From a virus (taxonomy: Duplodnaviria; Caudoviricetes): a DNA stretch of 64,000 bases. The number at the start of each line of letters is the position of its first letter. Position 1 is the first letter of the stretch. The stretch is taken from IMG/VR virus record IMGVR_UViG_3300027819_000001, positions 1-64,000 of that record. One strand, 5' to 3'. Under the pieces are notes generated by a model. That model searched no databases and was not told the origin of the DNA. It saw only the letters and a list, made by a program, of their open reading frames with translations. Positions 1 through 64,000 of this stretch are shown here, piece after piece. The position numbers were made by a program, and so were the translations under genes.

Positions 1-86
1 TGGCGTGGGAGAACAGCAGGGTCGTGGCGTGGGAGAACAGCACGGTCGTGGCGTGGGGGAACAGCAGGGTCGAGGCGAGGGGGAAC
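1..86 (+). repeat. 24-bp coding tandem repeat (about 3.5 units visible)
   Basis: GTGGCGTGGGAGAACAGCAGGGTC-like units at 1-23, 24-47, 48-71, degenerate 72-86. Confidence 0.9.
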
Positions 87-596
87 GTGTGCGTCTGGAA
101 TCAATCAGACGATTCTATCGTTACCCTGTTCGCATTTGCTGTGGCGTTCTTGTTCCGAAAGGCCAAGGCGACACGGAAATCGAAAACATCGACTATCATT
201 CGACCCGTGAAGAAGGCTGGCTTGAATGGTTGGTTGGAAGATCACGCCATAAAGCCTGAAAAGTCAGTGGTGCTATTCAAACGGGTGTCGAAAGACTTCC
301 TCACTCAGGAAGGTCAGTCCAGCGAAACCAATTGGACACCTGGTGAGACGCGAACACATGCGGATTGGACTCCTAAAGGACAGGAATGCGGTGCCGGTAC
401 ATTTCACGCTTGCGCACGTCCTTACTTCTGTGATGAGTTTCGATCCACTGTCGGTGATAGGTACATCGCTATTAAGATCGACAAGAAAGACCTGTACGCA
501 TGGCCGGAACCGGAACCGAAGTATCCGCACAAGATCGCGTTCAGGAAAGGAACTGTGCTGTATGAGGTTGACCGGTTCGGAGACAAGATCGTATGA
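3..596 (+). CDS. 5'-truncated phage protein with N-terminal 8-aa repeats (VVAWENSR)
   Basis: Frame open from base 3; repeats followed by a conserved-looking C-terminal domain (ECGAGTFHAC...YPHKIAFRKG). Confidence 0.8.
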   Translation, partial: AWENSRVVAWENSTVVAWGNSRVEARGNVCVWNQSDDSIVTLFAFAVAFLFRKAKATRKSKTSTIIRPVKKAGLNGWLEDHAIKPEKSVVLFKRVSKDFLTQEGQSSETNWTPGETRTHADWTPKGQECGAGTFHACARPYFCDEFRSTVGDRYIAIKIDKKDLYAWPEPEPKYPHKIAFRKGTVLYEVDRFGDKIV

Positions 597-834
597 AAAA
601 ACCACGAAGCAAACCTGGGCTTGGAAAGGCCAAGCCAGCAAACGACAGAGGGTTCCTACGGATTGATTGGGTGGACCGCTACGGTGCCGAGTGCTCGCTT
701 CAAGAGAGCAGCCTTGGGTTGGATATCCTATTCCAAAGGAAGTGCTGCTGACGACCCGGATGCACCTTAACCGCAAGATGGTCTCCAAACTCATCGTCAG
801 TCTTCAACGCTGGCTCGACACAGGAAGACTATGA
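593..834 (+). pseudogene. Small conserved phage protein broken by a frameshift, probably an internal deletion
   Basis: ATG593 frame gives ...DRYGAECSLQESSL; the -1 frame from 715 gives WVGYPIPKEVLLTTRMHL...TGRL* (TGA 832-834); both ends ATGA-coupled; 242 nt. Confidence 0.75.
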
Positions 835-1112
835 AACACACCTACATCGAAGAGACGGACGTTGGCAATCGAGTTGTCTGCGACGTTTGCGACGAGGACT
901 ACACGAACTCACCGGAGTGCGGAGGATTCCTCTTCCAAAGTTATGCTTACTGTCCGAAGTGCGCTCCCAAGCAACTCAAGCTGATCAAACGGTACAACGA
1001 GGAGCACTTCATCAAAGCGCACTGCCCTCCAAACATGGCCTTTGCCAAATGGGTCCTCTCCCTTCGGGGAGGGGACAACACCATTCGCGTGATTACCACC
1101 CGCGACGAGTAA
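831..1112 (+). CDS. Hypothetical Zn-binding protein
   Basis: CDVC and CPKC motifs; ATGA coupling. Confidence 0.75.
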   Translation: MKHTYIEETDVGNRVVCDVCDEDYTNSPECGGFLFQSYAYCPKCAPKQLKLIKRYNEEHFIKAHCPPNMAFAKWVLSLRGGDNTIRVITTRDE

Positions 1113-1120
1113 ACCAATTT

Positions 1121-1194
1121 GCCTGTCCGCCTCTCGCCGAGAGGGAGCCGTGGTAGCTCTCGTATTCCTTCGACGGACAGGCTTTCACTTTCTT
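1121..1194 (+). ncRNA. Candidate multibranch RNA element / attenuator-like leader
   Basis: GCCTGTCCG(1121-1129)/CGGACAGGC(1174-1182) closes hairpins CCTCTC-GCC-GAGAGG and GAGC-CGTGGTA-GCTC; U-rich tail then ATG1195. Confidence 0.5.
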
Positions 1195-1539
1195 ATGCAA
1201 ACAATTCAAGAACTCCGATGCGCTCGACGTGAAGCTGAGCGATCACTAAAGATTCACGATGACCGTCTGCCGATGCCAAAGAATGGAGACCTGCGCGTCT
1301 GGTGGATTCCTCAGGTTCCTGGAAAACCTTTCCACGTCCTGGTGCCGGACATCAGAACAGCAAAGGTCATGCTGGACGCTCTGGCGCAGTACGACCTGTT
1401 CCAGTTGGCAAACAAACTCAAACCAGATTACTCGAATGTCGGAGGACTTGAAGTTCACGATGGCTTTGAGTGGTCCGGTTGGGAAGATGACGAAGGCCAA
1501 GAAATCGACGCTTACGGTCTCGATGGTAAACTGGTTTGA
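1195..1539 (+). CDS. P22 gp17-like (superinfection-exclusion-related) protein; start 1195 or 1273
   Basis: LRVWWIPQVPGKPF...DALAQYDLFQ..N..KPDYSNVGGLE..W matches the gp17 family pattern as I recall it. Confidence 0.7.
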   Translation: MQTIQELRCARREAERSLKIHDDRLPMPKNGDLRVWWIPQVPGKPFHVLVPDIRTAKVMLDALAQYDLFQLANKLKPDYSNVGGLEVHDGFEWSGWEDDEGQEIDAYGLDGKLV

Positions 1540-1563
1540 CTTTCCGTAACGATCTGTTACGGT
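1536..1563 (+). promoter_or_regulatory. sigma70-like promoter P1 with overlapping palindromic operator
   Basis: TTGACT(1536-1541)-16 nt-TACGGT(1558-1563); palindrome CCGTAAC-GATCT-GTTACGG at 1544-1562. Confidence 0.6.
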
Positions 1564-1569
1564 CCGCTC

Positions 1570-1620
1570 ATGATGTCGGTGTTAAGCCCGATAAGAGATT
1601 CACGGTTTGAGCGGATTTAA
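1570..1620 (+). CDS. Putative leaderless 16-aa peptide MMSVLSPIRDSRFERI
   Basis: ATG is the 7th nt after the -10 box; TAA overlaps ATG1620 (TAATG). Confidence 0.3.
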   Translation: MMSVLSPIRDSRFERI

Positions 1621-1868
1621 TGTCCGGGGCCGCTGTCGAAAGGCAGCACCCAAAAAGACTCCCCGTCTCTTCTGGTGGCTTAACGGCCCCGGACTTTTTT
1701 TTGTCCATGGCACCCGACCCGAACATAGCGGATCGCTGCGTATGGTGCGGTGACGTTCTGGTTCGTCCGGTTAGCGTTTGCGCCGGTATGCGACAGAACG
1801 GTGGGACGGAAAATATCGACATTTCAAAACCGCCACGAATTGTGAAAGGCGCAAAATTGATGACCTAG
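1620..1868 (+). CDS. Small hypothetical protein (start 1620 or 1707)
   Basis: ORF with CVWCG; runs through the structure above. Confidence 0.35.
   Translation: MSGAAVERQHPKRLPVSSGGLTAPDFFLSMAPDPNIADRCVWCGDVLVRPVSVCAGMRQNGGTENIDISKPPRIVKGAKLMT
1622..1702 (+). terminator. Multibranch terminator/attenuator-like structure
   Basis: 11-bp stem GTCCGGGGCCG/CGGCCCCGGAC enclosing GCTGTC-GAAA-GGCAGC, followed by T8 (1695-1702). Confidence 0.65.
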
Positions 1869-2081
1869 TGACCGAGTCTCCTGGATGCTTCCGAAGCTGC
1901 CAGGTGTTGCGCGTGTAGACCAAATACGGATTCCTAACGAAGGAACGTGAGTTCTGCGCTTCTTTCCTTCACTGGAAAGAAGTGTCCCCAAAGCCGTTTC
2001 CTTCAAAGAAACATGCAGGTCTGAGGGAACGGGAACAAAGAGACCGGACAGAAGAGAAGAAACAAGGTACAAGGAGAACAA

Positions 2082-2555
2082 ATGACAAAGATAACCGGCA
2101 AGCTGACCCAGTACGGATTTGAGTGGGGAGCGGCAACGTGTACCAGACTCTTCTCGGATGATAAGGCTGGCTGGGTGACCATCTGGATCAAGACACCGAA
2201 GGAAGATTTGCAGGTGTACGTGACCCGGACTGGCAAGGTTCGGATACACGGGGTGGAAGGCGAATGGACGAAGCCTCCTGGGAAGAGGAAGGTGTTCCGG
2301 TGTCGGATGAAGCGGCCTGGAAAGAACGAGACGCTGATGTCTCCCGCTGTGTATGAGGAGATGAACACGATGGTCCTTGATATCGCGCCGCTGACGGAGA
2401 TCGATAAGGCGGTTGCGATGGCGATAGGGTACGCCAAGCAGCAAAAGAAGAGAGTCCGCTTTGAATTCAACAGCCACACCTACTTGGTGAAGGCGAACAC
2501 AAATCCACGGTCGGTAATCCGGCAGTGGGAGAAGAACCAGAAAGGGAGAGCATAA
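2082..2555 (+). CDS. Hypothetical protein, possibly two fused small domains
   Basis: GGAG upstream; TAATG coupling to next gene. Confidence 0.75.
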   Translation: MTKITGKLTQYGFEWGAATCTRLFSDDKAGWVTIWIKTPKEDLQVYVTRTGKVRIHGVEGEWTKPPGKRKVFRCRMKRPGKNETLMSPAVYEEMNTMVLDIAPLTEIDKAVAMAIGYAKQQKKRVRFEFNSHTYLVKANTNPRSVIRQWEKNQKGRA

Positions 2556-2791
2556 TGAAATCGACGAAGATAACGGTGGAGTTGGACATACCAGAGGCGG
2601 CAGCGGTTTGCGCTGCGCTGATGAACCTAACGCAATGCGGATGGAATGAGGCCGAACAATCAGCCATGAATAAGCTCGAACTGGCTATTCGACAGGCTGC
2701 TGGTGGAAGCACTCCTGAGGAGTGCAGAGAGATAATCCTGGCGCATCTGGAGAAACACCATCCACTGCTTGAGCAGAGTCTCACCGCATGA
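2555..2791 (+). CDS. Hypothetical protein
   Basis: Start refined by TAATG overlap; ATGA to next gene. Confidence 0.7.
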   Translation: MKSTKITVELDIPEAAAVCAALMNLTQCGWNEAEQSAMNKLELAIRQAAGGSTPEECREIILAHLEKHHPLLEQSLTA

Positions 2792-3648
2792 ACCCCTGCA
2801 TCATCGCGTATATCCCGAGACCTGGGAGAGGCAACCCGGAAGTGTTCCTTGAGAATCTTCGGGTCAACTGGCCGACGACACCGACGATCCTGTTCTCTGA
2901 GGTTGAGTGGCCTGAGTGGGAAGGGATCAAGAAGATGAACGCGGATCCTGAGGAGGTAATCAGGGGAGCGCAGGAAAGCCAAAGGAGCGGGTATGGCAAG
3001 AGGAACCCGATGGCGTTGAAGAACGTGCCGTTCTTCTGTGCGTTGAAGCTGGCGATCAAGGGAGGGTACAGCCATTTCATGTTCCTGGAGACGGACTGCC
3101 GGGTGAGGCACAACCGGGTCATTACCGATGACACATGGGACCAGCAAGTCTTGAGAGAGTTCGAACGGAAGCAGCAACGTTCCAAGGTGCCGCTAATCGG
3201 TGCTGGTACGATCGTCATCTATAATCCGAGTAATGGCGGTGCTGCTGGATACTTAAGATTTCAGCGGTTGATGGGCAACTGCGCTGATCACTGCCGGATC
3301 ATGGCGATCTACGGAGGGAAGGGAGCGGAGGACAAGTCCGGTTCGTGCATCTTCCCGAATGGTGCGTTGGGAGTGTACTCGGTGGAACAATTGACGCTGT
3401 TGTTCCCTGAGATCGGAGAGCATGGAGGGGAGGTCAAGCTGTCGCATCAATGCACAGCCTGGGACATGGAGATCGGGAAGAGGGTATGGCAGAAGCACGC
3501 GGACAAGGCGTACGATCACCTGGCGCAGTTGTGGTCGATCTACAGCGGGTATGGGAATGTCCTCACGACGGAAGAGGAGAGACTGAAAATGTTGACGGAT
3601 GGAACCGTGGTGGCCGTTCACCAGGTTAAGAGCAAGGCAACTGTATGA
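2788..3648 (+). CDS. Putative GT-A-fold glycosyltransferase-like protein
   Basis: N-terminal hydrophobic strand, HFMFLETD (DxD-like), FPNGALGVY, C-terminal AVHQVK. Confidence 0.55.
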   Translation: MNPCIIAYIPRPGRGNPEVFLENLRVNWPTTPTILFSEVEWPEWEGIKKMNADPEEVIRGAQESQRSGYGKRNPMALKNVPFFCALKLAIKGGYSHFMFLETDCRVRHNRVITDDTWDQQVLREFERKQQRSKVPLIGAGTIVIYNPSNGGAAGYLRFQRLMGNCADHCRIMAIYGGKGAEDKSGSCIFPNGALGVYSVEQLTLLFPEIGEHGGEVKLSHQCTAWDMEIGKRVWQKHADKAYDHLAQLWSIYSGYGNVLTTEEERLKMLTDGTVVAVHQVKSKATV

Positions 3649-4223
3649 AAACACTGAACGCACTTGGATGCTTTTTGGCTGGCATGATAATGATGGGATT
3701 GATCAACAGGAGCTATTACGAGCCGCCAACTACAAAGAAGGCCACGGTATTTGTGACACCGGATCGATTGTCGGTCATCTGGATCCAGGCCAACAACTGG
3801 ACGAATGGCGAGAGCACATTCCATATCCCGCCGTCGATAGACAAGACGAACCTGGCGAAAGCGGTGTGGCGGTGGGCGCAGTCTGAAGTGTCGCACATCA
3901 CTACGGGTTCCAACAACACGGCTTATGGATCGGATGCTCCCGCCAGTATTGATCCATCTGGCTTGAGGTTTGAGCGGATTGCTGGGCCATCCACGAATAA
4001 GCCAAGGGCCTCGCTCAATGTCTATCAGACCTACGTTGATTCAGCCAACTATGAGCGCGTCGAGTTCGAGAACCTGACAAAGACAAACGACTTTGGGTTC
4101 ACGTTCAGGGTGAGGATGAGTTCTGCTGGGGTTGGAGTTGATCGCCCCGTTCGGCTTCTGCTGGATCGGTATCAAGTATTGATCGGTACCAACGGGCTGG
4201 TAGACCTTCTTTTACTGCCATGA
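3645..4223 (+). CDS. Signal/TM-anchored protein sharing a fibre motif with 51747-53450
   Basis: Hydrophobic N-terminus; ITTGSNNT and NVYQTYVDSANYER. Confidence 0.7.
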   Translation: MKTLNALGCFLAGMIMMGLINRSYYEPPTTKKATVFVTPDRLSVIWIQANNWTNGESTFHIPPSIDKTNLAKAVWRWAQSEVSHITTGSNNTAYGSDAPASIDPSGLRFERIAGPSTNKPRASLNVYQTYVDSANYERVEFENLTKTNDFGFTFRVRMSSAGVGVDRPVRLLLDRYQVLIGTNGLVDLLLLP

Positions 4224-4537
4224 TCCCATTCACACAATTCATGATGCCGGATGGACGGCAAGTTGAGAACACAATCGAGAGACCGGCAGAGATCGAGGAG
4301 AAGGCAAAGGCGTTGATCAATGCCGGGTACCGATTTGAGATTGAAGTCCTGAATACTGGCGAGATCAGCATGGAGTGTTGTCTTGGGCACGCTTCGCTTG
4401 CTTCGGAGATATGCGTTAACGGTCCGGCTGTCCCTCTTGCCACGGACAAGATGATCAACGAAGCGTACTGCGCCTGGGTTAAACTTGGCAGGACACCCGC
4501 TGATGATTACTGGGAGCAAATCTCCAACTCGATATGA
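4220..4537 (+). CDS. Hypothetical protein
   Basis: Coupled ORF. Confidence 0.75.
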   Translation: MIPFTQFMMPDGRQVENTIERPAEIEEKAKALINAGYRFEIEVLNTGEISMECCLGHASLASEICVNGPAVPLATDKMINEAYCAWVKLGRTPADDYWEQISNSI

Positions 4538-5406
4538 AAGACTACACCGCCGCATACATGGAGTATCGTTCTGCTGGGAAGACCTTCCAGTTCTCGCATC
4601 GATGGCTGCTCACCAACACACTCAAGGAATGGCAGAAATGGCTGTCCGACAAGGAGTATCACCACAACATCATTCGGGAGGCGGTTGAGGAGTTCATCCC
4701 AGCCGTCCGATCAGGGCATAGGCCAGCGGACAAGTTCAGGCGCGAGGTAGCCATCATCAAAAAGTATTTCACGTTCATGTTCTCGGAGGGGTTGATACCG
4801 TCAGCACCGAACCTCAATATGCCACCAATCCCCGTGCCTCCACCGGTTGAGACCAAACCGTTAAACGAGGAACAGCGGGACAAGATGCTGTTCGCCATCT
4901 CTGTGTGGCCAATCAACCGGGTGAGGGAATCGCTGTATCACGGGATGATCATGGGGCTTGAGACCGGGTTGAGGTTCACGGATATCCGGCAGATGAAGTG
5001 GGATCAGGTATCGTTCAAGGAGATGTGCATCCGGGTTCACCCTTCCAAGACAAGGTGGCGTGGTGGGGTTGGTAAAATGGCAACCATCCCGATGAGCAAC
5101 GCGCTCAAGGATTACCTGAACATGATCAAGAAGAGATCAGTGGACGATCTTGTCTCACCGATGGAGTTTCGAAACAAAGAGGCATCGGAGGCCGCTCTTG
5201 CTGACCTTGAGGAGAAGATGGGTTTCAAGTGCGGCGCCCACGAAATGAGAACCACATTCATCACTCACTGGCTGGTGAAGAGGAAGGTGGCACCGACGAT
5301 TTTGATGGGAGTCACCGGCCACAAGTGCCTCAACTCCCTGACCCATTACATGCACAACTCTTTGGAGGAATCCAGGGCAGCGATGGGATTACCAGAACCA
5401 GAATAA
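4534..5406 (+). CDS. int: Tyrosine recombinase/integrase
   Basis: ETGLRFTD (R), PSKTR (K), AHEMR (HxxR), TGHK (H), THY (Y). Confidence 0.9.
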   Translation: MKDYTAAYMEYRSAGKTFQFSHRWLLTNTLKEWQKWLSDKEYHHNIIREAVEEFIPAVRSGHRPADKFRREVAIIKKYFTFMFSEGLIPSAPNLNMPPIPVPPPVETKPLNEEQRDKMLFAISVWPINRVRESLYHGMIMGLETGLRFTDIRQMKWDQVSFKEMCIRVHPSKTRWRGGVGKMATIPMSNALKDYLNMIKKRSVDDLVSPMEFRNKEASEAALADLEEKMGFKCGAHEMRTTFITHWLVKRKVAPTILMGVTGHKCLNSLTHYMHNSLEESRAAMGLPEPE

Positions 5407-5410
5407 ATCT

Positions 5411-5579
5411 ATGATAAACATCAAAAACAAAAACAAGGGAGCCGTGTTGGCAGCCCTCTACAACGCATCTAAACCACAAGGACGATCTGAGCAAAGACGA
5501 GTTTGACCCATGGGAGTACGATCGCGATAACGGAAGTGGAGCAGCCGAAATGGCCCTGAAAGCCCTGAAAGAAATATGA
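5411..5579 (+). pseudogene. Conserved small phage protein broken by an internal deletion/frameshift
   Basis: ATG5411 frame gives MINIKNKNKGAVLAALYNASKPQG; frame from 5481 gives DDLSKDEFDPWEYDRDNGSGAAEMALKALKEI* (TGA overlaps ATG5576); 169 nt. Confidence 0.75.
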
Positions 5580-6193
5580 GCGAAAACAAAGACGATAAAC
5601 CGATATTCAAATGGGACGTTGAGGCGAAGCAGAAGCGCGACGATCAACGTGCGATGGAATCTGCCGCTGAGAAGCTGGCAGGACGGCGACGTGTGGTGGC
5701 CATCAAAATCAACAACACCTTCAAGAAGTGGATGAAGGAACTTTGTCGGCAGAAGCGGAGCAAGGAAGAGGTTGAAGCATTCCTCGAACAACTCCCGAAG
5801 ATGTACGCCGCCATTCCTGACATCGATGAGGTCATGCCGGAATGGAAGCGGTTCACCGACGAGTTCATCAAGATGAAGCTGGCGGAGATCATGGCCGATA
5901 ACATGGTGTCCGAGAATGTCATCGAACAGTTGAGTCCGACCGGCGATAGAGTGGAGAACGGAGCCACGACAATCACCACCAGGGAGGAGTTCGAATCCAT
6001 CCCATTCATCGATGCCATCCGGAAGTGCAAAGCTTTCGTGGGGTTCCTGAGGAATCCTCCCAAGCTCATCGCATTGTTCGACGATGGGGACACAACCGAT
6101 ATCGCCATCTACCAGAACAACCGTGGGATCGATCACATCCCGCCTGCCATGGTGTTCGACGACGAGGCCAAGAAGAAGGTGAGGGACAACTGA
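5576..6193 (+). CDS. Hypothetical protein
   Basis: 205-aa coupled ORF. Confidence 0.8.
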   Translation: MSENKDDKPIFKWDVEAKQKRDDQRAMESAAEKLAGRRRVVAIKINNTFKKWMKELCRQKRSKEEVEAFLEQLPKMYAAIPDIDEVMPEWKRFTDEFIKMKLAEIMADNMVSENVIEQLSPTGDRVENGATTITTREEFESIPFIDAIRKCKAFVGFLRNPPKLIALFDDGDTTDIAIYQNNRGIDHIPPAMVFDDEAKKKVRDN

Positions 6194-6741
6194 TGAACCA
6201 CGGGTTTTGCAAGCACTGGGCTGGAGCGGAGAAGCAGTACTGCCTCAAGCAAATCATCTGGAGGACCAAGGCGGTGCCAGGTCATTGGTGGACACTCCCG
6301 AACAGGATCCCGTGCCGGGTCGAAAGCCTCAGAGGCAAAGGGGTTCGGGATTGCGAATGCTTCTGCCTACCGGACCTGCCTGATCCGGACCTGCCTGAGT
6401 CTAACCCAAAGAGGATACTGAGAGTTCCTCCAGGACTGCTCGACTTCCCAACGATCAAGGAAGCGGTGCAAGAGTTGATCAGTTCCGGACACACAACCAT
6501 GTTCATCGACTGTCCGTTGTGCGAGGAACCGCTGATCGTGACGATAAAGACACCCCACATCAAAAGCAGTAGGGAGACACGACCCTACGTAAAATTGCAA
6601 TGCGGAAAAAAATGCTGGTACCACGAAGGCTTCCTTGGACGTGGTGGGGCTATTGGACCGAGATCAAAACAAACAAATGAAACCAAAACAGAAAACGCCA
6701 GTGGAACCGAGACCAACAAAACGGCTGTTACAACCGCCTGA
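6193..6741 (+). CDS. Cys-rich hypothetical protein
   Basis: Start refined by TGATG; several Cys clusters; converges on the late operon. Confidence 0.6.
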   Translation: MNHGFCKHWAGAEKQYCLKQIIWRTKAVPGHWWTLPNRIPCRVESLRGKGVRDCECFCLPDLPDPDLPESNPKRILRVPPGLLDFPTIKEAVQELISSGHTTMFIDCPLCEEPLIVTIKTPHIKSSRETRPYVKLQCGKKCWYHEGFLGRGGAIGPRSKQTNETKTENASGTETNKTAVTTA

Positions 6742-9700
6742 GACTCAACCTGCGCTGCCTCAACCTGGGGAGCCTGTTGCCTCCAAGCCTGCCTCTCCGG
6801 GTGGAGAAGCGGGAGAGGGAACGACCGCGACGATTCGACCCACGGGACAACCCGATACGATTCTGGTTACCGATGCGGGAGCGTTGGATGGCATTTACAT
6901 TGGACCTTTCGCTATCAACGCCTTGGCTTCCTTGCTCCCTGGCTACAAACCCGACGTTCTTCCCAACAAGTGACGCCGCGTGCTGGAACTTCTCTTCCAC
7001 ACCCTGCATCAATGCGCGTTCTGACGGGTTCATCCTCGTCAGAACTTCTTCCTTCTGCTCTTCTGTAAGCCGACTCTTGAACGCTCGCGAATACGGGTTA
7101 CGACTCGTGAACGCCTGCGCGACGGACTCTTCCGGCTTGGACTTCCCCATCTTCCTGGCCACTTCCACCGCTTCACCGTAAATCTGCATGAACCCGGCAT
7201 CATCCCCACGCATGGCCGCATTCAGCAGCCGTTCCCCGTAGGGCGTGAGTTCGGTCGCTGTCCTTGTCGGACCCCTCATCGGCTCGGCCAATAGCTCCTG
7301 GGGGCCATAGCGCGTCAATAAACGCCTAGCGTTGAGAGCCTCGACACTCCCGTCCATGCCAGGCAACCGGTTGATCACTGCTCCGGACAAAGGAACCACC
7401 GCTTTCACCAGGTTGGAAAGACCGTAGGTCATGTCCCCGGTCTTCATCACGTTACCAAGGTATTGGATGAACTGTGTCGCCCGGTTCAGGATGAATAGGT
7501 TCGGATCCAGAGAAGCCCGGTTCGGCATGTCGTTCAGTCCGGCATTAACGATGGTGGCAATGAACGGTATCTTGCTGACGGCATCCAGAGCGATACCGAT
7601 GGACTTAGATTTGAACCCTTCCCTCTCCCACCATTGTCTTGTGGGGCGTTTCTCTCCTCCGATGAACCAGTTGAATAGGCGGACAAGCTCCTCCGTTATC
7701 TCCTGGTAACCACCGCCAACAGCCATGGCGATGACAAGTCCCATGAACGGGATGGCCCACAGCTTGACCAGGCTGGCCTGAGGATCCCGAGATGCCCTGG
7801 ACGTGTATCGAGCCCAATTGTGAAGTGTCTTCGCGTTCCATCCAAGGAACGGGGAGAACACCTGCCACAAAGGATCCTTCCTTCGAAACGAGAGAGGGCG
7901 GTTCAGAACAGTCTTCTTGTTGCTCTCTTGGGCAGCGAGATCAGCCATGATCAAAGCCTCGTTTCGATCCAGCAAGGTTGCCTTCTTGTTTCCTGCCTCA
8001 AGCTTTGCCATGAGTCTCGCCGCCGCGTAGTCAATCGTGACACCGCCTGAGTCGAACCACTGCCGAAGCATTGCCATCGGTGTCTCGGTGACGGTTGGAC
8101 CGCTGCCGTACAACTCCTGGGCAGAGAGCGTATTCTTCGTGTCGTTCGGGTTGGCCAGGTTGAATCGAGTGTCGAGCGTGCCAAGTTTCTTGTGTTCGTT
8201 GTAGAGCTTCCGAACGTTCTCCTCGATCATCTTGATGATCCCCAAGGCGCGTTCGCTGGTGTTCTGATTGATGAACGCGTCGCTGGACTGGATCAACGCC
8301 TCAATCGGTTTCGATAATCCTTCGATGAATCCAAGTGGGCCTGTGAAAATCTTTGCCAATGCGCTTTGATCATCCGTCATGATCTGACCGCCAGTGGTTG
8401 GCATCGACAGCAGCGCCTTCATCTCGTCGTAGACAGACTGGTCAACGCTCAACCCAGCATCCTGAAGCTCCTGCATTATCCCGATCCTGTTGACAGCCTT
8501 GTCGGTTATCTCCTCGATCAGTGGCCTGAGGTTTCTCTCCGCAATAGACCTGTGTATTCCCTTCGCTCCGCCCCACAGAACGCTGGCAAGAATCTGAATG
8601 CTTCGCCCGAACTGTGTTCCAGCAGCCTTCCCGTAGTTGGTGACGAGTCCGTTCGTGATGGAGTTGAGGAACTGTCCGGCGTTGAAGGCGCCGCCCCCCA
8701 TGTTGTTGATGACGAATTGGGTTGATGTCATTGCCAGGCGCACGAGTGCGGAGATCGGCCTTCGGATACCGCGATTGAGTTCCGTGTCCAGATTGTTTGT
8801 GGCCTCCGAACCAAGCGTGTCCTCAAATGTTTTGATCGCCTTGGTCAATCGCGTGATCTTGCCAGAAACGTTGTCCCAGTCATCGTACGTCTTGCCGAGG
8901 CGGACAAGCAATCGTTGTTCTTTCTCCGCCTGCTTCTTGGCCGTCCGCTCTGGCACATTCCGCTCGTTGATGATCTCCCGGATCCTGGTGGCAAGCTCTG
9001 GCTGCACCCGGTCTTCCAAATCAGCCAATGCCTTTTTAAGGCTCTGCGCAAGTCGCGTGGCATAGTAGGACGGCATCGAGTAAACAACGGCCTGGAAGCT
9101 CCCGCTGTCCGGGAACCCGGTGCGATAGAACCAGGCTGGCGCGATCTTCTTTTCCCTGGCCTTGGTGAAAGATGTCTTCTCCTCTTCGGACACGTACTCC
9201 TGTGAGGTTTTGCCAACGAACTGCTTGGCCATCGTCCCAAGGAATGTATCGAATTCAGACATCAAAGCCGAACGAACTGCGGATTCTTCCAATGTTGGAT
9301 TGTCTTTCAAAACTTCCCTGACCAGCCAATCCATGTTCTGGTTCGAAAGCGGGAGACCGAACGCCATCCATTCCGGAGTCGTTCCTTTCGTTCCACGTCC
9401 AGCTTTCAAGTCCGCTGCAAGTCTGGAGTACGTCTTCTCAAACTGAGACGGTCCGGTGATCCGTTGGGAACTGCGGTCCATCATGTAGCTCGTAACGAAC
9501 GGATGGAAGAACGTGTCCAGCAGTCCCCACCTTTTTGCGGGCGCTTGCTCAGACGCCCAGTCCTTCGACAGTTGCACAGCATCAGGGTTGAACGTTCTTG
9601 GGAGAGTGTTCTTGGTGATCGGAGCGGATGACACCACCGCCGCTGTGTCTCCAGCCTTAAACCTGACAGGGAGCACACCAGCCTCTTCACGTCCGACAGT

Positions 9701-12700
9701 GACGCCACTACCGGTTGCAGCGTAGAGTTGCCGTGATGCCGCAGTGTTGGCACGCAAAGCTTCCATGTCCTCTTTCGTTATCTTGTAACCAACCCCAATC
9801 GGTCTCCCTTCCTCCGGACCTCCCTCTTCATTCTGCCATTCGTCGTAAAGGAACCTTCCCACTTCTTCGTACCATCTCTTGCCCCCTTGGTTATCCGCCT
9901 TGAATCCGTGGGACTTTGCAGCAGCCAACTGCGCTTCGGTGATCAAAGCGTGGTGCTTAGAGAAGGCATTACTCGCCAGTTCGTATGCTCTTGCGAATGC
10001 GTTGGCTGAAACCGTGACGATACCCTTCCACCGAGTCCCGATGTCATTGATGACAGCCTGGAGCAGGTCCATCGTGTGGTACTTGTCACCACCAAGAGCG
10101 CGTAGTACCGGGTTCATCTTCAACTGGGCTGGAGCGGTGACCCTGGTTCCACGTAGAACATTATCCACCTTGTTCTGGATCCTTGCCCAGTAAAGTCTTT
10201 CCACGTCATCAGCGTTCTGGTTCTCGGCCATCCAATCGGTGATTGATTGGGAGAACTTCTCCAGCTTCTCAAGCTCTCCAGCGAACTTGGACTCGTCCCC
10301 AAACAGGGTAACGGTGATGGCCTCACCATCCGGTCCAACCAAATGCATCAGGTCCAGGTTGTCCGGGTCCTGTGAAGCCGCCTTGTCCGGCCTGGCTTCA
10401 CTTCCGCTCTCATCGTGAACCAACTTCTCGAAAGCCTTGGTGTCTGGATCATTCAGAACCGACTCAGCCATGTCCGATGCAATCTGGGATTGCTCAAAGT
10501 TCTCTGCCATCCTCACCAGCTTGGCGTTTGCTGCTCTCCACGCTGCCTTGGCCTTCTCAGCTTGCGTGGCAAAGCGTCCCACGTCCTTCAGGATCGATCG
10601 TACCGCCTTTTCCGGGTTCTCCTTCATCTGCTCCGCCAACTCTTGCTGGAAGGCATCGTAGTCGTTCTTCACCCCCTCGCTCTCCGACAGCAACGACAGA
10701 GCAATGATGTCCCGCGTTTTCTCGCGATGCTCCGACAGGACACGTGCCGCCATCTCAACAACCATGTCGATGGGCCTGCCTTCTGGCTCAAGCCGCTTGT
10801 ATTCCTGGATGATCCATTCCGGTGGAGCGCCGTCGTACAGGTAATCCAGGACCTCTTGAGACTTGCCACCAATCTTGGTCGATCCACTCCTCCGCATCGC
10901 CGACACAATCCTACGGACTGCGCTGATCACTGCCTCTGTGTAACCCAGCTTCTTCTTCTCGATCTCGATCTGCCGTTGCAATGCGGCGCCACGCTCCTCG
11001 CCAGCACCTTCGACGCGAGCCTGTTGGGTCAACAGTTCCTGAGCAGCGGTGATGTTCTCGGTGGTGTCATCGATGAACTGTTGCTTGAGTTGATCGAGCA
11101 CCAGCTTGGCCATCGGTTCCGCCTGTTGAGTCAATTTCGCTCGTTCCTTAACCTTGGCATCCGACTTCATCTCCTCCTCAAGCTTCTGATGCTCGGTGAT
11201 GATCGCATTCAAGCCACGTTTCAATCTCAGGAGATTCTCCCACGCTTCCCTGGCTCGAACCTGTGTCAACGTGGTGCCAGCCAGTTCAACCATCTGCTCT
11301 TGAAAATCTTGTGCCGTAGGCAGCACGGACAGGGCCTCACCCTGCATCCTGGCAAGGTCTGTGTATCCCATCCTCATGAGCGCCTTCTGAACTGCCTTGG
11401 CAGAGTCGCTCGTTATCGTTGCCGTTGCACCGGCTGGAATAGCCTTCTCCAAAGCCTTCACCAGGAACGACACCTGGGACGTGATCGCTTTGGCTGTCGT
11501 TACCTCAGGAGATTCTGACGGCAATGATGGTCCCATTGGAAATGCCGGTCCAGTTGGACCAGACATATCAGGGCGCGTTCGCGCAATCCGCATCTCCGTG
11601 GCAGCTTCCTCGGGTGTGGTCACCAACATACCCGCTCGTTCCTGGCTCGATTGTCCAATGGCAGGATTCACTCGGAACTTACCGCTCCTCATCTCCCGGA
11701 GGATCTGCGCCATATTCGGATTCTTTCCGAAGGCTCTGCTCAACGCGTCAACGAAATGTTGCCAGAGTTCTTTCACCCGAGCCCATACCGCCGCCATTGG
11801 TCCGGCTTGTTGTGCCGCCGAAAACCTCGATAGCTCAGCGCCGGTGTAATGGTGTGATGCGTACTCGTTCGCGTTGGACAGGTGGTAATCCTCAATCTTG
11901 ACCAAGCCGCGTTGCAATGCCGCCCGGAACTGCTCGGTGGTCATTCCTCGAACGAATAGATCGGATACCTTGTCCCCGAACCGCGCTCTCAAAGCCTCTT
12001 GCCGGGCTTGCTCGATCACCTGCTTGTCTCCTTCCGGAAGTACCGCAAAGAACGCGTGCTGTATCTCGTGAGGAATGTCTTCCGGTCGCGCCTTGGCTGT
12101 AAGTTCAATCCCCCTTGCAAGGCTGTAAGCTGCCTTTAAACCCTCCGGTCCGCGATTGAGTAGGACAATCCGCAGCCCTTCCAGTCCTGGAGTCTTCAGA
12201 ATGTGGGCGAAAAAAGCTCTGGTCTCCGGAGTGAAACCGTGTTGTGGATCGTTCACCATCGTGAGGATTGCCACTGGCCCAGTCGCTTCGGCAATCGTGG
12301 TCGCCAATGGTGGTGTCGCTTCGCTGACCGCCTTGTCTATGTGCGCCCGCGTCATCTCCGCAAGAGGATCTATTTGGCCGACGATTGGCTGTCCTGCAAG
12401 AGGCGGCACAGGCAGGGTCTGTGCCTGCGCCGGACTCGTCAGTACTTGCTGCCGAATGGCATCGGCTTGCCCTGCTTGGGCTTGCCCTTGGATTTGGCCT
12501 TCGGTTTGGTTTTGGGTTTGTCTCCCATCGATATCACCGCCTTTCTCTAAAGTCTGCTGAGCACCGAGCGCCTGCGCTTCTTGGGCTTGGAGCGGTTGCC
12601 CCGTTGGACTCGGAGCACGATTGCCAGCTTCTCCTCCCGTGATCTGAGCTTGCCCCGCTTGCTGCGCCCCAGTTCCCGGTAATTTTTGGCTAGGGCTTCC

Positions 12701-14182
12701 TGGCTGCTGGATTGAATCAATGGCATTGGCTTCTCCTGGTTGTGTTCCGCGTGGAACATTGACCTGTCCTGTGAATGGATCGATTACACCTTCTCCGGTT
12801 CCCATCGCTGTCTGGCCCTGGTTCGACAGGTCCTTGAACATGGCCATGGTACGATCGAGCCCTCCAACATCCTTGCTGGCATCGAGCAAAGCCTGAAAGG
12901 CAACCTCCGCAGCCTGGATGTCATCGGCCTTCTCAAATCTCCGAACAACGTTCTCTTTCTCCCTCTGCGCCTTGGCTGCTGGCAATGCCTGGGCTCTGGC
13001 CACTTTGTTCATGGCCGTCTGCATCGTGGTGGTCATCGGTGCGATACCGGTACCACCCAAAAGTCCAAGCGTAGCTGCATTCAGGATCCGCCAGGCATTC
13101 TCGGAGTTGACCGCATCATAGGTGCGATCAGCGAACTTGTTGGCCGCGATGCTCACCAACTCTTGCAACCCTTCCGTGGTGAACTCGATACCTCCAGCCT
13201 TGGGCACTTCCTTCACAGTCTCGGAAACCAGATGCCTCCAAAGACGCTTCTTAACCGGACCGGTCGTCTCGTCAAAATACTTTCCCAGGACTCTCAGCGG
13301 TGTGGCAACCTCCAAAGCACCAGAGACACCACCGGACAGAGCCGCGATCTCCGGAGCTTCCTTGCCCGTCTCCTCCCGGATACCCCTGAAGTTACCACCC
13401 ATCTCCTGGATCCCAGCAGGTATCGCCGCCGCACCACCTGAGATCAGGGTAGCTGCCTTCGACCCGGCTCCAGCCAGTTGAGCCATCCTCCCTGCGAATC
13501 CCCCCGGAATTGCCATTAGAGCGATCTGAGGGATGATCTGCCCCAAAGCCTTGGCCATCACATCAGGAACGTCCTGGAGGCCCTTTACGTCGCGCAAATC
13601 CTCTATCTCAACGGGGATGGCCTTCGCTGTCTCGGATGCAATGTCTCCTGCCTTCTTGGCTGCTTCCTTGAACCGGCTGCTGGCGATGATCTCATCCGCC
13701 ATCTGAGCCACTGGTCCTCCAATGACACCACCAGCGAACCGTGACAAGGCTCTGCCGACCACAGGGTGCTTCTGACGCAGAGATGAAAGAGTCTCGGCAG
13801 CACCGGCAACACTCTCTCCGATGCCAGCCGTCCCCCTGGCAAGTTCCCGCCCAAGCGTTGATCCTGCTACCGCACCAGCCATAGGACCATAATCCCGTCT
13901 TAGGCCGGATTGGAACTGCTCAACATCACCACGTCGTTGTGCTCTGGCTATCTCCCGATCCACGCCTGAGAGAGGCCCTCGCGCTTGGAACTCCTCCAAA
14001 GGCACAAGATCCTCAACACGTGGCGTCTTTGGAGGGGGAACAAGGCCAGGAGCGTCGATGCCTATCCTACCATTGAGCACGTAGGAATTGACAGGACTGC
14101 CCGATAGGACCGGTTGAGTCGAAAGAAAGTCGTCTAACGGTACCAGGTCTTCAAGGGCCGGTAACTGGGACTGGTTGGCCAT
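6728..14182 (-). CDS. Giant internal virion/DNA-ejection (polyvalent-type) protein, 2484 aa
   Basis: Last gene of tail block; Gly/Ala hydrophobic segments, HEIQH zincin-like motif, coiled coils, Arg-rich C-terminus. Confidence 0.75.
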   Translation of the reverse strand: MANQSQLPALEDLVPLDDFLSTQPVLSGSPVNSYVLNGRIGIDAPGLVPPPKTPRVEDLVPLEEFQARGPLSGVDREIARAQRRGDVEQFQSGLRRDYGPMAGAVAGSTLGRELARGTAGIGESVAGAAETLSSLRQKHPVVGRALSRFAGGVIGGPVAQMADEIIASSRFKEAAKKAGDIASETAKAIPVEIEDLRDVKGLQDVPDVMAKALGQIIPQIALMAIPGGFAGRMAQLAGAGSKAATLISGGAAAIPAGIQEMGGNFRGIREETGKEAPEIAALSGGVSGALEVATPLRVLGKYFDETTGPVKKRLWRHLVSETVKEVPKAGGIEFTTEGLQELVSIAANKFADRTYDAVNSENAWRILNAATLGLLGGTGIAPMTTTMQTAMNKVARAQALPAAKAQREKENVVRRFEKADDIQAAEVAFQALLDASKDVGGLDRTMAMFKDLSNQGQTAMGTGEGVIDPFTGQVNVPRGTQPGEANAIDSIQQPGSPSQKLPGTGAQQAGQAQITGGEAGNRAPSPTGQPLQAQEAQALGAQQTLEKGGDIDGRQTQNQTEGQIQGQAQAGQADAIRQQVLTSPAQAQTLPVPPLAGQPIVGQIDPLAEMTRAHIDKAVSEATPPLATTIAEATGPVAILTMVNDPQHGFTPETRAFFAHILKTPGLEGLRIVLLNRGPEGLKAAYSLARGIELTAKARPEDIPHEIQHAFFAVLPEGDKQVIEQARQEALRARFGDKVSDLFVRGMTTEQFRAALQRGLVKIEDYHLSNANEYASHHYTGAELSRFSAAQQAGPMAAVWARVKELWQHFVDALSRAFGKNPNMAQILREMRSGKFRVNPAIGQSSQERAGMLVTTPEEAATEMRIARTRPDMSGPTGPAFPMGPSLPSESPEVTTAKAITSQVSFLVKALEKAIPAGATATITSDSAKAVQKALMRMGYTDLARMQGEALSVLPTAQDFQEQMVELAGTTLTQVRAREAWENLLRLKRGLNAIITEHQKLEEEMKSDAKVKERAKLTQQAEPMAKLVLDQLKQQFIDDTTENITAAQELLTQQARVEGAGEERGAALQRQIEIEKKKLGYTEAVISAVRRIVSAMRRSGSTKIGGKSQEVLDYLYDGAPPEWIIQEYKRLEPEGRPIDMVVEMAARVLSEHREKTRDIIALSLLSESEGVKNDYDAFQQELAEQMKENPEKAVRSILKDVGRFATQAEKAKAAWRAANAKLVRMAENFEQSQIASDMAESVLNDPDTKAFEKLVHDESGSEARPDKAASQDPDNLDLMHLVGPDGEAITVTLFGDESKFAGELEKLEKFSQSITDWMAENQNADDVERLYWARIQNKVDNVLRGTRVTAPAQLKMNPVLRALGGDKYHTMDLLQAVINDIGTRWKGIVTVSANAFARAYELASNAFSKHHALITEAQLAAAKSHGFKADNQGGKRWYEEVGRFLYDEWQNEEGGPEEGRPIGVGYKITKEDMEALRANTAASRQLYAATGSGVTVGREEAGVLPVRFKAGDTAAVVSSAPITKNTLPRTFNPDAVQLSKDWASEQAPAKRWGLLDTFFHPFVTSYMMDRSSQRITGPSQFEKTYSRLAADLKAGRGTKGTTPEWMAFGLPLSNQNMDWLVREVLKDNPTLEESAVRSALMSEFDTFLGTMAKQFVGKTSQEYVSEEEKTSFTKAREKKIAPAWFYRTGFPDSGSFQAVVYSMPSYYATRLAQSLKKALADLEDRVQPELATRIREIINERNVPERTAKKQAEKEQRLLVRLGKTYDDWDNVSGKITRLTKAIKTFEDTLGSEATNNLDTELNRGIRRPISALVRLAMTSTQFVINNMGGGAFNAGQFLNSITNGLVTNYGKAAGTQFGRSIQILASVLWGGAKGIHRSIAERNLRPLIEEITDKAVNRIGIMQELQDAGLSVDQSVYDEMKALLSMPTTGGQIMTDDQSALAKIFTGPLGFIEGLSKPIEALIQSSDAFINQNTSERALGIIKMIEENVRKLYNEHKKLGTLDTRFNLANPNDTKNTLSAQELYGSGPTVTETPMAMLRQWFDSGGVTIDYAAARLMAKLEAGNKKATLLDRNEALIMADLAAQESNKKTVLNRPLSFRRKDPLWQVFSPFLGWNAKTLHNWARYTSRASRDPQASLVKLWAIPFMGLVIAMAVGGGYQEITEELVRLFNWFIGGEKRPTRQWWEREGFKSKSIGIALDAVSKIPFIATIVNAGLNDMPNRASLDPNLFILNRATQFIQYLGNVMKTGDMTYGLSNLVKAVVPLSGAVINRLPGMDGSVEALNARRLLTRYGPQELLAEPMRGPTRTATELTPYGERLLNAAMRGDDAGFMQIYGEAVEVARKMGKSKPEESVAQAFTSRNPYSRAFKSRLTEEQKEEVLTRMNPSERALMQGVEEKFQHAASLVGKNVGFVAREQGSQGVDSERSNVNAIQRSRIGNQNRIGLSRGSNRRGRSLSRFSTRRGRLGGNRLPRLRQRRLSLRRL

Positions 14183-15374
14183 TGACGATTCTGTACATCA
14201 AACGAGTTGATGGGTCCACGTAAATTGTGGCAGGCGACACGTTGCCAATACCTGATTGAGTCGCCGGAACACCACCACCACGGAGCAGAGCATCGATAGC
14301 AGCGGGGGTGACTTCTCCCCCAGCCATAGGCATCGGACCCACATCAGATTGCACAAATGGATTGACTTGCGCTGGGACTGCACGCGGAGGTTGATAAAAC
14401 CCAGTTGTGCCACCAACTCCTCCCATGTTTGGAAGTGCTGGCGTTGGCGCACCGCCGCCAAGAATAGAAAATGGATTGATGTTTGGAATCCCAGATGTGG
14501 CACCTAATGCTGCTGACACTGCTGGCTCAGAAACTCCCTGGTCTATCATCGCTCGATTCTCGGAACCGATACGCTTCCTTATTGGGAAGTATTTCCCGTT
14601 CTCATCTACGCCGAAAGTGTTAAGGAAGTCCTTGCCTTCGAAATGTTTCGTGGCCCGTTCGAGTCTGGCCTTTTCCTTAAGAAGTTCGGGTAGTTTATTG
14701 CTGGCTTCTCTCGACGATGGCCATACCCACCCAGACTTTTTTTGAAGTTCTGGTATCTCGATGTCCAATTCCTGTAAGCGATTCAGCATCTTCGCTGCCG
14801 CTTCGTCGGACTGGGCATTCTTGTTATGCGTGTCTCGATTTGCCAGTGATGCCGTCATCAATGCCGCCGACTCCTCAGGACTGTATCCAAGGTCCTCACC
14901 CATCTTCATGCTAAACTGTCCGTTGGCAACAGCGTCCTCCGCCATCACAGCTTTAAGCTTGCTCCTGGCGGTGTCCACTTTCGGGGTGAGTCCATTCACC
15001 AGGTCGTTTGAGAAAACATTCGCCCAGTGCTGCTCTTGGACATCCGCGTTCCGTTTCGCAATGGCCTCTTGTTGAGCCAGGGCTTTGTCGTGGTAGAGAT
15101 TCAACGCTGCCGCTTCAGACCGTCGATCTCCAAGAACCGAATTCCGATAGGCCATCTCTGCCGCGTCGTTACCACGGTTACGGAGCATCTCCTCCGCGTA
15201 CTTCTGCCTGGCGAACTGCTGCTGCTCCTTCTGCTGCTGTTGTTCTCCGAAGTGCTGGATGGCAGCAACGGTCGCCGCGAGGTTCTGTTGTCTGGCTTGC
15301 TCCTGTTGCGCTGCCGCCGCCATCATCTGGCGGGACACGTCACCGAATGAATCTCCTGCAAAGTCCCAGGTCAT
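14151..15374 (-). CDS. Probable internal virion/ejection protein
   Basis: Gln/Ala-rich helical N-terminus, Gly/Pro-rich C-terminus; position. Confidence 0.6.
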   Translation of the reverse strand: MTWDFAGDSFGDVSRQMMAAAAQQEQARQQNLAATVAAIQHFGEQQQQKEQQQFARQKYAEEMLRNRGNDAAEMAYRNSVLGDRRSEAAALNLYHDKALAQQEAIAKRNADVQEQHWANVFSNDLVNGLTPKVDTARSKLKAVMAEDAVANGQFSMKMGEDLGYSPEESAALMTASLANRDTHNKNAQSDEAAAKMLNRLQELDIEIPELQKKSGWVWPSSREASNKLPELLKEKARLERATKHFEGKDFLNTFGVDENGKYFPIRKRIGSENRAMIDQGVSEPAVSAALGATSGIPNINPFSILGGGAPTPALPNMGGVGGTTGFYQPPRAVPAQVNPFVQSDVGPMPMAGGEVTPAAIDALLRGGGVPATQSGIGNVSPATIYVDPSTRLMYRIVNGQPVPVTGP

Positions 15375-16297
15375 TGGAACATCGAATAGTTAAACGTTGA
15401 TGGCGATGGCGATGAGCCAAAAGAGTAACCACCAAGAGTATAAGGACCGCCAGCCAGTCCGGAACCACCACCGGTGAATGTCGATGGCGCTGATCCCATA
15501 AAATCGACGCTGCCTTTAGGAAGCGCACCACCCATCCCGCCCATTCCTCCCATCATTCCCATCACCGAGCTTCCGATCTGAATGTCCTCTCCAAGACTCT
15601 TCTGCAATCCATTTAGAACTCCAATGGCTGTGTCCCATCCGGTCTTAACAGGCGCCAGACCATAGAAATTGTTCGCCTGGTCAAGCCCGAGCAGTTGAGC
15701 CAGCGATGATCCGAGTCTGGATGACTCAGCATTGCGCACGCCCATCGGCACTAGCGAGGCCATAGCACCGGCATCAGCCAGAGCATTGCGCTTCCCGAGA
15801 TTGCCCACTCGCATCTGTTCAAGGAAACCGAGATCGCCCCTGGCAGCGTCCGCATCAGAGACGGCATACCGAGCCATCAATGGCGCAATCGCCTTCGTTG
15901 TGATCGCCCGGTTGTAGCTGCCATCCCCTCCCGGTCGAATAAGACTGTTGGCTTTGATCTGCCCAAGAGCCGTGAGTTTATCGACGTTCAACGCATCCGA
16001 AAGAGCTTTACCTCTCTGTGCCCTGAGACCAGCGAGAACCCTGGCCATGTCCCCATTGTAGTAACGATCAAGAGCGCCGATATCCGACGCTGTTCTTTCC
16101 TGCCTTTGGGGAGCTAGGGAAGAAAATAGCTGGGAGAATTCCTCAATATCTCCAGCGTTCTTAGCTTTGCCGGTGGAGTAGTCGGAGGTTAGTCCTTGGA
16201 TCAGCGATTCAAGGGCTGAGTTCTTTGTGTTCCGGAGCGTTTTGTATTCACGTTCCGGAGCGAAGGCTCCAATGACATCTGCCAGTCCACCAAACAT
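15371..16297 (-). CDS. Probable DNA pilot/ejection protein
   Basis: Ala/Gly-rich, GMMGGMGGMGG segment; position. Confidence 0.6.
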   Translation of the reverse strand: MFGGLADVIGAFAPEREYKTLRNTKNSALESLIQGLTSDYSTGKAKNAGDIEEFSQLFSSLAPQRQERTASDIGALDRYYNGDMARVLAGLRAQRGKALSDALNVDKLTALGQIKANSLIRPGGDGSYNRAITTKAIAPLMARYAVSDADAARGDLGFLEQMRVGNLGKRNALADAGAMASLVPMGVRNAESSRLGSSLAQLLGLDQANNFYGLAPVKTGWDTAIGVLNGLQKSLGEDIQIGSSVMGMMGGMGGMGGALPKGSVDFMGSAPSTFTGGGSGLAGGPYTLGGYSFGSSPSPSTFNYSMFQ

Positions 16298-16340
16298 ATT
16301 GCATTACTCCAATACATCAGGCGGGATACGGAAGCAACGA

Positions 16341-16865
16341 CTAAGTGTTTTCCTCCCGGATCATGAAAAACAGGAAATCGAGTATGGCTGGTGGAATCGT
16401 GGCCCCGCCTGGCCGGACATCCTTCATGGAGAATCGATGCGGTGTGACCGTCCGCTTTGTTGCCAGCAGCTTGCCCCACTCGGAGTCTGGATCAGGAATG
16501 AAGTTCTGATCACCCTCTGGCGAAAGCCCAAGAGCCTTGCAGCACTCCAGATATCCTGCCTCTTGTTTTGGATCTGGCAATGCTCCACTTTCCCCATCAA
16601 CAGCAGTGATAGCGGCCAACGCGGCCAACCGCTTGGCCTCCAATTGCTTCCTGATCAGGTCCGCCGCCTCGTAGTGCTCCTTCAAGCGCCGGTTCGTAAC
16701 GGTCATGGCATAGCTGACATCGTTCCCAACATCGTAAACCATCTGATTTGCCTTTGGATGGCCGGGTTCATACAGGCGATTCAGGAAGCCGTAGGCAAAC
16801 CGGAACTCAAGGATCTGCTTCGTGGTGAGATCGACCGTCTTTGGTTCTTTGGATTCTTCGCTCAT
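16341..16865 (-). CDS. Hypothetical protein
   Basis: Start refined to MSEESK (ATGA overlap). Confidence 0.7.
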   Translation of the reverse strand: MSEESKEPKTVDLTTKQILEFRFAYGFLNRLYEPGHPKANQMVYDVGNDVSYAMTVTNRRLKEHYEAADLIRKQLEAKRLAALAAITAVDGESGALPDPKQEAGYLECCKALGLSPEGDQNFIPDPDSEWGKLLATKRTVTPHRFSMKDVRPGGATIPPAILDFLFFMIREENT

Positions 16866-17578
16866 TGGAATTCTCCTTCTTCTTTGCGACGTTGGTATTC
16901 TTCGCTGTCCTGCCAAGCTTTCTCACCCTTCCATGTCTCGAACGCCAGCTTGAGCTTGGCGATGTCCGCCGCGCTTTCCTGCTCCAGCCATTGCTGGAAG
17001 CGTTGCTCATCGGCCTTGAAGCTGTAACTGGCTGGCATGACGGATCGCCCGGATCGGCCCTGGTGATGGTGGATCAACACCTCTGGATGGTACCTCCCGC
17101 AGCCCGAGCCATCGCTCAGCACCTTCCAGACGCCATCGATGAAGTGATGCTTGAGGCCAACCAGGCACCACCAGCCCATCGTCTCGACGAACTTGCGGTG
17201 GACAACAGGATGCGTCGGAAGATCAGCGCCACGCTTTCCGTCATCTCCCCATACGATCCAGTGGTCGAATAAAGATCGAGCGAACGTTTCATCCCATCCA
17301 ACCGAGCAGAACTGTAGGTCGTCTGCGCAGAGCATGAACGCATCATCCTCAGATTCCTTGGCGCATTGTTCCAGCGACCCGGCTAGGCCGATCCGCTCAT
17401 CCACAATGAACGTGTCGTATGTCTTGTAGGCCATCAGGAGAGGATCGTCTCTGTCGAGGCGGATAATGAGATCAGTGTCATCTTCGGTTCGTGTGGCCAA
17501 GAAGGAACCGATAGTCAGGCCAGCTTCGAATGGCCTTTCTCGGGTGGGGAGGCAGCAAAGTATTGTCGGATGTTTCAT
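16862..17578 (-). CDS. GT2-like glycosyltransferase
   Basis: ILCCLPTRER, IIRLDRDD, FMLCADD (DxD), KHHFID, LIHHH. Confidence 0.8.
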   Translation of the reverse strand: MKHPTILCCLPTRERPFEAGLTIGSFLATRTEDDTDLIIRLDRDDPLLMAYKTYDTFIVDERIGLAGSLEQCAKESEDDAFMLCADDLQFCSVGWDETFARSLFDHWIVWGDDGKRGADLPTHPVVHRKFVETMGWWCLVGLKHHFIDGVWKVLSDGSGCGRYHPEVLIHHHQGRSGRSVMPASYSFKADEQRFQQWLEQESAADIAKLKLAFETWKGEKAWQDSEEYQRRKEEGEFQ

Positions 17579-17640
17579 CAGTCGCCGTAGCCGTTAATCA
17601 CGATGAACGTGGCATCATCAAGAGATGCTGTCGAGAGAAA

Positions 17641-18054
17641 TTAACTGTACGGACCATGCGGCACCAGCCCATGGCGGATTCTCCAGTACTGTCCTCCGGG
17701 TGGACCATCCAGATATTGAAGCGTCACCATCTCGCCATCGTAGAGCCAGAAGACACTCGACGAATTGTAGATCCCAGCGATCACAATCAGGTTGCCAGCA
17801 CTGGAAAGGTTTCCAACAAAATCGTACTCGAGAATCCTGCACGTCACACCCGTGTTATTCCAAAGCGTCACGATCCTGCCCTCCTCGCCACCCGCGATGC
17901 CGCTAAGGTCCCACATCCCCGCTGGATCACCTGGAACGGTCGGTTCCAGCCTTACAAAGCTCGCGTAGCCGATGTCGAGATCCCCAACCTGCCCATCCGA
18001 CATTCCAAGGCCACGCGGATACTCTGCCGTTGCACCAAGATTCAGGTTCGCCAT
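17641..18054 (-). CDS. Tail-associated protein, possibly truncated by an in-frame TAA
   Basis: Follows fibre gene; 20 more sense codons after the TAA end at TGA 17578-17580, which overlaps the next ATG. Confidence 0.6.
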   Translation of the reverse strand: MANLNLGATAEYPRGLGMSDGQVGDLDIGYASFVRLEPTVPGDPAGMWDLSGIAGGEEGRIVTLWNNTGVTCRILEYDFVGNLSSAGNLIVIAGIYNSSSVFWLYDGEMVTLQYLDGPPGGQYWRIRHGLVPHGPYS

Positions 18055-18055
18055 A

Positions 18056-20719
18056 TCAGCCCACGACCGCGACGACGAATTCTGGAACTCCAGCAATCAA
18101 TGTTGGAGCCGTACCAAAGTCTAGGCGGATTTGGTTGCTGTTCAGCACCACCACGTTGCAACTCCAAAGCGCGCCTGTGCTGGCCTTCCTGAGGCTGATT
18201 GCAGCCGGGTTGCTGGTGCCAAGATTGTGCGTGACGGTTATACTGGTAGAGGACCCATCCCCAACATTCTCCATGAAGACTTGAGCGACTTTCAGGCGAG
18301 TCACGCTCGCCCCGCTGTAGATGCGCGAGAAATAGAGCCAACGATTCACATCGTCGTACTCGAGCATTCCAGACGTACCGCCTCCCGCCACAGTCGTCGC
18401 GGCCAAAATGAATTGATTCGCTAAACAATAGCCTTCGAATGCTCCACTGGCCGTGCAGTAAAAACTTCCACACGTCACGTCCGCTAGGTTGGTGTCGCTC
18501 GAAACATCTAGTGTTCCTCCAACCAGAGCCCCGGCTGTTACGGTTCCGGCAATCGTAATCGCTCCAAAGCCTGTCGATATGGCTCCTGCCACCAATGTCC
18601 CGACACCGGTAATGCCTGTCGTCTGGCTCCAGGAAGGCGCGACTCCCACCCCACCGCTGATCAGAACCCGGCCCGTCGCCACATCGGCCAGCTTGGCCAA
18701 ACTGGTCGTGGTGTCGGCATACGGAATGTCACCAACCGCATACGACGCAAAGCCAGTTCCACCGTTTGTTGCTGGGAGCGTGCCGGTCACGTGTGTCGTG
18801 AGTCCAACCTTGCCCCAAGCCGGAGCGGTCACGAGACCACCGGAGAGCAGCACATTACCGGTCGCGACATCAGCAAGTGCGGAAAGCGTGGTGGCCCCGC
18901 TGGCATAAATCAAATCACCAACCGCGTAGCTGGTCAGGCCGGTACCGCCCTGGCCGGGAGGAACGGTTCCGGTGATGGCGCTGAATGGAATCGTCGCGGA
19001 ACTGATGAAGTTGTTCGTGCCGTCTGTCAGGACATATTGGTTCGCCGTCAAGGTCGTGACAGTCATGCTATCGAAGGTCCCGGTCCCGGCCACCGTGATA
19101 TCCGTGCCCGTGATGGCACCGCTGAAGCTGGCCGCGCCAGTCGCGAGCGAGATGCTGGTCAGGAGTCCATCCTTCTTGACTGAGAACTTGCTGGATCCAC
19201 CCACTGCCAAACTCATCAGGAGGCTGGCCGCGTTGCTGCTCGAATCGGACACGTTGGCATAGATCAATGTCGGGGTCCCGGACGTGTTCCAGGTATCGCT
19301 CATGACCAGCAGGCCCGTGGCTCCGCTGCCTGTCACCTGGCCACCCGCAACCGTGAAGGCCGCATTGTTGGTCATAGTGAAAGTGAAACCCGCACCCGTT
19401 CCAACCGTCGTCATGGCCACCGCCCCGGCTGCTCCAATCGAAAGTGAAAGGTAATTTGACGTGTCGTATCCAGCCCGGAACTGTTCGGTTGTCCCGAGCG
19501 TGTGGATAAACGCACCAGGCGAAGCCGTCCCAATGCCAAGCTTTCCGGCAGCGGTCAACGTCCCGGCTGTGGCATTATTTGCCATGAAGGTCAGGGCATG
19601 ATTGCTGGTGGTCCCAATCGATCCAGTTGACCCATCATTCTTGGTCGCCAGAACGAGTGAACCACTGGTGTGCTGGAAGCCAACCCCGCTGTTCGTCACG
19701 CCAAGAATACCGGAGGCATACGTGAAGTTTGCGCTATTGGCGAGCGTACTGGTGGTTGCCCCGTAAAGCACGCCGTTGGCTGTCCAGGTGGTGCCAGCAT
19801 TGACCTTGAGGCTGAAGACCGTGCCGGTCAGGTCAATCCCGTTGCCAGCCGAATACGTGCTGGTCTGGAAGAACAACACCCAGTTAAGCGCCGTTGTGTC
19901 CACTGTTGGATTAACGACCGTCTGGCTGTAGGAATGGCCAGCGTTCACGGTTCCAGCCGTAACCAGAATGTAGGCGCCAGCCGTCAACTCCGCGGTCGTG
20001 TCGGCATCCGTCGCCCTAGTCAGCGCAACCGTTCCACCACCCGGAGTGCCAGCCACGTACACACCATCGTAAGCATGACTTGCCGCTACGATTCCATCCG
20101 GGCTCGCCGTGTCCTTTACGAGGATCCTATCTCCAGCGACAATCGTTCCCCCATCCATCGACGTTGAGACAGCCGTCAGATCAGCTATCACCCCTGTCGT
20201 GGCAAGTCGTGCAGGACCACCAGCCAAAGCCCTGAGACCAGTCGATAGGCCATCCACATAGCCCTTGTTGGCCGCATGATCAGTAGCGGTCGGGGTCGCG
20301 ACTCGAAGGGTCCCAGACGTATCGTAGACTGGGATGAAGTTCTGGACGGCTGCGGCACTCGGGTCGCTCACGGCATGATAGCCATCGAGCATGTCAGAGT
20401 TCAGGTACGTGACCTTTCCGGTTCCATTGCTGGCCACCGTGAAAGGCACTACACCCGAGCCTGTCTTGGCGAAGTTCCACGCTGCCGTCACATTTTCCGC
20501 TACGTCCAGGCGGGGAATTGAAATCCAGTCCCCAGTACTCCCGCCGTCCGCCTGCATGTACCAAAGGTGCAACCCCGCAAGATTCGAGTCGAATCCGATC
20601 AATCCCTTGTTCCATGGAGATCCGAAGTCGGAGAAAGCCGTGAAAGGATGAAGGCGGATGTTATTCGCGGGAGCCCCGCTAAAGTCCGCCGTTATTCCCT
20701 TAAATGGAAATGGAACCAT
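18056..20719 (-). CDS. Tail fibre
   Basis: Gly/Ser/Thr-rich; AANKGYVD; GIGTASP; duplicated GT(V/L)P..GGTG.SYAVGD..YA unit. Confidence 0.85.
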   Translation of the reverse strand: MVPFPFKGITADFSGAPANNIRLHPFTAFSDFGSPWNKGLIGFDSNLAGLHLWYMQADGGSTGDWISIPRLDVAENVTAAWNFAKTGSGVVPFTVASNGTGKVTYLNSDMLDGYHAVSDPSAAAVQNFIPVYDTSGTLRVATPTATDHAANKGYVDGLSTGLRALAGGPARLATTGVIADLTAVSTSMDGGTIVAGDRILVKDTASPDGIVAASHAYDGVYVAGTPGGGTVALTRATDADTTAELTAGAYILVTAGTVNAGHSYSQTVVNPTVDTTALNWVLFFQTSTYSAGNGIDLTGTVFSLKVNAGTTWTANGVLYGATTSTLANSANFTYASGILGVTNSGVGFQHTSGSLVLATKNDGSTGSIGTTSNHALTFMANNATAGTLTAAGKLGIGTASPGAFIHTLGTTEQFRAGYDTSNYLSLSIGAAGAVAMTTVGTGAGFTFTMTNNAAFTVAGGQVTGSGATGLLVMSDTWNTSGTPTLIYANVSDSSSNAASLLMSLAVGGSSKFSVKKDGLLTSISLATGAASFSGAITGTDITVAGTGTFDSMTVTTLTANQYVLTDGTNNFISSATIPFSAITGTVPPGQGGTGLTSYAVGDLIYASGATTLSALADVATGNVLLSGGLVTAPAWGKVGLTTHVTGTLPATNGGTGFASYAVGDIPYADTTTSLAKLADVATGRVLISGGVGVAPSWSQTTGITGVGTLVAGAISTGFGAITIAGTVTAGALVGGTLDVSSDTNLADVTCGSFYCTASGAFEGYCLANQFILAATTVAGGGTSGMLEYDDVNRWLYFSRIYSGASVTRLKVAQVFMENVGDGSSTSITVTHNLGTSNPAAISLRKASTGALWSCNVVVLNSNQIRLDFGTAPTLIAGVPEFVVAVVG

Positions 20720-20722
20720 ACG

Positions 20723-21355
20723 TCAGAACAGTAGCGAGGCTTTCCCGGAATAGGAAGCCCCAAGATAAATCACCACTTGGTCGTTCGTTGCCTCCACAGC
20801 TTGTGCTCCAAACGGCACCCCAACATCGTCCGTAAGATGGATAGAAGCAGGATACTTCCCGAGGCGGTGAGTGATCGGCCATGTGTCCAGCGCGATTACC
20901 TGGACATGGTTGTACCGGACAACGTGATCAACCAGTTCAAGAGCGGTCACTCTGGCATCCAAGGCTGCTATCAAAGCCAACAAGTTCGCCTCTAAGGCGG
21001 CAATGGAAGCCTTCACTTCAGATATGTCCGACGCTTCCTGTGCAACGAGAGCCGCGATCTTAACGTTAAGATCCGTGATCGAGCTATCCACGACCAAAAG
21101 TTTGTCCGTGATAGAGCCAATTTCATCGACCTCGCCAGTATCGAACATCCTGGTCATTTGATCAGAAAGCTCCCTACGAAATCTTTCCCATTGTTCCTGG
21201 TACGCTATCCAGCCAGCTTTGGTTTCTGGTCTCGATCCGGTTATCGACTCTGGCGCTACCGGGGTTCGAGGCAGGATAACCGGGCTTACTCTACTGGTGA
21301 CCGCGAGAGCTTTACGAGGCGCTTGTCCTCTGAATTTTGGATTGATGTCCGCCAT
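20723..21355 (-). CDS. Tail protein with coiled coil and C-terminal W.I.H.LG.YP domain
   Basis: Heptad pattern; motif common at phage fibre ends. Confidence 0.65.
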   Translation of the reverse strand: MADINPKFRGQAPRKALAVTSRVSPVILPRTPVAPESITGSRPETKAGWIAYQEQWERFRRELSDQMTRMFDTGEVDEIGSITDKLLVVDSSITDLNVKIAALVAQEASDISEVKASIAALEANLLALIAALDARVTALELVDHVVRYNHVQVIALDTWPITHRLGKYPASIHLTDDVGVPFGAQAVEATNDQVVIYLGASYSGKASLLF

Positions 21356-21356
21356 A

Positions 21357-23438
21357 TCAGAGCTTGTTGTCGAATCGCAATCCAACCGTCTGTCCAATGG
21401 CCGATATTTGGCAAGCACCTCCGGTCCCGGAAATCTTGATCTCCCAGTACAGGCATTGTCCTCGCCTGTACAGCGGCCATTTCATTGGCCCAGACGTTGG
21501 CCTTTGATTGTTGTCCTCCAACACGGACACATCCGAATCGCCACAATCGAGGTATTTAACCTCCTGGACCTCCCACAGCAGAGGACATACGCCGTCATTG
21601 TTTGGATCGACCGGCCTTGCCGATACTCCGACTCGCACGTATAGCGGCGAAGGTGTAGTCTGAATTTCTGGAAGGATGTCCAAGAGGAACTCGGTGAACT
21701 CCTTCTCAAACGACCTTTGATCGAACGTTTCAGCCCCGCTTCGCAGAATGGAATCGTATCCATCCAGCACGTATGTCCCAATACTTGACGTGTACCCTCT
21801 CCTGGCATTCTCTCCCACCGCCGTCGTGTTTGTGCATCTCTCCCTTGAGAACGTTTCCTGGTCGAACTCCTTGATGCACCAGTCAACCGAACATGCTCCA
21901 GCAAACACGCTTCCTTGAGGGCATGGATCACAGTCCATTTCTTCGATGAGCGCGCAGACAGAATTAGCACTCGGCTGTGCCTGAGTCCAGTCCTCCACAG
22001 TTGCTCCATCAATGGTTACCTCGACCGTCGTGTAGAGCGGCCCGAGTGCCGGGCAGTTTGTCGGAATGTTCTGCGGCAACCCCTGCTTCACAATCGCCAA
22101 CCCCTGTCCATCTTGGCCAAGCTCAGACGGTGTGCAAATGCAGTTCGAAATCAGGAAGTCGTACACTGTCTTTCGAACATTGTGCTCCGAGTTGCAGAAG
22201 GCGGTGAATCCATGGTCAATTGTGTGGCATGTCCTCTGCGCTGTATCGATCACAAACGTACGATCGTTGAGCCCGGTTGTTGAAAGCTTTGGCGTCCAGG
22301 AGAAGTAGATTGACTTGTCCGACGCATTGAATGCCGCACAGTGGGACTCGCACCAGGTATTGCTGATGTCGTTGAAAATTACCGCCGTGCCAGCGTGTAT
22401 CCAGTCCAATCTCTCCGGTGCCTGGGAGAACACAGAGAATCGGTACATGCCATCTCGACCTGCGTAAACAACCTCATCCCCGATGCTGCACAGAGTGTTG
22501 CGGTAAAACAGGCACGCCTCGCCTGTCTTCGTAGGTGTGTACTTCTTGTCGAAGGAGAACGGTTGATCAACCTGCCCAACCAAGCCCATGATCCAAATCC
22601 GCTTGTTGGTAAAGATCAGGAAGTACTGGCCAAGCTCAATGCCGTCCACGATCTCTTCGCCAGGGTCAAGATCCTGAAACCCAGCAATTGAGTCCAGCTT
22701 TCCAGGGTCCCACGAAAGAGGATCGTCCTTGTCGCTCCAGTAAATTCGATTCAGGTAACGCACACCGCCAACCTCAACGTTCGCGATGAAGGAGACTCCC
22801 TGCCACGACCAGACAGCTTTAGCCTTTCGTATTTGGAACGTCAGAAGATCAGGTATTGGATGCACCGCCTGCAAAGCACACCCAAGCGTTGGAGCGTCAA
22901 ACTGCCAGGAAAGGATGTCGTCGTAGTCGTTGGTGAAGAGGACGTAATCTCCGTTCTGCGCAGCCCTGAAACGAATCTTCGGAGCCGTTCCATCATCAGT
23001 CCCTTGTCCATACCCGTCCCCAATGATCTTGTAATTCTGTCCGTACTCGTAACCGGCATACAACCGAGACTCTGTTCCAACGATGAGCCGTCGCACCCCT
23101 GAGGAGGAAGTCGCCTGGAACATCATCGTAATCGGTTGCCGTCCAGTATCTCGGACTTGGAGTTCTCCTTCACAATCGCCTGGAAACACCCTCTCGCTAT
23201 CAGGTCCACCAGCGTAGTAAGTCTGCAACACCAGAAGCTGATCGTGGAGATCGGAGTTTCCATTCCCATATTTCGTCCATCCTCCCGAGCGAACGAGCTT
23301 GTTTGGGTCAGGCGTGTGAAAGTTCTGCCGCATCCGGACGGCACCAGGGATCATGAGGTCCGGATTCGACCGGTTATCCAACACCCCGGTCACCGGCCTT
23401 ATCCACTTTGTCTCTGGAATCTGGCGTGCTTTGGCCAT
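21357..23438 (-). CDS. Tail stabilisation/nozzle protein (P22 gp10 / T7 gp12-like)
   Basis: 693 aa, beta-propeller-like repeats (YVLFTND, RIYWSDKDDPLSW, FLIFT); position. Confidence 0.7.
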   Translation of the reverse strand: MAKARQIPETKWIRPVTGVLDNRSNPDLMIPGAVRMRQNFHTPDPNKLVRSGGWTKYGNGNSDLHDQLLVLQTYYAGGPDSERVFPGDCEGELQVRDTGRQPITMMFQATSSSGVRRLIVGTESRLYAGYEYGQNYKIIGDGYGQGTDDGTAPKIRFRAAQNGDYVLFTNDYDDILSWQFDAPTLGCALQAVHPIPDLLTFQIRKAKAVWSWQGVSFIANVEVGGVRYLNRIYWSDKDDPLSWDPGKLDSIAGFQDLDPGEEIVDGIELGQYFLIFTNKRIWIMGLVGQVDQPFSFDKKYTPTKTGEACLFYRNTLCSIGDEVVYAGRDGMYRFSVFSQAPERLDWIHAGTAVIFNDISNTWCESHCAAFNASDKSIYFSWTPKLSTTGLNDRTFVIDTAQRTCHTIDHGFTAFCNSEHNVRKTVYDFLISNCICTPSELGQDGQGLAIVKQGLPQNIPTNCPALGPLYTTVEVTIDGATVEDWTQAQPSANSVCALIEEMDCDPCPQGSVFAGACSVDWCIKEFDQETFSRERCTNTTAVGENARRGYTSSIGTYVLDGYDSILRSGAETFDQRSFEKEFTEFLLDILPEIQTTPSPLYVRVGVSARPVDPNNDGVCPLLWEVQEVKYLDCGDSDVSVLEDNNQRPTSGPMKWPLYRRGQCLYWEIKISGTGGACQISAIGQTVGLRFDNKL

Positions 23439-23447
23439 GGGCGTCTC

Positions 23448-24077
23448 TCAGGACTTAATATAGCTGTACAGCGCAATGTAAGGTGGCCTGTTCTCGTGCG
23501 GCAGGCCACCACCGGTAGGCTGCAATATGTCCTCGTTTCCGGAGTTGGCCGCATCTGCACCCCCCACAGCATCAACATCATTCGTTGGTGGAGATGTTAA
23601 ATGGACCTTGTTAGGTTGCAAAAGATGCGTGTGGGAGGGCATCTCTGGAATCGTGAGCGTGTGCTCCTTCTCACCACCGGTATCACCCAAGCTGTATTGG
23701 TCTCCGGCAAACGTGAGAAACCGATTGTTCAGGTTCGGAAGTCTGAAATTGTTGACGACATCCGACGCCGGTCCGTACTGGTCTCCGATGATATCCCACA
23801 GTGCGGAATATGTGATCTTTGAAACGTCCTGCCCATTGCATAGAAGCCAGTTTTCATCCTGGGCAGACGGAGCCGCTGAGATTCGAATATCACCTGTGTG
23901 GTAAACCTCACGAAGGAACGCAGGGGTGAGCTTTCCGATAGTGCTCCACATCCATTTGAAGAACACCCAGTCCTTGGCTGGCTTTGCGATCCAACTGTCC
24001 TGAACCTTGGTGCAGGCATCCGCATTACTGTTTGGGAGCAGCGCCTCGAACTCTGATGGTAAAACTGGACTGGCCAT
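23448..24077 (-). CDS. Phage tail-collar domain protein
   Basis: WLLCNGQ.VSK.TY..LW.IIG..YG...F.LPNL; GGEKEHTLTIPEMPSHTH; HENRPPYIAL. Confidence 0.9.
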   Translation of the reverse strand: MASPVLPSEFEALLPNSNADACTKVQDSWIAKPAKDWVFFKWMWSTIGKLTPAFLREVYHTGDIRISAAPSAQDENWLLCNGQDVSKITYSALWDIIGDQYGPASDVVNNFRLPNLNNRFLTFAGDQYSLGDTGGEKEHTLTIPEMPSHTHLLQPNKVHLTSPPTNDVDAVGGADAANSGNEDILQPTGGGLPHENRPPYIALYSYIKS

Positions 24078-24116
24078 GAACGGGAGTATTTACCCGTTCT
24101 CCGCAGGCAATCAACC

Positions 24117-24827
24117 TTAAACTGGAACGGCGGGATCGAACTGGAGTCCGAGAACAAGCGTTGCCTCAAGCCATTTTGGCATCCAACTCTTCTGCCTGAA
24201 GTTGTTTGCCAAATGAAAGCACGGCGATCTTTCCCACTCTCCTGGACCGTCTAAAGGATCTTTGTAGTTCCTCACCCAGTTGAGCCGATGGCACTTCGCA
24301 CGCTTCCTCAGAATGTGCATGTCTTGGATGTTTGGCACTCCGTTGACGAGATCCTCAAGTGGATGCCGGTCGCTATCCTCGATCTCGTAGTTCACCATGC
24401 ATTGGACAAGGTGATTCAATCCGGCAGCGTCCGCAGCCCAGATCCCAGGACCACCGTCGTGATGACCGCAGATGAGGCCATGCGTACCGAAGTCGGCTGT
24501 GACCTGTCTCGGAGTAAAGTCAAACCCTGCGTTTGGAAACACGTCGTAGTCCGCAAACAGGACAATCTCCCCTGGAACCAGAATGTGGGAGCAGCACCAT
24601 CGGATGAAGCAGTAATACTCGTAGAGCTTATTGTTCACTGATGGCCATTGATCGGCCTTCTTTGACAGCGGTCCAAACTGCCTGTGGTAGCAGACATCAT
24701 CCAAGCTGAGCACGCGAGGCAGGAACCCAGCCTTTTTCCACTGCCTCTTCCAAAGGTTGATCATCATCTGGCTATCCTCCGCAGAATCGCCACCATCGTA
24801 ATCTTCGTGAAACGTCAGGATTCTCAT
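24117..24827 (-). CDS. Putative GT-A-fold glycosyltransferase
   Basis: VLFADYDV (DxD), QDMHIL, CFHLAN. Confidence 0.6.
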   Translation of the reverse strand: MRILTFHEDYDGGDSAEDSQMMINLWKRQWKKAGFLPRVLSLDDVCYHRQFGPLSKKADQWPSVNNKLYEYYCFIRWCCSHILVPGEIVLFADYDVFPNAGFDFTPRQVTADFGTHGLICGHHDGGPGIWAADAAGLNHLVQCMVNYEIEDSDRHPLEDLVNGVPNIQDMHILRKRAKCHRLNWVRNYKDPLDGPGEWERSPCFHLANNFRQKSWMPKWLEATLVLGLQFDPAVPV

Positions 24828-25447
24828 CGTGCAAATCGGTTTACCACATCCTTGTTGAACACAACCTTGGTAGGAGTACCGGTACCAGCGTGTGGCCAGG
24901 TTGGAGCGTAACCGATGCGCATCACACAGCTTGGCCAGCGCATTACGTAGTCCGATCCGCGTTGGTCCTTTGAGACTCCGCAGCTCCTATCGTTGTCCTC
25001 GATGATGAACTTGCACGGAAGCTTTTGGGACTGTACGTGCTTCACAGCCTCATAGAGATGCCCATTGTCTTCGGCGCCATCACCAACGAAGCACCAGACA
25101 GATTTGCCGGTGTCCTTGAGGCCAAGTGCTAATCCGGCAGCAATCCCGCACATCCCTCCAAGGACCGAGGAGGACATGAAATTGATCTCACTGTCGAAGA
25201 CGAACATGCTCTTCCCAGTCCTGATCTTGCCTTCAAGCATTGCCTCACTCCCGCCAGTCAGCACGTAATGGTAGTGGCTACGGTGGTTCGACAAGACCCA
25301 ATCTCCTGGACTCACGAACGTGAATAGGTCGATCAACGCCTGCTCATTCCCTCCGCTGAGATGCATTAGGAACGGCAGGTCACCGGTCTCGAACAGATCG
25401 GCTACGCGCTTCTCAAACGCCATCAGACTTTCGGGTGTGTGTTTCAT
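24824..25447 (-). CDS. TPP-dependent enzyme, E1-alpha-like subunit
   Basis: HLSGGNE, SNHRSHYH, CFVGDGAEDNG...IEDN (GDG..N TPP motif). Confidence 0.9.
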   Translation of the reverse strand: MKHTPESLMAFEKRVADLFETGDLPFLMHLSGGNEQALIDLFTFVSPGDWVLSNHRSHYHYVLTGGSEAMLEGKIRTGKSMFVFDSEINFMSSSVLGGMCGIAAGLALGLKDTGKSVWCFVGDGAEDNGHLYEAVKHVQSQKLPCKFIIEDNDRSCGVSKDQRGSDYVMRWPSCVMRIGYAPTWPHAGTGTPTKVVFNKDVVNRFAR

Positions 25448-26538
25448 ACGAATGGATCCTCGTGCATATCCACCAACTGTTCAAAAAAATCAATCTTGCG
25501 GTGAGCCTTGCACTCATGGCGGCACACCTTTGAAGGGTCCAAATCCTTCCACTTCTTAATGTGCTCCGGTGATCCCCAGAAGTCGATGAACCGTTTGTCA
25601 GCCAGGGAACCAAGCTTGCCGTGCTCCGTATAGGCCGTATCGGTGCAGGCATAAACGCATTGGTCCGCCCCGATGACCGGCACGGTCGTCGAGTAGAGGC
25701 ACCGCTTGAATGGACGCTCCAGCTTCTTGGAGTTGTCGTCGAGCTTGTACGTCGAGTTGACGGAGAAGGTGCTGTCACAGAGTGACGTTATCTCCTGGAG
25801 TTGGGCCTCAACGCTCTCTTTGATCGCAGCGTGATATGCCTGGAAACCTTCCACCCAGACGGGAGAGAATCGGATGTTCTGAACCCCAATGCCCTTGAGC
25901 AGTTTCGAGAATTCGATCAGGCCAGTGCAGTTGTAGCGCGTGACGATGTAATTCACTCCAAGGTCGCACTTCGCGGGCTTAATTGTCGCGAAGAATTCCA
26001 GGTTTTTCATCACGCCAGCGAACGAGGACAGAGAAACATTTCTTGAATCCGCCATCGTTCGAGCATCGGTATAGTCGATACTCACACGAACCCACTTTCC
26101 CTGCCTCAAAATCTCCGCCCTTTCCCCGTTCAGGCTTTGACCATTCGTGATTGCCGATAGCGCGATTCCATTCTCAAGCGTCCTTTCCATGATTCGGCAG
26201 ATGCCTGGATGGATCAATGGCTCACCGCCTCCGGAATACGTGACCGCCTTCACTCCCATGGCTTTGAAGTCATCGAGAATCTCGATCATCTTCTCTGTTG
26301 GTATCACATCCCGCTCGTTCATTTCACCATGCATCCCGCCCTGGAGATGATCCTCCTGTCCATGATCCGATGGTCTTTTAGTCCCATCAGAAAATGTGCA
26401 AAAACGGCACGCGTGATTACAGCGATTGGTTGGCTTAACCCTCAGGTAAAGCGGAGGAGTTATCCGGTTTTCCCGGAACGCTTGGAGCTTCTCTGGATAC
26501 TGGACGATCTTGAGGTCGCTGTACTTGTTGTTGTTCAT
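25444..26538 (-). CDS. Radical SAM enzyme with SPASM/twitch domain
   Basis: CNHACRFC, SGGGEPLIHP, ITNG, VRVSID; C-terminal C...C...C-x3-C; start MNNNKY by ATGA overlap. Confidence 0.9.
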   Translation of the reverse strand: MNNNKYSDLKIVQYPEKLQAFRENRITPPLYLRVKPTNRCNHACRFCTFSDGTKRPSDHGQEDHLQGGMHGEMNERDVIPTEKMIEILDDFKAMGVKAVTYSGGGEPLIHPGICRIMERTLENGIALSAITNGQSLNGERAEILRQGKWVRVSIDYTDARTMADSRNVSLSSFAGVMKNLEFFATIKPAKCDLGVNYIVTRYNCTGLIEFSKLLKGIGVQNIRFSPVWVEGFQAYHAAIKESVEAQLQEITSLCDSTFSVNSTYKLDDNSKKLERPFKRCLYSTTVPVIGADQCVYACTDTAYTEHGKLGSLADKRFIDFWGSPEHIKKWKDLDPSKVCRHECKAHRKIDFFEQLVDMHEDPFV

Positions 26539-27077
26539 CGGACGTAAATGAGGTTGGCGACGGTTTGGTGGACAACGCGGTAACCATTGGATAGAAGGAG
26601 ATCGCGCAGCCGGAAGTCTTCTCCAATTCCTTTGGTGTTGTATTCGGCAACGATCACCCTTGGCCCATGAGCCATGTAATCGATCCCGGACATCACGTCG
26701 CACTCGTGCCCCTCCACATCAATGGAGATGAAGTCAGGCATGATTGGAGAGCATAGCTGCATGATTGGAATCGCATCCTTATGCTTCTTTGCATAGTCAA
26801 CTCTGGAGAGTTGCGGATCCGTAGGATTGAAATCAAATCCAACCTTTGGATGCGGAGATACGATGGCTGTCAGAAGTTTTCCAGGTCTCCAGAATTGTTG
26901 CCAAATCGGATCCGCATCCACTGAAATTCCTTCCCAGTCCTTGTCACGCAGAAATGCTGTATTGCTTCCTCTCGATGGGTGGGCTGCTCCGATATCCAGG
27001 TATCGTCCACCACCAAGCATAACCAGGTTTTCATCGATCCACTTGTCCTCTCCGTATTCAGAATAGTATTGCTTCAT
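26535..27077 (-). CDS. FkbM-family methyltransferase
   Basis: YSEYGED, YLDIGAAHP..GSNT, DFISIDVEGHE. Confidence 0.9.
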   Translation of the reverse strand: MKQYYSEYGEDKWIDENLVMLGGGRYLDIGAAHPSRGSNTAFLRDKDWEGISVDADPIWQQFWRPGKLLTAIVSPHPKVGFDFNPTDPQLSRVDYAKKHKDAIPIMQLCSPIMPDFISIDVEGHECDVMSGIDYMAHGPRVIVAEYNTKGIGEDFRLRDLLLSNGYRVVHQTVANLIYVR

Positions 27078-27856
27078 CTTGGTATCGTGACAGGTTCGGT
27101 TTTGTTTGCCAGCCAGTCGTGGCCAGCCGTCTCTGGCCAAAATTCATCGAGTTTAACCGGCCACACCGTGTTCGACTGGAGCTTTAGCCAGTTGGCCAGT
27201 TTGAAAGATCGATCACCGTAGTATCGTTCTTTGAACGCAACCTGCTCCTCAAACACGTAAGCGGGATGATCGAACACGAGTCCCATCGATGACGAGATGT
27301 CACGTTCCATGTGCTTTCCGTTCCATCGGATGACTGGGTTTTCGTGGCTCTGCCACAGCCCGCCACGGTAAACATGTGTTCTGATCCAGTCGTGCTTCAT
27401 TGGTTCGAACAGAAGTTCTATATCCATGCCGAGAAACGGTTTGCACAGGTATTGACCACGACCAAATCCATCGTACGAGAACAAGTCGTGAATCAGTTCG
27501 AGTTGTGATGCTGCCCAAAGCTCATCGGCGTCAATCTCGTGGAGAACGTCGCCAACTGAAATCTTTCCGAGTGGCGCGTTGCACATCTCCACCTTGCCTC
27601 TCCAATATCGATTCTTTCGAGACACGGAGATATCCTTGCACAATATCGAATCGATGTACTCCGTGGTTCCATCTATTGATCTAAAACCGCTATGGTACTC
27701 CCGAGGAAATGGCTTACACCAACCAGTGCAACCGTGTGGCGCTGCTGGTCCCTCAACGATGTGCCAATGCCACGGACAGGAAAGCTTCGAGAACTCTGGC
27801 AGGTGATGCTTGATGAATGGCATCCCGTTCTGGACGATGGTGAAAATCTGGAGCAT
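27074..27856 (-). CDS. GT-A (GT2-like) glycosyltransferase
   Basis: IFTIVQNG, WHIVEG, SIDGTTEY, HEIDADELW, VFDH. Confidence 0.75.
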   Translation of the reverse strand: MLQIFTIVQNGMPFIKHHLPEFSKLSCPWHWHIVEGPAAPHGCTGWCKPFPREYHSGFRSIDGTTEYIDSILCKDISVSRKNRYWRGKVEMCNAPLGKISVGDVLHEIDADELWAASQLELIHDLFSYDGFGRGQYLCKPFLGMDIELLFEPMKHDWIRTHVYRGGLWQSHENPVIRWNGKHMERDISSSMGLVFDHPAYVFEEQVAFKERYYGDRSFKLANWLKLQSNTVWPVKLDEFWPETAGHDWLANKTEPVTIPR

Positions 27857-28374
27857 CAGTAAAGGTCTTTGAACTCCAGAATCGCTGCCGACTGATTCCT
27901 TGTCGCGGCATTGCGATACGCTCCGATCACATCATCTGGAGTGCGGGCCGAAAACACCGGAAAGCGAACCATGAAGTTCAGAGCGTCTGCAAAATTCTGT
28001 GTGTGCGTGGCGCCAGTGAACAGCGGCTTTTTCTTGTTCCCAACGACTATCCTAAGAATGACAGCAGGCTTGAACTGCCCATCGGACAGCGTCTCGATCT
28101 TATCCAGATGGTTCACGATGGCGTCCATGGCATTCGTCACGAAGTCGCATCGTTCAAAGTAGACCATTGGCTTGTACCCAAGCAGCGAGAGACCAATTGC
28201 CATTCCAACCATGAGGTTCTCAGCAACCGGAGTCTCGATCAACCTGTCCTCTGGCACTCCTGCCAGCGATCCTCCTGCCAGGCCATACTTCACGTTGTAC
28301 CCAATGAATCTCGCCTTCTCGTCCTTGGCGAACTCCAGCATGGCCTGGTTGATGGCTTCCTTGTACGTGCTCAC
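27856..28374 (-). CDS. TPP-dependent enzyme, E1-beta/transketolase pyrimidine-binding subunit (no C-terminal domain)
   Basis: IETPVAENLMVGMAIGLSL, DAIVNHL, GATHTQ. Confidence 0.9.
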   Translation of the reverse strand: MSTYKEAINQAMLEFAKDEKARFIGYNVKYGLAGGSLAGVPEDRLIETPVAENLMVGMAIGLSLLGYKPMVYFERCDFVTNAMDAIVNHLDKIETLSDGQFKPAVILRIVVGNKKKPLFTGATHTQNFADALNFMVRFPVFSARTPDDVIGAYRNAATRNQSAAILEFKDLY

Positions 28375-29144
28375 AGGTATCCTTTCGATTCGAGGTATTG
28401 TTCGCAGGCCGGTATGGTTCCGAAGTGTGGGAGCTTCTCCCCGTAGTCAACGTGAATGTCGTTGATCAGCATGATTCGCTCGGTGAACTTCCTCTGGTTC
28501 CAGATGTTGAACGTTGGCCATACAGGACCATTGGCTACGGCGATGATCGATTTCGCCATGAGAGAAAGAGAGCCGATGTCCGTAATCGAGTATCCAAGCT
28601 TTCGCGTGCATGGAACATGCGCATCCGTCATCGACGTGCATACCACAGTGTGCCCAGCAGCCGACATGCGCATTATCACCCTGTTCATAGCCGATTCATC
28701 CCACTGGAATTGGCTGCTCATCGGAGTGGAATTCAGCACCAGCCAGTCGATAGTACCGCCCGTCCATAGCGGATAGAGCAGAGACGGATAATCACACAGA
28801 AAGTCCGTCCTATCCTTAAACACCACCGGAATGCCAGCCTGTTTTGATTGGAATTCGAACCACCGAATCAGGAAGGCGATCACATCGAACCGCAGATCGG
28901 TTGAACTCCATCCAATCCCTTGAGGTCCGTCACCAATCCAGCAATTGATGGCGTCCGGTGGATGGTTCTCGGTTCTGACGAGTGCCACCTTGGTCCCATA
29001 GAGCACCGGCGCAAGCTGCATGTGATAATCCAGGTTGCAGTAGAAAAGCACTTCACTCTGGGGAATGAACTTCGCTGCCTTCCGTAGCCACAGGCAATGC
29101 CAGAAGCAGTCCCCAAGATGGAAATGGTTGACGTATGAGATCAT
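28371..29144 (-). CDS. GT-B (GT9/heptosyltransferase-like) protein
   Basis: HFHLGDCFW, INCWIG, IIAVANGP. Confidence 0.55.
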   Translation of the reverse strand: MISYVNHFHLGDCFWHCLWLRKAAKFIPQSEVLFYCNLDYHMQLAPVLYGTKVALVRTENHPPDAINCWIGDGPQGIGWSSTDLRFDVIAFLIRWFEFQSKQAGIPVVFKDRTDFLCDYPSLLYPLWTGGTIDWLVLNSTPMSSQFQWDESAMNRVIMRMSAAGHTVVCTSMTDAHVPCTRKLGYSITDIGSLSLMAKSIIAVANGPVWPTFNIWNQRKFTERIMLINDIHVDYGEKLPHFGTIPACEQYLESKGYL

Positions 29145-29830
29145 ACGGCTTCACCCATCGCGTTGAGGATGCTGTCCAGTTGGTACGGAGTCTTGATGCC
29201 GTGGAACATGTACGCCCCGCTCTTGGCATAGGCGAGCGCCTCATGGTAATACCCGTGCTCGAACGAGTTGGCGGTGTACGCAACCGGAGGAACAGTTGAC
29301 CTGAGGTTGTACATCCCAAGCCCCTCCTCTTCCGCAGCCGTCCCGAACATCCGATCCCAGTTCCCGGCCTCAATATCATCTGGAAATGTTTCCTGTCTCG
29401 AAACGATCTTCTCCATGGCTGGCCGGTGAATCAGGAACGGAGGATGGCAGAACCAATGCCCACGCCATCCGGTCCCTCCACAGGTCTTGTACTTGTCGTG
29501 GAACCATGACCCACGGATCTCCAGAGGATCTGTTCCCCAAGGAAAATCCTTCCGGACGCAGATCGCATCGTACTCAAAGATAACGAACCGATCGTACTCC
29601 GTCTTTGACAGGCACATCCGGCACATCGCCTTGAATCGCCTGTTCGCCTCAGCATCGTGATGACTGGGTGTTCCAAACCCAAGCTGTTCGTGGGATGTCT
29701 TCACCAAAGCCGTAGAAGGGCACCAGACAACGATTGGACTGCCGTGGGCCTCCCAGTATGGCAGATGCCTGTCAAACGTCTCCTGAGCCTCTTTATGGGC
29801 CATTACGACGATTAGGGTGTTGTTGGTCAC
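29141..29830 (-). CDS. Putative GT-A-fold glycosyltransferase
   Basis: FVIFEYDA, NWDRMF, YMFHGIK. Confidence 0.55.
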   Translation of the reverse strand: MTNNTLIVVMAHKEAQETFDRHLPYWEAHGSPIVVWCPSTALVKTSHEQLGFGTPSHHDAEANRRFKAMCRMCLSKTEYDRFVIFEYDAICVRKDFPWGTDPLEIRGSWFHDKYKTCGGTGWRGHWFCHPPFLIHRPAMEKIVSRQETFPDDIEAGNWDRMFGTAAEEEGLGMYNLRSTVPPVAYTANSFEHGYYHEALAYAKSGAYMFHGIKTPYQLDSILNAMGEAV

Positions 29831-30501
29831 AGGGGTTTGCAGAGGATATCGAACTGAGGTCCGGTCATTGGCTCATTCAGGATGTTGTCGAATGAATACC
29901 GTAGAACGGTGAGCAGCCCGAGGAGTTCGTCAGAAGATGATCCGGCAGCCTCCAACGCTCCTTCGTTGACCTCGATCAGCATCACAGGACGGCAACGTTT
30001 GATTGTCTCCCAGGCCCCAAGCAGCGCCTCGCATTCAAATCCCTCCAGGTCGAGCTTGATGAAATGAACCGTCTCAAGCTGATACCTATCCAAAGGCTCT
30101 CCACCTCGACTGGTCGCAAAAGGATCCTGCTTTAACGTGATCCTTGTTGCCCCGGAATTTGGATTCGGCTCGATCCAAACTGTCGATTCGTGATGGGTCA
30201 GCGCCTCTCCGTATCGCTTAACCTGAGGCAGGTTTTTAGTGTTGTGTTTGAGACACTCAAACGCAATCGGATTCGGCTCCATCGCATGGACAGTCCCAGT
30301 CAATCCAACCTTCGCTGCATACGCCACCGTGTGATCCCCGATGAACGCCCCACCATCCACAACGACGCCACCCTCCGGGATGTATGGCAGCACGCGCTTG
30401 AGCAGCCACTGGTCATGATCCAACCGGCCATGCTTCTCGATCCACTTGCTGATTCCTTCATCTCCGTCGATAACCGCTATTCCATTCGGGAGGATCTTCA
30501 T
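29827..30501 (-). CDS. FkbM-family methyltransferase
   Basis: VVDGGAFIGDHT, AMEPNP, FIKLDLEGFE, PVMLIE. Confidence 0.9.
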   Translation of the reverse strand: MKILPNGIAVIDGDEGISKWIEKHGRLDHDQWLLKRVLPYIPEGGVVVDGGAFIGDHTVAYAAKVGLTGTVHAMEPNPIAFECLKHNTKNLPQVKRYGEALTHHESTVWIEPNPNSGATRITLKQDPFATSRGGEPLDRYQLETVHFIKLDLEGFECEALLGAWETIKRCRPVMLIEVNEGALEAAGSSSDELLGLLTVLRYSFDNILNEPMTGPQFDILCKPL

Positions 30502-31226
30502 TTGAGTATCGCCTCCAGTTCCGCCTTGATCTTGTCCGTCAACCCGCCCCAACTCCAGTGCTGATTCAACAACGCTTTGGGCAGGTACTCCAACGTGTTG
30601 ATAAAAGTGAATTTGTCGCTCATCTTGGCCATGCAGTAGGCCCCAAGTGCGTTGAACTCGGAAAACTGGCCCCTCGGTTGGCTCAGGACGTAATCAGCGA
30701 ATGGCATGTGATGCACCTTTTCGATGTGCTCCCGCAATCCACGGAGCGCCTCCGGTGTACTCATGATCGGGAACCGCCTCATGCACTCGAACTCGATCTT
30801 CATCCCGAGAGCTTTCTCGGTGATCGGTTGCCACGGCGTCTGAGCCTTCCCATCCACCACAAGGGCCGAATAAGGAGTGTACCAGATGATCGGTTTGCCA
30901 TCCTTCAACCAACTCTCAGGGGTATTCGACGTGTTGAAGCAGTTGTCTGAGTCCACGTAGAGAATATGCGTCATCCCAGGACAGAACAAATCAGCGCAAA
31001 TCTTCACGACCTGCTGGTAGAGGTACCCGTCCTTCTGCTGCTTGTCCGCCGTCTCGATGACGATCATGTCGTCCACACCGCCAAACGGAACAGCAGCACG
31101 GTCGCCATGAGGAACGCACAGCACCACGCCTTCATACCCGGAGCAGAACTTCTTGATCGACCGGAGGCAGTACGCCAGCCATGGAAAGTCCTTCCGATAC
31201 GATTTGATGAAGATGACGGTTTTCAT
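30498..31226 (-). CDS. GT-A-fold glycosyltransferase-like (DUF6492-like)
   Basis: YLYQQVVK, ILYVDSD, FSEFNALG. Confidence 0.65.
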   Translation of the reverse strand: MKTVIFIKSYRKDFPWLAYCLRSIKKFCSGYEGVVLCVPHGDRAAVPFGGVDDMIVIETADKQQKDGYLYQQVVKICADLFCPGMTHILYVDSDNCFNTSNTPESWLKDGKPIIWYTPYSALVVDGKAQTPWQPITEKALGMKIEFECMRRFPIMSTPEALRGLREHIEKVHHMPFADYVLSQPRGQFSEFNALGAYCMAKMSDKFTFINTLEYLPKALLNQHWSWGGLTDKIKAELEAILK

Positions 31227-31420
31227 TGCACTATCGGCGGCCTACCGAGTCCTCCTGGAACGTATTTTTTTTGCCCAGGCTTTCGGTGGTACTCTCTCAT
31301 CTTTAAGGCACATGAGTTGCAAAGGCCCTTGTAGTTCTCAATCTTTCCATCAGCGCATTGCCTACACAATCCGCGAGAGATTCTATCCAACTGCCATTTG
31401 AGTTGCCTAGAGATTTTCAC
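31223..31420 (-). CDS. Small basic Zn-finger-like protein
   Basis: CRQC...CNSC; GTGA/ATGA coupled. Confidence 0.6.
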   Translation of the reverse strand: MKISRQLKWQLDRISRGLCRQCADGKIENYKGLCNSCALKMREYHRKPGQKKYVPGGLGRPPIVQ

Positions 31421-31593
31421 GCTGAGAACGCCTCCTCGCTGGATGAATCATGCCGGACCGTTTCCCGTCGAATAAGCACTCCAAAGCCAGCGCCAATCAG
31501 TTTTACCTCAGGATCCTTGATCTTCTCGCTGATGTGAAAGGCGTGGCCTTTACCGGCCTTCTTTCCGTATGTCTTTTTCCATGTCGGCTTCAT
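31417..31593 (-). CDS. 58-aa hypothetical protein (MKPTWKK...)
   Basis: Read manually; coupled at both ends. Confidence 0.55.
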   Translation of the reverse strand: MKPTWKKTYGKKAGKGHAFHISEKIKDPEVKLIGAGFGVLIRRETVRHDSSSEEAFSA

Positions 31594-31700
31594 TCTTTAT
31601 TCCGTTTCCAATGAACAAACACGTAGATAATGGCGATGACCAGAATCACTGCTCCAATCAAGCGTTCAATGATGTAGATTTTGGCAGCAAGCTCGATCAT
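31590..31700 (-). CDS. 36-aa single-TM peptide
   Basis: MIELAAKIYIIERLIGAVILVIAIIYVFVHWKRNKE; ATGA-coupled at both ends. Confidence 0.55.
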   Translation of the reverse strand: MIELAAKIYIIERLIGAVILVIAIIYVFVHWKRNKE

Positions 31701-32350
31701 CTTATCATCCATTCGGTTCCATCAAAGTTCCAGCCATTCATCTTCTTTGTCAGCGCCCCGTGATATCCGAACTGTCCAGAGTAAACGGCGTGTTCGCAAC
31801 TGAACCTCTCCGCAACATTCGCCGGTGCGATCTTGAATCCGTTCTGCCTCAGCTTCTGTCCAAGGGTGATGCACGCGTAATAATCGCTCACCTTCACTGC
31901 CGGGTCCATCACGTTCGTCTGCGCCGCCACTGCCTGGCACCAGAGCTTTGATCGTATCGAGAACCCTCCATTCCCAACCTGGTTGTGCTGCTCTGGCCAT
32001 GGAGCCCCGATGTAGTCGTACTCCAGGAACTCCTTCCTCCACGCTGCCCGTGCCACAACACAGGCATCGTGTTCCTGGAACAAAACGAACTGCGTATCGA
32101 ACCATTCAGGCAATCGGGTCAATTGGTCAATTTCGTAGTCCAGCCGTCGAGGCTTGTGCTTGTGGTTCACCGGGATGATACCGTTCCGATGGCACTTGGC
32201 CTCGATCCCTTTGTTTGCCTCAAGGTCGGTCACGCACACCACCGCTCCGAACTCGACACAGCGCTTCGACCAGCACAGCGCCAGGATCGACTTCATCACG
32301 TTCGAGGTCGTGTCCAGGGTGAGCAGGGTTACTTTGGGGAGGGAGATCAT
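31697..32350 (-). CDS. DUF5672-like glycosyltransferase
   Basis: FQEHDA, WRKEFLEYDYIGAPW, VGNGGFSIRSK, FGYHG. Confidence 0.8.
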   Translation of the reverse strand: MISLPKVTLLTLDTTSNVMKSILALCWSKRCVEFGAVVCVTDLEANKGIEAKCHRNGIIPVNHKHKPRRLDYEIDQLTRLPEWFDTQFVLFQEHDACVVARAAWRKEFLEYDYIGAPWPEQHNQVGNGGFSIRSKLWCQAVAAQTNVMDPAVKVSDYYACITLGQKLRQNGFKIAPANVAERFSCEHAVYSGQFGYHGALTKKMNGWNFDGTEWMIR

Positions 32351-32595
32351 TGATCGTCCTCTAAGCTTTCAGCAGCAATAAAGATTAGCAGCAGTGGCCA
32401 GAACGGCACAAAAAGGAGGATCACAGTCACCACTTCCGAAATCGTGAGATCGATCCACTTCTTCTCGCAAGAATGATGGAAAAAGAAGAATGGCGATACC
32501 ATTCCAAGAACGAATCCGATGAAAAGATAGAAATAAAGGTATGTGATCATCGGTTCATCTCGCCAGCGTAATAGCCCACGCAAAATCCAGTGCAC
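32347..32595 (-). CDS. Small membrane protein
   Basis: Two hydrophobic segments (WP motif). Confidence 0.6.
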   Translation of the reverse strand: MHWILRGLLRWRDEPMITYLYFYLFIGFVLGMVSPFFFFHHSCEKKWIDLTISEVVTVILLFVPFWPLLLIFIAAESLEDDQ

Positions 32596-32614
32596 AATGC
32601 AACAATGAATACGG

Positions 32615-32779
32615 TCAATAGTAGCCTTTCGCTTTGTCGATTGCTATTGCGGCTTCCAATGCACGCCTCATAGGCGAATCGTCAGATCGTCCAATCCTTC
32701 GCTCGATTTCAGCATCTACCAGCGCCATGTCGCGCTTCTTTCTAAGCTTGGACACCTTTGATTTTTGGTTTGGATTCAT
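32615..32779 (-). CDS. 54-aa hypothetical protein
   Basis: Read manually; ATGA overlap with upstream gene. Confidence 0.5.
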   Translation of the reverse strand: MNPNQKSKVSKLRKKRDMALVDAEIERRIGRSDDSPMRRALEAAIAIDKAKGYY

Positions 32780-33489
32780 ACCTCAGGCAACTCCAAATGA
32801 TCCCCGCACACGTACTGCGCTCCCGGCCTCTGGATCATCGTCAACGGCGAGGACAGGTCCACTTCCACGATCTTTGGCATCTTCAACCCTTCCGCAATGG
32901 CTTCCAAGGCGCCCTGGTTGCCGATGAAGAGTTTGGCATTCCCGATGTACTTTGCCGCGTAATGAATGTTCGGACATGGAATGAACGGAATCTCGTTCTC
33001 CATTCCTCGTAAAAGATCGTCATACTCATCACTGAATCCAATAAACGCGCTTTTACCGGCGTACCTTTCAACGATTTTCGGCCATGGAAACCTTGGATTG
33101 TGCCGCCTCAACGTCCTGGATAGGATCACCGATGGACAGTTAAACACCTTCTCCTTTGGCAACCACGGCTCCGTCAGAATCTCCGGCCCAAACCCAAAGC
33201 TTCTCGCATACCTCTCCTGCAACGGCATGAACGGGTTCTGGTAAAGCGACGCTTGGTAGCGCCATGAGTCCAAATCGTATTTACAGGCTTGGCCGTGATG
33301 CAGCTTCACGTCTTTCACGTAGCCAGTGGCCAACAGGAGAGGCTTGATGTTGTCCACCATCGCCTGATCACACTTGACCCTGGTGAACTCAGCACGCGCA
33401 AGGAATAGTGTCCCGCCGCCAAGTGCTCGGATGGTTGGAAGGGAGTGGATCAAATCTCCCGCGTCGCCCGAGTGAACGTAGGTGCTCAT
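32776..33489 (-). CDS. GT-B (GT9-like) glycosyltransferase
   Basis: HSGDAGDLIHSLP, FIGNQG...AIAEGL. Confidence 0.7.
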   Translation of the reverse strand: MSTYVHSGDAGDLIHSLPTIRALGGGTLFLARAEFTRVKCDQAMVDNIKPLLLATGYVKDVKLHHGQACKYDLDSWRYQASLYQNPFMPLQERYARSFGFGPEILTEPWLPKEKVFNCPSVILSRTLRRHNPRFPWPKIVERYAGKSAFIGFSDEYDDLLRGMENEIPFIPCPNIHYAAKYIGNAKLFIGNQGALEAIAEGLKMPKIVEVDLSSPLTMIQRPGAQYVCGDHLELPEV

Positions 33490-33496
33490 CGGTCAC

Positions 33497-33799
33497 CTAT
33501 AGCGCCTCCCTCGCGTACCGCCTCAAACGGGAGGCTAGATTGGTCAACCGTTTCTTTTCCTCATCATTGTTCGCTGAATCAAATCCACGGACGTATATGG
33601 ATGCCTCCTTAATGTCCTTCCTGAATTCATCCAGGCTGTTCACAGGCGTCGCCACCAGCAATGGTTTCTTCGCCTTCTTCTCTTTCACTTGTTCTGTTTT
33701 CATAGTTTTCCGTATTCCGTTCACCGTTTCTATCTCTTTAATCTGACTGTCAATCCAGTCAGAAATCTCTTCCACTTCGGGCTTCAATCCCCATTTCAT
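33497..33799 (-). CDS. Hypothetical protein
   Basis: 100-aa ORF. Confidence 0.6.
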   Translation of the reverse strand: MKWGLKPEVEEISDWIDSQIKEIETVNGIRKTMKTEQVKEKKAKKPLLVATPVNSLDEFRKDIKEASIYVRGFDSANNDEEKKRLTNLASRLRRYAREAL

Positions 33800-33824
33800 G
33801 GCCCGGTTTGGTTCATGGTCTTTT

Positions 33825-34395
33825 TACTCTGCTCCTTCTTCTTTCGAATAAGGTGCATCCTGAGCTTGAAAGCAATTGGCAGGGCTCACCTTCTGGTACC
33901 TAAAGGCACCAGGAGCCGTGACCCGCTTTTCACTATCCCAAGAGTACGAATCCTGGGCTGGCAGAGTATCGCATATCAGTTCACTGAACCTGACTGGAGT
34001 GATTTTCGGTGCATCCTTTCGCAAGTGAAGTCGCGGAAGTTTTGTGCATCTCTGACGCCCCGCATTTCCGATTTTGAACGTTGGGATGAGCCCGATTGAT
34101 GCAGCCCTTTTGACGGATATTGTTAGGTGCCCTGTGAGGGAGATATTCCCCGGACCCACACGCGTACGTGTTGCCAAATGGTTCCGGTACGGTTTCTGAA
34201 GACTGATCCAGCCATTGTCAATGAACGGGTCAGAAGGCGGAGCAGGGAACATTTCCCGTATGTTAATGTCGCAGAAAACTGAAAGCAGGGAGGGTTTTCG
34301 GCGATCCCGTTTCAGGGCCACCCAGGAAATGTTTCCTGCTCCGGTAAGTGTCGTGCTTTCAGCTAATTGACGGACATTAATCCGACAACCAACAA
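33825..34395 (-). ncRNA. Candidate large structured ncRNA (~570 nt)
   Basis: 18-bp helix 34325-34342/34239-34256 crossing 8- and 9-bp helices; further long-range and local stems; promoter directly upstream. Confidence 0.5.
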
Positions 34396-34400
34396 GCGGG

Positions 34401-34428
34401 ACCGTAGCAGGTATTATTTTCATGTCAA
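34401..34428 (-). promoter_or_regulatory. sigma70-like promoter P2
   Basis: TTGACA(34428-34423)-16 nt-TACGGT(34406-34401); same -10 and spacing as P1. Confidence 0.6.
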
Positions 34429-34688
34429 GGTTTGAAGACACCAACCACCCAGCCTGGTTGGACAGCGCCTTTCGGAAACACGGTGATAACTGGCATCGAT
34501 TGGCTCTCATGCTGAAGAATCACCCGTTCACAAATCATGGCCATAGCCTCAGAATCACGCTGAGGTTGGATAACCCAATAGTGCAATCCTTTTGGTTTCC
34601 AAAACCCTTTTCCAATTGTTGGAGAGTGAAGTCCTGTTTTTTCATGAATGACAGCCCTTATCCTCGTCCTGCACTTTGGGCATCTCAT
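34425..34688 (-). CDS. Hypothetical Zn-ribbon protein
   Basis: MRCPKC start, ATGA overlap. Confidence 0.6.
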   Translation of the reverse strand: MRCPKCRTRIRAVIHEKTGLHSPTIGKGFWKPKGLHYWVIQPQRDSEAMAMICERVILQHESQSMPVITVFPKGAVQPGWVVGVFKP

Positions 34689-35575
34689 AACGTCTTGACC
34701 GCCTCCAGCACATTGCGTTTCGCAATGTCCCATGTCCTGGCCTTTGCCCAAGCGATCCCTTCGAGCCTGGTTTTCTCCGTCTCCTTCACGTCGATCACCA
34801 CCCGGCGCATCTCAGCAATGAGACTGTCCCCTGTAAAGGCCGTTAAACGAGCGGGAGAGCCCCTCAGAGCCATTTTGTTCACTGGTTGGAGTACCAGGCA
34901 CCCCGAAGCCATCGCCGCCGTGGAGGCCATTCCAAGGCCGTTCGGATCACAGGACAGGTAACAGTCGATGGATTGGTACCACTTGGCCATTTCATGCCAT
35001 GGATACCAAACCTTGGAATTGAGAGTGACCATGGAGGCATCCTGGCTTGATCCGAACGCCTTTCCAAACACATTTGGCACAATGAATGCGTTCTTGTGTG
35101 TCTTGCGCTGGTCCAGTCCGAATACGATGTGGCGGCGGCGGCCTGGGAGTCTGTTTCGACGCGGGCAAGGAGGAGTTTCCCACATGAGATTCCATTTCTC
35201 AGGACTGTCGTCCGATACCACCGCATCACCTGCCGTGAATATCTCAGGAGAATAGCCAATCGGAAACCGCTCTCCAATCTCAAGAAGCTCGGTATTCGGA
35301 TGCAATGGAGGATGCTCAATCGTGATACCCTTTGTGATGAACACCTTCGTCGCCGGTGAGCACATGTTGCCAGCAGGCCCGATCAGAACCTCTGGCGTCC
35401 CATCGAACGGCTTGCCAATCCTCTCCCGGATCATGTAGTCCGCCTTCTCCGGCATCTTCAGTGGGTTCAGCACAACGTCGATCCCAGCCTCCAACAGCCA
35501 GGACATTACCTCACGACTCAGGATTCCCCAGTCCGAGTTGTCCAGGTAGGAACGTAGCGATAGGCGGGAGATCAT
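34685..35575 (-). CDS. GT-B (GT4-like) glycosyltransferase
   Basis: WYQSIDCYLS...GLGMASTAAMASGCLVL; RTWD. Confidence 0.7.
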   Translation of the reverse strand: MISRLSLRSYLDNSDWGILSREVMSWLLEAGIDVVLNPLKMPEKADYMIRERIGKPFDGTPEVLIGPAGNMCSPATKVFITKGITIEHPPLHPNTELLEIGERFPIGYSPEIFTAGDAVVSDDSPEKWNLMWETPPCPRRNRLPGRRRHIVFGLDQRKTHKNAFIVPNVFGKAFGSSQDASMVTLNSKVWYPWHEMAKWYQSIDCYLSCDPNGLGMASTAAMASGCLVLQPVNKMALRGSPARLTAFTGDSLIAEMRRVVIDVKETEKTRLEGIAWAKARTWDIAKRNVLEAVKTL

Positions 35576-35778
35576 TTCGACTCCTTTGGTTGTGGAACCC
35601 CTGGAACGACGGTCCAGGTTCCAAAGCGTGACTTGTCCATGAAGAACAATTCTCCATCATCACACAGCGCGAATATCGCTCCATCGCACTCAGTTTCTGA
35701 GTTTTCCGAGATTTGAGCGATTGCGATCTGGATGATCTTCCTGGATGGAAGGAGTGGATTCGGTCCTGATAATTTCAT
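35572..35778 (-). CDS. Small hypothetical protein
   Basis: IFALCDDG..F...W..VP; coupled. Confidence 0.65.
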   Translation of the reverse strand: MKLSGPNPLLPSRKIIQIAIAQISENSETECDGAIFALCDDGELFFMDKSRFGTWTVVPGVPQPKESK

Positions 35779-35963
35779 GAGTTCAGCGCGATTTGGAGCG
35801 CAATCTGAAGGCCAGCAACCTTGCCGCGAGCGTAGTGCTCTTTGACGATGTTGCCGGAAAGCTTCTCTCCAGCCACTTCAACCTCAGCTTCGTCGTACGC
35901 CTCCCTGAGTTCGCTTTGGATGGCGTAGATTCTGGAGCCGCTGAATTCAACTTTGTCGCTCAT
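35775..35963 (-). CDS. Small hypothetical protein
   Basis: Coupled ORF. Confidence 0.6.
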   Translation of the reverse strand: MSDKVEFSGSRIYAIQSELREAYDEAEVEVAGEKLSGNIVKEHYARGKVAGLQIALQIALNS

Positions 35964-37312
35964 TCGGCCTCCTTCTGCTGAACCGCCCCATCCTCGATCA
36001 CCACGGTCACTTCCTTGCCGTCCGATACCCTCTCAAGCCACACCTGGGCGTCGTGTTCCTTGGCCAGTTGCCCCAACAGCTTCAGGCTGTCCGGATCCAG
36101 CAACGATCCATCCCGCACCAGCAGAACCCGCAACTTCGGATTCAACGCCAGTCCAATGGCAACGGACACCCTCAGTTGCTGTGATGACGACGCCTGGCAG
36201 AACGGAAGGCCATCCAGCGTAACCCCACCGTCCTCGTCGAACGACAACCCTGGAACAGGGAACTTCGATTCCGCCACAGCCTTCTTCTTGTCCTCGTCGA
36301 TCTTATCGATCTTGGCGGTGAGTTCGTCGGACTGCTTGGACTTGGCCAGCATTGCCTGTTCGGCAGCTTCTCTCGCCTTGTTCGACATGAGCTTGCCGTT
36401 GATCTCCTTGGCTTTGAGGACCTGCTCTTTCAGTTCGGTGTCGGTTGCATCGACTAGACCTTCAACTTCACCCAACGCAGTTTCGTGCAATAACTTCGCT
36501 GCATTCAGGGCTTCCTTTGGAACTTCCAATTCATTCGTCGCCCTGATCAGCAACTCCTCAGCCTTCTGAAGCTCAAGCTTTAGTTGCGTTACCCTCACAG
36601 CAAGATCATCCACTTTCATCTGCTCTTGCTGAAGTTTGTACTCAGCATTGAACACGCCCTGCTGCTTAAGTTGAACGGATGCCCGGATTGCATCGTTCGC
36701 CCTGTTCTGCTCTGTAACCTTCCTCATCTCCGCATAAATCGCCTCAATCGAAACCTCCTCCTTCGGCAATCCTTGGTGAAACTCCATCCCGGAAAGCTGT
36801 GCCCGAATCTGCGTAACAGTCCGGTTGATTGCCGTCCTCTCGGTGTAGAATCCGGCCCGCTCCTGGTCCAGCTTCGTGAAGTCCAGCCCCACAATCCGTT
36901 TTAAGGTGTCTGCCTGCTCCTCAGGGCTCTGTCTGCTGAATTCCAGGGGATCAAAGCTCAACTTTCCGACCAGCTTGTCCAGGAGGGCCTGGGGGCTCTT
37001 AAACACAGCGCCCTCTCCGTTCGACACGGTGAGGTTTGATCCTCCACTCTCGGTGAACGACCGGGTGACGATGATATCGCCAAGATCGATCCGAACGAAA
37101 CCGCCTTTGGTTCCTTTCCTCAATACCTTTGGTGGGATGCCAGGGGCGCCTCCAAGCGCGTAATAGATCGCGTCGAGGCAGGACGACTTCCCTTGATCAT
37201 TGCGACCACCGATCACAATGAGGTTGCCGTCTTTGTCGGGGGTGATTTCAACGGCGGTGAGCCGCTTGATGTTCTCCGCCGTTAGGCGAAGAATCTTTGA
37301 AGATGCTTCCAT
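35960..37312 (-). CDS. SbcC/Rad50/SMC-like ABC ATPase with coiled coil
   Basis: Walker A GRNDQGKS, long coiled coil, ASSSQQLR signature, VLLVRDGSLLD. Confidence 0.85.
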   Translation of the reverse strand: MEASSKILRLTAENIKRLTAVEITPDKDGNLIVIGGRNDQGKSSCLDAIYYALGGAPGIPPKVLRKGTKGGFVRIDLGDIIVTRSFTESGGSNLTVSNGEGAVFKSPQALLDKLVGKLSFDPLEFSRQSPEEQADTLKRIVGLDFTKLDQERAGFYTERTAINRTVTQIRAQLSGMEFHQGLPKEEVSIEAIYAEMRKVTEQNRANDAIRASVQLKQQGVFNAEYKLQQEQMKVDDLAVRVTQLKLELQKAEELLIRATNELEVPKEALNAAKLLHETALGEVEGLVDATDTELKEQVLKAKEINGKLMSNKAREAAEQAMLAKSKQSDELTAKIDKIDEDKKKAVAESKFPVPGLSFDEDGGVTLDGLPFCQASSSQQLRVSVAIGLALNPKLRVLLVRDGSLLDPDSLKLLGQLAKEHDAQVWLERVSDGKEVTVVIEDGAVQQKEAE

Positions 37313-37333
37313 AATCGTAGTCCGTAAGCCGTT
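37313..37333 (-). promoter_or_regulatory. Shared upstream motif, copy 1
   Basis: AACGGCTTACGGA-CTACGATT-ATG. Confidence 0.55.
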
Positions 37334-37360
37334 CGCTGGTCTTTCCCAACCGTCAAACCG

Positions 37361-39013
37361 TTATGGTTCTGACAAAGTAGGCGGCGGAGTCGGGTCCGCT
37401 ACCTGCGCCTCGGGCGGTGTCACCAGGCAACCATACTGGTAGTTGCTGTCCGGGACTATCGTCGTCGGATTCTCAGTGTCGAAATTATCCGTAAGCAAAA
37501 CCGTCGCAGTTGTCAAGTTCGTCAAGATCACTTCGTCGATCAAAAGGCCAACGTTAATCACACGGCCAACCGGACTATCCACTCCGGTGATGACGATCCT
37601 GCCTGCCACAGTTGACCCCGGAGTGAAGTTGTAAATATACGGATTCGGCGCGTCCTGTAGGCCCTGCGATGGATCCGACACGGTTACAATCTGGTCGATA
37701 AACGTTCCGACCTGCAATCGGACTTTGTAATCCCCTGCATGATCTCTCCTATTACCTGCGATCCGAATTGAAAATCGATAATCCTGCCCACTGGTGAACG
37801 TGAATTCGTCCTTGCTCGTCAATTGTCCCATCGGATATGGAGCCGTGTCCACGAACTTGTAGTACGTCCCGGCCATGTCAACGTACAGCCCGTTGCCAGC
37901 GTCCACGTCACACAGTCCCAATCCCACGAGGTCCACCCTGCCCTGGGTCACGTCCCAGTTGATGAACCCGGTGTAATTCAGCTTGGCCATCGGATACGTC
38001 CCTGTCGTCGGGGAACACGATCCAGCACAGAGAAAGCTCTTCAGCCCTTGCAAAGTGGTGATGGTGTCCTCCTGGGTGGCCTGGTACGCCGAAAGGAAGT
38101 AGCCAGCACTCGACAGGTCGTATCCTTTGGCGAAGAACGTTCCCCATGCTCGCAAAGCCACCACAACGATCGTACCGTAGGCGCCCTTGAATGAATCAGC
38201 CACAGGAGCAGGATCAGCCCCGAAGTTGTTCTCCAGGTCAGAGAACAGGATGATCACTTTCCTGCTGTCAGGGTCCGAACCGAAATTGTCCACAGCCTTT
38301 TGCAATCCTGCCGCCAGGGCCGTGCTCTCCTGGAGAACCGTGATGGCGTCCACTGCCGCCTTGGCTGCTGCTGCCGTGGTGACAAATGTTGTCTGGACAA
38401 TGCCGGACTCCGCAAAGCTGATCACCCCAACACTGTCCTTGGAGAAGTCCACCGAATCGATAAACCGGCCAGCCGCCAACTTGGCGTAGATCAGCTTGGA
38501 AGCGTACTGATTCGAGAACTGCTGGCTGCTCGACAGCGAATTGTCGATAACGATGAAGAATTTCTGGTTCAGATCAGCACAGGCCGTCACCACTTCAAGG
38601 ATCGCGTAGGCATGGAGCGTCTGCCATTGAACGGATACAGTCGCAATGCCAGCTTGCACCCCTGTCGCCACGCCGTTCTGTGTCAGGAACGCGATGTCGT
38701 CATCCGAAATGACGAACGTCAATCCGGTCGTCAAGACGATCTCGGTCCCACCTTGCTGGAGATAAACCGTGTACGTTTGGGTCTTGCCAGGCTCGATAAT
38801 AGCGGTCTCAGGTTTGAGAATCAGCTTCGGGTAGTTTGCGCACAGAACAGGATTCGCCTTCCTGAATGCCGGATCGCCACACCGCTCGTCTGTTCCAGGG
38901 ATATCCTCACCACCACCAGACCCATCGGTGCCGGTGCATGAACTTCCGGTTGCGGTCGCCTCAGGATTCTGAGGATCGCACGGTACCGTTTCGATGGTGT
39001 CCCATTGGATCAT
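37361..39013 (-). CDS. Virion protein: Ig-like + vWA (MIDAS) + C-terminal jelly-roll-like domain
   Basis: IVIDNSLS (DxSxS), STALAAGL, VIILFSD; GLYVDMAGT...FSIRIAGNRR. Confidence 0.75.
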   Translation of the reverse strand: MIQWDTIETVPCDPQNPEATATGSSCTGTDGSGGGEDIPGTDERCGDPAFRKANPVLCANYPKLILKPETAIIEPGKTQTYTVYLQQGGTEIVLTTGLTFVISDDDIAFLTQNGVATGVQAGIATVSVQWQTLHAYAILEVVTACADLNQKFFIVIDNSLSSSQQFSNQYASKLIYAKLAAGRFIDSVDFSKDSVGVISFAESGIVQTTFVTTAAAAKAAVDAITVLQESTALAAGLQKAVDNFGSDPDSRKVIILFSDLENNFGADPAPVADSFKGAYGTIVVVALRAWGTFFAKGYDLSSAGYFLSAYQATQEDTITTLQGLKSFLCAGSCSPTTGTYPMAKLNYTGFINWDVTQGRVDLVGLGLCDVDAGNGLYVDMAGTYYKFVDTAPYPMGQLTSKDEFTFTSGQDYRFSIRIAGNRRDHAGDYKVRLQVGTFIDQIVTVSDPSQGLQDAPNPYIYNFTPGSTVAGRIVITGVDSPVGRVINVGLLIDEVILTNLTTATVLLTDNFDTENPTTIVPDSNYQYGCLVTPPEAQVADPTPPPTLSEP

Positions 39014-40533
39014 TTTGTCAGTTCTACCGTATCGATCACGTCCCCGTCCACCGTAATGAAGTCCCAAGCCAGCGTCGTGCAACTCACGCTAAACTTCACC
39101 GCACCGAACTTGGAGTTGTACCGGGTCACGCTCCCGCTCACCGGCGCTCCGAAATTGTACTTCTCTTTTCCTCCCAACCCATCCACCAGATAATGCACGT
39201 CATCAATCAGGAGATGCTCGTAATCGTGGTCATGTCCCGACACCACGATATCGATGCCCATGTCCGAAAAGTCGTATTGAACCGCTGCCGTGGATCCGTG
39301 AGGTCCGGAACTGAAAGGTGGCAAATGGCCAACGACCATCTTCCACTTCGCCGGGGAGAGTCTCGCCTTTGCATTGAGCCATTCCCACTGTGCCGAGTTA
39401 ACGGCAATTCCGTCCTCTTCACGAGCGTCCCAGTCCATGAAAAAGATGTGCAACGATCCAATTACCTTGTCGTAGTACCGCTGGTTGTTCGGATAATCCG
39501 AGAAGAATACAAGATACGGCACCAGATTGCCAAAATCCCAATCATGGTTGCCCGGCGCTGAGAAAAAGATCGTCTTGTCGAAGTAATCATCAACCACCGT
39601 CGCGTAGGCGGTGTCATTGTATGAAATGTCCCCGGCATGGAGAATCATCGCCGGTGAGCCAGCAGCTATCAGATCGGCCACTTCCTGTGTATCCGCCGTG
39701 TTCCCGGTATCAGCCGTCTGCCACAGTGTCACCGATGCATTCACCACCGGGAGGATCAACTGGTCATTGTCCAACTCAGCTTTGATCGGGAGTCTCCTTG
39801 TCGGCACGCTGACATTCCGCATCCTGGTCTTGTCAGCACACGTAACGATGAACATCGCCCGAAGCTGATGATGATCCTGGTAATGGGCCATCTTCTCCGT
39901 TTGCTCTCGTCCGTAGGCAACCTCGTGGCGCCATCTCACGAAAGCCTGGATGATCGCTTCCGCCTCGATATCCCACCAATCCTGATCCAGCACGTCCGTA
40001 TCCGCAAAGGTCCGCTTTACTCCATCCCACTCAACCACCACGACCTCGTTGCTCTGGATCCACGGAGCAAGCCAGATCTTCTTGTGATGCAGCGCAAAGG
40101 AACCAATCCGTGCCCTGCCCCATTTGCTGTCCGATTGGCGATTGGCAAGCTTCATCCCCTGCTGGAACACGATCGTACTGTCCGAATCAACAAAGAACGG
40201 CTCCACATCGTTGTGTATCCACGCGTCGATCTCCACCTTCTTCCGCCAGTCGTAGAACACCGGGTCACACCACTTGTCGTTCGCAACCGTATAGACGAAC
40301 TGAATTTCCCCAACCGGAGCAGGTATCACCGTCTTGGCGCAATCAACGTACGTCGAACAGAACGGATGAATCGTGATGTTGTTCCTCTGCAACTCCGGCA
40401 CCGAATTCTGCAAATCCACAAACGCCGCCAGGAACATCGAGTTGTGCGGCGACACAAGGTTCGGAGCTTCACCCTCAGGCCATATCTCGCGCCGAAGCTT
40501 CGTTACCAGGTCTTTGTAGGAAATGGTGGGCAT
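39010..40533 (-). CDS. Head-tail adaptor-like domain fused to a purple-acid-phosphatase-type metallophosphoesterase
   Basis: C-terminal half: ADTG, GDISY, PGNHDW, VGHLP, SGHDHDY; N-terminal half adaptor-like by position and pattern. Confidence 0.75.
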   Translation of the reverse strand: MPTISYKDLVTKLRREIWPEGEAPNLVSPHNSMFLAAFVDLQNSVPELQRNNITIHPFCSTYVDCAKTVIPAPVGEIQFVYTVANDKWCDPVFYDWRKKVEIDAWIHNDVEPFFVDSDSTIVFQQGMKLANRQSDSKWGRARIGSFALHHKKIWLAPWIQSNEVVVVEWDGVKRTFADTDVLDQDWWDIEAEAIIQAFVRWRHEVAYGREQTEKMAHYQDHHQLRAMFIVTCADKTRMRNVSVPTRRLPIKAELDNDQLILPVVNASVTLWQTADTGNTADTQEVADLIAAGSPAMILHAGDISYNDTAYATVVDDYFDKTIFFSAPGNHDWDFGNLVPYLVFFSDYPNNQRYYDKVIGSLHIFFMDWDAREEDGIAVNSAQWEWLNAKARLSPAKWKMVVGHLPPFSSGPHGSTAAVQYDFSDMGIDIVVSGHDHDYEHLLIDDVHYLVDGLGGKEKYNFGAPVSGSVTRYNSKFGAVKFSVSCTTLAWDFITVDGDVIDTVELTK

Positions 40534-40736
40534 TACTGTGACACCGGGGTGCCGTAAAGGAATATGTTCACGAACTCTCTTTGACGCCGCTCCTCACGCC
40601 TTTTCATTATCTCGCGGTTGAGTTTGAAGAATTCCATCAGATCGAGCTTAGGCTTTGGAGTCGCCATCGCTTCAACCACCTTCGGAGCGGCGGCAATCGA
40701 CGCTGGCAATGCTGCGATGAATGAGCGCCTGTTCAT
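40533..40736 (-). CDS. Small protein with twin-arginine-like N-terminus
   Basis: MNRRSFIAAL. Confidence 0.55.
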   Translation of the reverse strand: MNRRSFIAALPASIAAAPKVVEAMATPKPKLDLMEFFKLNREIMKRREERRQREFVNIFLYGTPVSQ

Positions 40737-40900
40737 CAGTAGGAATCTCCAAGAACGGAAACTGGAAGAATACGCCTTGGACCTTGTTCTCTTGGCTCAT
40801 TTGGACGAAACGAGTGGATCGAACCATCAGGCATGATCTCAACGCTAAGGTCAGGATCATTCGCCGCGAGCATCGCCTCAAGTTCTTCGATGGTAATCAC
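40736..40900 (-). CDS. 54-aa hypothetical protein
   Basis: Read manually; GTGA/TGATG coupled. Confidence 0.55.
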   Translation of the reverse strand: MITIEELEAMLAANDPDLSVEIMPDGSIHSFRPNEPREQGPRRILPVSVLGDSY

Positions 40901-41355
40901 GCTGCCTTTGGTTGTCCGCTCGCCTTGGGCCTCGCCAAAGGTACGTTCTGTTGTTGTCCGGGAGGATTCACCAAGCCCACTGCCGCCCGGTTCCTGTCCT
41001 CAAAATTATCCACGCCCACAACAGGTGCCGCCGCTATTGGACCTCCCTTGTCGAACAGGCTGGATGGTTTCGCTCGATTGGACGCGAGCCCTCTCTTGAG
41101 ATCTTCGTTCCGCAATTCCTCGCGCCAAACTGGCTTCGAATCCTTGTTTTTTTTTAAGGTCTCGTACTCTTCCTTTCCAATCTCTTCCAACCCAGCACGC
41201 TTGCCAACCAACTTCGCAAGCTCGTTTTGAATGTTCTCGTCTTCAGTCCCGAAAACCTCAGTGTTGATGTCAACCTTCGTGAAGCGGACGTAATGACCGC
41301 TGGGCAACAGAAGATTCGTTCCTACTGCGCCCTTTCTGTAAAATTTCGTAGCCAT
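40897..41355 (-). CDS. Probable small virion protein
   Basis: First substantial gene after the capsid gene and its terminator. Confidence 0.7.
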   Translation of the reverse strand: MATKFYRKGAVGTNLLLPSGHYVRFTKVDINTEVFGTEDENIQNELAKLVGKRAGLEEIGKEEYETLKKNKDSKPVWREELRNEDLKRGLASNRAKPSSLFDKGGPIAAAPVVGVDNFEDRNRAAVGLVNPPGQQQNVPLARPKASGQPKAA

Positions 41356-41481
41356 CGTCGGGACTCTATTCCTTTCCCAACCAAAAGGTCAATTGATTCC
41401 AATCAGGCAGAATCCATGGAGACGACCACTGTAATCGGCTTCGTTGGCTTTCAGTCGTGAGTTCATTTCGATTTCGATAAT

Positions 41482-41510
41482 AAAAAAGCCGCCCTTTTCA
41501 AGGCGGCTTT
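41482..41510 (-). terminator. Intrinsic terminator after the capsid gene
   Basis: GCCGCCTT-GAAA-AGGGCGGC followed by T6 on - strand. Confidence 0.85.
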
Positions 41511-41531
41511 CTGTATTAGCGACGCTAATTT

Positions 41532-43328
41532 TTAAACCAAATCGTCATACGGCGCCACTTCCGCGGTGATCACTGGAGGCGCGTCTGCAAGATTTTCCAA
41601 CCAAGAACTGTGGAGTGGGCAACTGACAATTGGCATCCCGGTCTCGCTCTGGAGCGTCTGCTCCTGGGAGATGTATTCCATGGTGCAACGGAACGTTGGA
41701 TCGATCTTGGCCAACTGTTCGAGTTGAGCGGTGGTGTAGACCTTTCGGTTCGAGGCCAGGTGAGCGTAGTAGATCGTGCCACCCTGAGGACCAGGTTTAC
41801 CGATGTCGAGCGAGAGCAGAAGGTTGCCGACGCTATCGAGGCCCTGATCGACGAACTGATCCTTCCAGTCGTCAAAGAAGTGGTGCGAGACAATGTTGAT
41901 CTCGACCGAGGCCGGGTACTTCACGCGGTACGAATCCCAGACGATGCCCAGCTTGTCGTTCTTCTGGTTGATCGTTTGCGTGAACCGCAACAGATCCCCG
42001 TACATATCCTTGTAGTAGGCCATCATTCCGGTCTGGAACTGAGCCCGGTAGAACTCGGATGTGTGCCAGTCGATTGCGATCACGCGCTTACCATCGCCAT
42101 CGCGAGCACGATAGATGGCGTTGTTCAACCGGAAAAACTCGTGAAGGTTCAGCGGTTGGTTCGCAAGGTCGATAACTCGACCGCACAAACGGAGCTGTTC
42201 CTTGACACCAATCCAGTTGGCTCGTTTGGCCATCACCTTTCCAGAAAGGCCACCGGGGTTGATGTTCGAACCGGTGACGGTCACGATGTCCTCAAGCGAG
42301 GTCCAACCGGTGAGGGTCTGATTCGGGAGCGGCTTCTGAAAGAGAAAAGCGTTGACGAACCGATCCTGCTCATCGGCTTCGTCCTGCATGTTCCGTTCCG
42401 TCAGAGGGATGTCGCCGAACTGCTTCCACGCGTCGTTCGTGGTCATTAACGTTTCGTAGACTTCGCGGTAGAGTTCGTCCACGCAGCGGGTCATGCGGTA
42501 GGTTTGGAACCAGAATGGAACCTGCTTCCGAGGGTCGATGTTGGACTTGTTGTGGCACCAGCTTTCGTAGTCGTGGACGTTGTTGATGCCTTTGATGATG
42601 ACGCCGTTTGTGGGGGTGAGATCGTACAGTTCCGAGGATCCTGCGTTCTCAGATGTGACCAGAACGTCAATGGACGTGTTGTCGGCGGTCGGATGAGATG
42701 CGAGAACCTTCCAGGCACCATGCTTCGCAAGGCCGGACTGGCCAGTGAAATGATGGATGACATCCCGAGCACGGAAGTCTCCGGTATCCAGCGGAACACC
42801 GTAGCGGGATTCGATCCTGAACACACGGTCATCGGCAGCACCGAGAGCGAGTTCACCAGCAGAGAGATTGCCGGACATGCTGGTTCCGTTTGAGCAGGCG
42901 AGCGTTGCGTTCGTGGTGTATCCAGATTGAGGGGCACCGCAAGTGATCTTGAAATACTGCTTGTTCACGACGCTCTTCTGAGAGCCGAGAACGAACGGAT
43001 GCATCAGCGAGTGGGTCTTGACGCCCTGGATGCCGCTTCCAACCGCCGCCTTCCACATTTCCCTGTCGGCGTTGGCCATGATCCAGTCGTAGAAGCTGTT
43101 TCGGCGGGTACCGCAGGCCCTCATTTCGAGGCTGTGCATGAACCAAGCGCGCATGTCGGCGAACTTGCCTCCGGGTTTGAACATGTCTTCCAACATGTCC
43201 ACCGTGAGGTAGTTAATGTCGCTGCGGGTGATTGTCCCGCAGGTGTCGTAGGTGGAACCGATTGCAACAGCGCATTGCGCCACGAACCGGTCATCGATAG
43301 CTAAAGGTGATCCCATAAGTGGGATCAA
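41532..43328 (-). CDS. Major capsid protein (start may be 43316)
   Basis: Portal-scaffold-capsid order; followed by a strong terminator; WFQTYRMTRCVD, FLFQKP. Confidence 0.75.
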   Translation of the reverse strand: MIPLMGSPLAIDDRFVAQCAVAIGSTYDTCGTITRSDINYLTVDMLEDMFKPGGKFADMRAWFMHSLEMRACGTRRNSFYDWIMANADREMWKAAVGSGIQGVKTHSLMHPFVLGSQKSVVNKQYFKITCGAPQSGYTTNATLACSNGTSMSGNLSAGELALGAADDRVFRIESRYGVPLDTGDFRARDVIHHFTGQSGLAKHGAWKVLASHPTADNTSIDVLVTSENAGSSELYDLTPTNGVIIKGINNVHDYESWCHNKSNIDPRKQVPFWFQTYRMTRCVDELYREVYETLMTTNDAWKQFGDIPLTERNMQDEADEQDRFVNAFLFQKPLPNQTLTGWTSLEDIVTVTGSNINPGGLSGKVMAKRANWIGVKEQLRLCGRVIDLANQPLNLHEFFRLNNAIYRARDGDGKRVIAIDWHTSEFYRAQFQTGMMAYYKDMYGDLLRFTQTINQKNDKLGIVWDSYRVKYPASVEINIVSHHFFDDWKDQFVDQGLDSVGNLLLSLDIGKPGPQGGTIYYAHLASNRKVYTTAQLEQLAKIDPTFRCTMEYISQEQTLQSETGMPIVSCPLHSSWLENLADAPPVITAEVAPYDDLV

Positions 43329-43331
43329 ATA

Positions 43332-44924
43332 CTACGATGGCCACATGGCATTGCGTAATTCTTCGCGTGCAATGCCTTTGCCAGGAGAGTTGGATGGAAG
43401 AGTGGTCTGTCTGTCGCTCGACGCTGAAACGGACGGCGAATTCTTTCTCGCAGGAGCTTCTTGTTCTTTGGGCTCGCCTTTCTTGACGCCGTTTTGTGGC
43501 GTTTCCCCATTTTTCTTGGCCATTCGCGTTTCGACCAATCTTTCCACGCGAGCACGTTCGCTATCAATCCTGGACTTAGTTTTGGCAGCATTCTCTGCCA
43601 CAAGAGCGACGTGGATCGAGTCCGGGTCCAAAGTCCAGTATTGCTGTTGCAGACCAGCGATTTTGGATTGCTTCTCATCCTTCGTTCCCTTCCCAGCGAT
43701 GATAGCCTGAATTCGTTTGCCCATGTCGGCCTGGGTGGTGAACTCACGGGTACCCTTCATTCGTTCCTCTGGATCCAGGCTGGCGATCTGGCCTTCCAAC
43801 CGATTAGCGAAGTTGATCAAGTCACGGTGCGGGTAGATGTCCTCACCGGTGGATGGGTGTGGCACCACAAGATCAAGATTCAATTTGTAGCCGGAACCCA
43901 ATGTCTTAAGCTTGACCAGTTCCTCGCTCAACACGCGTTGAGTACCGGCAGCTTCGTCCAGGATCTCGAATGCATCCGGATCAGCCTCACGAAGGGCGTT
44001 GATCGTCTTGTCGGTGATTGCCTTTCGGCCTCCGACATCCAACAGTGCTCCGAATTCATCCCCGACCTGGCCGATGAACGAAGTGGTAACGTCATGGAGA
44101 ATGGACGGCAGGGCCTGGTTGATTTCCTTTGTCTTCTGCTCAGCACGGAGTTGTTCTACTTCCGGCGCGCCCTTCCTCTCCAACTCCCCCATGATCTCCT
44201 TCTTGATCTTCTCGCGATCAAGTTCCTTGGTGGCTTTCCGAATCTCCCTGGCATCCACCTTCGGATCATTCTTCTCGTAAAAGTCAGCGTGTTCATCGTC
44301 ATCAGCATTGAAAGTCTCTCCTGGATGCTTCTCCAGCCACCTGTCACGGTATGCCTCTTCCTTGGCCCAGAATGCCTTCGTGGCGGCAACGAGACCCTTC
44401 CGTGACGGATTGTTCCGTTCGATGTGTTCAAGGGCTTCCAGGCGCTCCTGGTCATCCTCGCTGAGGTTAAGATCGACTTGAGGAGCAGGTTGCTGCTTCT
44501 CCTGCGCTGGCATCTTCTCGACCACCTTCTCGGCAACACGATCAACGTCGGCGTCCGACATCACCGCTGGCTTGGCAGGAGATGACATCGCCGGTTTGGA
44601 TGTCGGCTTCGGCTTCTCAACCTTCTCGACTTTTTCCTCGGGTTTCTTGTCCTCCTTTTTGTCCTCAGGCTTTTGCTCTTGAACAACAAGAGGCTTTTCT
44701 TCAACCTTTTCGTCTTCAGCTTTCCGCCCTTTGTCCCCCTGTTTGTTTTCCTCTGGAGGTGTTTTTTCACCCTTCTTCTTCGGCTTTGGCGGCACAGGCG
44801 CACCAGGGAACATCATGCCATGGAGATTCTGTCGTTGGGCATCTATCTCCGCATCCGTTGGAATGGCTGCTGCTGGCTTGTCTTCGGGTTTAACTTCGAG
44901 TGATGGTGTCGCTGGTGTGCTCAT
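43332..44924 (-). CDS. Capsid scaffolding protein
   Basis: Highly charged, Pro/Lys/Glu-rich, helical; position. Confidence 0.65.
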   Translation of the reverse strand: MSTPATPSLEVKPEDKPAAAIPTDAEIDAQRQNLHGMMFPGAPVPPKPKKKGEKTPPEENKQGDKGRKAEDEKVEEKPLVVQEQKPEDKKEDKKPEEKVEKVEKPKPTSKPAMSSPAKPAVMSDADVDRVAEKVVEKMPAQEKQQPAPQVDLNLSEDDQERLEALEHIERNNPSRKGLVAATKAFWAKEEAYRDRWLEKHPGETFNADDDEHADFYEKNDPKVDAREIRKATKELDREKIKKEIMGELERKGAPEVEQLRAEQKTKEINQALPSILHDVTTSFIGQVGDEFGALLDVGGRKAITDKTINALREADPDAFEILDEAAGTQRVLSEELVKLKTLGSGYKLNLDLVVPHPSTGEDIYPHRDLINFANRLEGQIASLDPEERMKGTREFTTQADMGKRIQAIIAGKGTKDEKQSKIAGLQQQYWTLDPDSIHVALVAENAAKTKSRIDSERARVERLVETRMAKKNGETPQNGVKKGEPKEQEAPARKNSPSVSASSDRQTTLPSNSPGKGIAREELRNAMWPS

Positions 44925-45211
44925 ATTGGCGTCGTGATGTTTCTGAAAACTGGTTCGGATGATGGGGTGAGAACTAGGATCGCCCCTTGGATGTGCTGGC
45001 ACTTGCTGGTGATTTCAGCAATCTCGTCCGAATGCTCTCCTCGGTTGTTCCTTGGATCAAGGTATGCCTCACCAAGTCGCTGTGTTAGGACCGCGAGGTT
45101 AACTTCCAGAATGTGACGAAATTCTACGGTTGCTGGGGACTCAAGCCATGATTTGAGGCGCTCCGTTGATTGGCTGTCCAGTGGTCGGATCAATGCGTCC
45201 AGGATCTTCAT
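44921..45211 (-). CDS. Small head-module protein
   Basis: Between portal and scaffold. Confidence 0.6.
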   Translation of the reverse strand: MKILDALIRPLDSQSTERLKSWLESPATVEFRHILEVNLAVLTQRLGEAYLDPRNNRGEHSDEIAEITSKCQHIQGAILVLTPSSEPVFRNITTPI

Positions 45212-47588
45212 TCGTAGTCGTAGTCGTCGTCAGTCGTTGTTGCGATTGGGCAATTAAAGCCACAAGTCGCTTTACCACTTGTTCCATAGGTACGACCCTC
45301 TGTGCAAGCTCTTTCACTGCACCTTCAACCTGGCCTTGGGCTTGTGCCGTCTTCTGAACGGTATCCACAACTGGCTTCATTTCCTCCGTCATCTTCTGTT
45401 GGAACTCTTGCACAGCTTGCATCAGTTGCTGGGCTTCTGCTGGGCTCAATTGGGTCTTGTTGGCTGATCTATCCTCCAGCTTGAAGTCCCTCGGAAAACC
45501 AGCCAGACGGAATATCTCGTTGAGCAATGGTATCACCTGTTCCGAAATTCTCTGCATCACGTCCGGGTTCTGCAACAAAGGCGCCAGTGCCTGCAACATC
45601 GATCCAGCCAGGGCCGTGTTGTTGGTACGATCGTCGGCATCGCGGGACGAAGTGAATCCCTCATACAATAGAGGGCGTAGCGATTCTTTGGACGCCTTTA
45701 CAACCGCCTTCTTATCCGCAATTCTCCTGGAGGGACGTTCCTCGTCATCATAGGTGAACCCGAGTTTTTCCAGGTCCTCTTTCCCGATGGTGTTTTCCAT
45801 CGGGATTTCGGCATAGAACTCCTCTTCGCCTTCGGACATCAAACCGTAGAAAATCTGTTTCTTCCAAGCTTCGGTCGCATTGGCCACTGGTATATCCGTG
45901 TACTTCAACCGAACGGATGTTGCCCTGGAGATATTCTGAACCTCCTCCGCTCTCAGTTCGTGGGACGCCGCCTGCCCGAGTTCCTGGGACGAGAACAGAA
46001 GAACGCGCTCAACCGTATCGAGGATGGTCTTCATGGCCAACAACAGTTGGTTGGTATCTGTTTTGGTGAAATCAACGTTGTAAAACACCTTATCGACCGC
46101 AGCTTCCCTCCTGAAATACTTCTTGGAGGAGAACGGCTCGAAGTTCAACGCGCACCAAAGCTTGTTGCCAAGATTCTTCAACCGATTGATCGCTCCGTCA
46201 TTGAGCGCGTCGGTATCGACGAAGGTGCAGTTGGTGAGGTTCTGCTTGGTCGTAAGAATGAACTGGGACATCAGATTGCTGAAATGATCTTGCCAGGGAA
46301 GGATCTGCAACGTGAGGGACGGATTCAAATCCCGGTTCTGATCGGTGTCCAAACCGTAGTAGACAACCGGGCAGTAAGGAAAAGGTTCAGCGTAGATGAT
46401 CGTGTCGTCACCGCCAGCCAGGAGGAACCGCATCCAGATCGGGTAATCGTAATCACCAAGCCCGCACTCTGAAGGGACCAGCTTCTCGTAGTATTCGGTA
46501 AATACCACTGGACATTCTTCTTGGTCACCGCCGTAACAGTACGTGGCAAAGTTCTCCTCTCGATCATGGAGGTTGCTTAACTTCCAATCGATAGGCGACT
46601 TGATCGTGCAGGACGAATAAACGGTGTTGAAGAAAGTGTTCGCGTTACTCCACCAGGCCGTGTCACCGATGGTCACTTTGTCCAGGTTCCAGTAATCCTC
46701 GTTGTTGGCAATGTCCTTCCAACGGAGTGCCCGCCAGTATCCGAAGAACTCACATCCAGTGTCAGTATTGAATGTGGTGACACGGTGGGCCTTGTCCCAG
46801 AACACTCTTGTTGGATGCGGGATTTCGTAGCGGATGCCTTCCTTGGTTATCCTGGTCTTGCGCTTCTTCTTCTCACCGCTGATACCTGCGCCATCTTTGG
46901 CATCTTCCTTCGCATCATCGTCTTCGGTCTCCTGCTCTTCCCGGTACCACGGTTCCTTCGGGACTTGGAAAGCGAACTGGTAGTGTAGCATCTGGCCAAC
47001 GCTTTGATCCTGGACCTCCCAATAACCGAACTGGCGGGACATTACCTCCGTCCGGCTGGTGAGGACTTCGGTCCGCATCCTGGACAGAGAGTTTGAAAAG
47101 GCTGGTTCGAACTTGAGGAACGGACTCAGATGCCGGTCGGTCATTATCTTCGCCTGCCTGATCTTGAGATAAGCCAGGCATAACGGAACGTGGACCTGGA
47201 AAAATGTCGGGATATCGAGCACCGTCTTCTCGATGTTTTTCCCTGTCTTCGGATCAGCAACGGTGATCGTATCGAAGACAGCCTCCGTGGCTATGTTCCA
47301 TTCGTTCCACGCTTCCATAACCTCACCAGAGGACGGGTCCTTGCTGGCGAGTGCCGTGATGAGGGTTTGATCTACTTGCCTGAACGGAACGTTGAGCGCG
47401 AGATCGAGAGCGTAGTAGAGCTTGTGGTCCCGGATGTTATCGTCGATTCCCCTCTCACGGCGGATGCGGATTCTCTCCCGCAATCGCTTGAGCTTCGGGT
47501 TCTTCTCATCGGCAGACTTTCCTTTGAGCTTCTCCTTCAGCTTCTCCGGGGTAATCCCACGGCGCTTGAGTAGATCGAGCGAGACCAT
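45141..47588 (-). CDS. Portal protein
   Basis: 815 aa, Gln-rich coiled C-terminus, first large gene of head module. Confidence 0.75.
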   Translation of the reverse strand: MVSLDLLKRRGITPEKLKEKLKGKSADEKNPKLKRLRERIRIRRERGIDDNIRDHKLYYALDLALNVPFRQVDQTLITALASKDPSSGEVMEAWNEWNIATEAVFDTITVADPKTGKNIEKTVLDIPTFFQVHVPLCLAYLKIRQAKIMTDRHLSPFLKFEPAFSNSLSRMRTEVLTSRTEVMSRQFGYWEVQDQSVGQMLHYQFAFQVPKEPWYREEQETEDDDAKEDAKDGAGISGEKKKRKTRITKEGIRYEIPHPTRVFWDKAHRVTTFNTDTGCEFFGYWRALRWKDIANNEDYWNLDKVTIGDTAWWSNANTFFNTVYSSCTIKSPIDWKLSNLHDREENFATYCYGGDQEECPVVFTEYYEKLVPSECGLGDYDYPIWMRFLLAGGDDTIIYAEPFPYCPVVYYGLDTDQNRDLNPSLTLQILPWQDHFSNLMSQFILTTKQNLTNCTFVDTDALNDGAINRLKNLGNKLWCALNFEPFSSKKYFRREAAVDKVFYNVDFTKTDTNQLLLAMKTILDTVERVLLFSSQELGQAASHELRAEEVQNISRATSVRLKYTDIPVANATEAWKKQIFYGLMSEGEEEFYAEIPMENTIGKEDLEKLGFTYDDEERPSRRIADKKAVVKASKESLRPLLYEGFTSSRDADDRTNNTALAGSMLQALAPLLQNPDVMQRISEQVIPLLNEIFRLAGFPRDFKLEDRSANKTQLSPAEAQQLMQAVQEFQQKMTEEMKPVVDTVQKTAQAQGQVEGAVKELAQRVVPMEQVVKRLVALIAQSQQRLTTTTTTNEDPGRIDPTTGQPINGAPQIMA

Positions 47589-47759
47589 TTACTTCTTGTA
47601 GCTGAGGACCGCCGAGACGCCAGGAGACTTGCCTTTCTTGGCTGGTTCTTCCTTTGGTTTCTCCTCCGTCTTGGCTTCCTTTTCGTCCTCGCAGGCTACC
47701 ATCTTCATGCGCCCGCCACAATGTGGGCATTCGGCTTCACTGGCATTTTGGCCTTTCAT
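47589..47759 (-). CDS. 56-aa protein with CPHC
   Basis: Read manually; abuts portal start. Confidence 0.55.
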   Translation of the reverse strand: MKGQNASEAECPHCGGRMKMVACEDEKEAKTEEKPKEEPAKKGKSPGVSAVLSYKK

Positions 47760-47814
47760 GGTTGGCACTATTAGTTTGTTTCAGTCAGAGAGGCAAGGTT
47801 AATATCCTCCGCTC

Positions 47815-49416
47815 ATGGCGAAGAAGAATACGGCTACGGTTACGAGAACTCCTGTTCCTTGGGATGTCCTATTCCCAAAACAGATGCAGGTTTTCAATTG
47901 CTTCAAACACATCCTTTTGATCAGCGGTTCAAGGTTGGGAGGCAAAACTCATAGCGCCATCTTTAAGGTGGTAAGGCATCTCTGGGAGACTCCAGGCGCC
48001 CGAGTTGGGGTGTTCGCAAAATCAAAGACTCTCGCCAAGGATGGTGGTTCATGGAACAAGCTGGTGAACGAAACAATACCGTTCTGGATTACGTGCGGAT
48101 TGACTGGCATGAGTCCGGAAGTGTCGATGCAGTACACGTCAGTGAATCGCCAAGGTCTTCCAGGCCAGATCCAGGATTCGGCAACAAGAACTTCCATTGC
48201 TACCATCCGCAATTACTGGGGAGGCGAATCATCGGCCATGCTCTTCTCCATCGAGCACGACCAGGAAATCTTCGACAAGGTGAAAAACAAGGAGTTCAGC
48301 ATGGTTTGGGTGATCGAGCTTTCCATGTTCAAGGATCCGAACATCCTGGCTGCTCTCCTCCTCACACTCCGCGTTGAACATCTCCGCCCGCAGAACGGTG
48401 AGCCTGATACCAAGCGCCAATTCATCGCCGATACCAATCCCGATGAAGAGCAGGGTGATGAGTCCTGGATCTACCAGACGTTCTACAAACTCCGGAATGA
48501 AAAACCTCAGGCTGGCAAGGAGTTGACGGAAGGAGAGAAGTTCGCTGAACGGTACCGGTCAATGATGGAGGTAATCGAGTTCTTTATCGAGGACAATCCC
48601 ACCGTGACCGAAGATCAAAAGGCCATTCTTTGGACACAATGCCAGAGCGACCCAATGCTGCACGACTCCTGGTTCTACGGCAAATGGGGAGCAGGTTGCC
48701 GTCAGAAGGACCGTCACTTCTCAGACATTTTCCAGAAAGAGATTCACGTCATCAAAGGGGAACTTGAAGACTACGACATCGAGATCAATCCCATGTCCAC
48801 CCGACTATACACTGGATGGGATATCGGACTTGCCCACCACGCCGCCGTCATCATCGACATCTGGTACCGAAAGGAGATCAGGAACGGCGAGGAGATCAAC
48901 GTGGCCTGCTTTTCTATCCTGGAGGAACATTGTGCTGACAAGGAGCAGATCACCCTTCACGAATACGCCACGGAGTTCATGAAGAAGCTTGAGAACATCG
49001 AGAAGGCACACGGTAAGACCTACTCCATCATTTCCTACGCAGACGACAGCGCAACGAACGTCCACCGTCCGACATCGGGCACGTTCGACAACGTTCACAT
49101 CTCCGTGGCCAGCAAAGGAAGAATTGAATTGATCGGGACTCCAAAGCCTGTTGGAAGTCAGGAGGTAAGGGTTGACCTTGTAAGGGTGCTCCTCAAGGAG
49201 CAGCGGATATTCATCGCTGCCAGGTGCGTTCGAATGATCGAGATGTTCATGAAACTACGCCGAAGCAAGAAGGAGTTCATCGTTTGGGGAGATTACAAGC
49301 ATATCTTTGATGCTCTTTCCTACGCCTTGTACGAGGAAATGCAACGAATCGAAATCTTCAAGGAACAGTATCCTGGGGCTTCAAGCGCCCCCACGTCTGG
49401 CGTTTCTATCCGCTGA
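47815..49416 (+). CDS. terL: Terminase large subunit
   Basis: PKQ, SGSRLGGKT, VWVIEL, ADTNP, GWDIG, YADDS, HIFDALSY. Confidence 0.85.
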   Translation: MAKKNTATVTRTPVPWDVLFPKQMQVFNCFKHILLISGSRLGGKTHSAIFKVVRHLWETPGARVGVFAKSKTLAKDGGSWNKLVNETIPFWITCGLTGMSPEVSMQYTSVNRQGLPGQIQDSATRTSIATIRNYWGGESSAMLFSIEHDQEIFDKVKNKEFSMVWVIELSMFKDPNILAALLLTLRVEHLRPQNGEPDTKRQFIADTNPDEEQGDESWIYQTFYKLRNEKPQAGKELTEGEKFAERYRSMMEVIEFFIEDNPTVTEDQKAILWTQCQSDPMLHDSWFYGKWGAGCRQKDRHFSDIFQKEIHVIKGELEDYDIEINPMSTRLYTGWDIGLAHHAAVIIDIWYRKEIRNGEEINVACFSILEEHCADKEQITLHEYATEFMKKLENIEKAHGKTYSIISYADDSATNVHRPTSGTFDNVHISVASKGRIELIGTPKPVGSQEVRVDLVRVLLKEQRIFIAARCVRMIEMFMKLRRSKKEFIVWGDYKHIFDALSYALYEEMQRIEIFKEQYPGASSAPTSGVSIR

Positions 49417-49746
49417 TGCTCGTTCGAAGATCTTCGAGTAAAGCTGCCGCTGATGTCCCTTTGAACCGTAGACATGGAGGAACTGTCCCCTCCGAAGGTA
49501 ATCCATCTGCCGCTTTGGTTTCAGCAGGTCAACACCACAAGCCTTTGAAAACCTCATTATCACGTCGATAGTGAACCCGGACCAGGATGTCCGGTTCGAT
49601 AGACGATGGACAGTGTTCTTGGAAATCGACGCTAAGACCGCTATTTGGGCATTGGAGAGGCTTTTACGACCCCGGCCTGTCCTGGCAAGGAGACGGCATA
49701 TGCAAGGTGGTACGCGGTCTAGGCACTCAAGGATCGATTGTGGCAT
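49381..49746 (-). CDS. XRE-type HTH protein
   Basis: LSNAQIAVLASISKNTVHRL...IMRFSKACGV. Confidence 0.7.
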   Translation of the reverse strand: MPQSILECLDRVPPCICRLLARTGRGRKSLSNAQIAVLASISKNTVHRLSNRTSWSGFTIDVIMRFSKACGVDLLKPKRQMDYLRRGQFLHVYGSKGHQRQLYSKIFERASADRNARRGGA

Positions 49747-49747
49747 G

Positions 49748-49870
49748 TCAACCGTGCTCAGAATACCCGACTGGCCCAGGTTGATTGATCGGTTCTCCAT
49801 TTGGTCCTGTCTTGGGAGCCGTTGAGCAACCAGCCAGGAGGAGCAGCAGGATGGCGAGTGTTGTCTTCAT
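49748..49870 (-). CDS. 40-aa lipoprotein (o-spanin-like)
   Basis: MKTTLAILLLLLAGC lipobox, Pro/Gly-rich mature part; ATGA-coupled; absent from ORF track. Confidence 0.65.
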   Translation of the reverse strand: MKTTLAILLLLLAGCSTAPKTGPNGEPINQPGPVGYSEHG

Positions 49871-50337
49871 AGGACGGTGAATGAAATTGAATCGACTTCG
49901 GTTTTGGAAAGGAACACTTGAGTTTTTGGCTGCGCGTCAAAATAGACGAATTCTCGGGTGTCCCAGTTGTCTCCATCCTGTACCAGCGCGAAGTTGATGG
50001 CGTGCTTTCGAGCCTCTGGATCCTCGTTTGTTGGATCGTTCGCGAGGTCACGCGTGTATCCCAGGACCCCAAATGCCAAGCCTTGATCGGGTCCTGGAGT
50101 TTTGATCTGGGCCTCGCTGGCGAACACCATTGCCCCAAAGCTGAATACCCCGCATGGGTTCTTGCCGAAGCTGTACAGGTTTGTGCCAGTGATGCGTTGC
50201 CGCTCAGCCAGTTCAGCAGGAAATTGCTCGAACAACCATTTCCTGGATGGCAGGGCATAGTCGTTGTGGATAAAGATGGAACGCGGACGGGCGATCCCGC
50301 GCTCATTCATGGTATTCCAGATTTGTTCCCAGATCAT
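49867..50337 (-). CDS. Papain/transglutaminase-like (agglutinin C-terminal-like) Cys-peptidase; candidate endolysin
   Basis: DYALPS..W, NPCGVF, GLAFG, HAINF, FDAQ. Confidence 0.5.
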   Translation of the reverse strand: MIWEQIWNTMNERGIARPRSIFIHNDYALPSRKWLFEQFPAELAERQRITGTNLYSFGKNPCGVFSFGAMVFASEAQIKTPGPDQGLAFGVLGYTRDLANDPTNEDPEARKHAINFALVQDGDNWDTREFVYFDAQPKTQVFLSKTEVDSISFTVL

Positions 50338-50726
50338 GGCTTTACCTCCGGGGGTGAGACCTGGCTGGTCACAACAGGCGCGGGTTGGGTTATCTGGGTG
50401 GTGATTCGAGTACCGGTACCGGTTCCTTCATCGGTCGCATCATCCGCCGCCTGTCGGTTCATGTGGGCCGCAAAGGAGGTGGATCGGAATGTCTTAAAGG
50501 CCAGGATGGATTGGCCCATCACGAAACTGAATACACGCAACCAAAATAGCAGGGCAGCCGAAATATACTTGGCAGCTTCATCGGTTCCGAGCGCAGCCGA
50601 TGTAGCGGTGAAAAATGCAATGGCGACGTACGTCCCGCCATCAATCCTCAGCGCCATGGCTTGGCGCTTGATTCTATCGCGGCGAAAAGCCGGATCGATT
50701 CGAGCGAAATGTTCCGTATCGGTCAC
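50334..50726 (-). CDS. Holin-like membrane protein
   Basis: Two hydrophobic segments, basic N-terminus. Confidence 0.5.
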   Translation of the reverse strand: MTDTEHFARIDPAFRRDRIKRQAMALRIDGGTYVAIAFFTATSAALGTDEAAKYISAALLFWLRVFSFVMGQSILAFKTFRSTSFAAHMNRQAADDATDEGTGTGTRITTQITQPAPVVTSQVSPPEVKP

Positions 50727-51028
50727 GGGATTGGTTTAGCGCCCTTGGCAGCGCCTTCAGCGGCCTTACCTACCACATCACTGAGACCATCCATGATGGC
50801 CTTGGCGAAGTCCGCATCAGGCGAGGTGTTTCCCTCTTTGATCTGGAGACCAGTCTCGGTCGTCTTGGTGACATGGCCAATCGAGAAACCCTTCACGGCA
50901 GAGGTCGAGAAGTAGGTTTTCATGGATCCTTTGGTGGTGAGGCCCGTCTTGGGATCGGTCTTCTCATACGTCACGGAGGCACAGCCAGAGCAGAGCAGCA
51001 GGAGAATTGGCGTGATCATGATCTTCAT
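50723..51028 (-). CDS. Lipoprotein
   Basis: MKIMITPILLLLCSGC lipobox. Confidence 0.7.
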   Translation of the reverse strand: MKIMITPILLLLCSGCASVTYEKTDPKTGLTTKGSMKTYFSTSAVKGFSIGHVTKTTETGLQIKEGNTSPDADFAKAIMDGLSDVVGKAAEGAAKGAKPIP

Positions 51029-51074
51029 GTCTTGATCGTGCCCCAACCACAGAACAACGTCCAGACAATTCAAA

Positions 51075-51404
51075 TCATGGTTTTTTCATGAGCACTTGGT
51101 ATATGCTCCACATTAAACCGGCCATCGTCACGATGGCGATCCAGGCCCCATGGATGCGGTACATCTGGCGTTGCATCTCGGCCAGCGTATTGGAGATGCT
51201 TTCCATGCTTTTCTCCATCCGTCCCATCGACTCCGCCTGGAGCCGGAAATCCGCGATCAAGCCTGGCTGACCTTCGCGGCCTCTCAGGATGTCGTCATGA
51301 ATCTCCAGGGCCTCGGCTTGGGCGTCAAGCCGCTGCTCCAGCGAACCCATCCGGACCGCCATGGTCTCGACCGAAGCTGTCAATTCGCTGATGTCTTTGA
51401 TCAT
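51075..51404 (-). CDS. Coiled-coil protein with C-terminal TM (holin/XhlA-like)
   Basis: Heptads then AWIAIVTMAGLMWSIY. Confidence 0.6.
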   Translation of the reverse strand: MIKDISELTASVETMAVRMGSLEQRLDAQAEALEIHDDILRGREGQPGLIADFRLQAESMGRMEKSMESISNTLAEMQRQMYRIHGAWIAIVTMAGLMWSIYQVLMKKP

Positions 51405-51744
51405 TTCGCCGCATTCTCAATCGTGAGCTTCTTGGCCTCACTGGCCGCCTGGAAATCGCTCAGGACTTTTGCGGCCCGGTCAGCATCAGCCTGGCCCGCG
51501 TAGCTGTTCAAGATGTCCTGCACGCGCAGCACCAGGTAGGCTGTTGGTGTGACGGCAACCCAATTCGTATTTGACGCAAGCTGAGCAGCATTGAATTTAG
51601 CCGTGATGGTGTCCAGGCCGTTGGCTTGGTCGTAAGGGTCAGCGTAAGCGTGAGATTGCCAGCGATGGTCTTGGCGCGAAGCTGGTCAACCAAGAAGGTC
51701 AGGCAGATGCACGCGATGACGAGAAGGAAGTGTTTTGTTTTCAT
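51401..51744 (-). pseudogene. Signal-peptide protein with a -1 frameshift near 51636
   Basis: MKTKHFLLV...LTLT in one frame; YDQANGLD...ENAAK* in the -1 frame, ending ATGA-coupled to 51404; 344 nt. Confidence 0.6.
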
Positions 51745-51746
51745 GG

Positions 51747-53450
51747 TTAGAATGGTTTTGCAATCCCGGTTATCGTTCCAGAAGTTACGACAATCTTGCC
51801 ACTAGCTTGCAGTGGGATATAGCGATCAAAGAATATCGAAACAGTGTCAAGATTTGTCCAGAATGCTCCGGCACTATCATGTAAAACATAGGTCACGTTT
51901 GTTCCACTGATCAGGGCGTAGGAATTGAAAGCTGAATTTGTAATCCCGGTTGCGGTGAGGGTCAAGGCGGTGACGTTGGAGGAGGAGATTCCAGGTGACG
52001 AAACCACTCCAGCAAATACAGCAGCCGTCAAATTAAGAGAAAGAGCGGTTGGCGTCCCTACGGTAAATCTATGTAGTGTTGATTCGGGTGTGTAATAATG
52101 GAAGTCTGTACCATCTTTGTATATACTATAAGAAGTCCCGCTTGAACCAGCGCCATGGAAGTTAATAGCCGATCCAGATTGTAAAATAATTTCGTTGTTT
52201 CCAAGCATTGAGAGATCACCGTTTGTCGCCCAGCGTGACATTACGGAACCTCCACCCCAGACGTTCACCGGCCCCCCCGTCCCAGTTCCCAGTGCCTCAT
52301 GGCCGATATGCAGGCCAGCGGAGTCTGCTGCGATGAAGCCGCGCTCGTAGTTGGAGGAGTCGGTAAATGTGCCATACACATATACAATATTTGTAGAGGT
52401 TGAATTGATGAATGAATTCACGCCACTAGCGCCAATCACGAAGCGTGCAAAGCCACTGCTGGATTGAAGCGTTAATCCGCCATCAAACGGCGCTAGCATT
52501 TGGCTTCGGCCTGTCCAGCCGTGGATACCCGTCGCACCAGCATTGATGTCTGACGAGCCCGTAATGGTTCCCGCCACGCCCAGCGTTCCCGCCACATCCA
52601 GCGTGTAGCCCGGCGCGTTCGTCATGATGCCGATCTTGCCCGTCGAGACCGTTGTGTTGGTTCCCTCCAAGCCAGTGCCGAAGATGGCGTTCGCGATGGC
52701 AAGCTGGTTGTCGTTGGTGGCGTTCGGGGCCACAATCCATTCTCCGATCAGGGTATTCCTGCTCCCAGTCGTGATTCCACCCGACGCGTACCCCAGGATG
52801 ATGTTTCCAACTCCGGTCGTGATGCCTGCCCCGGAGCCCGATATGGACCCGCTACTGGCCCCTGCGCCAATCGCCACGTTGTTTGAACTGGTCGTGCTGG
52901 CCGAAAGTGCTCTCTTGCCAAGAGCAGTATTGAGACGGCTTGAACCGCCCCCTCCTGCGCTGGTACCGATTATTGTGTTGTCGTATCCCGTATCCAGACC
53001 AGCCCCTGCGTTCTTGCCTATGCCGAGGTTGCTGTTCCCAGTCGTCAGACCACTCAAGGCCCCCGATCCAATCGCCACATTCCCGGTATTGGTCGCGCCA
53101 TTACCGGTTCCTGCCGTCCCGATTGCGATCGAGAGATCGTTCGTGTCGTTGCCACTGCCACGGATCAGCAGTCCATTGACGGAAAGCGTGCCCGGCACCG
53201 TGATGTTGGTCGTGCCCTGCTGGGTCGCGATGGAGTCCCGTAGGTTATTGGTTCCAGTAAAGATCGCAAGATGGTTGGCCGTCCCAACCGCATTCGTGCC
53301 AACAGTTCCGCTTCCAGAACCTGTTCCTGGCCGTATCACTTCCGCACCGAATGGGTCCCAGATGAAACAAAGAGCCAATAGCAGACATGAGATGACGATG
53401 ATGAGCGCAGAGCGTGCCCACCTTTGAGTGGAATTGTTTTGAGTGTTCAT
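51747..53450 (-). CDS. Fibre/adhesin-like protein with N-terminal TM/signal and YadA-head-like repeats
   Basis: ALIIVISCLLLALCFIW; N(V/T)AIG..AL repeats; KIGIMTNAP; VYGTFTDSSNYER. Confidence 0.75.
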   Translation of the reverse strand: MNTQNNSTQRWARSALIIVISCLLLALCFIWDPFGAEVIRPGTGSGSGTVGTNAVGTANHLAIFTGTNNLRDSIATQQGTTNITVPGTLSVNGLLIRGSGNDTNDLSIAIGTAGTGNGATNTGNVAIGSGALSGLTTGNSNLGIGKNAGAGLDTGYDNTIIGTSAGGGGSSRLNTALGKRALSASTTSSNNVAIGAGASSGSISGSGAGITTGVGNIILGYASGGITTGSRNTLIGEWIVAPNATNDNQLAIANAIFGTGLEGTNTTVSTGKIGIMTNAPGYTLDVAGTLGVAGTITGSSDINAGATGIHGWTGRSQMLAPFDGGLTLQSSSGFARFVIGASGVNSFINSTSTNIVYVYGTFTDSSNYERGFIAADSAGLHIGHEALGTGTGGPVNVWGGGSVMSRWATNGDLSMLGNNEIILQSGSAINFHGAGSSGTSYSIYKDGTDFHYYTPESTLHRFTVGTPTALSLNLTAAVFAGVVSSPGISSSNVTALTLTATGITNSAFNSYALISGTNVTYVLHDSAGAFWTNLDTVSIFFDRYIPLQASGKIVVTSGTITGIAKPF

Positions 53451-53806
53451 GCTATGAAGTTTTCGTCCCACACGAGGAGCACCCCATCACCAACGGCCCC
53501 ACGGACGTAGAGCGTTTTGAGATTCTTCTGCATTCCCGGATCCGCCCGATATGCAAGTGCTGCTCCGGACGCGAGTGTGTCTGGCTGAGAATCTGCAAAC
53601 CATCCGAGGTTAACGGTATCTGTGTTTGGGGTGTCGCCGCTGGCAGAAGTGGCCTTCACTCCGTAGACATTTACGAGTTTGACGTACTTGTCTTCGGTCG
53701 TGACAAGCTCAGGATCGGTTGAGGCCAAGACCTTCATGATCTTCGACGTTCCTCTGGCCGGGGGTCTTACCAGACTGCCGATAAATGGGTTGATGGCATC
53801 GCTCAT
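53447..53806 (-). CDS. Probable virion/decoration protein
   Basis: Beta-rich, LYVRGAVGDGV. Confidence 0.6.
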   Translation of the reverse strand: MSDAINPFIGSLVRPPARGTSKIMKVLASTDPELVTTEDKYVKLVNVYGVKATSASGDTPNTDTVNLGWFADSQPDTLASGAALAYRADPGMQKNLKTLYVRGAVGDGVLLVWDENFIA

Positions 53807-53817
53807 GGAGCGAACGA

Positions 53818-54357
53818 TTACTCTTTGGGCGGGCCATTTGCAACGCTAAAGTTGTTAACCTGGTTCTGCACTTGCTGGACGACAGCGCCAGGAATGAAGC
53901 TCGGATGCTTGGGTGTGTCCGGTTCTCTCATCTCAATTTGCCTGCCCTGAACATCCTTGGTGGCCTTCATTAGGCGCGCCACACTTCCGTTCAATGAAGC
54001 CATTGTTTTCGCCAGACTCGCTATCTCTTGCGGATCTGAATCAGGATTTTCAATGAGAGCTTGGAGACGGTTGTTCAGACCAACTGCCGCACCAACGCTG
54101 GCCTGAAGAGTGATTACGCCAGAGCCGGTGGTGAGCTTCACGATACCGGCCAAACCGGCCTCCCTTCCAACCGTCTTGAGCGCCCTTATTTGATCGGCCC
54201 CAACCCGCATCATCCCGATGTCCCGGAGAGCCTTTGCCATCTCCGTTTCGTTGCGTCGCTCCATCCGCTTTGTCGGCAGCGCAATCGGATGACCACTCAA
54301 CTGATGTTTGGTTTTTAGATCATCCGGGATGATCAGTTCTGTGTTTTCTTCGCTCAT
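53818..54357 (-). CDS. Hypothetical protein, possible terminase small subunit
   Basis: Helical with C-terminal VQQVQNQVNNF; weak. Confidence 0.35.
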   Translation of the reverse strand: MSEENTELIIPDDLKTKHQLSGHPIALPTKRMERRNETEMAKALRDIGMMRVGADQIRALKTVGREAGLAGIVKLTTGSGVITLQASVGAAVGLNNRLQALIENPDSDPQEIASLAKTMASLNGSVARLMKATKDVQGRQIEMREPDTPKHPSFIPGAVVQQVQNQVNNFSVANGPPKE

Positions 54358-54395
54358 AAATCACGCTCCCGTTCAGTTCTTCCTTCCAACCATAC

Positions 54396-55535
54396 TCACT
54401 GCTTCCCGTCTTTTCCCAGAACCAACAGTTCTTCATCTCGAACTTTGCTGCCAGCCACATCACGCAACCGCAACCGTTCAGCGTGCTGGCCCCACGTAAG
54501 AGGACCTTTGTTCGGGTTATATTCCCACAGGTTCCGAATGTACGGTCGAAATTCGGACATCTTCGACACCCATTTAATCTCGACACGTAAAGGCGCCACG
54601 GGGAGCGGGTAAAGATTGGTATTCCACACAGGAACAGGAAGTGCATACCACCGTACTTTAGGAGCCGGAAGAATCCGATCTCGCGGTGAAGAATAGGCAA
54701 TACGACCATCGTCGCGATCAGCCAATGAGAAAAACGGAGCATTGAGCGTCGCGCACCACGTCCGATACGCTCTCCAAATCGTCGGCAACATCGCCTTGAT
54801 CGTTTCAACCTGTCGTTCATGATAAACCGCCATTCGTTTCTTGCTGGCGGCAAATGCCTTTCGCTTCTCTCGAACCGCTACCATTTTGAACCACGACAGG
54901 TTCGGAGAAAACTCCAGTGTCCACTGATAGCGTCTCTCCTTCTTATCGAACGCCCTCAGCTTTTCATCCAGCAAATTCCGGCCAATGCGTTCGAATTCCT
55001 CCTGCCGAGTGCTTGGACCACTATTGTCGGAGTCGATGTCCCAAAGGACTTCCTTCCAGTTGCCACGGAGAGGGAACGCCGCCAGCCTCGCGAACTTGAA
55101 ATTGACCACTGATCCGTAGTTGAGAATGCAATGGGCCATGGTCTCGCAGATCATCGTCCACATCACATCCGCCGCTTCCAGGTTGATGAAGATCCCCCGC
55201 CCGACAAGTTCGTTTAGGAAATCGTCGTCCTCCTTGTGGCGCTCGCTACGAAACTGCTTGATGTACGCGTCCGGGTTCCAAACCACCACGTCCTCAGGAT
55301 CCTTCTCTTCCGATCGTACCGCCACATCCTCCAGCTTGTGCCGTTGGATGTACCAGGATGTCTCGTCTTTCTGTTCGTGGACGACCTGCCGAAGCAAATC
55401 GAGGAGAATCACCTTTTGCTTTTTGAGAAGCGGGATGTCCGGGAGTTGGATCGTCAGCATATCCGTCCCTTCAGGCACTTCGACCTTGAGAGGAAATCGC
55501 CACCAATCGCTTTTTACCGTCCAAAGTTCAGTCAT
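54396..55535 (-). CDS. Hypothetical protein
   Basis: 379-aa ORF, first gene of the leftward unit. Confidence 0.7.
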   Translation of the reverse strand: MTELWTVKSDWWRFPLKVEVPEGTDMLTIQLPDIPLLKKQKVILLDLLRQVVHEQKDETSWYIQRHKLEDVAVRSEEKDPEDVVVWNPDAYIKQFRSERHKEDDDFLNELVGRGIFINLEAADVMWTMICETMAHCILNYGSVVNFKFARLAAFPLRGNWKEVLWDIDSDNSGPSTRQEEFERIGRNLLDEKLRAFDKKERRYQWTLEFSPNLSWFKMVAVREKRKAFAASKKRMAVYHERQVETIKAMLPTIWRAYRTWCATLNAPFFSLADRDDGRIAYSSPRDRILPAPKVRWYALPVPVWNTNLYPLPVAPLRVEIKWVSKMSEFRPYIRNLWEYNPNKGPLTWGQHAERLRLRDVAGSKVRDEELLVLGKDGKQ

Positions 55536-55551
55536 CCGTTGTCCGTTGAAT

Positions 55552-55624
55552 TGGCCACCCCTGGGCTCGCACCAGGACCTCCCACCACTGGTTTGATGGT
55601 CGTCCTACTTTAGACCAGGCAGCC
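55552..55624 (-). tRNA. Non-canonical tRNA-like element (identity unclear, no encoded CCA)
   Basis: 73 nt; acceptor GGCTGCC/GGTGGCC+A73; D arm GTCT/GGAC; variable loop GAGGT; T arm CCTGG-TGCGAGC-CCAGG; aberrant anticodon arm. Confidence 0.55.
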
Positions 55625-55627
55625 GTT

Positions 55628-55659
55628 AAAAAGCTGCGCCGGGAGATCCCGAACGCAGC
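55628..55659 (-). terminator. Hairpin plus U-tract just 5' of the tRNA-like element
   Basis: GCTGCG..CGGGA-TC-TCCCG..CGCAGC-TTTTT. Confidence 0.45.
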
Positions 55660-55676
55660 CCCAGGAATACACGCGA

Positions 55677-55704
55677 TTGACAAATATCGTCGATTCTTTA
55701 GGCT
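55677..55704 (+). promoter_or_regulatory. sigma70-like early promoter P3
   Basis: TTGACA-16 nt-TAGGCT upstream of the recombination/replication operon. Confidence 0.6.
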
Positions 55705-55722
55705 GTCCATGAAAATTACGGC

Positions 55723-55743
55723 AACGGCTTACGGACACGATAT
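55723..55743 (+). promoter_or_regulatory. Shared upstream motif, copy 2
   Basis: AACGGCTTACGGA-CACGATAT-ATG. Confidence 0.55.
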
Positions 55744-56805
55744 ATGAAAACCTTCAGCAGAAATCCCTCTATGAGCGATCAAAACCCCTCACAAGCACTC
55801 ACCGTCCATCATGAAAACATGGCGGTTTCAGCGCCTCTCACCCTCCGGGAAATCAAAGATCAGGTCAACCTTATCCAGCAGGTCATGCGTGACGTGATGG
55901 TTGACGGTGAGCACTACGGCACGATTCCTGGCACGAACAAGGACAAGAAATCCCTTCTTAAACCAGGAGCAGAAAAGCTCTGCCTCACGTTTCGGTTCGC
56001 TCCGTCCTACGAATTGACGAAAACCGATCTCGGTGGTGGCCACGTCGATTACGAAATGGTCTGCACGCTTAGGACGATCCAGAGCGGAACCATCGTTGGG
56101 CAAGGACTTGGGTCCTGCAACACTCGGGAAAAGAAATACCTTTATCGCCCTGGTCCGGTTGAATTCACAGGTCAACCGGTTCCGCAGGCGTATTGGGATA
56201 TGCGCAAGTCCAATCCTAAGCAGGCCCAGGAATCTATTGGAGGCGTCGGATTTGCGGCAGCAAAGAATCCAGAAAATGGTTTCTATGAAATTGCCATCAA
56301 AGGAGAGACAATCGAACACGACAATCCAGCGGACTACTACAACACGTGCCTGAAAATGTGTACCAAGAGAGCACTGGTAGCAGCCATCCTGACAGCCACC
56401 GCCGCCTCCGACATCTTTGTTCAGGACCTCGATGATGATCCTGATGATCTCCCGGAAGACGCCAAGCCAAAGCCTGAGGCAAAGACCACCCCGGCGAAGA
56501 AGACCGAACCTGCCAAGGATGCTCCCAAAGATCCACTAAAGGAACCTGCCAAGGCTCCCGAAGGCAAAGCTCCGGAAGCTGCTGGTGGTTGGAAGGAAGT
56601 CGCGATCCACTTCGGGAAGAACAAGGGTATCAAGCTTGGCGCTCTCGAAGACAACTCGCTCAACTGGTATATCGAGAACTTCGAACCGAAGGAATACAAC
56701 GGCAAGTTCCAGCAAAATGACCTTGACCTCCGTGCTGCCCTTAACCAGGCAGCGAATGAACTGGAACAGGGTGCCAACAAGAACAACGAACCTCCCGCCC
56801 AATGA
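55744..56805 (+). CDS. Single-strand annealing (recombination) protein
   Basis: HYGTIPG..KKSLLKPGAEKL, GLGSCNTRE, NTCLKMCTKRALVAA..DIFVQD; C-terminal IHFGKNKG domain. Confidence 0.7.
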   Translation: MKTFSRNPSMSDQNPSQALTVHHENMAVSAPLTLREIKDQVNLIQQVMRDVMVDGEHYGTIPGTNKDKKSLLKPGAEKLCLTFRFAPSYELTKTDLGGGHVDYEMVCTLRTIQSGTIVGQGLGSCNTREKKYLYRPGPVEFTGQPVPQAYWDMRKSNPKQAQESIGGVGFAAAKNPENGFYEIAIKGETIEHDNPADYYNTCLKMCTKRALVAAILTATAASDIFVQDLDDDPDDLPEDAKPKPEAKTTPAKKTEPAKDAPKDPLKEPAKAPEGKAPEAAGGWKEVAIHFGKNKGIKLGALEDNSLNWYIENFEPKEYNGKFQQNDLDLRAALNQAANELEQGANKNNEPPAQ

Positions 56806-57449
56806 GCTACCAAATCTTCGACATTGAGACCGGACCTCTCCCTGAGGACCAACTCGCCAGGATAAAACCGGACTTCAAGGCGCCGTCCAACTACAAGGAT
56901 CCGGTCAAGATCGCCCAGAACATCGCCATCCAACACCAGGAATGGATATCTGACGCCGCACTTTCGGCTCAAACCGGCCAAATTCTCTGCATCGGCATGT
57001 CGGACGGCATCGATTACCAAGTCCTGGAAGGGACCGAGGAGGAACTCCTGGAGCGATTCTGGCTGGAATGGAGATTTGTCAAAATCCCGGAGCGCGTATT
57101 TGTGGGGCACAACATCAAGGGGTTCGATCTTCAGTTCCTCGTCCAGCGCACCTTCATCCATGGGCTTTACTGCCCTTCGGACGTAATCGAGGGCAACCGA
57201 TGGAACAAACGCTTCCTCGACACCATGGAGTGGTGGGGTTGCCGGGCTCATCAATCGTTCATCTCCCTGGACCAACTCTCTAAAGTGCTCGGATTCGGGC
57301 CAAAAATAGGCACAGGAGCCGACTTTCACAAACTTTGGGCTCTGGATCGCCCCAAGGCCGTAGAATACGTCCTGGACGATTTAAAGCGCACCAAGAACTG
57401 CGCCGCCAAGATGGGAATGCTCCCACGAACTGAACCTTCCGCTGGCTGA
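56802..57449 (+). CDS. DnaQ/PolB-type 3'-5' exonuclease
   Basis: IFDIET, GHNIKGFD, SLDQLS, EYVLDD. Confidence 0.85.
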   Translation: MSYQIFDIETGPLPEDQLARIKPDFKAPSNYKDPVKIAQNIAIQHQEWISDAALSAQTGQILCIGMSDGIDYQVLEGTEEELLERFWLEWRFVKIPERVFVGHNIKGFDLQFLVQRTFIHGLYCPSDVIEGNRWNKRFLDTMEWWGCRAHQSFISLDQLSKVLGFGPKIGTGADFHKLWALDRPKAVEYVLDDLKRTKNCAAKMGMLPRTEPSAG

Positions 57450-57509
57450 TCGCCAATTCAACCAGCAGGATTCAACAACAAATTGGCAACAACATAACAA
57501 AAACACGCA

Positions 57510-57812
57510 ATGGCAAAAGAAGCTAACAAACCGTCCGAGACAGCCGATGAGCTTATCATTGGCGCAATCCAAGAGAACGTCGCGACCCTCTATCGGCGTC
57601 ATTCCTCGAAAATCAGCGCGATGATCAAAGCATCCGAAAATCAGGCGCTAACCGTCAACTTCGCCACGAAAATCGACAAATCTTAGGCGGAAACGTCGGT
57701 CGAGACCAAGATCCGGTGCAGTTCGTCCGTTACCGACAAAGTCACCCAATCGCTGGATCCCGGCCAGGGCAAGTTCTCCTTCAAGGAACCGGGCAAAGAG
57801 GGCGAGCAGTAA
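57510..57812 (+). pseudogene. 100-codon gene with an in-frame TAG at 57684-57686
   Basis: ...ATKIDKS*AETSVETKIRCSSSVTDKVTQSLDPGQGKF...EQ*; TAA ends 1 nt before ATG57814. Confidence 0.65.
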
Positions 57813-57813
57813 A

Positions 57814-58128
57814 ATGAAGACGGACTGGAGCAAAGTCGATTGGTCGAAAACGACCACCCAGATCGCTCGTGAGACGGGTGTTCTTGGAAACTACGTCTCA
57901 GCTAAGCGCAGACAGCACGCACCCCACACAGTTCGACTTCTGCGCCCCACGCCACCGGGTACGTCCAGACAGCGGGAATACCAAAAGAGAAAACATGCTG
58001 CTGATCTCTGCTGGGAATGCGGTAAAAAGCTCCAACACTACAAGCAATTGTGCGATTCCTGCTACCTGAAGAGACGGCAATGTCGGCGCTCAAAAACAGG
58101 TTGCCGCCACTACAAAACAAGGATTTGA
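57814..58128 (+). CDS. HTH + Zn-finger protein
   Basis: DWSKTTTQIARETG; CWEC, CDSC. Confidence 0.7.
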   Translation: MKTDWSKVDWSKTTTQIARETGVLGNYVSAKRRQHAPHTVRLLRPTPPGTSRQREYQKRKHAADLCWECGKKLQHYKQLCDSCYLKRRQCRRSKTGCRHYKTRI

Positions 58129-58216
58129 AAAATATTCCTTGCCACACGATGGGATCTGTCCCATAACGGAAACACGGCTGTGACAGGCCATTCAGATGAA
58201 CGAAACAATTCTCAAC

Positions 58217-58409
58217 AATGCCACCAGCGAAATGGGTTCTCTGAGCTTCCCCGGCTCTTGTCTGGCCCGCTGTCACTCGCTGGTGGTATTTTTGAGGATT
58301 GGGTCGTGTTAGGCCAGTCCTCACCCACCGCCATCGTCCGTTGCACCCTGTCCCGTGGTGATGAATCACGATCTGTTGGGGCGCTTCTGGACGGTGGCGT
58401 CTTTTTTTT
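58217..58409 (+). ncRNA. Three-domain structured leader with U-tract before the replication genes
   Basis: Stems 58217-58230/58277-58290, 58293-58302/58314-58323, 58329-58339/58389-58399, then T8 and ATG58410. Confidence 0.6.
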
Positions 58410-58700
58410 ATGCCGATCATAAAGTCCACAAACTCAAAGATGTTTCCAGTCCATCCAGATTTGGATGAGGCCGGATTAACCCCATACGAATTCAGGGTCT
58501 ACTGTCACATCGCCCGTCTTGACTACGGAGAGATGGAGACAAGACCTCTTCTTCACATGGCTGAGCACTGCGACATGTCGCGGGAAATGTTCAAGAACTG
58601 TCTGGCGGAGTTGTTAGCCCGAAGAATGATCGTCAAGCTCGCCGCTCCCAATGGAAAGCCTGTCACGTATGGCATCGTCAACCGAACGGACTGGCTATGA
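58410..58700 (+). CDS. Winged-HTH (replication-initiator N-terminus-like) protein
   Basis: GLTPYEFRVYCHIA...MAEHCDMSRE..L.EL. Confidence 0.7.
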   Translation: MPIIKSTNSKMFPVHPDLDEAGLTPYEFRVYCHIARLDYGEMETRPLLHMAEHCDMSREMFKNCLAELLARRMIVKLAAPNGKPVTYGIVNRTDWL

Positions 58701-59020
58701 GCGAACCTTACCCAGAACTGTTTCCGCAGTCGGTGTTTGTCCGGGAAACGATCCGTCAATCACCAAATGCTTACGCTTTGATCAATTCGACAGGAATCAA
58801 CGATCCAAAACTTTCTTGGGCTGCAAAAGGAGTCCTGGCTCTCATGATCTCACGCGAGGACAGATCCTCAACGACTTCAAACGCTGTGAACCTTTGTGCT
58901 AATGATTCGCCCGGCGAGTTCGATCTGGCGGTCGATTGCCTTATCGAAAACGGTTATGCCGAGTACGTCGACGGAAAGCTCTGGTTCTACGACGTTCCGA
59001 AGTCTGGAGGTTTTCGATGA
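58697..59020 (+). CDS. Winged-HTH (replication-initiator N-terminus-like) protein
   Basis: DPKLSWAAKGVL...LIENGY. Confidence 0.7.
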   Translation: MSEPYPELFPQSVFVRETIRQSPNAYALINSTGINDPKLSWAAKGVLALMISREDRSSTTSNAVNLCANDSPGEFDLAVDCLIENGYAEYVDGKLWFYDVPKSGGFR

Positions 59021-59967
59021 AGGACACTATTTTCGTGACGCAAAACAAGGAGGCTCCGTTCACAAAGATATCCAAATCATTCATAGATAATCCGAAGCTC
59101 TCTTGGACCGCCAAGGCAATTCTTGTCTACCTCAAAGGAAAGCCAAACGGTTGGTCAATCCAGATCACTGACATTATCAATCACTCAACAGACAAGGAGA
59201 CCGCAGTAAGGGCCGCATTGAAAGAACTTCGTCTGGCCAAGCACGCCAAGATTGAGACTGTTCGTTCTGAGGGTAAAATCGTGGAGCGATATTGGGTGGT
59301 AAGTGAGGATCCAATCCTAGAAGACAAAAGCTTATTGTGGAAAACCTCAAATAAGGAAAACCAAAACAAGGAAACCTCAATTGAGAAAACCTTAATTAAG
59401 GAAACCAGTACGCTTAGTAAGACTGAAGATGTACAAAGAATAGAAGATGTACAAAGAATGAAGGTCGCTGAAGCTCCAAAATCTTGGGAGGAAGGAATTC
59501 CATGGGATTCAGACAATCCAAATCATCCTGACTATCTCTACGCTCATCCTGAGGAGAGACCACAGATGGAACTCATTAATGCTCGGGAACTGAACGAACC
59601 CACCCAAGTGCCGGTCGCCCCTCCCTCAGCGAAGTCCAACAAAGCAGATCGGGATCAGGCGGAAGTTCTTCGCGTTCCAGTCCCTCACAATCTTGATACC
59701 GAGGAATTTTGGAAGCACTGGATCATGTGGCTCAACGAGAGAAGGGTGAAGCGCAAGGCCGTATCCGTGCAGGCGGCGAAGATGCAGCTTAACGATCTAT
59801 CCGGGCTTGGTGTTGCGAACGCGATCAAATCGATCCAGCAATCGATCAAGAACGGGTACCAAGGACTTTTCCCGCCAAGGGAAGAAACAAGCAGAGTAAA
59901 TGGAAGGACCGACTACAGGGCAAGAGACCGAGAACCAGGAATGAAAATGAAAGTAACCGAATACTGA
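59017..59967 (+). CDS. Phage replication initiator
   Basis: NPKLSWTAKAIL..KPNGW..L.EL; C-terminal W..W..R...SIKNGYQGLF; precedes loader. Confidence 0.8.
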   Translation: MKDTIFVTQNKEAPFTKISKSFIDNPKLSWTAKAILVYLKGKPNGWSIQITDIINHSTDKETAVRAALKELRLAKHAKIETVRSEGKIVERYWVVSEDPILEDKSLLWKTSNKENQNKETSIEKTLIKETSTLSKTEDVQRIEDVQRMKVAEAPKSWEEGIPWDSDNPNHPDYLYAHPEERPQMELINARELNEPTQVPVAPPSAKSNKADRDQAEVLRVPVPHNLDTEEFWKHWIMWLNERRVKRKAVSVQAAKMQLNDLSGLGVANAIKSIQQSIKNGYQGLFPPREETSRVNGRTDYRARDREPGMKMKVTEY

Positions 59968-59970
59968 CCT

Positions 59971-60609
59971 ATGGAAGACTATTTTGAAAAGATGCTGGAG
60001 CGACTATCGAAGATCAAGCCGAAGACTGATGCCGAGATGGCGGAGTATGAGGCGGATAAACGTCGGGAGAGAGCCGTTGAACTTCGAGGCGAAAGTGGGA
60101 TCGAGATGGACAGGTTCTCTAAACCGCTGATCAAGGACGGTCGCTGGGAAACCTTGAGGCAAACCCTGGTGTCCAAGCTTGGCACCGGGTTGATGTGCGC
60201 CCTGGTTGGGGTGAGGGGGAACGGCAAGACCCAGCTTGGTGTGGAGATCATCCGGGCCGCTACTGAGAAAGGATGGACCGGGTATCTGGTACGATCGACG
60301 CGCCTGATGATGCGAATCAAGGGAGCGATCAACTCTAGCGGTTCGCCGGAGGACGTTATCGAAGAATACATCGGATACCGGGTTCTGGTAATCGACGAGA
60401 TAGAGAAAGGCATCGGGACCGGGTACGAGAGCCAGATGTTCTTTGAGCTTTTGGTGTCCAGGTCGGAGAAGGGAACCAGGCGGGACACGATCCTGATCAG
60501 TAACGAGACGGACGAGGAAGCATTCAGGTCTGTGATTGGGGATTCGCTTGGCTCCAGGATGAACGCGAACGGCGGGATCATCCGCTGTGGGTGGCCGTCA
60601 TACCGTTGA
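59971..60609 (+). CDS. DnaC/IstB-like helicase-loader ATPase
   Basis: GVRGNGKT, LVIDE, TILISN, SRM. Confidence 0.85.
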   Translation: MEDYFEKMLERLSKIKPKTDAEMAEYEADKRRERAVELRGESGIEMDRFSKPLIKDGRWETLRQTLVSKLGTGLMCALVGVRGNGKTQLGVEIIRAATEKGWTGYLVRSTRLMMRIKGAINSSGSPEDVIEEYIGYRVLVIDEIEKGIGTGYESQMFFELLVSRSEKGTRRDTILISNETDEEAFRSVIGDSLGSRMNANGGIIRCGWPSYR

Positions 60610-60613
60610 ATTT

Positions 60614-61147
60614 ATGAAAACGATAATCACATTCAAAACGTCGGTGCTGGTGGAGGATGAGGTAACCATGACGCAACTGGTTGACGTGTTATTCCGGTGC
60701 AAGGGTGTTGGCGCTCCATTGGAATACACGGTCACAAATGAAACGGATGATTTTCTTTACTTTGGGCCAGATCCCAAAATCAATCCAGAGACTGGAAAGG
60801 TCGAGTGCGGAGCCATTCACTCTGACATGGAAGGGATGAGATGCACAGAAGAAGATGGTCATTCCGGACCGCATAAGCACGGAAAAACAGGAACGAGTTG
60901 GTTAGCCGGGGCCATGGCCTTACTGAATGAATTCGGACTTCCAAACGAAGTGGACAAAGTTAAGGCAAAGCAGGCGAGGATGCCAACTTCGCCCATCGAT
61001 CCTCACACGCGGTGTTCAAGCAAGTACGCCGGAAACCAATGCCTTTTTAATGTTGGCCACGAAGGCAATCACAGTGGGGGGATGAGTTCATGGAACGACT
61101 TCGATGCCAAGACCCATCCTCATGGACCGCATGGGGGTGTCGAGTGA
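60614..61147 (+). CDS. Protein with two C-x-C-x4-GHxGxH-x-W metal-binding repeats
   Basis: CTEEDGHSGPH..W and CLFNVGHEGNH..W. Confidence 0.7.
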   Translation: MKTIITFKTSVLVEDEVTMTQLVDVLFRCKGVGAPLEYTVTNETDDFLYFGPDPKINPETGKVECGAIHSDMEGMRCTEEDGHSGPHKHGKTGTSWLAGAMALLNEFGLPNEVDKVKAKQARMPTSPIDPHTRCSSKYAGNQCLFNVGHEGNHSGGMSSWNDFDAKTHPHGPHGGVE

Positions 61148-61260
61148 AACCGACCTGCTGCGAACTATGCGGAAAGCAGAAGGAGCTTTTCCAGATAAGC
61201 TGGTCGAACAAGCACCAGGCGTGGACGTGCCTGTGGTGCTACCTCACCTACCCGGTATGA
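61144..61260 (+). CDS. 38-aa Zn-finger mini-protein
   Basis: CELC...CLWC; GTGA/ATGA coupled; read manually. Confidence 0.55.
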   Translation: MKPTCCELCGKQKELFQISWSNKHQAWTCLWCYLTYPV

Positions 61261-61532
61261 ACATGACCAAACAGGAATACGCCATCAAGTTGGCCTGGTT
61301 TAGGAAGTTGAAGGGGCTGTCGCACGACACGATGGCTGAACGGATGGAGAAGAAGTTCGGCCATCTTTCTACTCAGCCAGTCTCTTGGCACATGATCCTT
61401 GAGGGGATAGAGGCTGGCGCTATCGACGCCAAGGATCAAGGCGTGGCAATGGTTGCTTACGGTCTTGGGATGTCGGTTGAAGACTTTGTCGGTCAAAAAG
61501 CCAAAACTTTGAGGAAGATGACCATCGTATGA
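61257..61532 (+). CDS. XRE-type HTH protein
   Basis: RKLKGLSHDTMAERM...IEAG...VAYGLGM. Confidence 0.7.
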   Translation: MNMTKQEYAIKLAWFRKLKGLSHDTMAERMEKKFGHLSTQPVSWHMILEGIEAGAIDAKDQGVAMVAYGLGMSVEDFVGQKAKTLRKMTIV

Positions 61533-61771
61533 GCACCACCACGATCAAGCTTTGGTACGTGTCGGAGACTTCCAAGGCGAGACGGTATTGCAAGCTGCCG
61601 TTGAGCCGCAATCCAACCGACAGCGATTATTTGTACGTGCCTTTGAGCATCATCGAGCACACCACCAAGTGGGCACCGCTGAAGGATGACAAAGGGCGTT
61701 TGGTTGGATGCGAACGATGGTGCCATGAGGTAACGCTCCCGGACTGGTTTATCGAGAAGGAGAAGCTTTGA
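61529..61771 (+). CDS. Small hypothetical protein
   Basis: YVPLSII, LPDWFIEK. Confidence 0.7.
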   Translation: MSTTTIKLWYVSETSKARRYCKLPLSRNPTDSDYLYVPLSIIEHTTKWAPLKDDKGRLVGCERWCHEVTLPDWFIEKEKL

Positions 61772-62289
61772 AACCCTACTACGAAGACGACCGGGCCACG
61801 ATTTACCACGGCGATTGCCGTTCGATTCTGCCAAACCTGGTGGAAGGAGTCCTTGTCACCGATCCTGTCTGGCCAAACGCGACGGCTGACGTTTCGCGGC
61901 CGAACTACAAGGGAAGGTTGTTGGCTGGAACGGACATCGGATACCTGTTCGGAGAGCCGCCATCGGTGACGCCTGGCCGGATGCTGATCGCTGGGATGTG
62001 CCGGGATGCCTCCTCCGATGGGAAACAGACAGACCATCCGTGCCCAAGGAAGCTTAAGCACGTCAAGTGGCTGCTGAGACAGTGGACGGATTCATGGGAG
62101 ATCGCCGTTGATCCGTTCGCCGGGAGTTGCACGACCGCTTTAGCGGCAAAGGAGATGGGTCAGAAGTCCATCTGCATCGAAATTGAGGAGCGGTACTGCG
62201 AGATGGGAGCCAACCGCCTTACACAAGCGATGCTGGACCTCGATGTATTTCACGACCCAGTTCTACGAGACAAGCTTTTGGCAATATGA
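61768..62289 (+). CDS. N6A/N4C DNA methyltransferase (beta class), unusually short
   Basis: IYHGDC, TDPVW (motif IV), HPCPR, DPFAGSCTT (motif I). Confidence 0.8.
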   Translation: MKPYYEDDRATIYHGDCRSILPNLVEGVLVTDPVWPNATADVSRPNYKGRLLAGTDIGYLFGEPPSVTPGRMLIAGMCRDASSDGKQTDHPCPRKLKHVKWLLRQWTDSWEIAVDPFAGSCTTALAAKEMGQKSICIEIEERYCEMGANRLTQAMLDLDVFHDPVLRDKLLAI

Positions 62290-63791
62290 ATTCCACGACC
62301 ACCGTAACCGGTCCTGATGTCCAGGACTGCCCATTCCCGGCAGAAGCGGATAACCATAGGCCCGTAAAATCGACGCTAAGGCCCCTAAACGCCTCCGAGA
62401 GGCTTCCGCCGCACTCGATGGAGGCAGAACAAGGGATCCTTGGCTGCGTGCTCCTTGGAGGCGATTCTATGGGCCAATGCATCGAAGAGCTCCCGATGGG
62501 GGTGATGTCGTTCTACGACCTTCGTCACCAGCAGCTATTCGAGACCATGTCTGAAATGTATCAGGAACAGGTGCCGATTGATGCCATAACGGTTCAACAG
62601 AAGCTCCGGGACCAGGGTCAACTTGAGGCTGTGGGAGGACTTTCCTACCTGTTCAAGCTGACGGAGGCTGTTCCGAGTGCCACCCATATCGGTCATTACA
62701 TCGGGATTGTGGCTGAAAAGGCTATGCTCCGGGACATCGTTAGGGTGTGTACCGGGTGCGTTGCCAGGCTTTACGATCATGAGGATGAGCCAAGGGGTGT
62801 GTTGGAAGGGCTTGAGCGCGATGTGATGAAGATAGGGACGGCTTGCTCCGTAGGAGGGGTGAAACCGATCAAAGATCTGGTCCATGGCGCCATAAACGCC
62901 ATTGAGGATTGCCATCAAAAAGGGAAGATGCTCAGCGGATTGAGCACCGGGTTCATCGATTTCGACAAAATGACCAGGGGGTTGAAGGGGAACGAGTTCA
63001 TCGTCATCGCAGGTAGACCTTCGATGGGCAAGAGCAGTATCGCCATGAACATGGTAGAGCACATCGCCATCGACCAAGGTCAAGCGGTGGGGGTGTTCAG
63101 CCTGGAAATGAGCGCCGAATCCCTGGTTCTGAGAATGTTGTGCTCGCGCTCTAGGGTGAATCTGAACAATCTCCAGGACGGGTTCCTTCCAGATCGATAC
63201 TTTCCAAAGATCACCGGGGCGGCAGGGCAGCTAGCCAAGGCTCCGATCTTCATAGACGACACCGCCTCCATGACCGTGATGCAGCTTCGGGCAAAGTCTC
63301 ACCGGATGGTGGCACAGTACCGCATAAAGCTGATCGTGATCGATTACATCCAGTTGGTTAAGCCATCCAGGTCGGACGGAAAGATGGACCGTAACCGTGA
63401 GATCGGTGAGATTTCGGCTGGGATCAAAGCACTGTCCAAGGAACTGAACATTCCAGTGATTGCATTGAGCCAGTTGAATCGTGACGTTGAACGGGAGAAG
63501 AACAGGAAGCCGAAGCTCTCCGATCTCCGCGACTCCGGTTCCATAGAACAGGATGCTGACATTGTCTGCATGCTCTACAAACCGAACGAGCACGCAGAAG
63601 ACGGAGAATTATCCCGCGTATTCGAAGCCGTTCCAATCAATCTCCTGATCGCCAAACAACGAAACGGTCCGACCGGGGACGTTCATCTCACATTCCTCAA
63701 AGGATACACACGGTTCGAGAGCGCCGCCAAGGTGAGCAATGAGGACGTTCCTCCGGATGACCAATACACCATGCCATACCAAGAATCATGA
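62286..63791 (+). CDS. dnaB: DnaB replicative helicase
   Basis: PPHSMEAEQ, AGRPSMGKS, FSLEMS, VIDYIQL, LSQLNR, DLRDSGSIEQDAD, KQRNGPTG. Confidence 0.97.
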   Translation: MNSTTTVTGPDVQDCPFPAEADNHRPVKSTLRPLNASERLPPHSMEAEQGILGCVLLGGDSMGQCIEELPMGVMSFYDLRHQQLFETMSEMYQEQVPIDAITVQQKLRDQGQLEAVGGLSYLFKLTEAVPSATHIGHYIGIVAEKAMLRDIVRVCTGCVARLYDHEDEPRGVLEGLERDVMKIGTACSVGGVKPIKDLVHGAINAIEDCHQKGKMLSGLSTGFIDFDKMTRGLKGNEFIVIAGRPSMGKSSIAMNMVEHIAIDQGQAVGVFSLEMSAESLVLRMLCSRSRVNLNNLQDGFLPDRYFPKITGAAGQLAKAPIFIDDTASMTVMQLRAKSHRMVAQYRIKLIVIDYIQLVKPSRSDGKMDRNREIGEISAGIKALSKELNIPVIALSQLNRDVEREKNRKPKLSDLRDSGSIEQDADIVCMLYKPNEHAEDGELSRVFEAVPINLLIAKQRNGPTGDVHLTFLKGYTRFESAAKVSNEDVPPDDQYTMPYQES

Positions 63792-64000
63792 ATCCAGAAC
63801 TCGCAGAAATCTACCTCACCATGTCCCGCGTCCTGATCGATTGTGGTCCCGTCGTGATCGCCGGTGGTGCCGTCCGGGACACGTTGATGGGAGTAGAACC
63901 AAAGGATTACGACGTTTTCATACTGAACACCGACAAGGCAAAGGATGGAAAGACAATCGCGGAGAAGCTGGCCGTTGAATTCAAAACCGTGGAACCGAAG
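63788..64000 (+). CDS. Nucleotidyltransferase (CCA-adding/poly(A) polymerase head-like), 3'-truncated
   Basis: IAGGAVRDTLMG..PKDYDVF. Confidence 0.75.
   Translation, partial: MNPELAEIYLTMSRVLIDCGPVVIAGGAVRDTLMGVEPKDYDVFILNTDKAKDGKTIAEKLAVEFKTVEPK

Follow-up and report, generated by a model that had tools for sequence, protein, structure and literature searches.

The 64,000-nucleotide stretch of DNA analysed here (the window; positions 1 to 64,000 of IMG/VR record IMGVR_UViG_3300027819_000001) belongs to an 81.5-kb phage genome recovered from groundwater metagenome runs. A run of sugar-transferring and sugar-tailoring genes at 24117-35575 raises the question of what these enzymes make together and on what acceptor their product is placed. 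The first-pass annotation had proposed a methylated, possibly branched glycan built on the virion. Our analysis, which covered the families and folds of the enzymes, how far a cassette is conserved, the order and fusion of genes, and gene neighbourhoods, partly confirmed the underlying observation and partly supported this interpretation.

Organization of the gene cluster

The gene content of the cluster is real, and with 14% of the genome devoted to sugar-transferring and sugar-tailoring enzymes it is large for an 81.5-kb phage. Every ORF in 24117-35575 lies on the minus strand, consistent with the late-strand location reported earlier. The reported start/stop coupling was also borne out: from 31593 down to 24117, 12 genes are linked by 11 successive overlapping junctions (4 nt, with 1 nt at one), where for one FkbM gene we manually chose as start the ATG at position 30501, which overlaps the upstream stop. 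No promoter or terminator signals above chance were detected within the cluster.

Several small ORFs showed no family match: two of 58 and 65 aa with overlapping start/stop (31223-31593), the second carrying CxxC...CxxC; one of 54 aa with a 4-nt overlap with the upstream stop (32615-32779); and one of 100 aa (33497-33799; coding score 0.196). A Kyte-Doolittle scan indicated a single membrane protein in the cluster, a product of at most 82 aa with two hydrophobic segments (32347-32595). The approximately 860 bp at 33824-34684 contained no convincing gene, as the codon-usage score of its longest ORF was 0.005, against 0.08-0.25 in the longer genes of the cluster; there was no Rfam match, and the RNA fold z-score was -2.9, from 20 shuffles only.

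Glycosyltransferase-like genes

The first-pass annotation had counted about eight glycosyltransferase (GT)-like genes. Fold comparison or transitive homology upheld five of them (GT9-like twice, and GT-A, GT2-like and GT4-like once each), whereas the DUF5672 gene, the sub-threshold DUF6492 candidate and 24117-24827 were not. Two further GTs reported elsewhere did not reappear, with zero matches in genome-wide searches with PF00535, PF00534 and PF01075. The GT9, GT4 and GT2 assignments in the cluster fail Pfam models, and two of them come from ESM Atlas comparisons only.

The GT-A-fold candidate at 29141-29830 (229 aa) gave an AF2 model with a pLDDT of 89.8. Foldseek returned 376 PDB matches at E<=1e-3, and all among the matches listed were glycosyltransferases; the best were chondroitin synthase GT domains and GT6 and GT31 enzymes, with E values down to 1e-8. 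Its E86-Y87-D88 motif was invariant among six homologues. For the divergent GT2-like GT-A protein at 27074-27856 (260 aa) there are 611 homologues, and many lie within multi-GT proteins of 500-4000 aa, as domains joined to others of the GT9, GT2 or Methyltransf_24 type. PF00535 (Glycos_transf_2) is matched by the homologous region itself in two of the homologues (P0126 and P0141).

A compact GT9-like candidate at 32776-33489 (237 aa) had no Pfam match and was assigned with ESM Atlas: its closest clusters were viral, one being labelled putative glycosyltransferase, with a TM of 0.76 to a viral PF01075 cluster, a TM of 0.72 to a 597-member DUF5672+GT9 cluster and a feature score of 0.95 to a GT9 cluster. 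Its N-terminus, GD-L-I-H-S-L-P, is what we take to be a motif of GT9 enzymes. The GT4-like GT-B candidate at 34685-35575 (296 aa), likewise placed by ESM Atlas only, showed a feature score of 0.96 to viral GT clusters with Glycos_transf_1 and a structural TM of 0.72-0.76 to GT4 clusters; it had no Pfam, PHROG or NCBIfam match and was an orphan among 5.8 billion proteins.

The DUF5672 protein at 31697-32350 (217 aa; PF18922, E 6e-18) is encoded once in the genome and has 32% identical homologues within Synechococcus phage sugar clusters. A possible GT-A-like protein at 30498-31226 (242 aa) scored 17.9 bits (E 0.0018) against PF20102 (DUF6492), short of the 22.9-bit cut-off, and this match was absent from the genome-wide search. 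The last gene of the coupled run, 24117-24827 (236 aa; coding score 0.118), had no match in Pfam, PHROGs, NCBIfam, the PDB or phage tblastn; a D-Y-D motif appears to follow a hydrophobic strand. On another viral contig (L163), a 26% identical homologue of this gene adjoins a homologue of 29141-29830. All candidate GTs are soluble.

A conserved four-gene cassette

Pfam and NCBIfam upheld the radical SAM enzyme (rSAM), the TPP alpha/beta pair and both FkbM methyltransferases. One FkbM protein (29827-30501) matched PF05050 over its full length (E 2.4e-15), and a shorter FkbM-like protein (26535-27077; E 4.8e-6) matched the C-terminal half of the model alone. The pyrimidine-binding TPP-beta subunit at 27856-28374 (172 aa) matched PF02779 (Transket_pyr; E 2e-8) and NCBIfam pyruvate dehydrogenase (PDH) E1 beta (E 4.5e-21), with an E-T-P-x-x-E-N block conserved in 61 sequences. 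The diphosphate-binding TPP-alpha subunit at 24824-25447 (207 aa) matched PF00676 (E1_dh; E 2.6e-10) and NCBIfam PDH E1 alpha (E 8e-21), with GDG...EDN invariant in 26 sequences. When the TPP-alpha family profile was compared with the PDB, PDH E1 alpha scored E 6e-17 and DXS only 2.5e-6; since PDH E1 alpha rather than transketolase is closest among solved relatives, pyruvate C2 chemistry is suggested. The rSAM at 25444-26538 (364 aa; PF04055, E 3e-16) has a twitch-like auxiliary cluster region, with SPASM/twitch families as top NCBIfam matches, CX3CX2C and four C-terminal cysteines invariant in 61 sequences, and BlsE as its closest solved relative (E 6e-5).

The gene for a GT9-like GT-B transferase (28371-29144; 257 aa) is the first of a conserved cassette, new here, that also comprises TPP-beta, rSAM and TPP-alpha; hundreds of further phages have it as well. 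Relatives of TPP-alpha numbered 732 proteins; separately, they were detected on 238 IMG/VR contigs and in about 55 prokaryotic species (GTDB genomes; 43-56% identity), many of them DPANN archaea. Among 161 loci fetched, beta was present in 148, rSAM in 116 and the GT9-like gene in 71. Of 80 viral loci, 52 show the order seen in the window (GT9-like, beta, rSAM, alpha), a count that overstates independence because most belong to one lineage. Where the TPP subunits are split, rSAM lies at most three genes away in 92 of 108 loci; beta and rSAM are fused in three archaeal genomes, and alpha-beta fusions occurred 16 times. Beside a fused TPP alpha-beta gene, 10 of 27 loci have an SDR, and cyanophages S-SM2 and P-TIM68 have a Zn-ADH, which suggests that rSAM may serve as a redox partner.

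The 81.5-kb phage carries the GT2-like gene and the short FkbM gene inserted within the cassette. An independent lineage of approximately 33-kb phages holds the cassette and a GT2 gene between head and tail genes, in the order portal, major head (phrog_283, E 2e-29), 99-aa ORF, GT2, cassette, four small genes and tape measure. Prokaryotic genomes carry the cassette inside surface-sugar-type clusters. Of 48 genome loci, 21 contain GDP-mannose-4,6-dehydratase-like genes, and in L006 such a gene stands between beta and rSAM. A further neighbour resembles an HldE-type heptose kinase/nucleotidyltransferase; in the cyanophages, genes for a phosphoheptose isomerase, a kinase and a nucleotidyltransferase are close by. 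The cassette GT9-like transferase has a heptosyltransferase fold, with WaaC and WaaF as best structural matches. These NDP-heptose and 4,6-dehydratase neighbours and this fold point to the sugar context of the cassette.

Proposed pathway

A glycan-building, methylating and possibly branching pathway, as proposed in the first-pass annotation, fits the evidence of five GTs, two FkbM proteins, rSAM and the TPP pair. The cassette probably serves to synthesise and transfer a branched sugar of an unusual kind, and its chemistry is likely pyruvate-derived C2 branching of a keto-sugar followed by transfer; PDH-like pairs are known to add two-carbon branches to 4-keto sugars (PMC4425429, PMC10338323). 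From the enzyme families and their contexts we infer substrates, step order, rSAM role and acceptor as follows. The cluster would be a cytoplasmic glycosylation and sugar-tailoring pathway fed by host nucleotide sugars. Pyruvate would be decarboxylated on TPP by the E1-like heterodimer, which would then put the two-carbon unit on the keto group of a sugar, most likely of heptose or 6-deoxy type. The rSAM may be the redox or radical partner of the heterodimer, making or reworking the keto intermediate, and the GT9-like enzyme would transfer the product. No 4,6-dehydratase, epimerase or nucleotidyltransferase was found in the window, so the source of the keto-sugar is assumed. The surrounding GT9-like, GT-A, GT4-like, DUF5672, possible DUF6492-like and second FkbM proteins would join the cassette enzymes in producing a short, methylated, branched oligosaccharide, whose acceptor would most likely be at least one virion protein, glycosylated in the cytoplasm late in infection. 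As a whole explanation, a cytoplasmic branched-sugar pathway with a virion-protein acceptor is tentative, at somewhat below an even chance.

Flanking genes and acceptor

The cluster had been placed between adaptor/vWA genes and tail genes. The tail side stood: a tail-collar domain is encoded at 23448-24077 and a virion structural protein at 21357-23438. The adaptor did not, as the gene at 35960-37312 encodes a Rad50/SbcC-like ATPase whose Arthrobacter phage counterparts are annotated as DNA repair or MRE11-associated; it is accompanied immediately upstream by a vWA protein and a Metallophos-domain protein (39010-40533). By sequence, the upstream flank resembles Rad50/Mre11 repair genes rather than head or adaptor genes, and searches for head, portal and capsid genes in the 81.5-kb phage recognised none. 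With these repair-like genes, an integrase encoded in the genome, and homologues of 24117-24827 and 29141-29830 beside an integrase in L163, the statement that the glycan is on the virion was not sustained as made.

The virion is nevertheless our tentative choice of acceptor, nearly but not quite an even prospect. It is supported by the tail-collar gene, co-oriented with the cluster, which lies 39 nt upstream; by the soluble GTs in a genome in which the Kyte-Doolittle scan found no polytopic membrane protein; and by the lack of a thymidylate-synthase-like hydroxymethylase in the complete genome. By analogy, the approximately 33-kb phages, with the cassette and GT2 between head and tape-measure genes, offer the best, if indirect, support for a virion target. 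Moron genes can occur within late operons, so position alone is no proof of a virion role.

The same enzymes and chemistry could instead act on the envelope of the host, with the LPS core or O-chain, the capsule or an S-layer protein as acceptor, which we consider rather unlikely; the outcome would be surface remodelling against superinfection or against progeny sticking to debris, or lysogenic conversion. GT9 is the LPS heptosyltransferase family, to which the top structural matches WaaC and WaaF point, prokaryotic cassettes lie among surface-sugar genes, the cluster includes one small membrane protein, and such a reading has been given to pelagimyophage and cyanomyophage GT clusters that adjoin tail-fibre genes (PMC7029224). 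The integrase and the L163 arrangement also fit lysogenic conversion. However, no polytopic membrane protein resembling a flippase, polymerase, ligase or GtrB is encoded in the genome, the cluster sits inside a long minus-strand block approximately 19 kb away from the integrase, its genes are translationally coupled with promoter and terminator signals not above chance, and the approximately 33-kb phages show no obvious moron boundaries around a cassette held between head and tail genes.

Hypermodification of phage DNA with a glycan to escape restriction, akin to T4-like glucosylation or multi-sugar 5-hmC glycans, would suit the repair-like upstream neighbours, the solubility of every GT and the diverse DNA glycans built by phage GTs, as summarised in PMC12619734 (citing Pyle et al. 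2024). The missing hydroxymethylase, the lack of a match to any DNA-GT family, and the location of archaeal and bacterial relatives in NDP-sugar clusters and of small-phage relatives between head and tail genes make it highly improbable. It is also improbable that the TPP/rSAM enzymes are not sugar-branching but form a mini-transketolase or DXS-like supplier of sugar phosphate (e.g. a heptulose precursor) or make a non-carbohydrate product, with the GT-like genes independent. Such a role is favoured by weak DXS and transketolase similarity and, in cyanophages, by co-occurring genes for a phosphoheptose isomerase, a kinase and a class II aldolase, and the TPP/rSAM family has no enzymology; yet PDH E1 alpha/beta matches are better by at least 10 orders of magnitude, and tight coupling or fusion with rSAM and the GT9-like gene is unexpected for a central-metabolism supplier.

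Comparison with known systems

The TPP pair resembles the documented two-carbon-branch pairs AviB1/AviB2 (avilamycin), Pau11/Pau12 (paulomycin) and EvdU5/EvdS3 (everninomicin) in being a heterodimeric PDH-like TPP enzyme inside a GT and methyltransferase cluster, with no E2/E3 partner, and in being expected to pass a C2 unit from pyruvate to a keto-sugar (PMC4425429, PMC10338323); the likeness to AviB1/AviB2 is one of class and context. At 207 and 172 aa, the phage subunits are far smaller, with PP and Pyr cores only, and they are coupled or sometimes fused to a twitch rSAM, whereas avilamycin has AviO2, a non-haem iron enzyme. Their distribution takes in phages, DPANN archaea and a variety of bacteria but not the antibiotic clusters of actinomycetes.

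The rSAM shares with two sugar-active twitch/SPASM enzymes, the dehydrogenase BtrN and the decarboxylase BlsE, a CX3CX2C motif and four C-terminal cysteines, enough for one auxiliary cluster; its cysteine spacing presumably resembles that of BtrN, and its similarity to BlsE is weak (E 6e-5). Compared with WaaC, WaaF and the protein O-heptosyltransferase TibC, the cassette GT9-like protein is approximately 60-130 residues shorter with 10-14% identity, and unlike GT9 heptosyltransferases it does not match PF01075.

To call the pathway unusually elaborate for a phage was an overstatement, as sugar clusters of similar or greater size, NDP-sugar synthesis genes included, are present in the cyanomyoviruses S-H68, S-SM2 and P-TIM68 and in huge phages. 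GT clusters near pelagimyophage tail-fibre genes have already been described, and these phages and the T4-like cyanophages S-SM2, P-TIM68 and S-H68 similarly gather many GT and tailoring genes into a single block close to those for the tail or baseplate (PMC7029224). The TPP enzyme of S-SM2 and P-TIM68 is 47-49% identical, and the DUF5672 protein of the S-H68 group 32% identical, to the phage proteins. Unlike the window, the cyanophage clusters bring along genes for making NDP-sugars (GmhA, kinase, nucleotidyltransferase, epimerases and dehydratases) and encode a fused alpha-beta protein with Zn-ADH, without the rSAM and GT9-like partner, homologues of which were found in none of the cultured phages. 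Mycobacteriophages, as summarised in PMC12619734 (citing Freeman et al. 2023), have few GTs and no TPP or rSAM tailoring, unlike the 81.5-kb phage; their GTs decorate capsid and tail-tube subunits with glycans shown by MS, a precedent for the virion reading.

Genomic context of the cluster

The window spans the first 64 kb of a virus record that is 81,540 bp long, carries direct terminal repeats, and was rated 100% complete by CheckV. The cluster (24117-35575, minus strand) makes up 14% of the genome and is contained in a long minus-strand block running from ~47.6 kb to 6.7 kb. Cluster DNA gave no megablast match to 50,697 phage records; the window stretch was found in two groundwater metagenome runs (DNA), a possible source, with no RNA runs listed. 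The start/stop coupling described in the first-pass annotation was borne out by 11 consecutive overlapping junctions from 31593 to 24117. Scanning the cluster for promoters and terminators yielded fewer sites than shuffled sequence, and the single Rfam match over 23500-36500 was at chance level. The ~860-bp segment 33824-34684 was not convincingly coding (codon score 0.005 vs 0.08-0.25 for the longer genes of the cluster); it matched nothing in Rfam and gave an RNA folding z-score of -2.9 (20 shuffles). Either a decayed gene or a structured RNA may lie here. The cluster encodes only one hydrophobic protein, a small membrane protein with two segments (32347-32595).

A tail-collar gene starts 39 nt downstream of the cluster end, followed by a virion structural gene and then one for a head-decoration-like protein. 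Upstream, where adaptor and vWA genes had been proposed, the vWA part of the claim stood but the adaptor did not: a vWA and Big_2 protein (37361-39082) lies between a Rad50/SbcC-like ATPase (35960-37312; phrog_1499 E 3e-96; 36-40% identity to Arthrobacter phage 'DNA repair/MRE11-associated' genes) and a protein of 507 aa whose C-terminal part is a Metallophos domain (39010-40533). Mre11 and SbcD carry a Metallophos domain, and for the three genes at 35960-40533 taken together an SbcCD/Mre11-Rad50-type set seems a closer description than a head-tail adaptor fused to a purple acid phosphatase.

PF05065 and PF04860 detected no capsid or portal gene in the phage genome, nor did comparing the 598- and 815-aa ORFs with PDB sequences. 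Across the whole genome, a terminase was signalled only by a weak Terminase_6N match (14.3 bits, below cut-off) at 47920-48348. The plus-strand ORF that contains it (47815-49416) runs divergently to the long minus-strand block, and the 815-, 556-, and 598-aa ORFs beside it belong to no recognisable family. A tyrosine integrase is encoded at 4534-5406. On a 51.7-kb IMG/VR contig, the homologues of four window genes (2788-3648, the integrase, 24117-24827, and 29141-29830) are neighbours (L163:6994-10636); in that contig two cluster genes are thus associated with a lysogeny-type region. Pfam searches of the neighbouring genes on L163 and on a second related locus, L164, gave no match.

Glycosyltransferase and methyltransferase candidates

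About eight glycosyltransferase (GT)-like genes had been called in the cluster. Five of the eight calls held, so most did not fail fold recognition; of the remaining three, one is a DUF protein of unassigned function, one is weak, and one is without a match. Two more GTs said to lie elsewhere were not found genome-wide with GT2, GT1, and GT9 models. Six ORFs of 229-296 aa had no match in Pfam (E ≤ 10), NCBIfam (E ≤ 1), or PHROGs, and PHROGs gave no match for any of the ten cluster ORFs tested. Searches with tblastn against cultured phages returned nothing for 24117-24827, 28371-29144, 29141-29830, 32776-33489, or 34685-35575.

The product of 28371-29144 has a GT-B fold, and its nearest solved structures are GT9 enzymes. 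It did not match PF01075 at E ≤ 10, and a 16-sequence profile of its family had no significant match among PDB sequences, the GT9 entry 3tov reaching only E 1.3; we therefore describe it as GT9-like and not as a GT9 member. G11-D12 is invariant in the 16 homologues, and this Asp may correspond to the catalytic Asp (Asp13) of WaaC. The protein encoded at 29141-29830 was modelled with a pLDDT of 89.8 in a GT-A Rossmann-like fold. Foldseek retrieved 376 PDB matches at E ≤ 1e-3 with TM up to 0.70, all of the matches listed being GT-A glycosyltransferases, and an invariant E86-Y87-D88 follows a beta strand, giving ExD and not DxD. Two of its homologues (P0274 and P0276) sit on ~86.5-kb contigs.

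For 27074-27856 we found 611 homologues, mostly forming a single domain within multi-GT proteins of 500-4000 aa, with GT9, GT2, and methyltransferase fusion partners; in two homologues the domain itself matches Glycos_transf_2. This domain (~240 aa), for which Pfam has no dedicated model, recurs in proteins of up to 4171 aa (P0126-P0271), whose companion domains are GT9, GT2, Methyltransf_24, and pyruvyl-transferase.

The ESM Atlas was the sole basis for the GT assignment of two further genes. The product of 34685-35575, an orphan in a word-indexed search of 5.8 billion proteins and without a Pfam match, resembled GT4/Glycos_transf_1 clusters (features 0.96, TM 0.72-0.76), a single-source result that we treat as a lead; that of 32776-33489 grouped with viral clusters and GT9 (TM 0.76). 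No relation was detected by hhalign between the family of 28371-29144 and 32776-33489 or between the family of 29141-29830 and 24117-24827, nor by BLASTP between the DUF5672 protein and 24117-24827. The last of these had no match in Pfam, NCBIfam, or PHROGs, and the DUF6492-like call at 30498-31226 was reduced to a below-threshold match.

The remaining enzyme calls of the first-pass annotation, namely two FkbM methyltransferases, a DUF5672 protein, a TPP alpha/beta pair, and a radical SAM enzyme, were all confirmed. Pfam identified FkbM domains at 29827-30501 and 26535-27077, with PF05050 scores of 57.5 bits (29827-30552) and 27.3 bits (26535-27140) against a cut-off of 22.7; the second match covers the C-terminal half only (model positions 93-173). 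The DUF5672 protein, also identified by Pfam (31697-32350), had no match in a single-protein scan of IMG/VR, and the family is practically missing from the searchable literature.

A miniature TPP enzyme and a radical SAM enzyme

Pfam and NCBIfam assigned 24824-25447 (207 aa) as a PDH-E1-alpha-like subunit and 27856-28374 (172 aa) as an E1-beta/Transket_pyr subunit, NCBIfam scores of 74 and 75 bits lying below the family cut-offs of 394 and 321. Full-length PDH E1 subunits have about 320-365 and 325 aa, and we refer to the short pair as mini-E1. In the alpha subunit, G122-D123-G124 and E150-D151-N152 are invariant and form the GDG...EDN TPP motif, while E47 and E52 in the Pyr domain of the beta subunit are ≥90% conserved. 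The nearest solved relatives of the alpha subunit are pyruvate dehydrogenase E1 alpha proteins (E 6e-17), of which the match spans only residues 48-213; DXS was ten orders of magnitude weaker than PDH in this PDB comparison, and transketolase was absent.

For the radical SAM enzyme (25444-26538; PF04055 E 3e-16), a start at the ATG at 26538, which yields a protein of 364 aa, is preferable to the GTG of the long ORF. C40, C44, and C47 (CX3CX2C) as well as C280, C298, C339, and C343 are invariant in 61 sequences. Its best NCBIfam matches are SPASM/twitch families, and the four C-terminal cysteines would fit a twitch-type auxiliary cluster, with a spacing presumably like that of BtrN. The nearest solved relative is BlsE, a sugar-nucleoside enzyme.

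Distribution of the cassette

For the short TPP alpha subunit, 732 relatives of equal size were found, and a TPP-alpha alignment search recovered 238 IMG/VR contigs and, with 43-56% identity, about 55 species-level genomes, the latter including many DPANN archaea (Woese-, Pace-, and Nanoarchaeota) and also Desulfobacterales, Verrucomicrobia, Nitrospirae, and others. Among 161 fetched loci, homologues of the radical SAM enzyme were present in 116, of the beta subunit in 148, and of the GT9-like protein in 71 (62 viral). The order GT9-like-beta-radical SAM-alpha, which is that of the window, occurred in 52 of 80 viral loci, mostly from one lineage, and the radical SAM gene lay no more than three genes from a split TPP pair in 92 of 108 loci. 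Three DPANN archaeal genomes encode beta-radical SAM fusions of 546-552 aa (L101:932-2590, L125:10606-12246, and L106:10624-12267), and alpha and beta are fused in 16 loci. In the 735-kb phage LR756501, beta, radical SAM, and alpha genes are adjacent at 40-49% identity. The window cassette itself has a GT2-like gene and a short FkbM gene inserted between beta and the radical SAM gene.

A ~33-kb phage lineage, represented by L003 and some 50 IMG/VR loci resembling it, has a lambda-type portal, a P22-like coat, and the cassette together with a 563-aa GT2. The gene order in this lineage is portal (PF05136), major head, 99-aa ORF, 563-aa GT2, cassette, four small genes, and tape-measure, and the major head protein is P22 coat-like (phrog_283 E 2e-29). 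No paper describing the TPP/radical SAM/GT combination in viruses was found in the searchable literature.

Possible product and acceptor

In avilamycin, paulomycin, and everninomicin, 4-keto sugars receive their two-carbon branch from PDH-like alpha/beta pairs without E2/E3 (PMC4425429, PMC10338323). This precedent, the retained TPP motif, the conserved glutamates of the beta subunit, and the PDH relatives suggest that the mini-E1 pair decarboxylates pyruvate; the cassette would make and then transfer a heptose-type or 6-deoxy sugar with C2 branching or extension. Where fused TPP enzymes occur without the radical SAM gene, an SDR is a neighbour in 10 of 27 loci, and in S-SM2 (a Synechococcus phage) and P-TIM68 (a Prochlorococcus phage) the neighbour is a Zn-alcohol dehydrogenase; an oxidoreductase partner thus seems to be required, and the radical SAM enzyme probably fills this role and may supply the oxidation. 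No keto-sugar-forming enzyme was found in the window. Of 48 related genome loci, 21 had a GMD-like 4,6-dehydratase; in L006 this GDP-mannose-4,6-dehydratase-like gene lies within the cassette, between beta and the radical SAM gene. Several observations concern heptose: the GT9-like transferase of the cassette has a heptosyltransferase fold, the best structural match of a bifunctional neighbourhood protein is heptose-7-phosphate kinase plus heptose-1-phosphate adenylyltransferase, and the cyanophages S-SM2 and P-TIM68 carry phosphoheptose isomerase, kinase, and nucleotidyltransferase genes. Neither an epimerase/dehydratase nor a nucleotidyltransferase was found in the window, so the cluster must use host nucleotide sugars. 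A TPP/radical SAM chemistry other than sugar branching we judge very unlikely. The full proposal is itself speculative, and we give it a low probability: starting from pyruvate and a nucleotide sugar of the host, probably ADP- or GDP-heptose, mini-E1, the twitch radical SAM enzyme, and the miniature heptosyltransferase-fold enzyme would produce a higher, C-branched sugar and attach it directly to proteins of the virion.

As for the acceptor, we tentatively favour the virion. The cluster ends just upstream of the tail-collar gene and virion structural genes, every candidate GT is soluble with no polytopic membrane protein found in the genome, and the independent ~33-kb phages keep the cassette between major head and tape-measure genes. 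The upstream neighbours in the window, however, are Rad50/SbcC-like, vWA/Big_2, and Metallophos genes instead of an adaptor, and the PF05065, PF04860, and PDB sequence searches did not locate head genes of this phage. Modification of the host envelope is a somewhat less probable alternative. In its favour, the integrase and the adjacency of cluster homologues and an integrase on L163 fit lysogenic conversion, and similar pelagimyophage clusters have been read as modifying the host O-chain (PMC7029224). Glycosylation of phage DNA appears highly improbable, because no thymidylate-synthase-type hydroxymethylase was found in the complete genome.

Phage glycosylation bears on immune recognition, host range, and particle stability. 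The cassette is conserved and portable: viral contigs carrying it number at least 238, and prokaryotic species about 55. Should a C-branched sugar be carried on virions, viral protein glycosylation would gain a new class, and TPP and radical SAM enzymes a novel partnership, spread over hundreds of phages and DPANN archaea. A branched heptose-type product on virions would also extend virion glycosylation beyond actinobacteriophages and suggest a function for a gene set that DPANN archaea keep despite very small genomes. Even with the host envelope as target, the pathway would still add a new way of tailoring sugars to the repertoire of phage auxiliary genes.

Comparison with known systems

To our knowledge, known virion glycosylation systems comprise only a few ordinary GTs, and we know of no characterised example of mini-E1 plus twitch radical SAM chemistry. 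The cluster is like those of the AviB1/AviB2 type in that an E1-like pair lies within a GT/methyltransferase sugar cluster (definition in PMC4425429). The earlier description of the pathway as unusually elaborate for a phage was overstated, since other phages are known to have large sugar clusters; those of S-H68, S-SM2, and P-TIM68 include NDP-sugar pathways of their own, whereas the window cluster does not. What appears unusual here, on the sequence evidence, is that the cluster occupies 14% of a mid-sized genome, has no match to canonical GT models, and contains the cassette of a GT9-like enzyme, mini-E1, and a twitch radical SAM enzyme.
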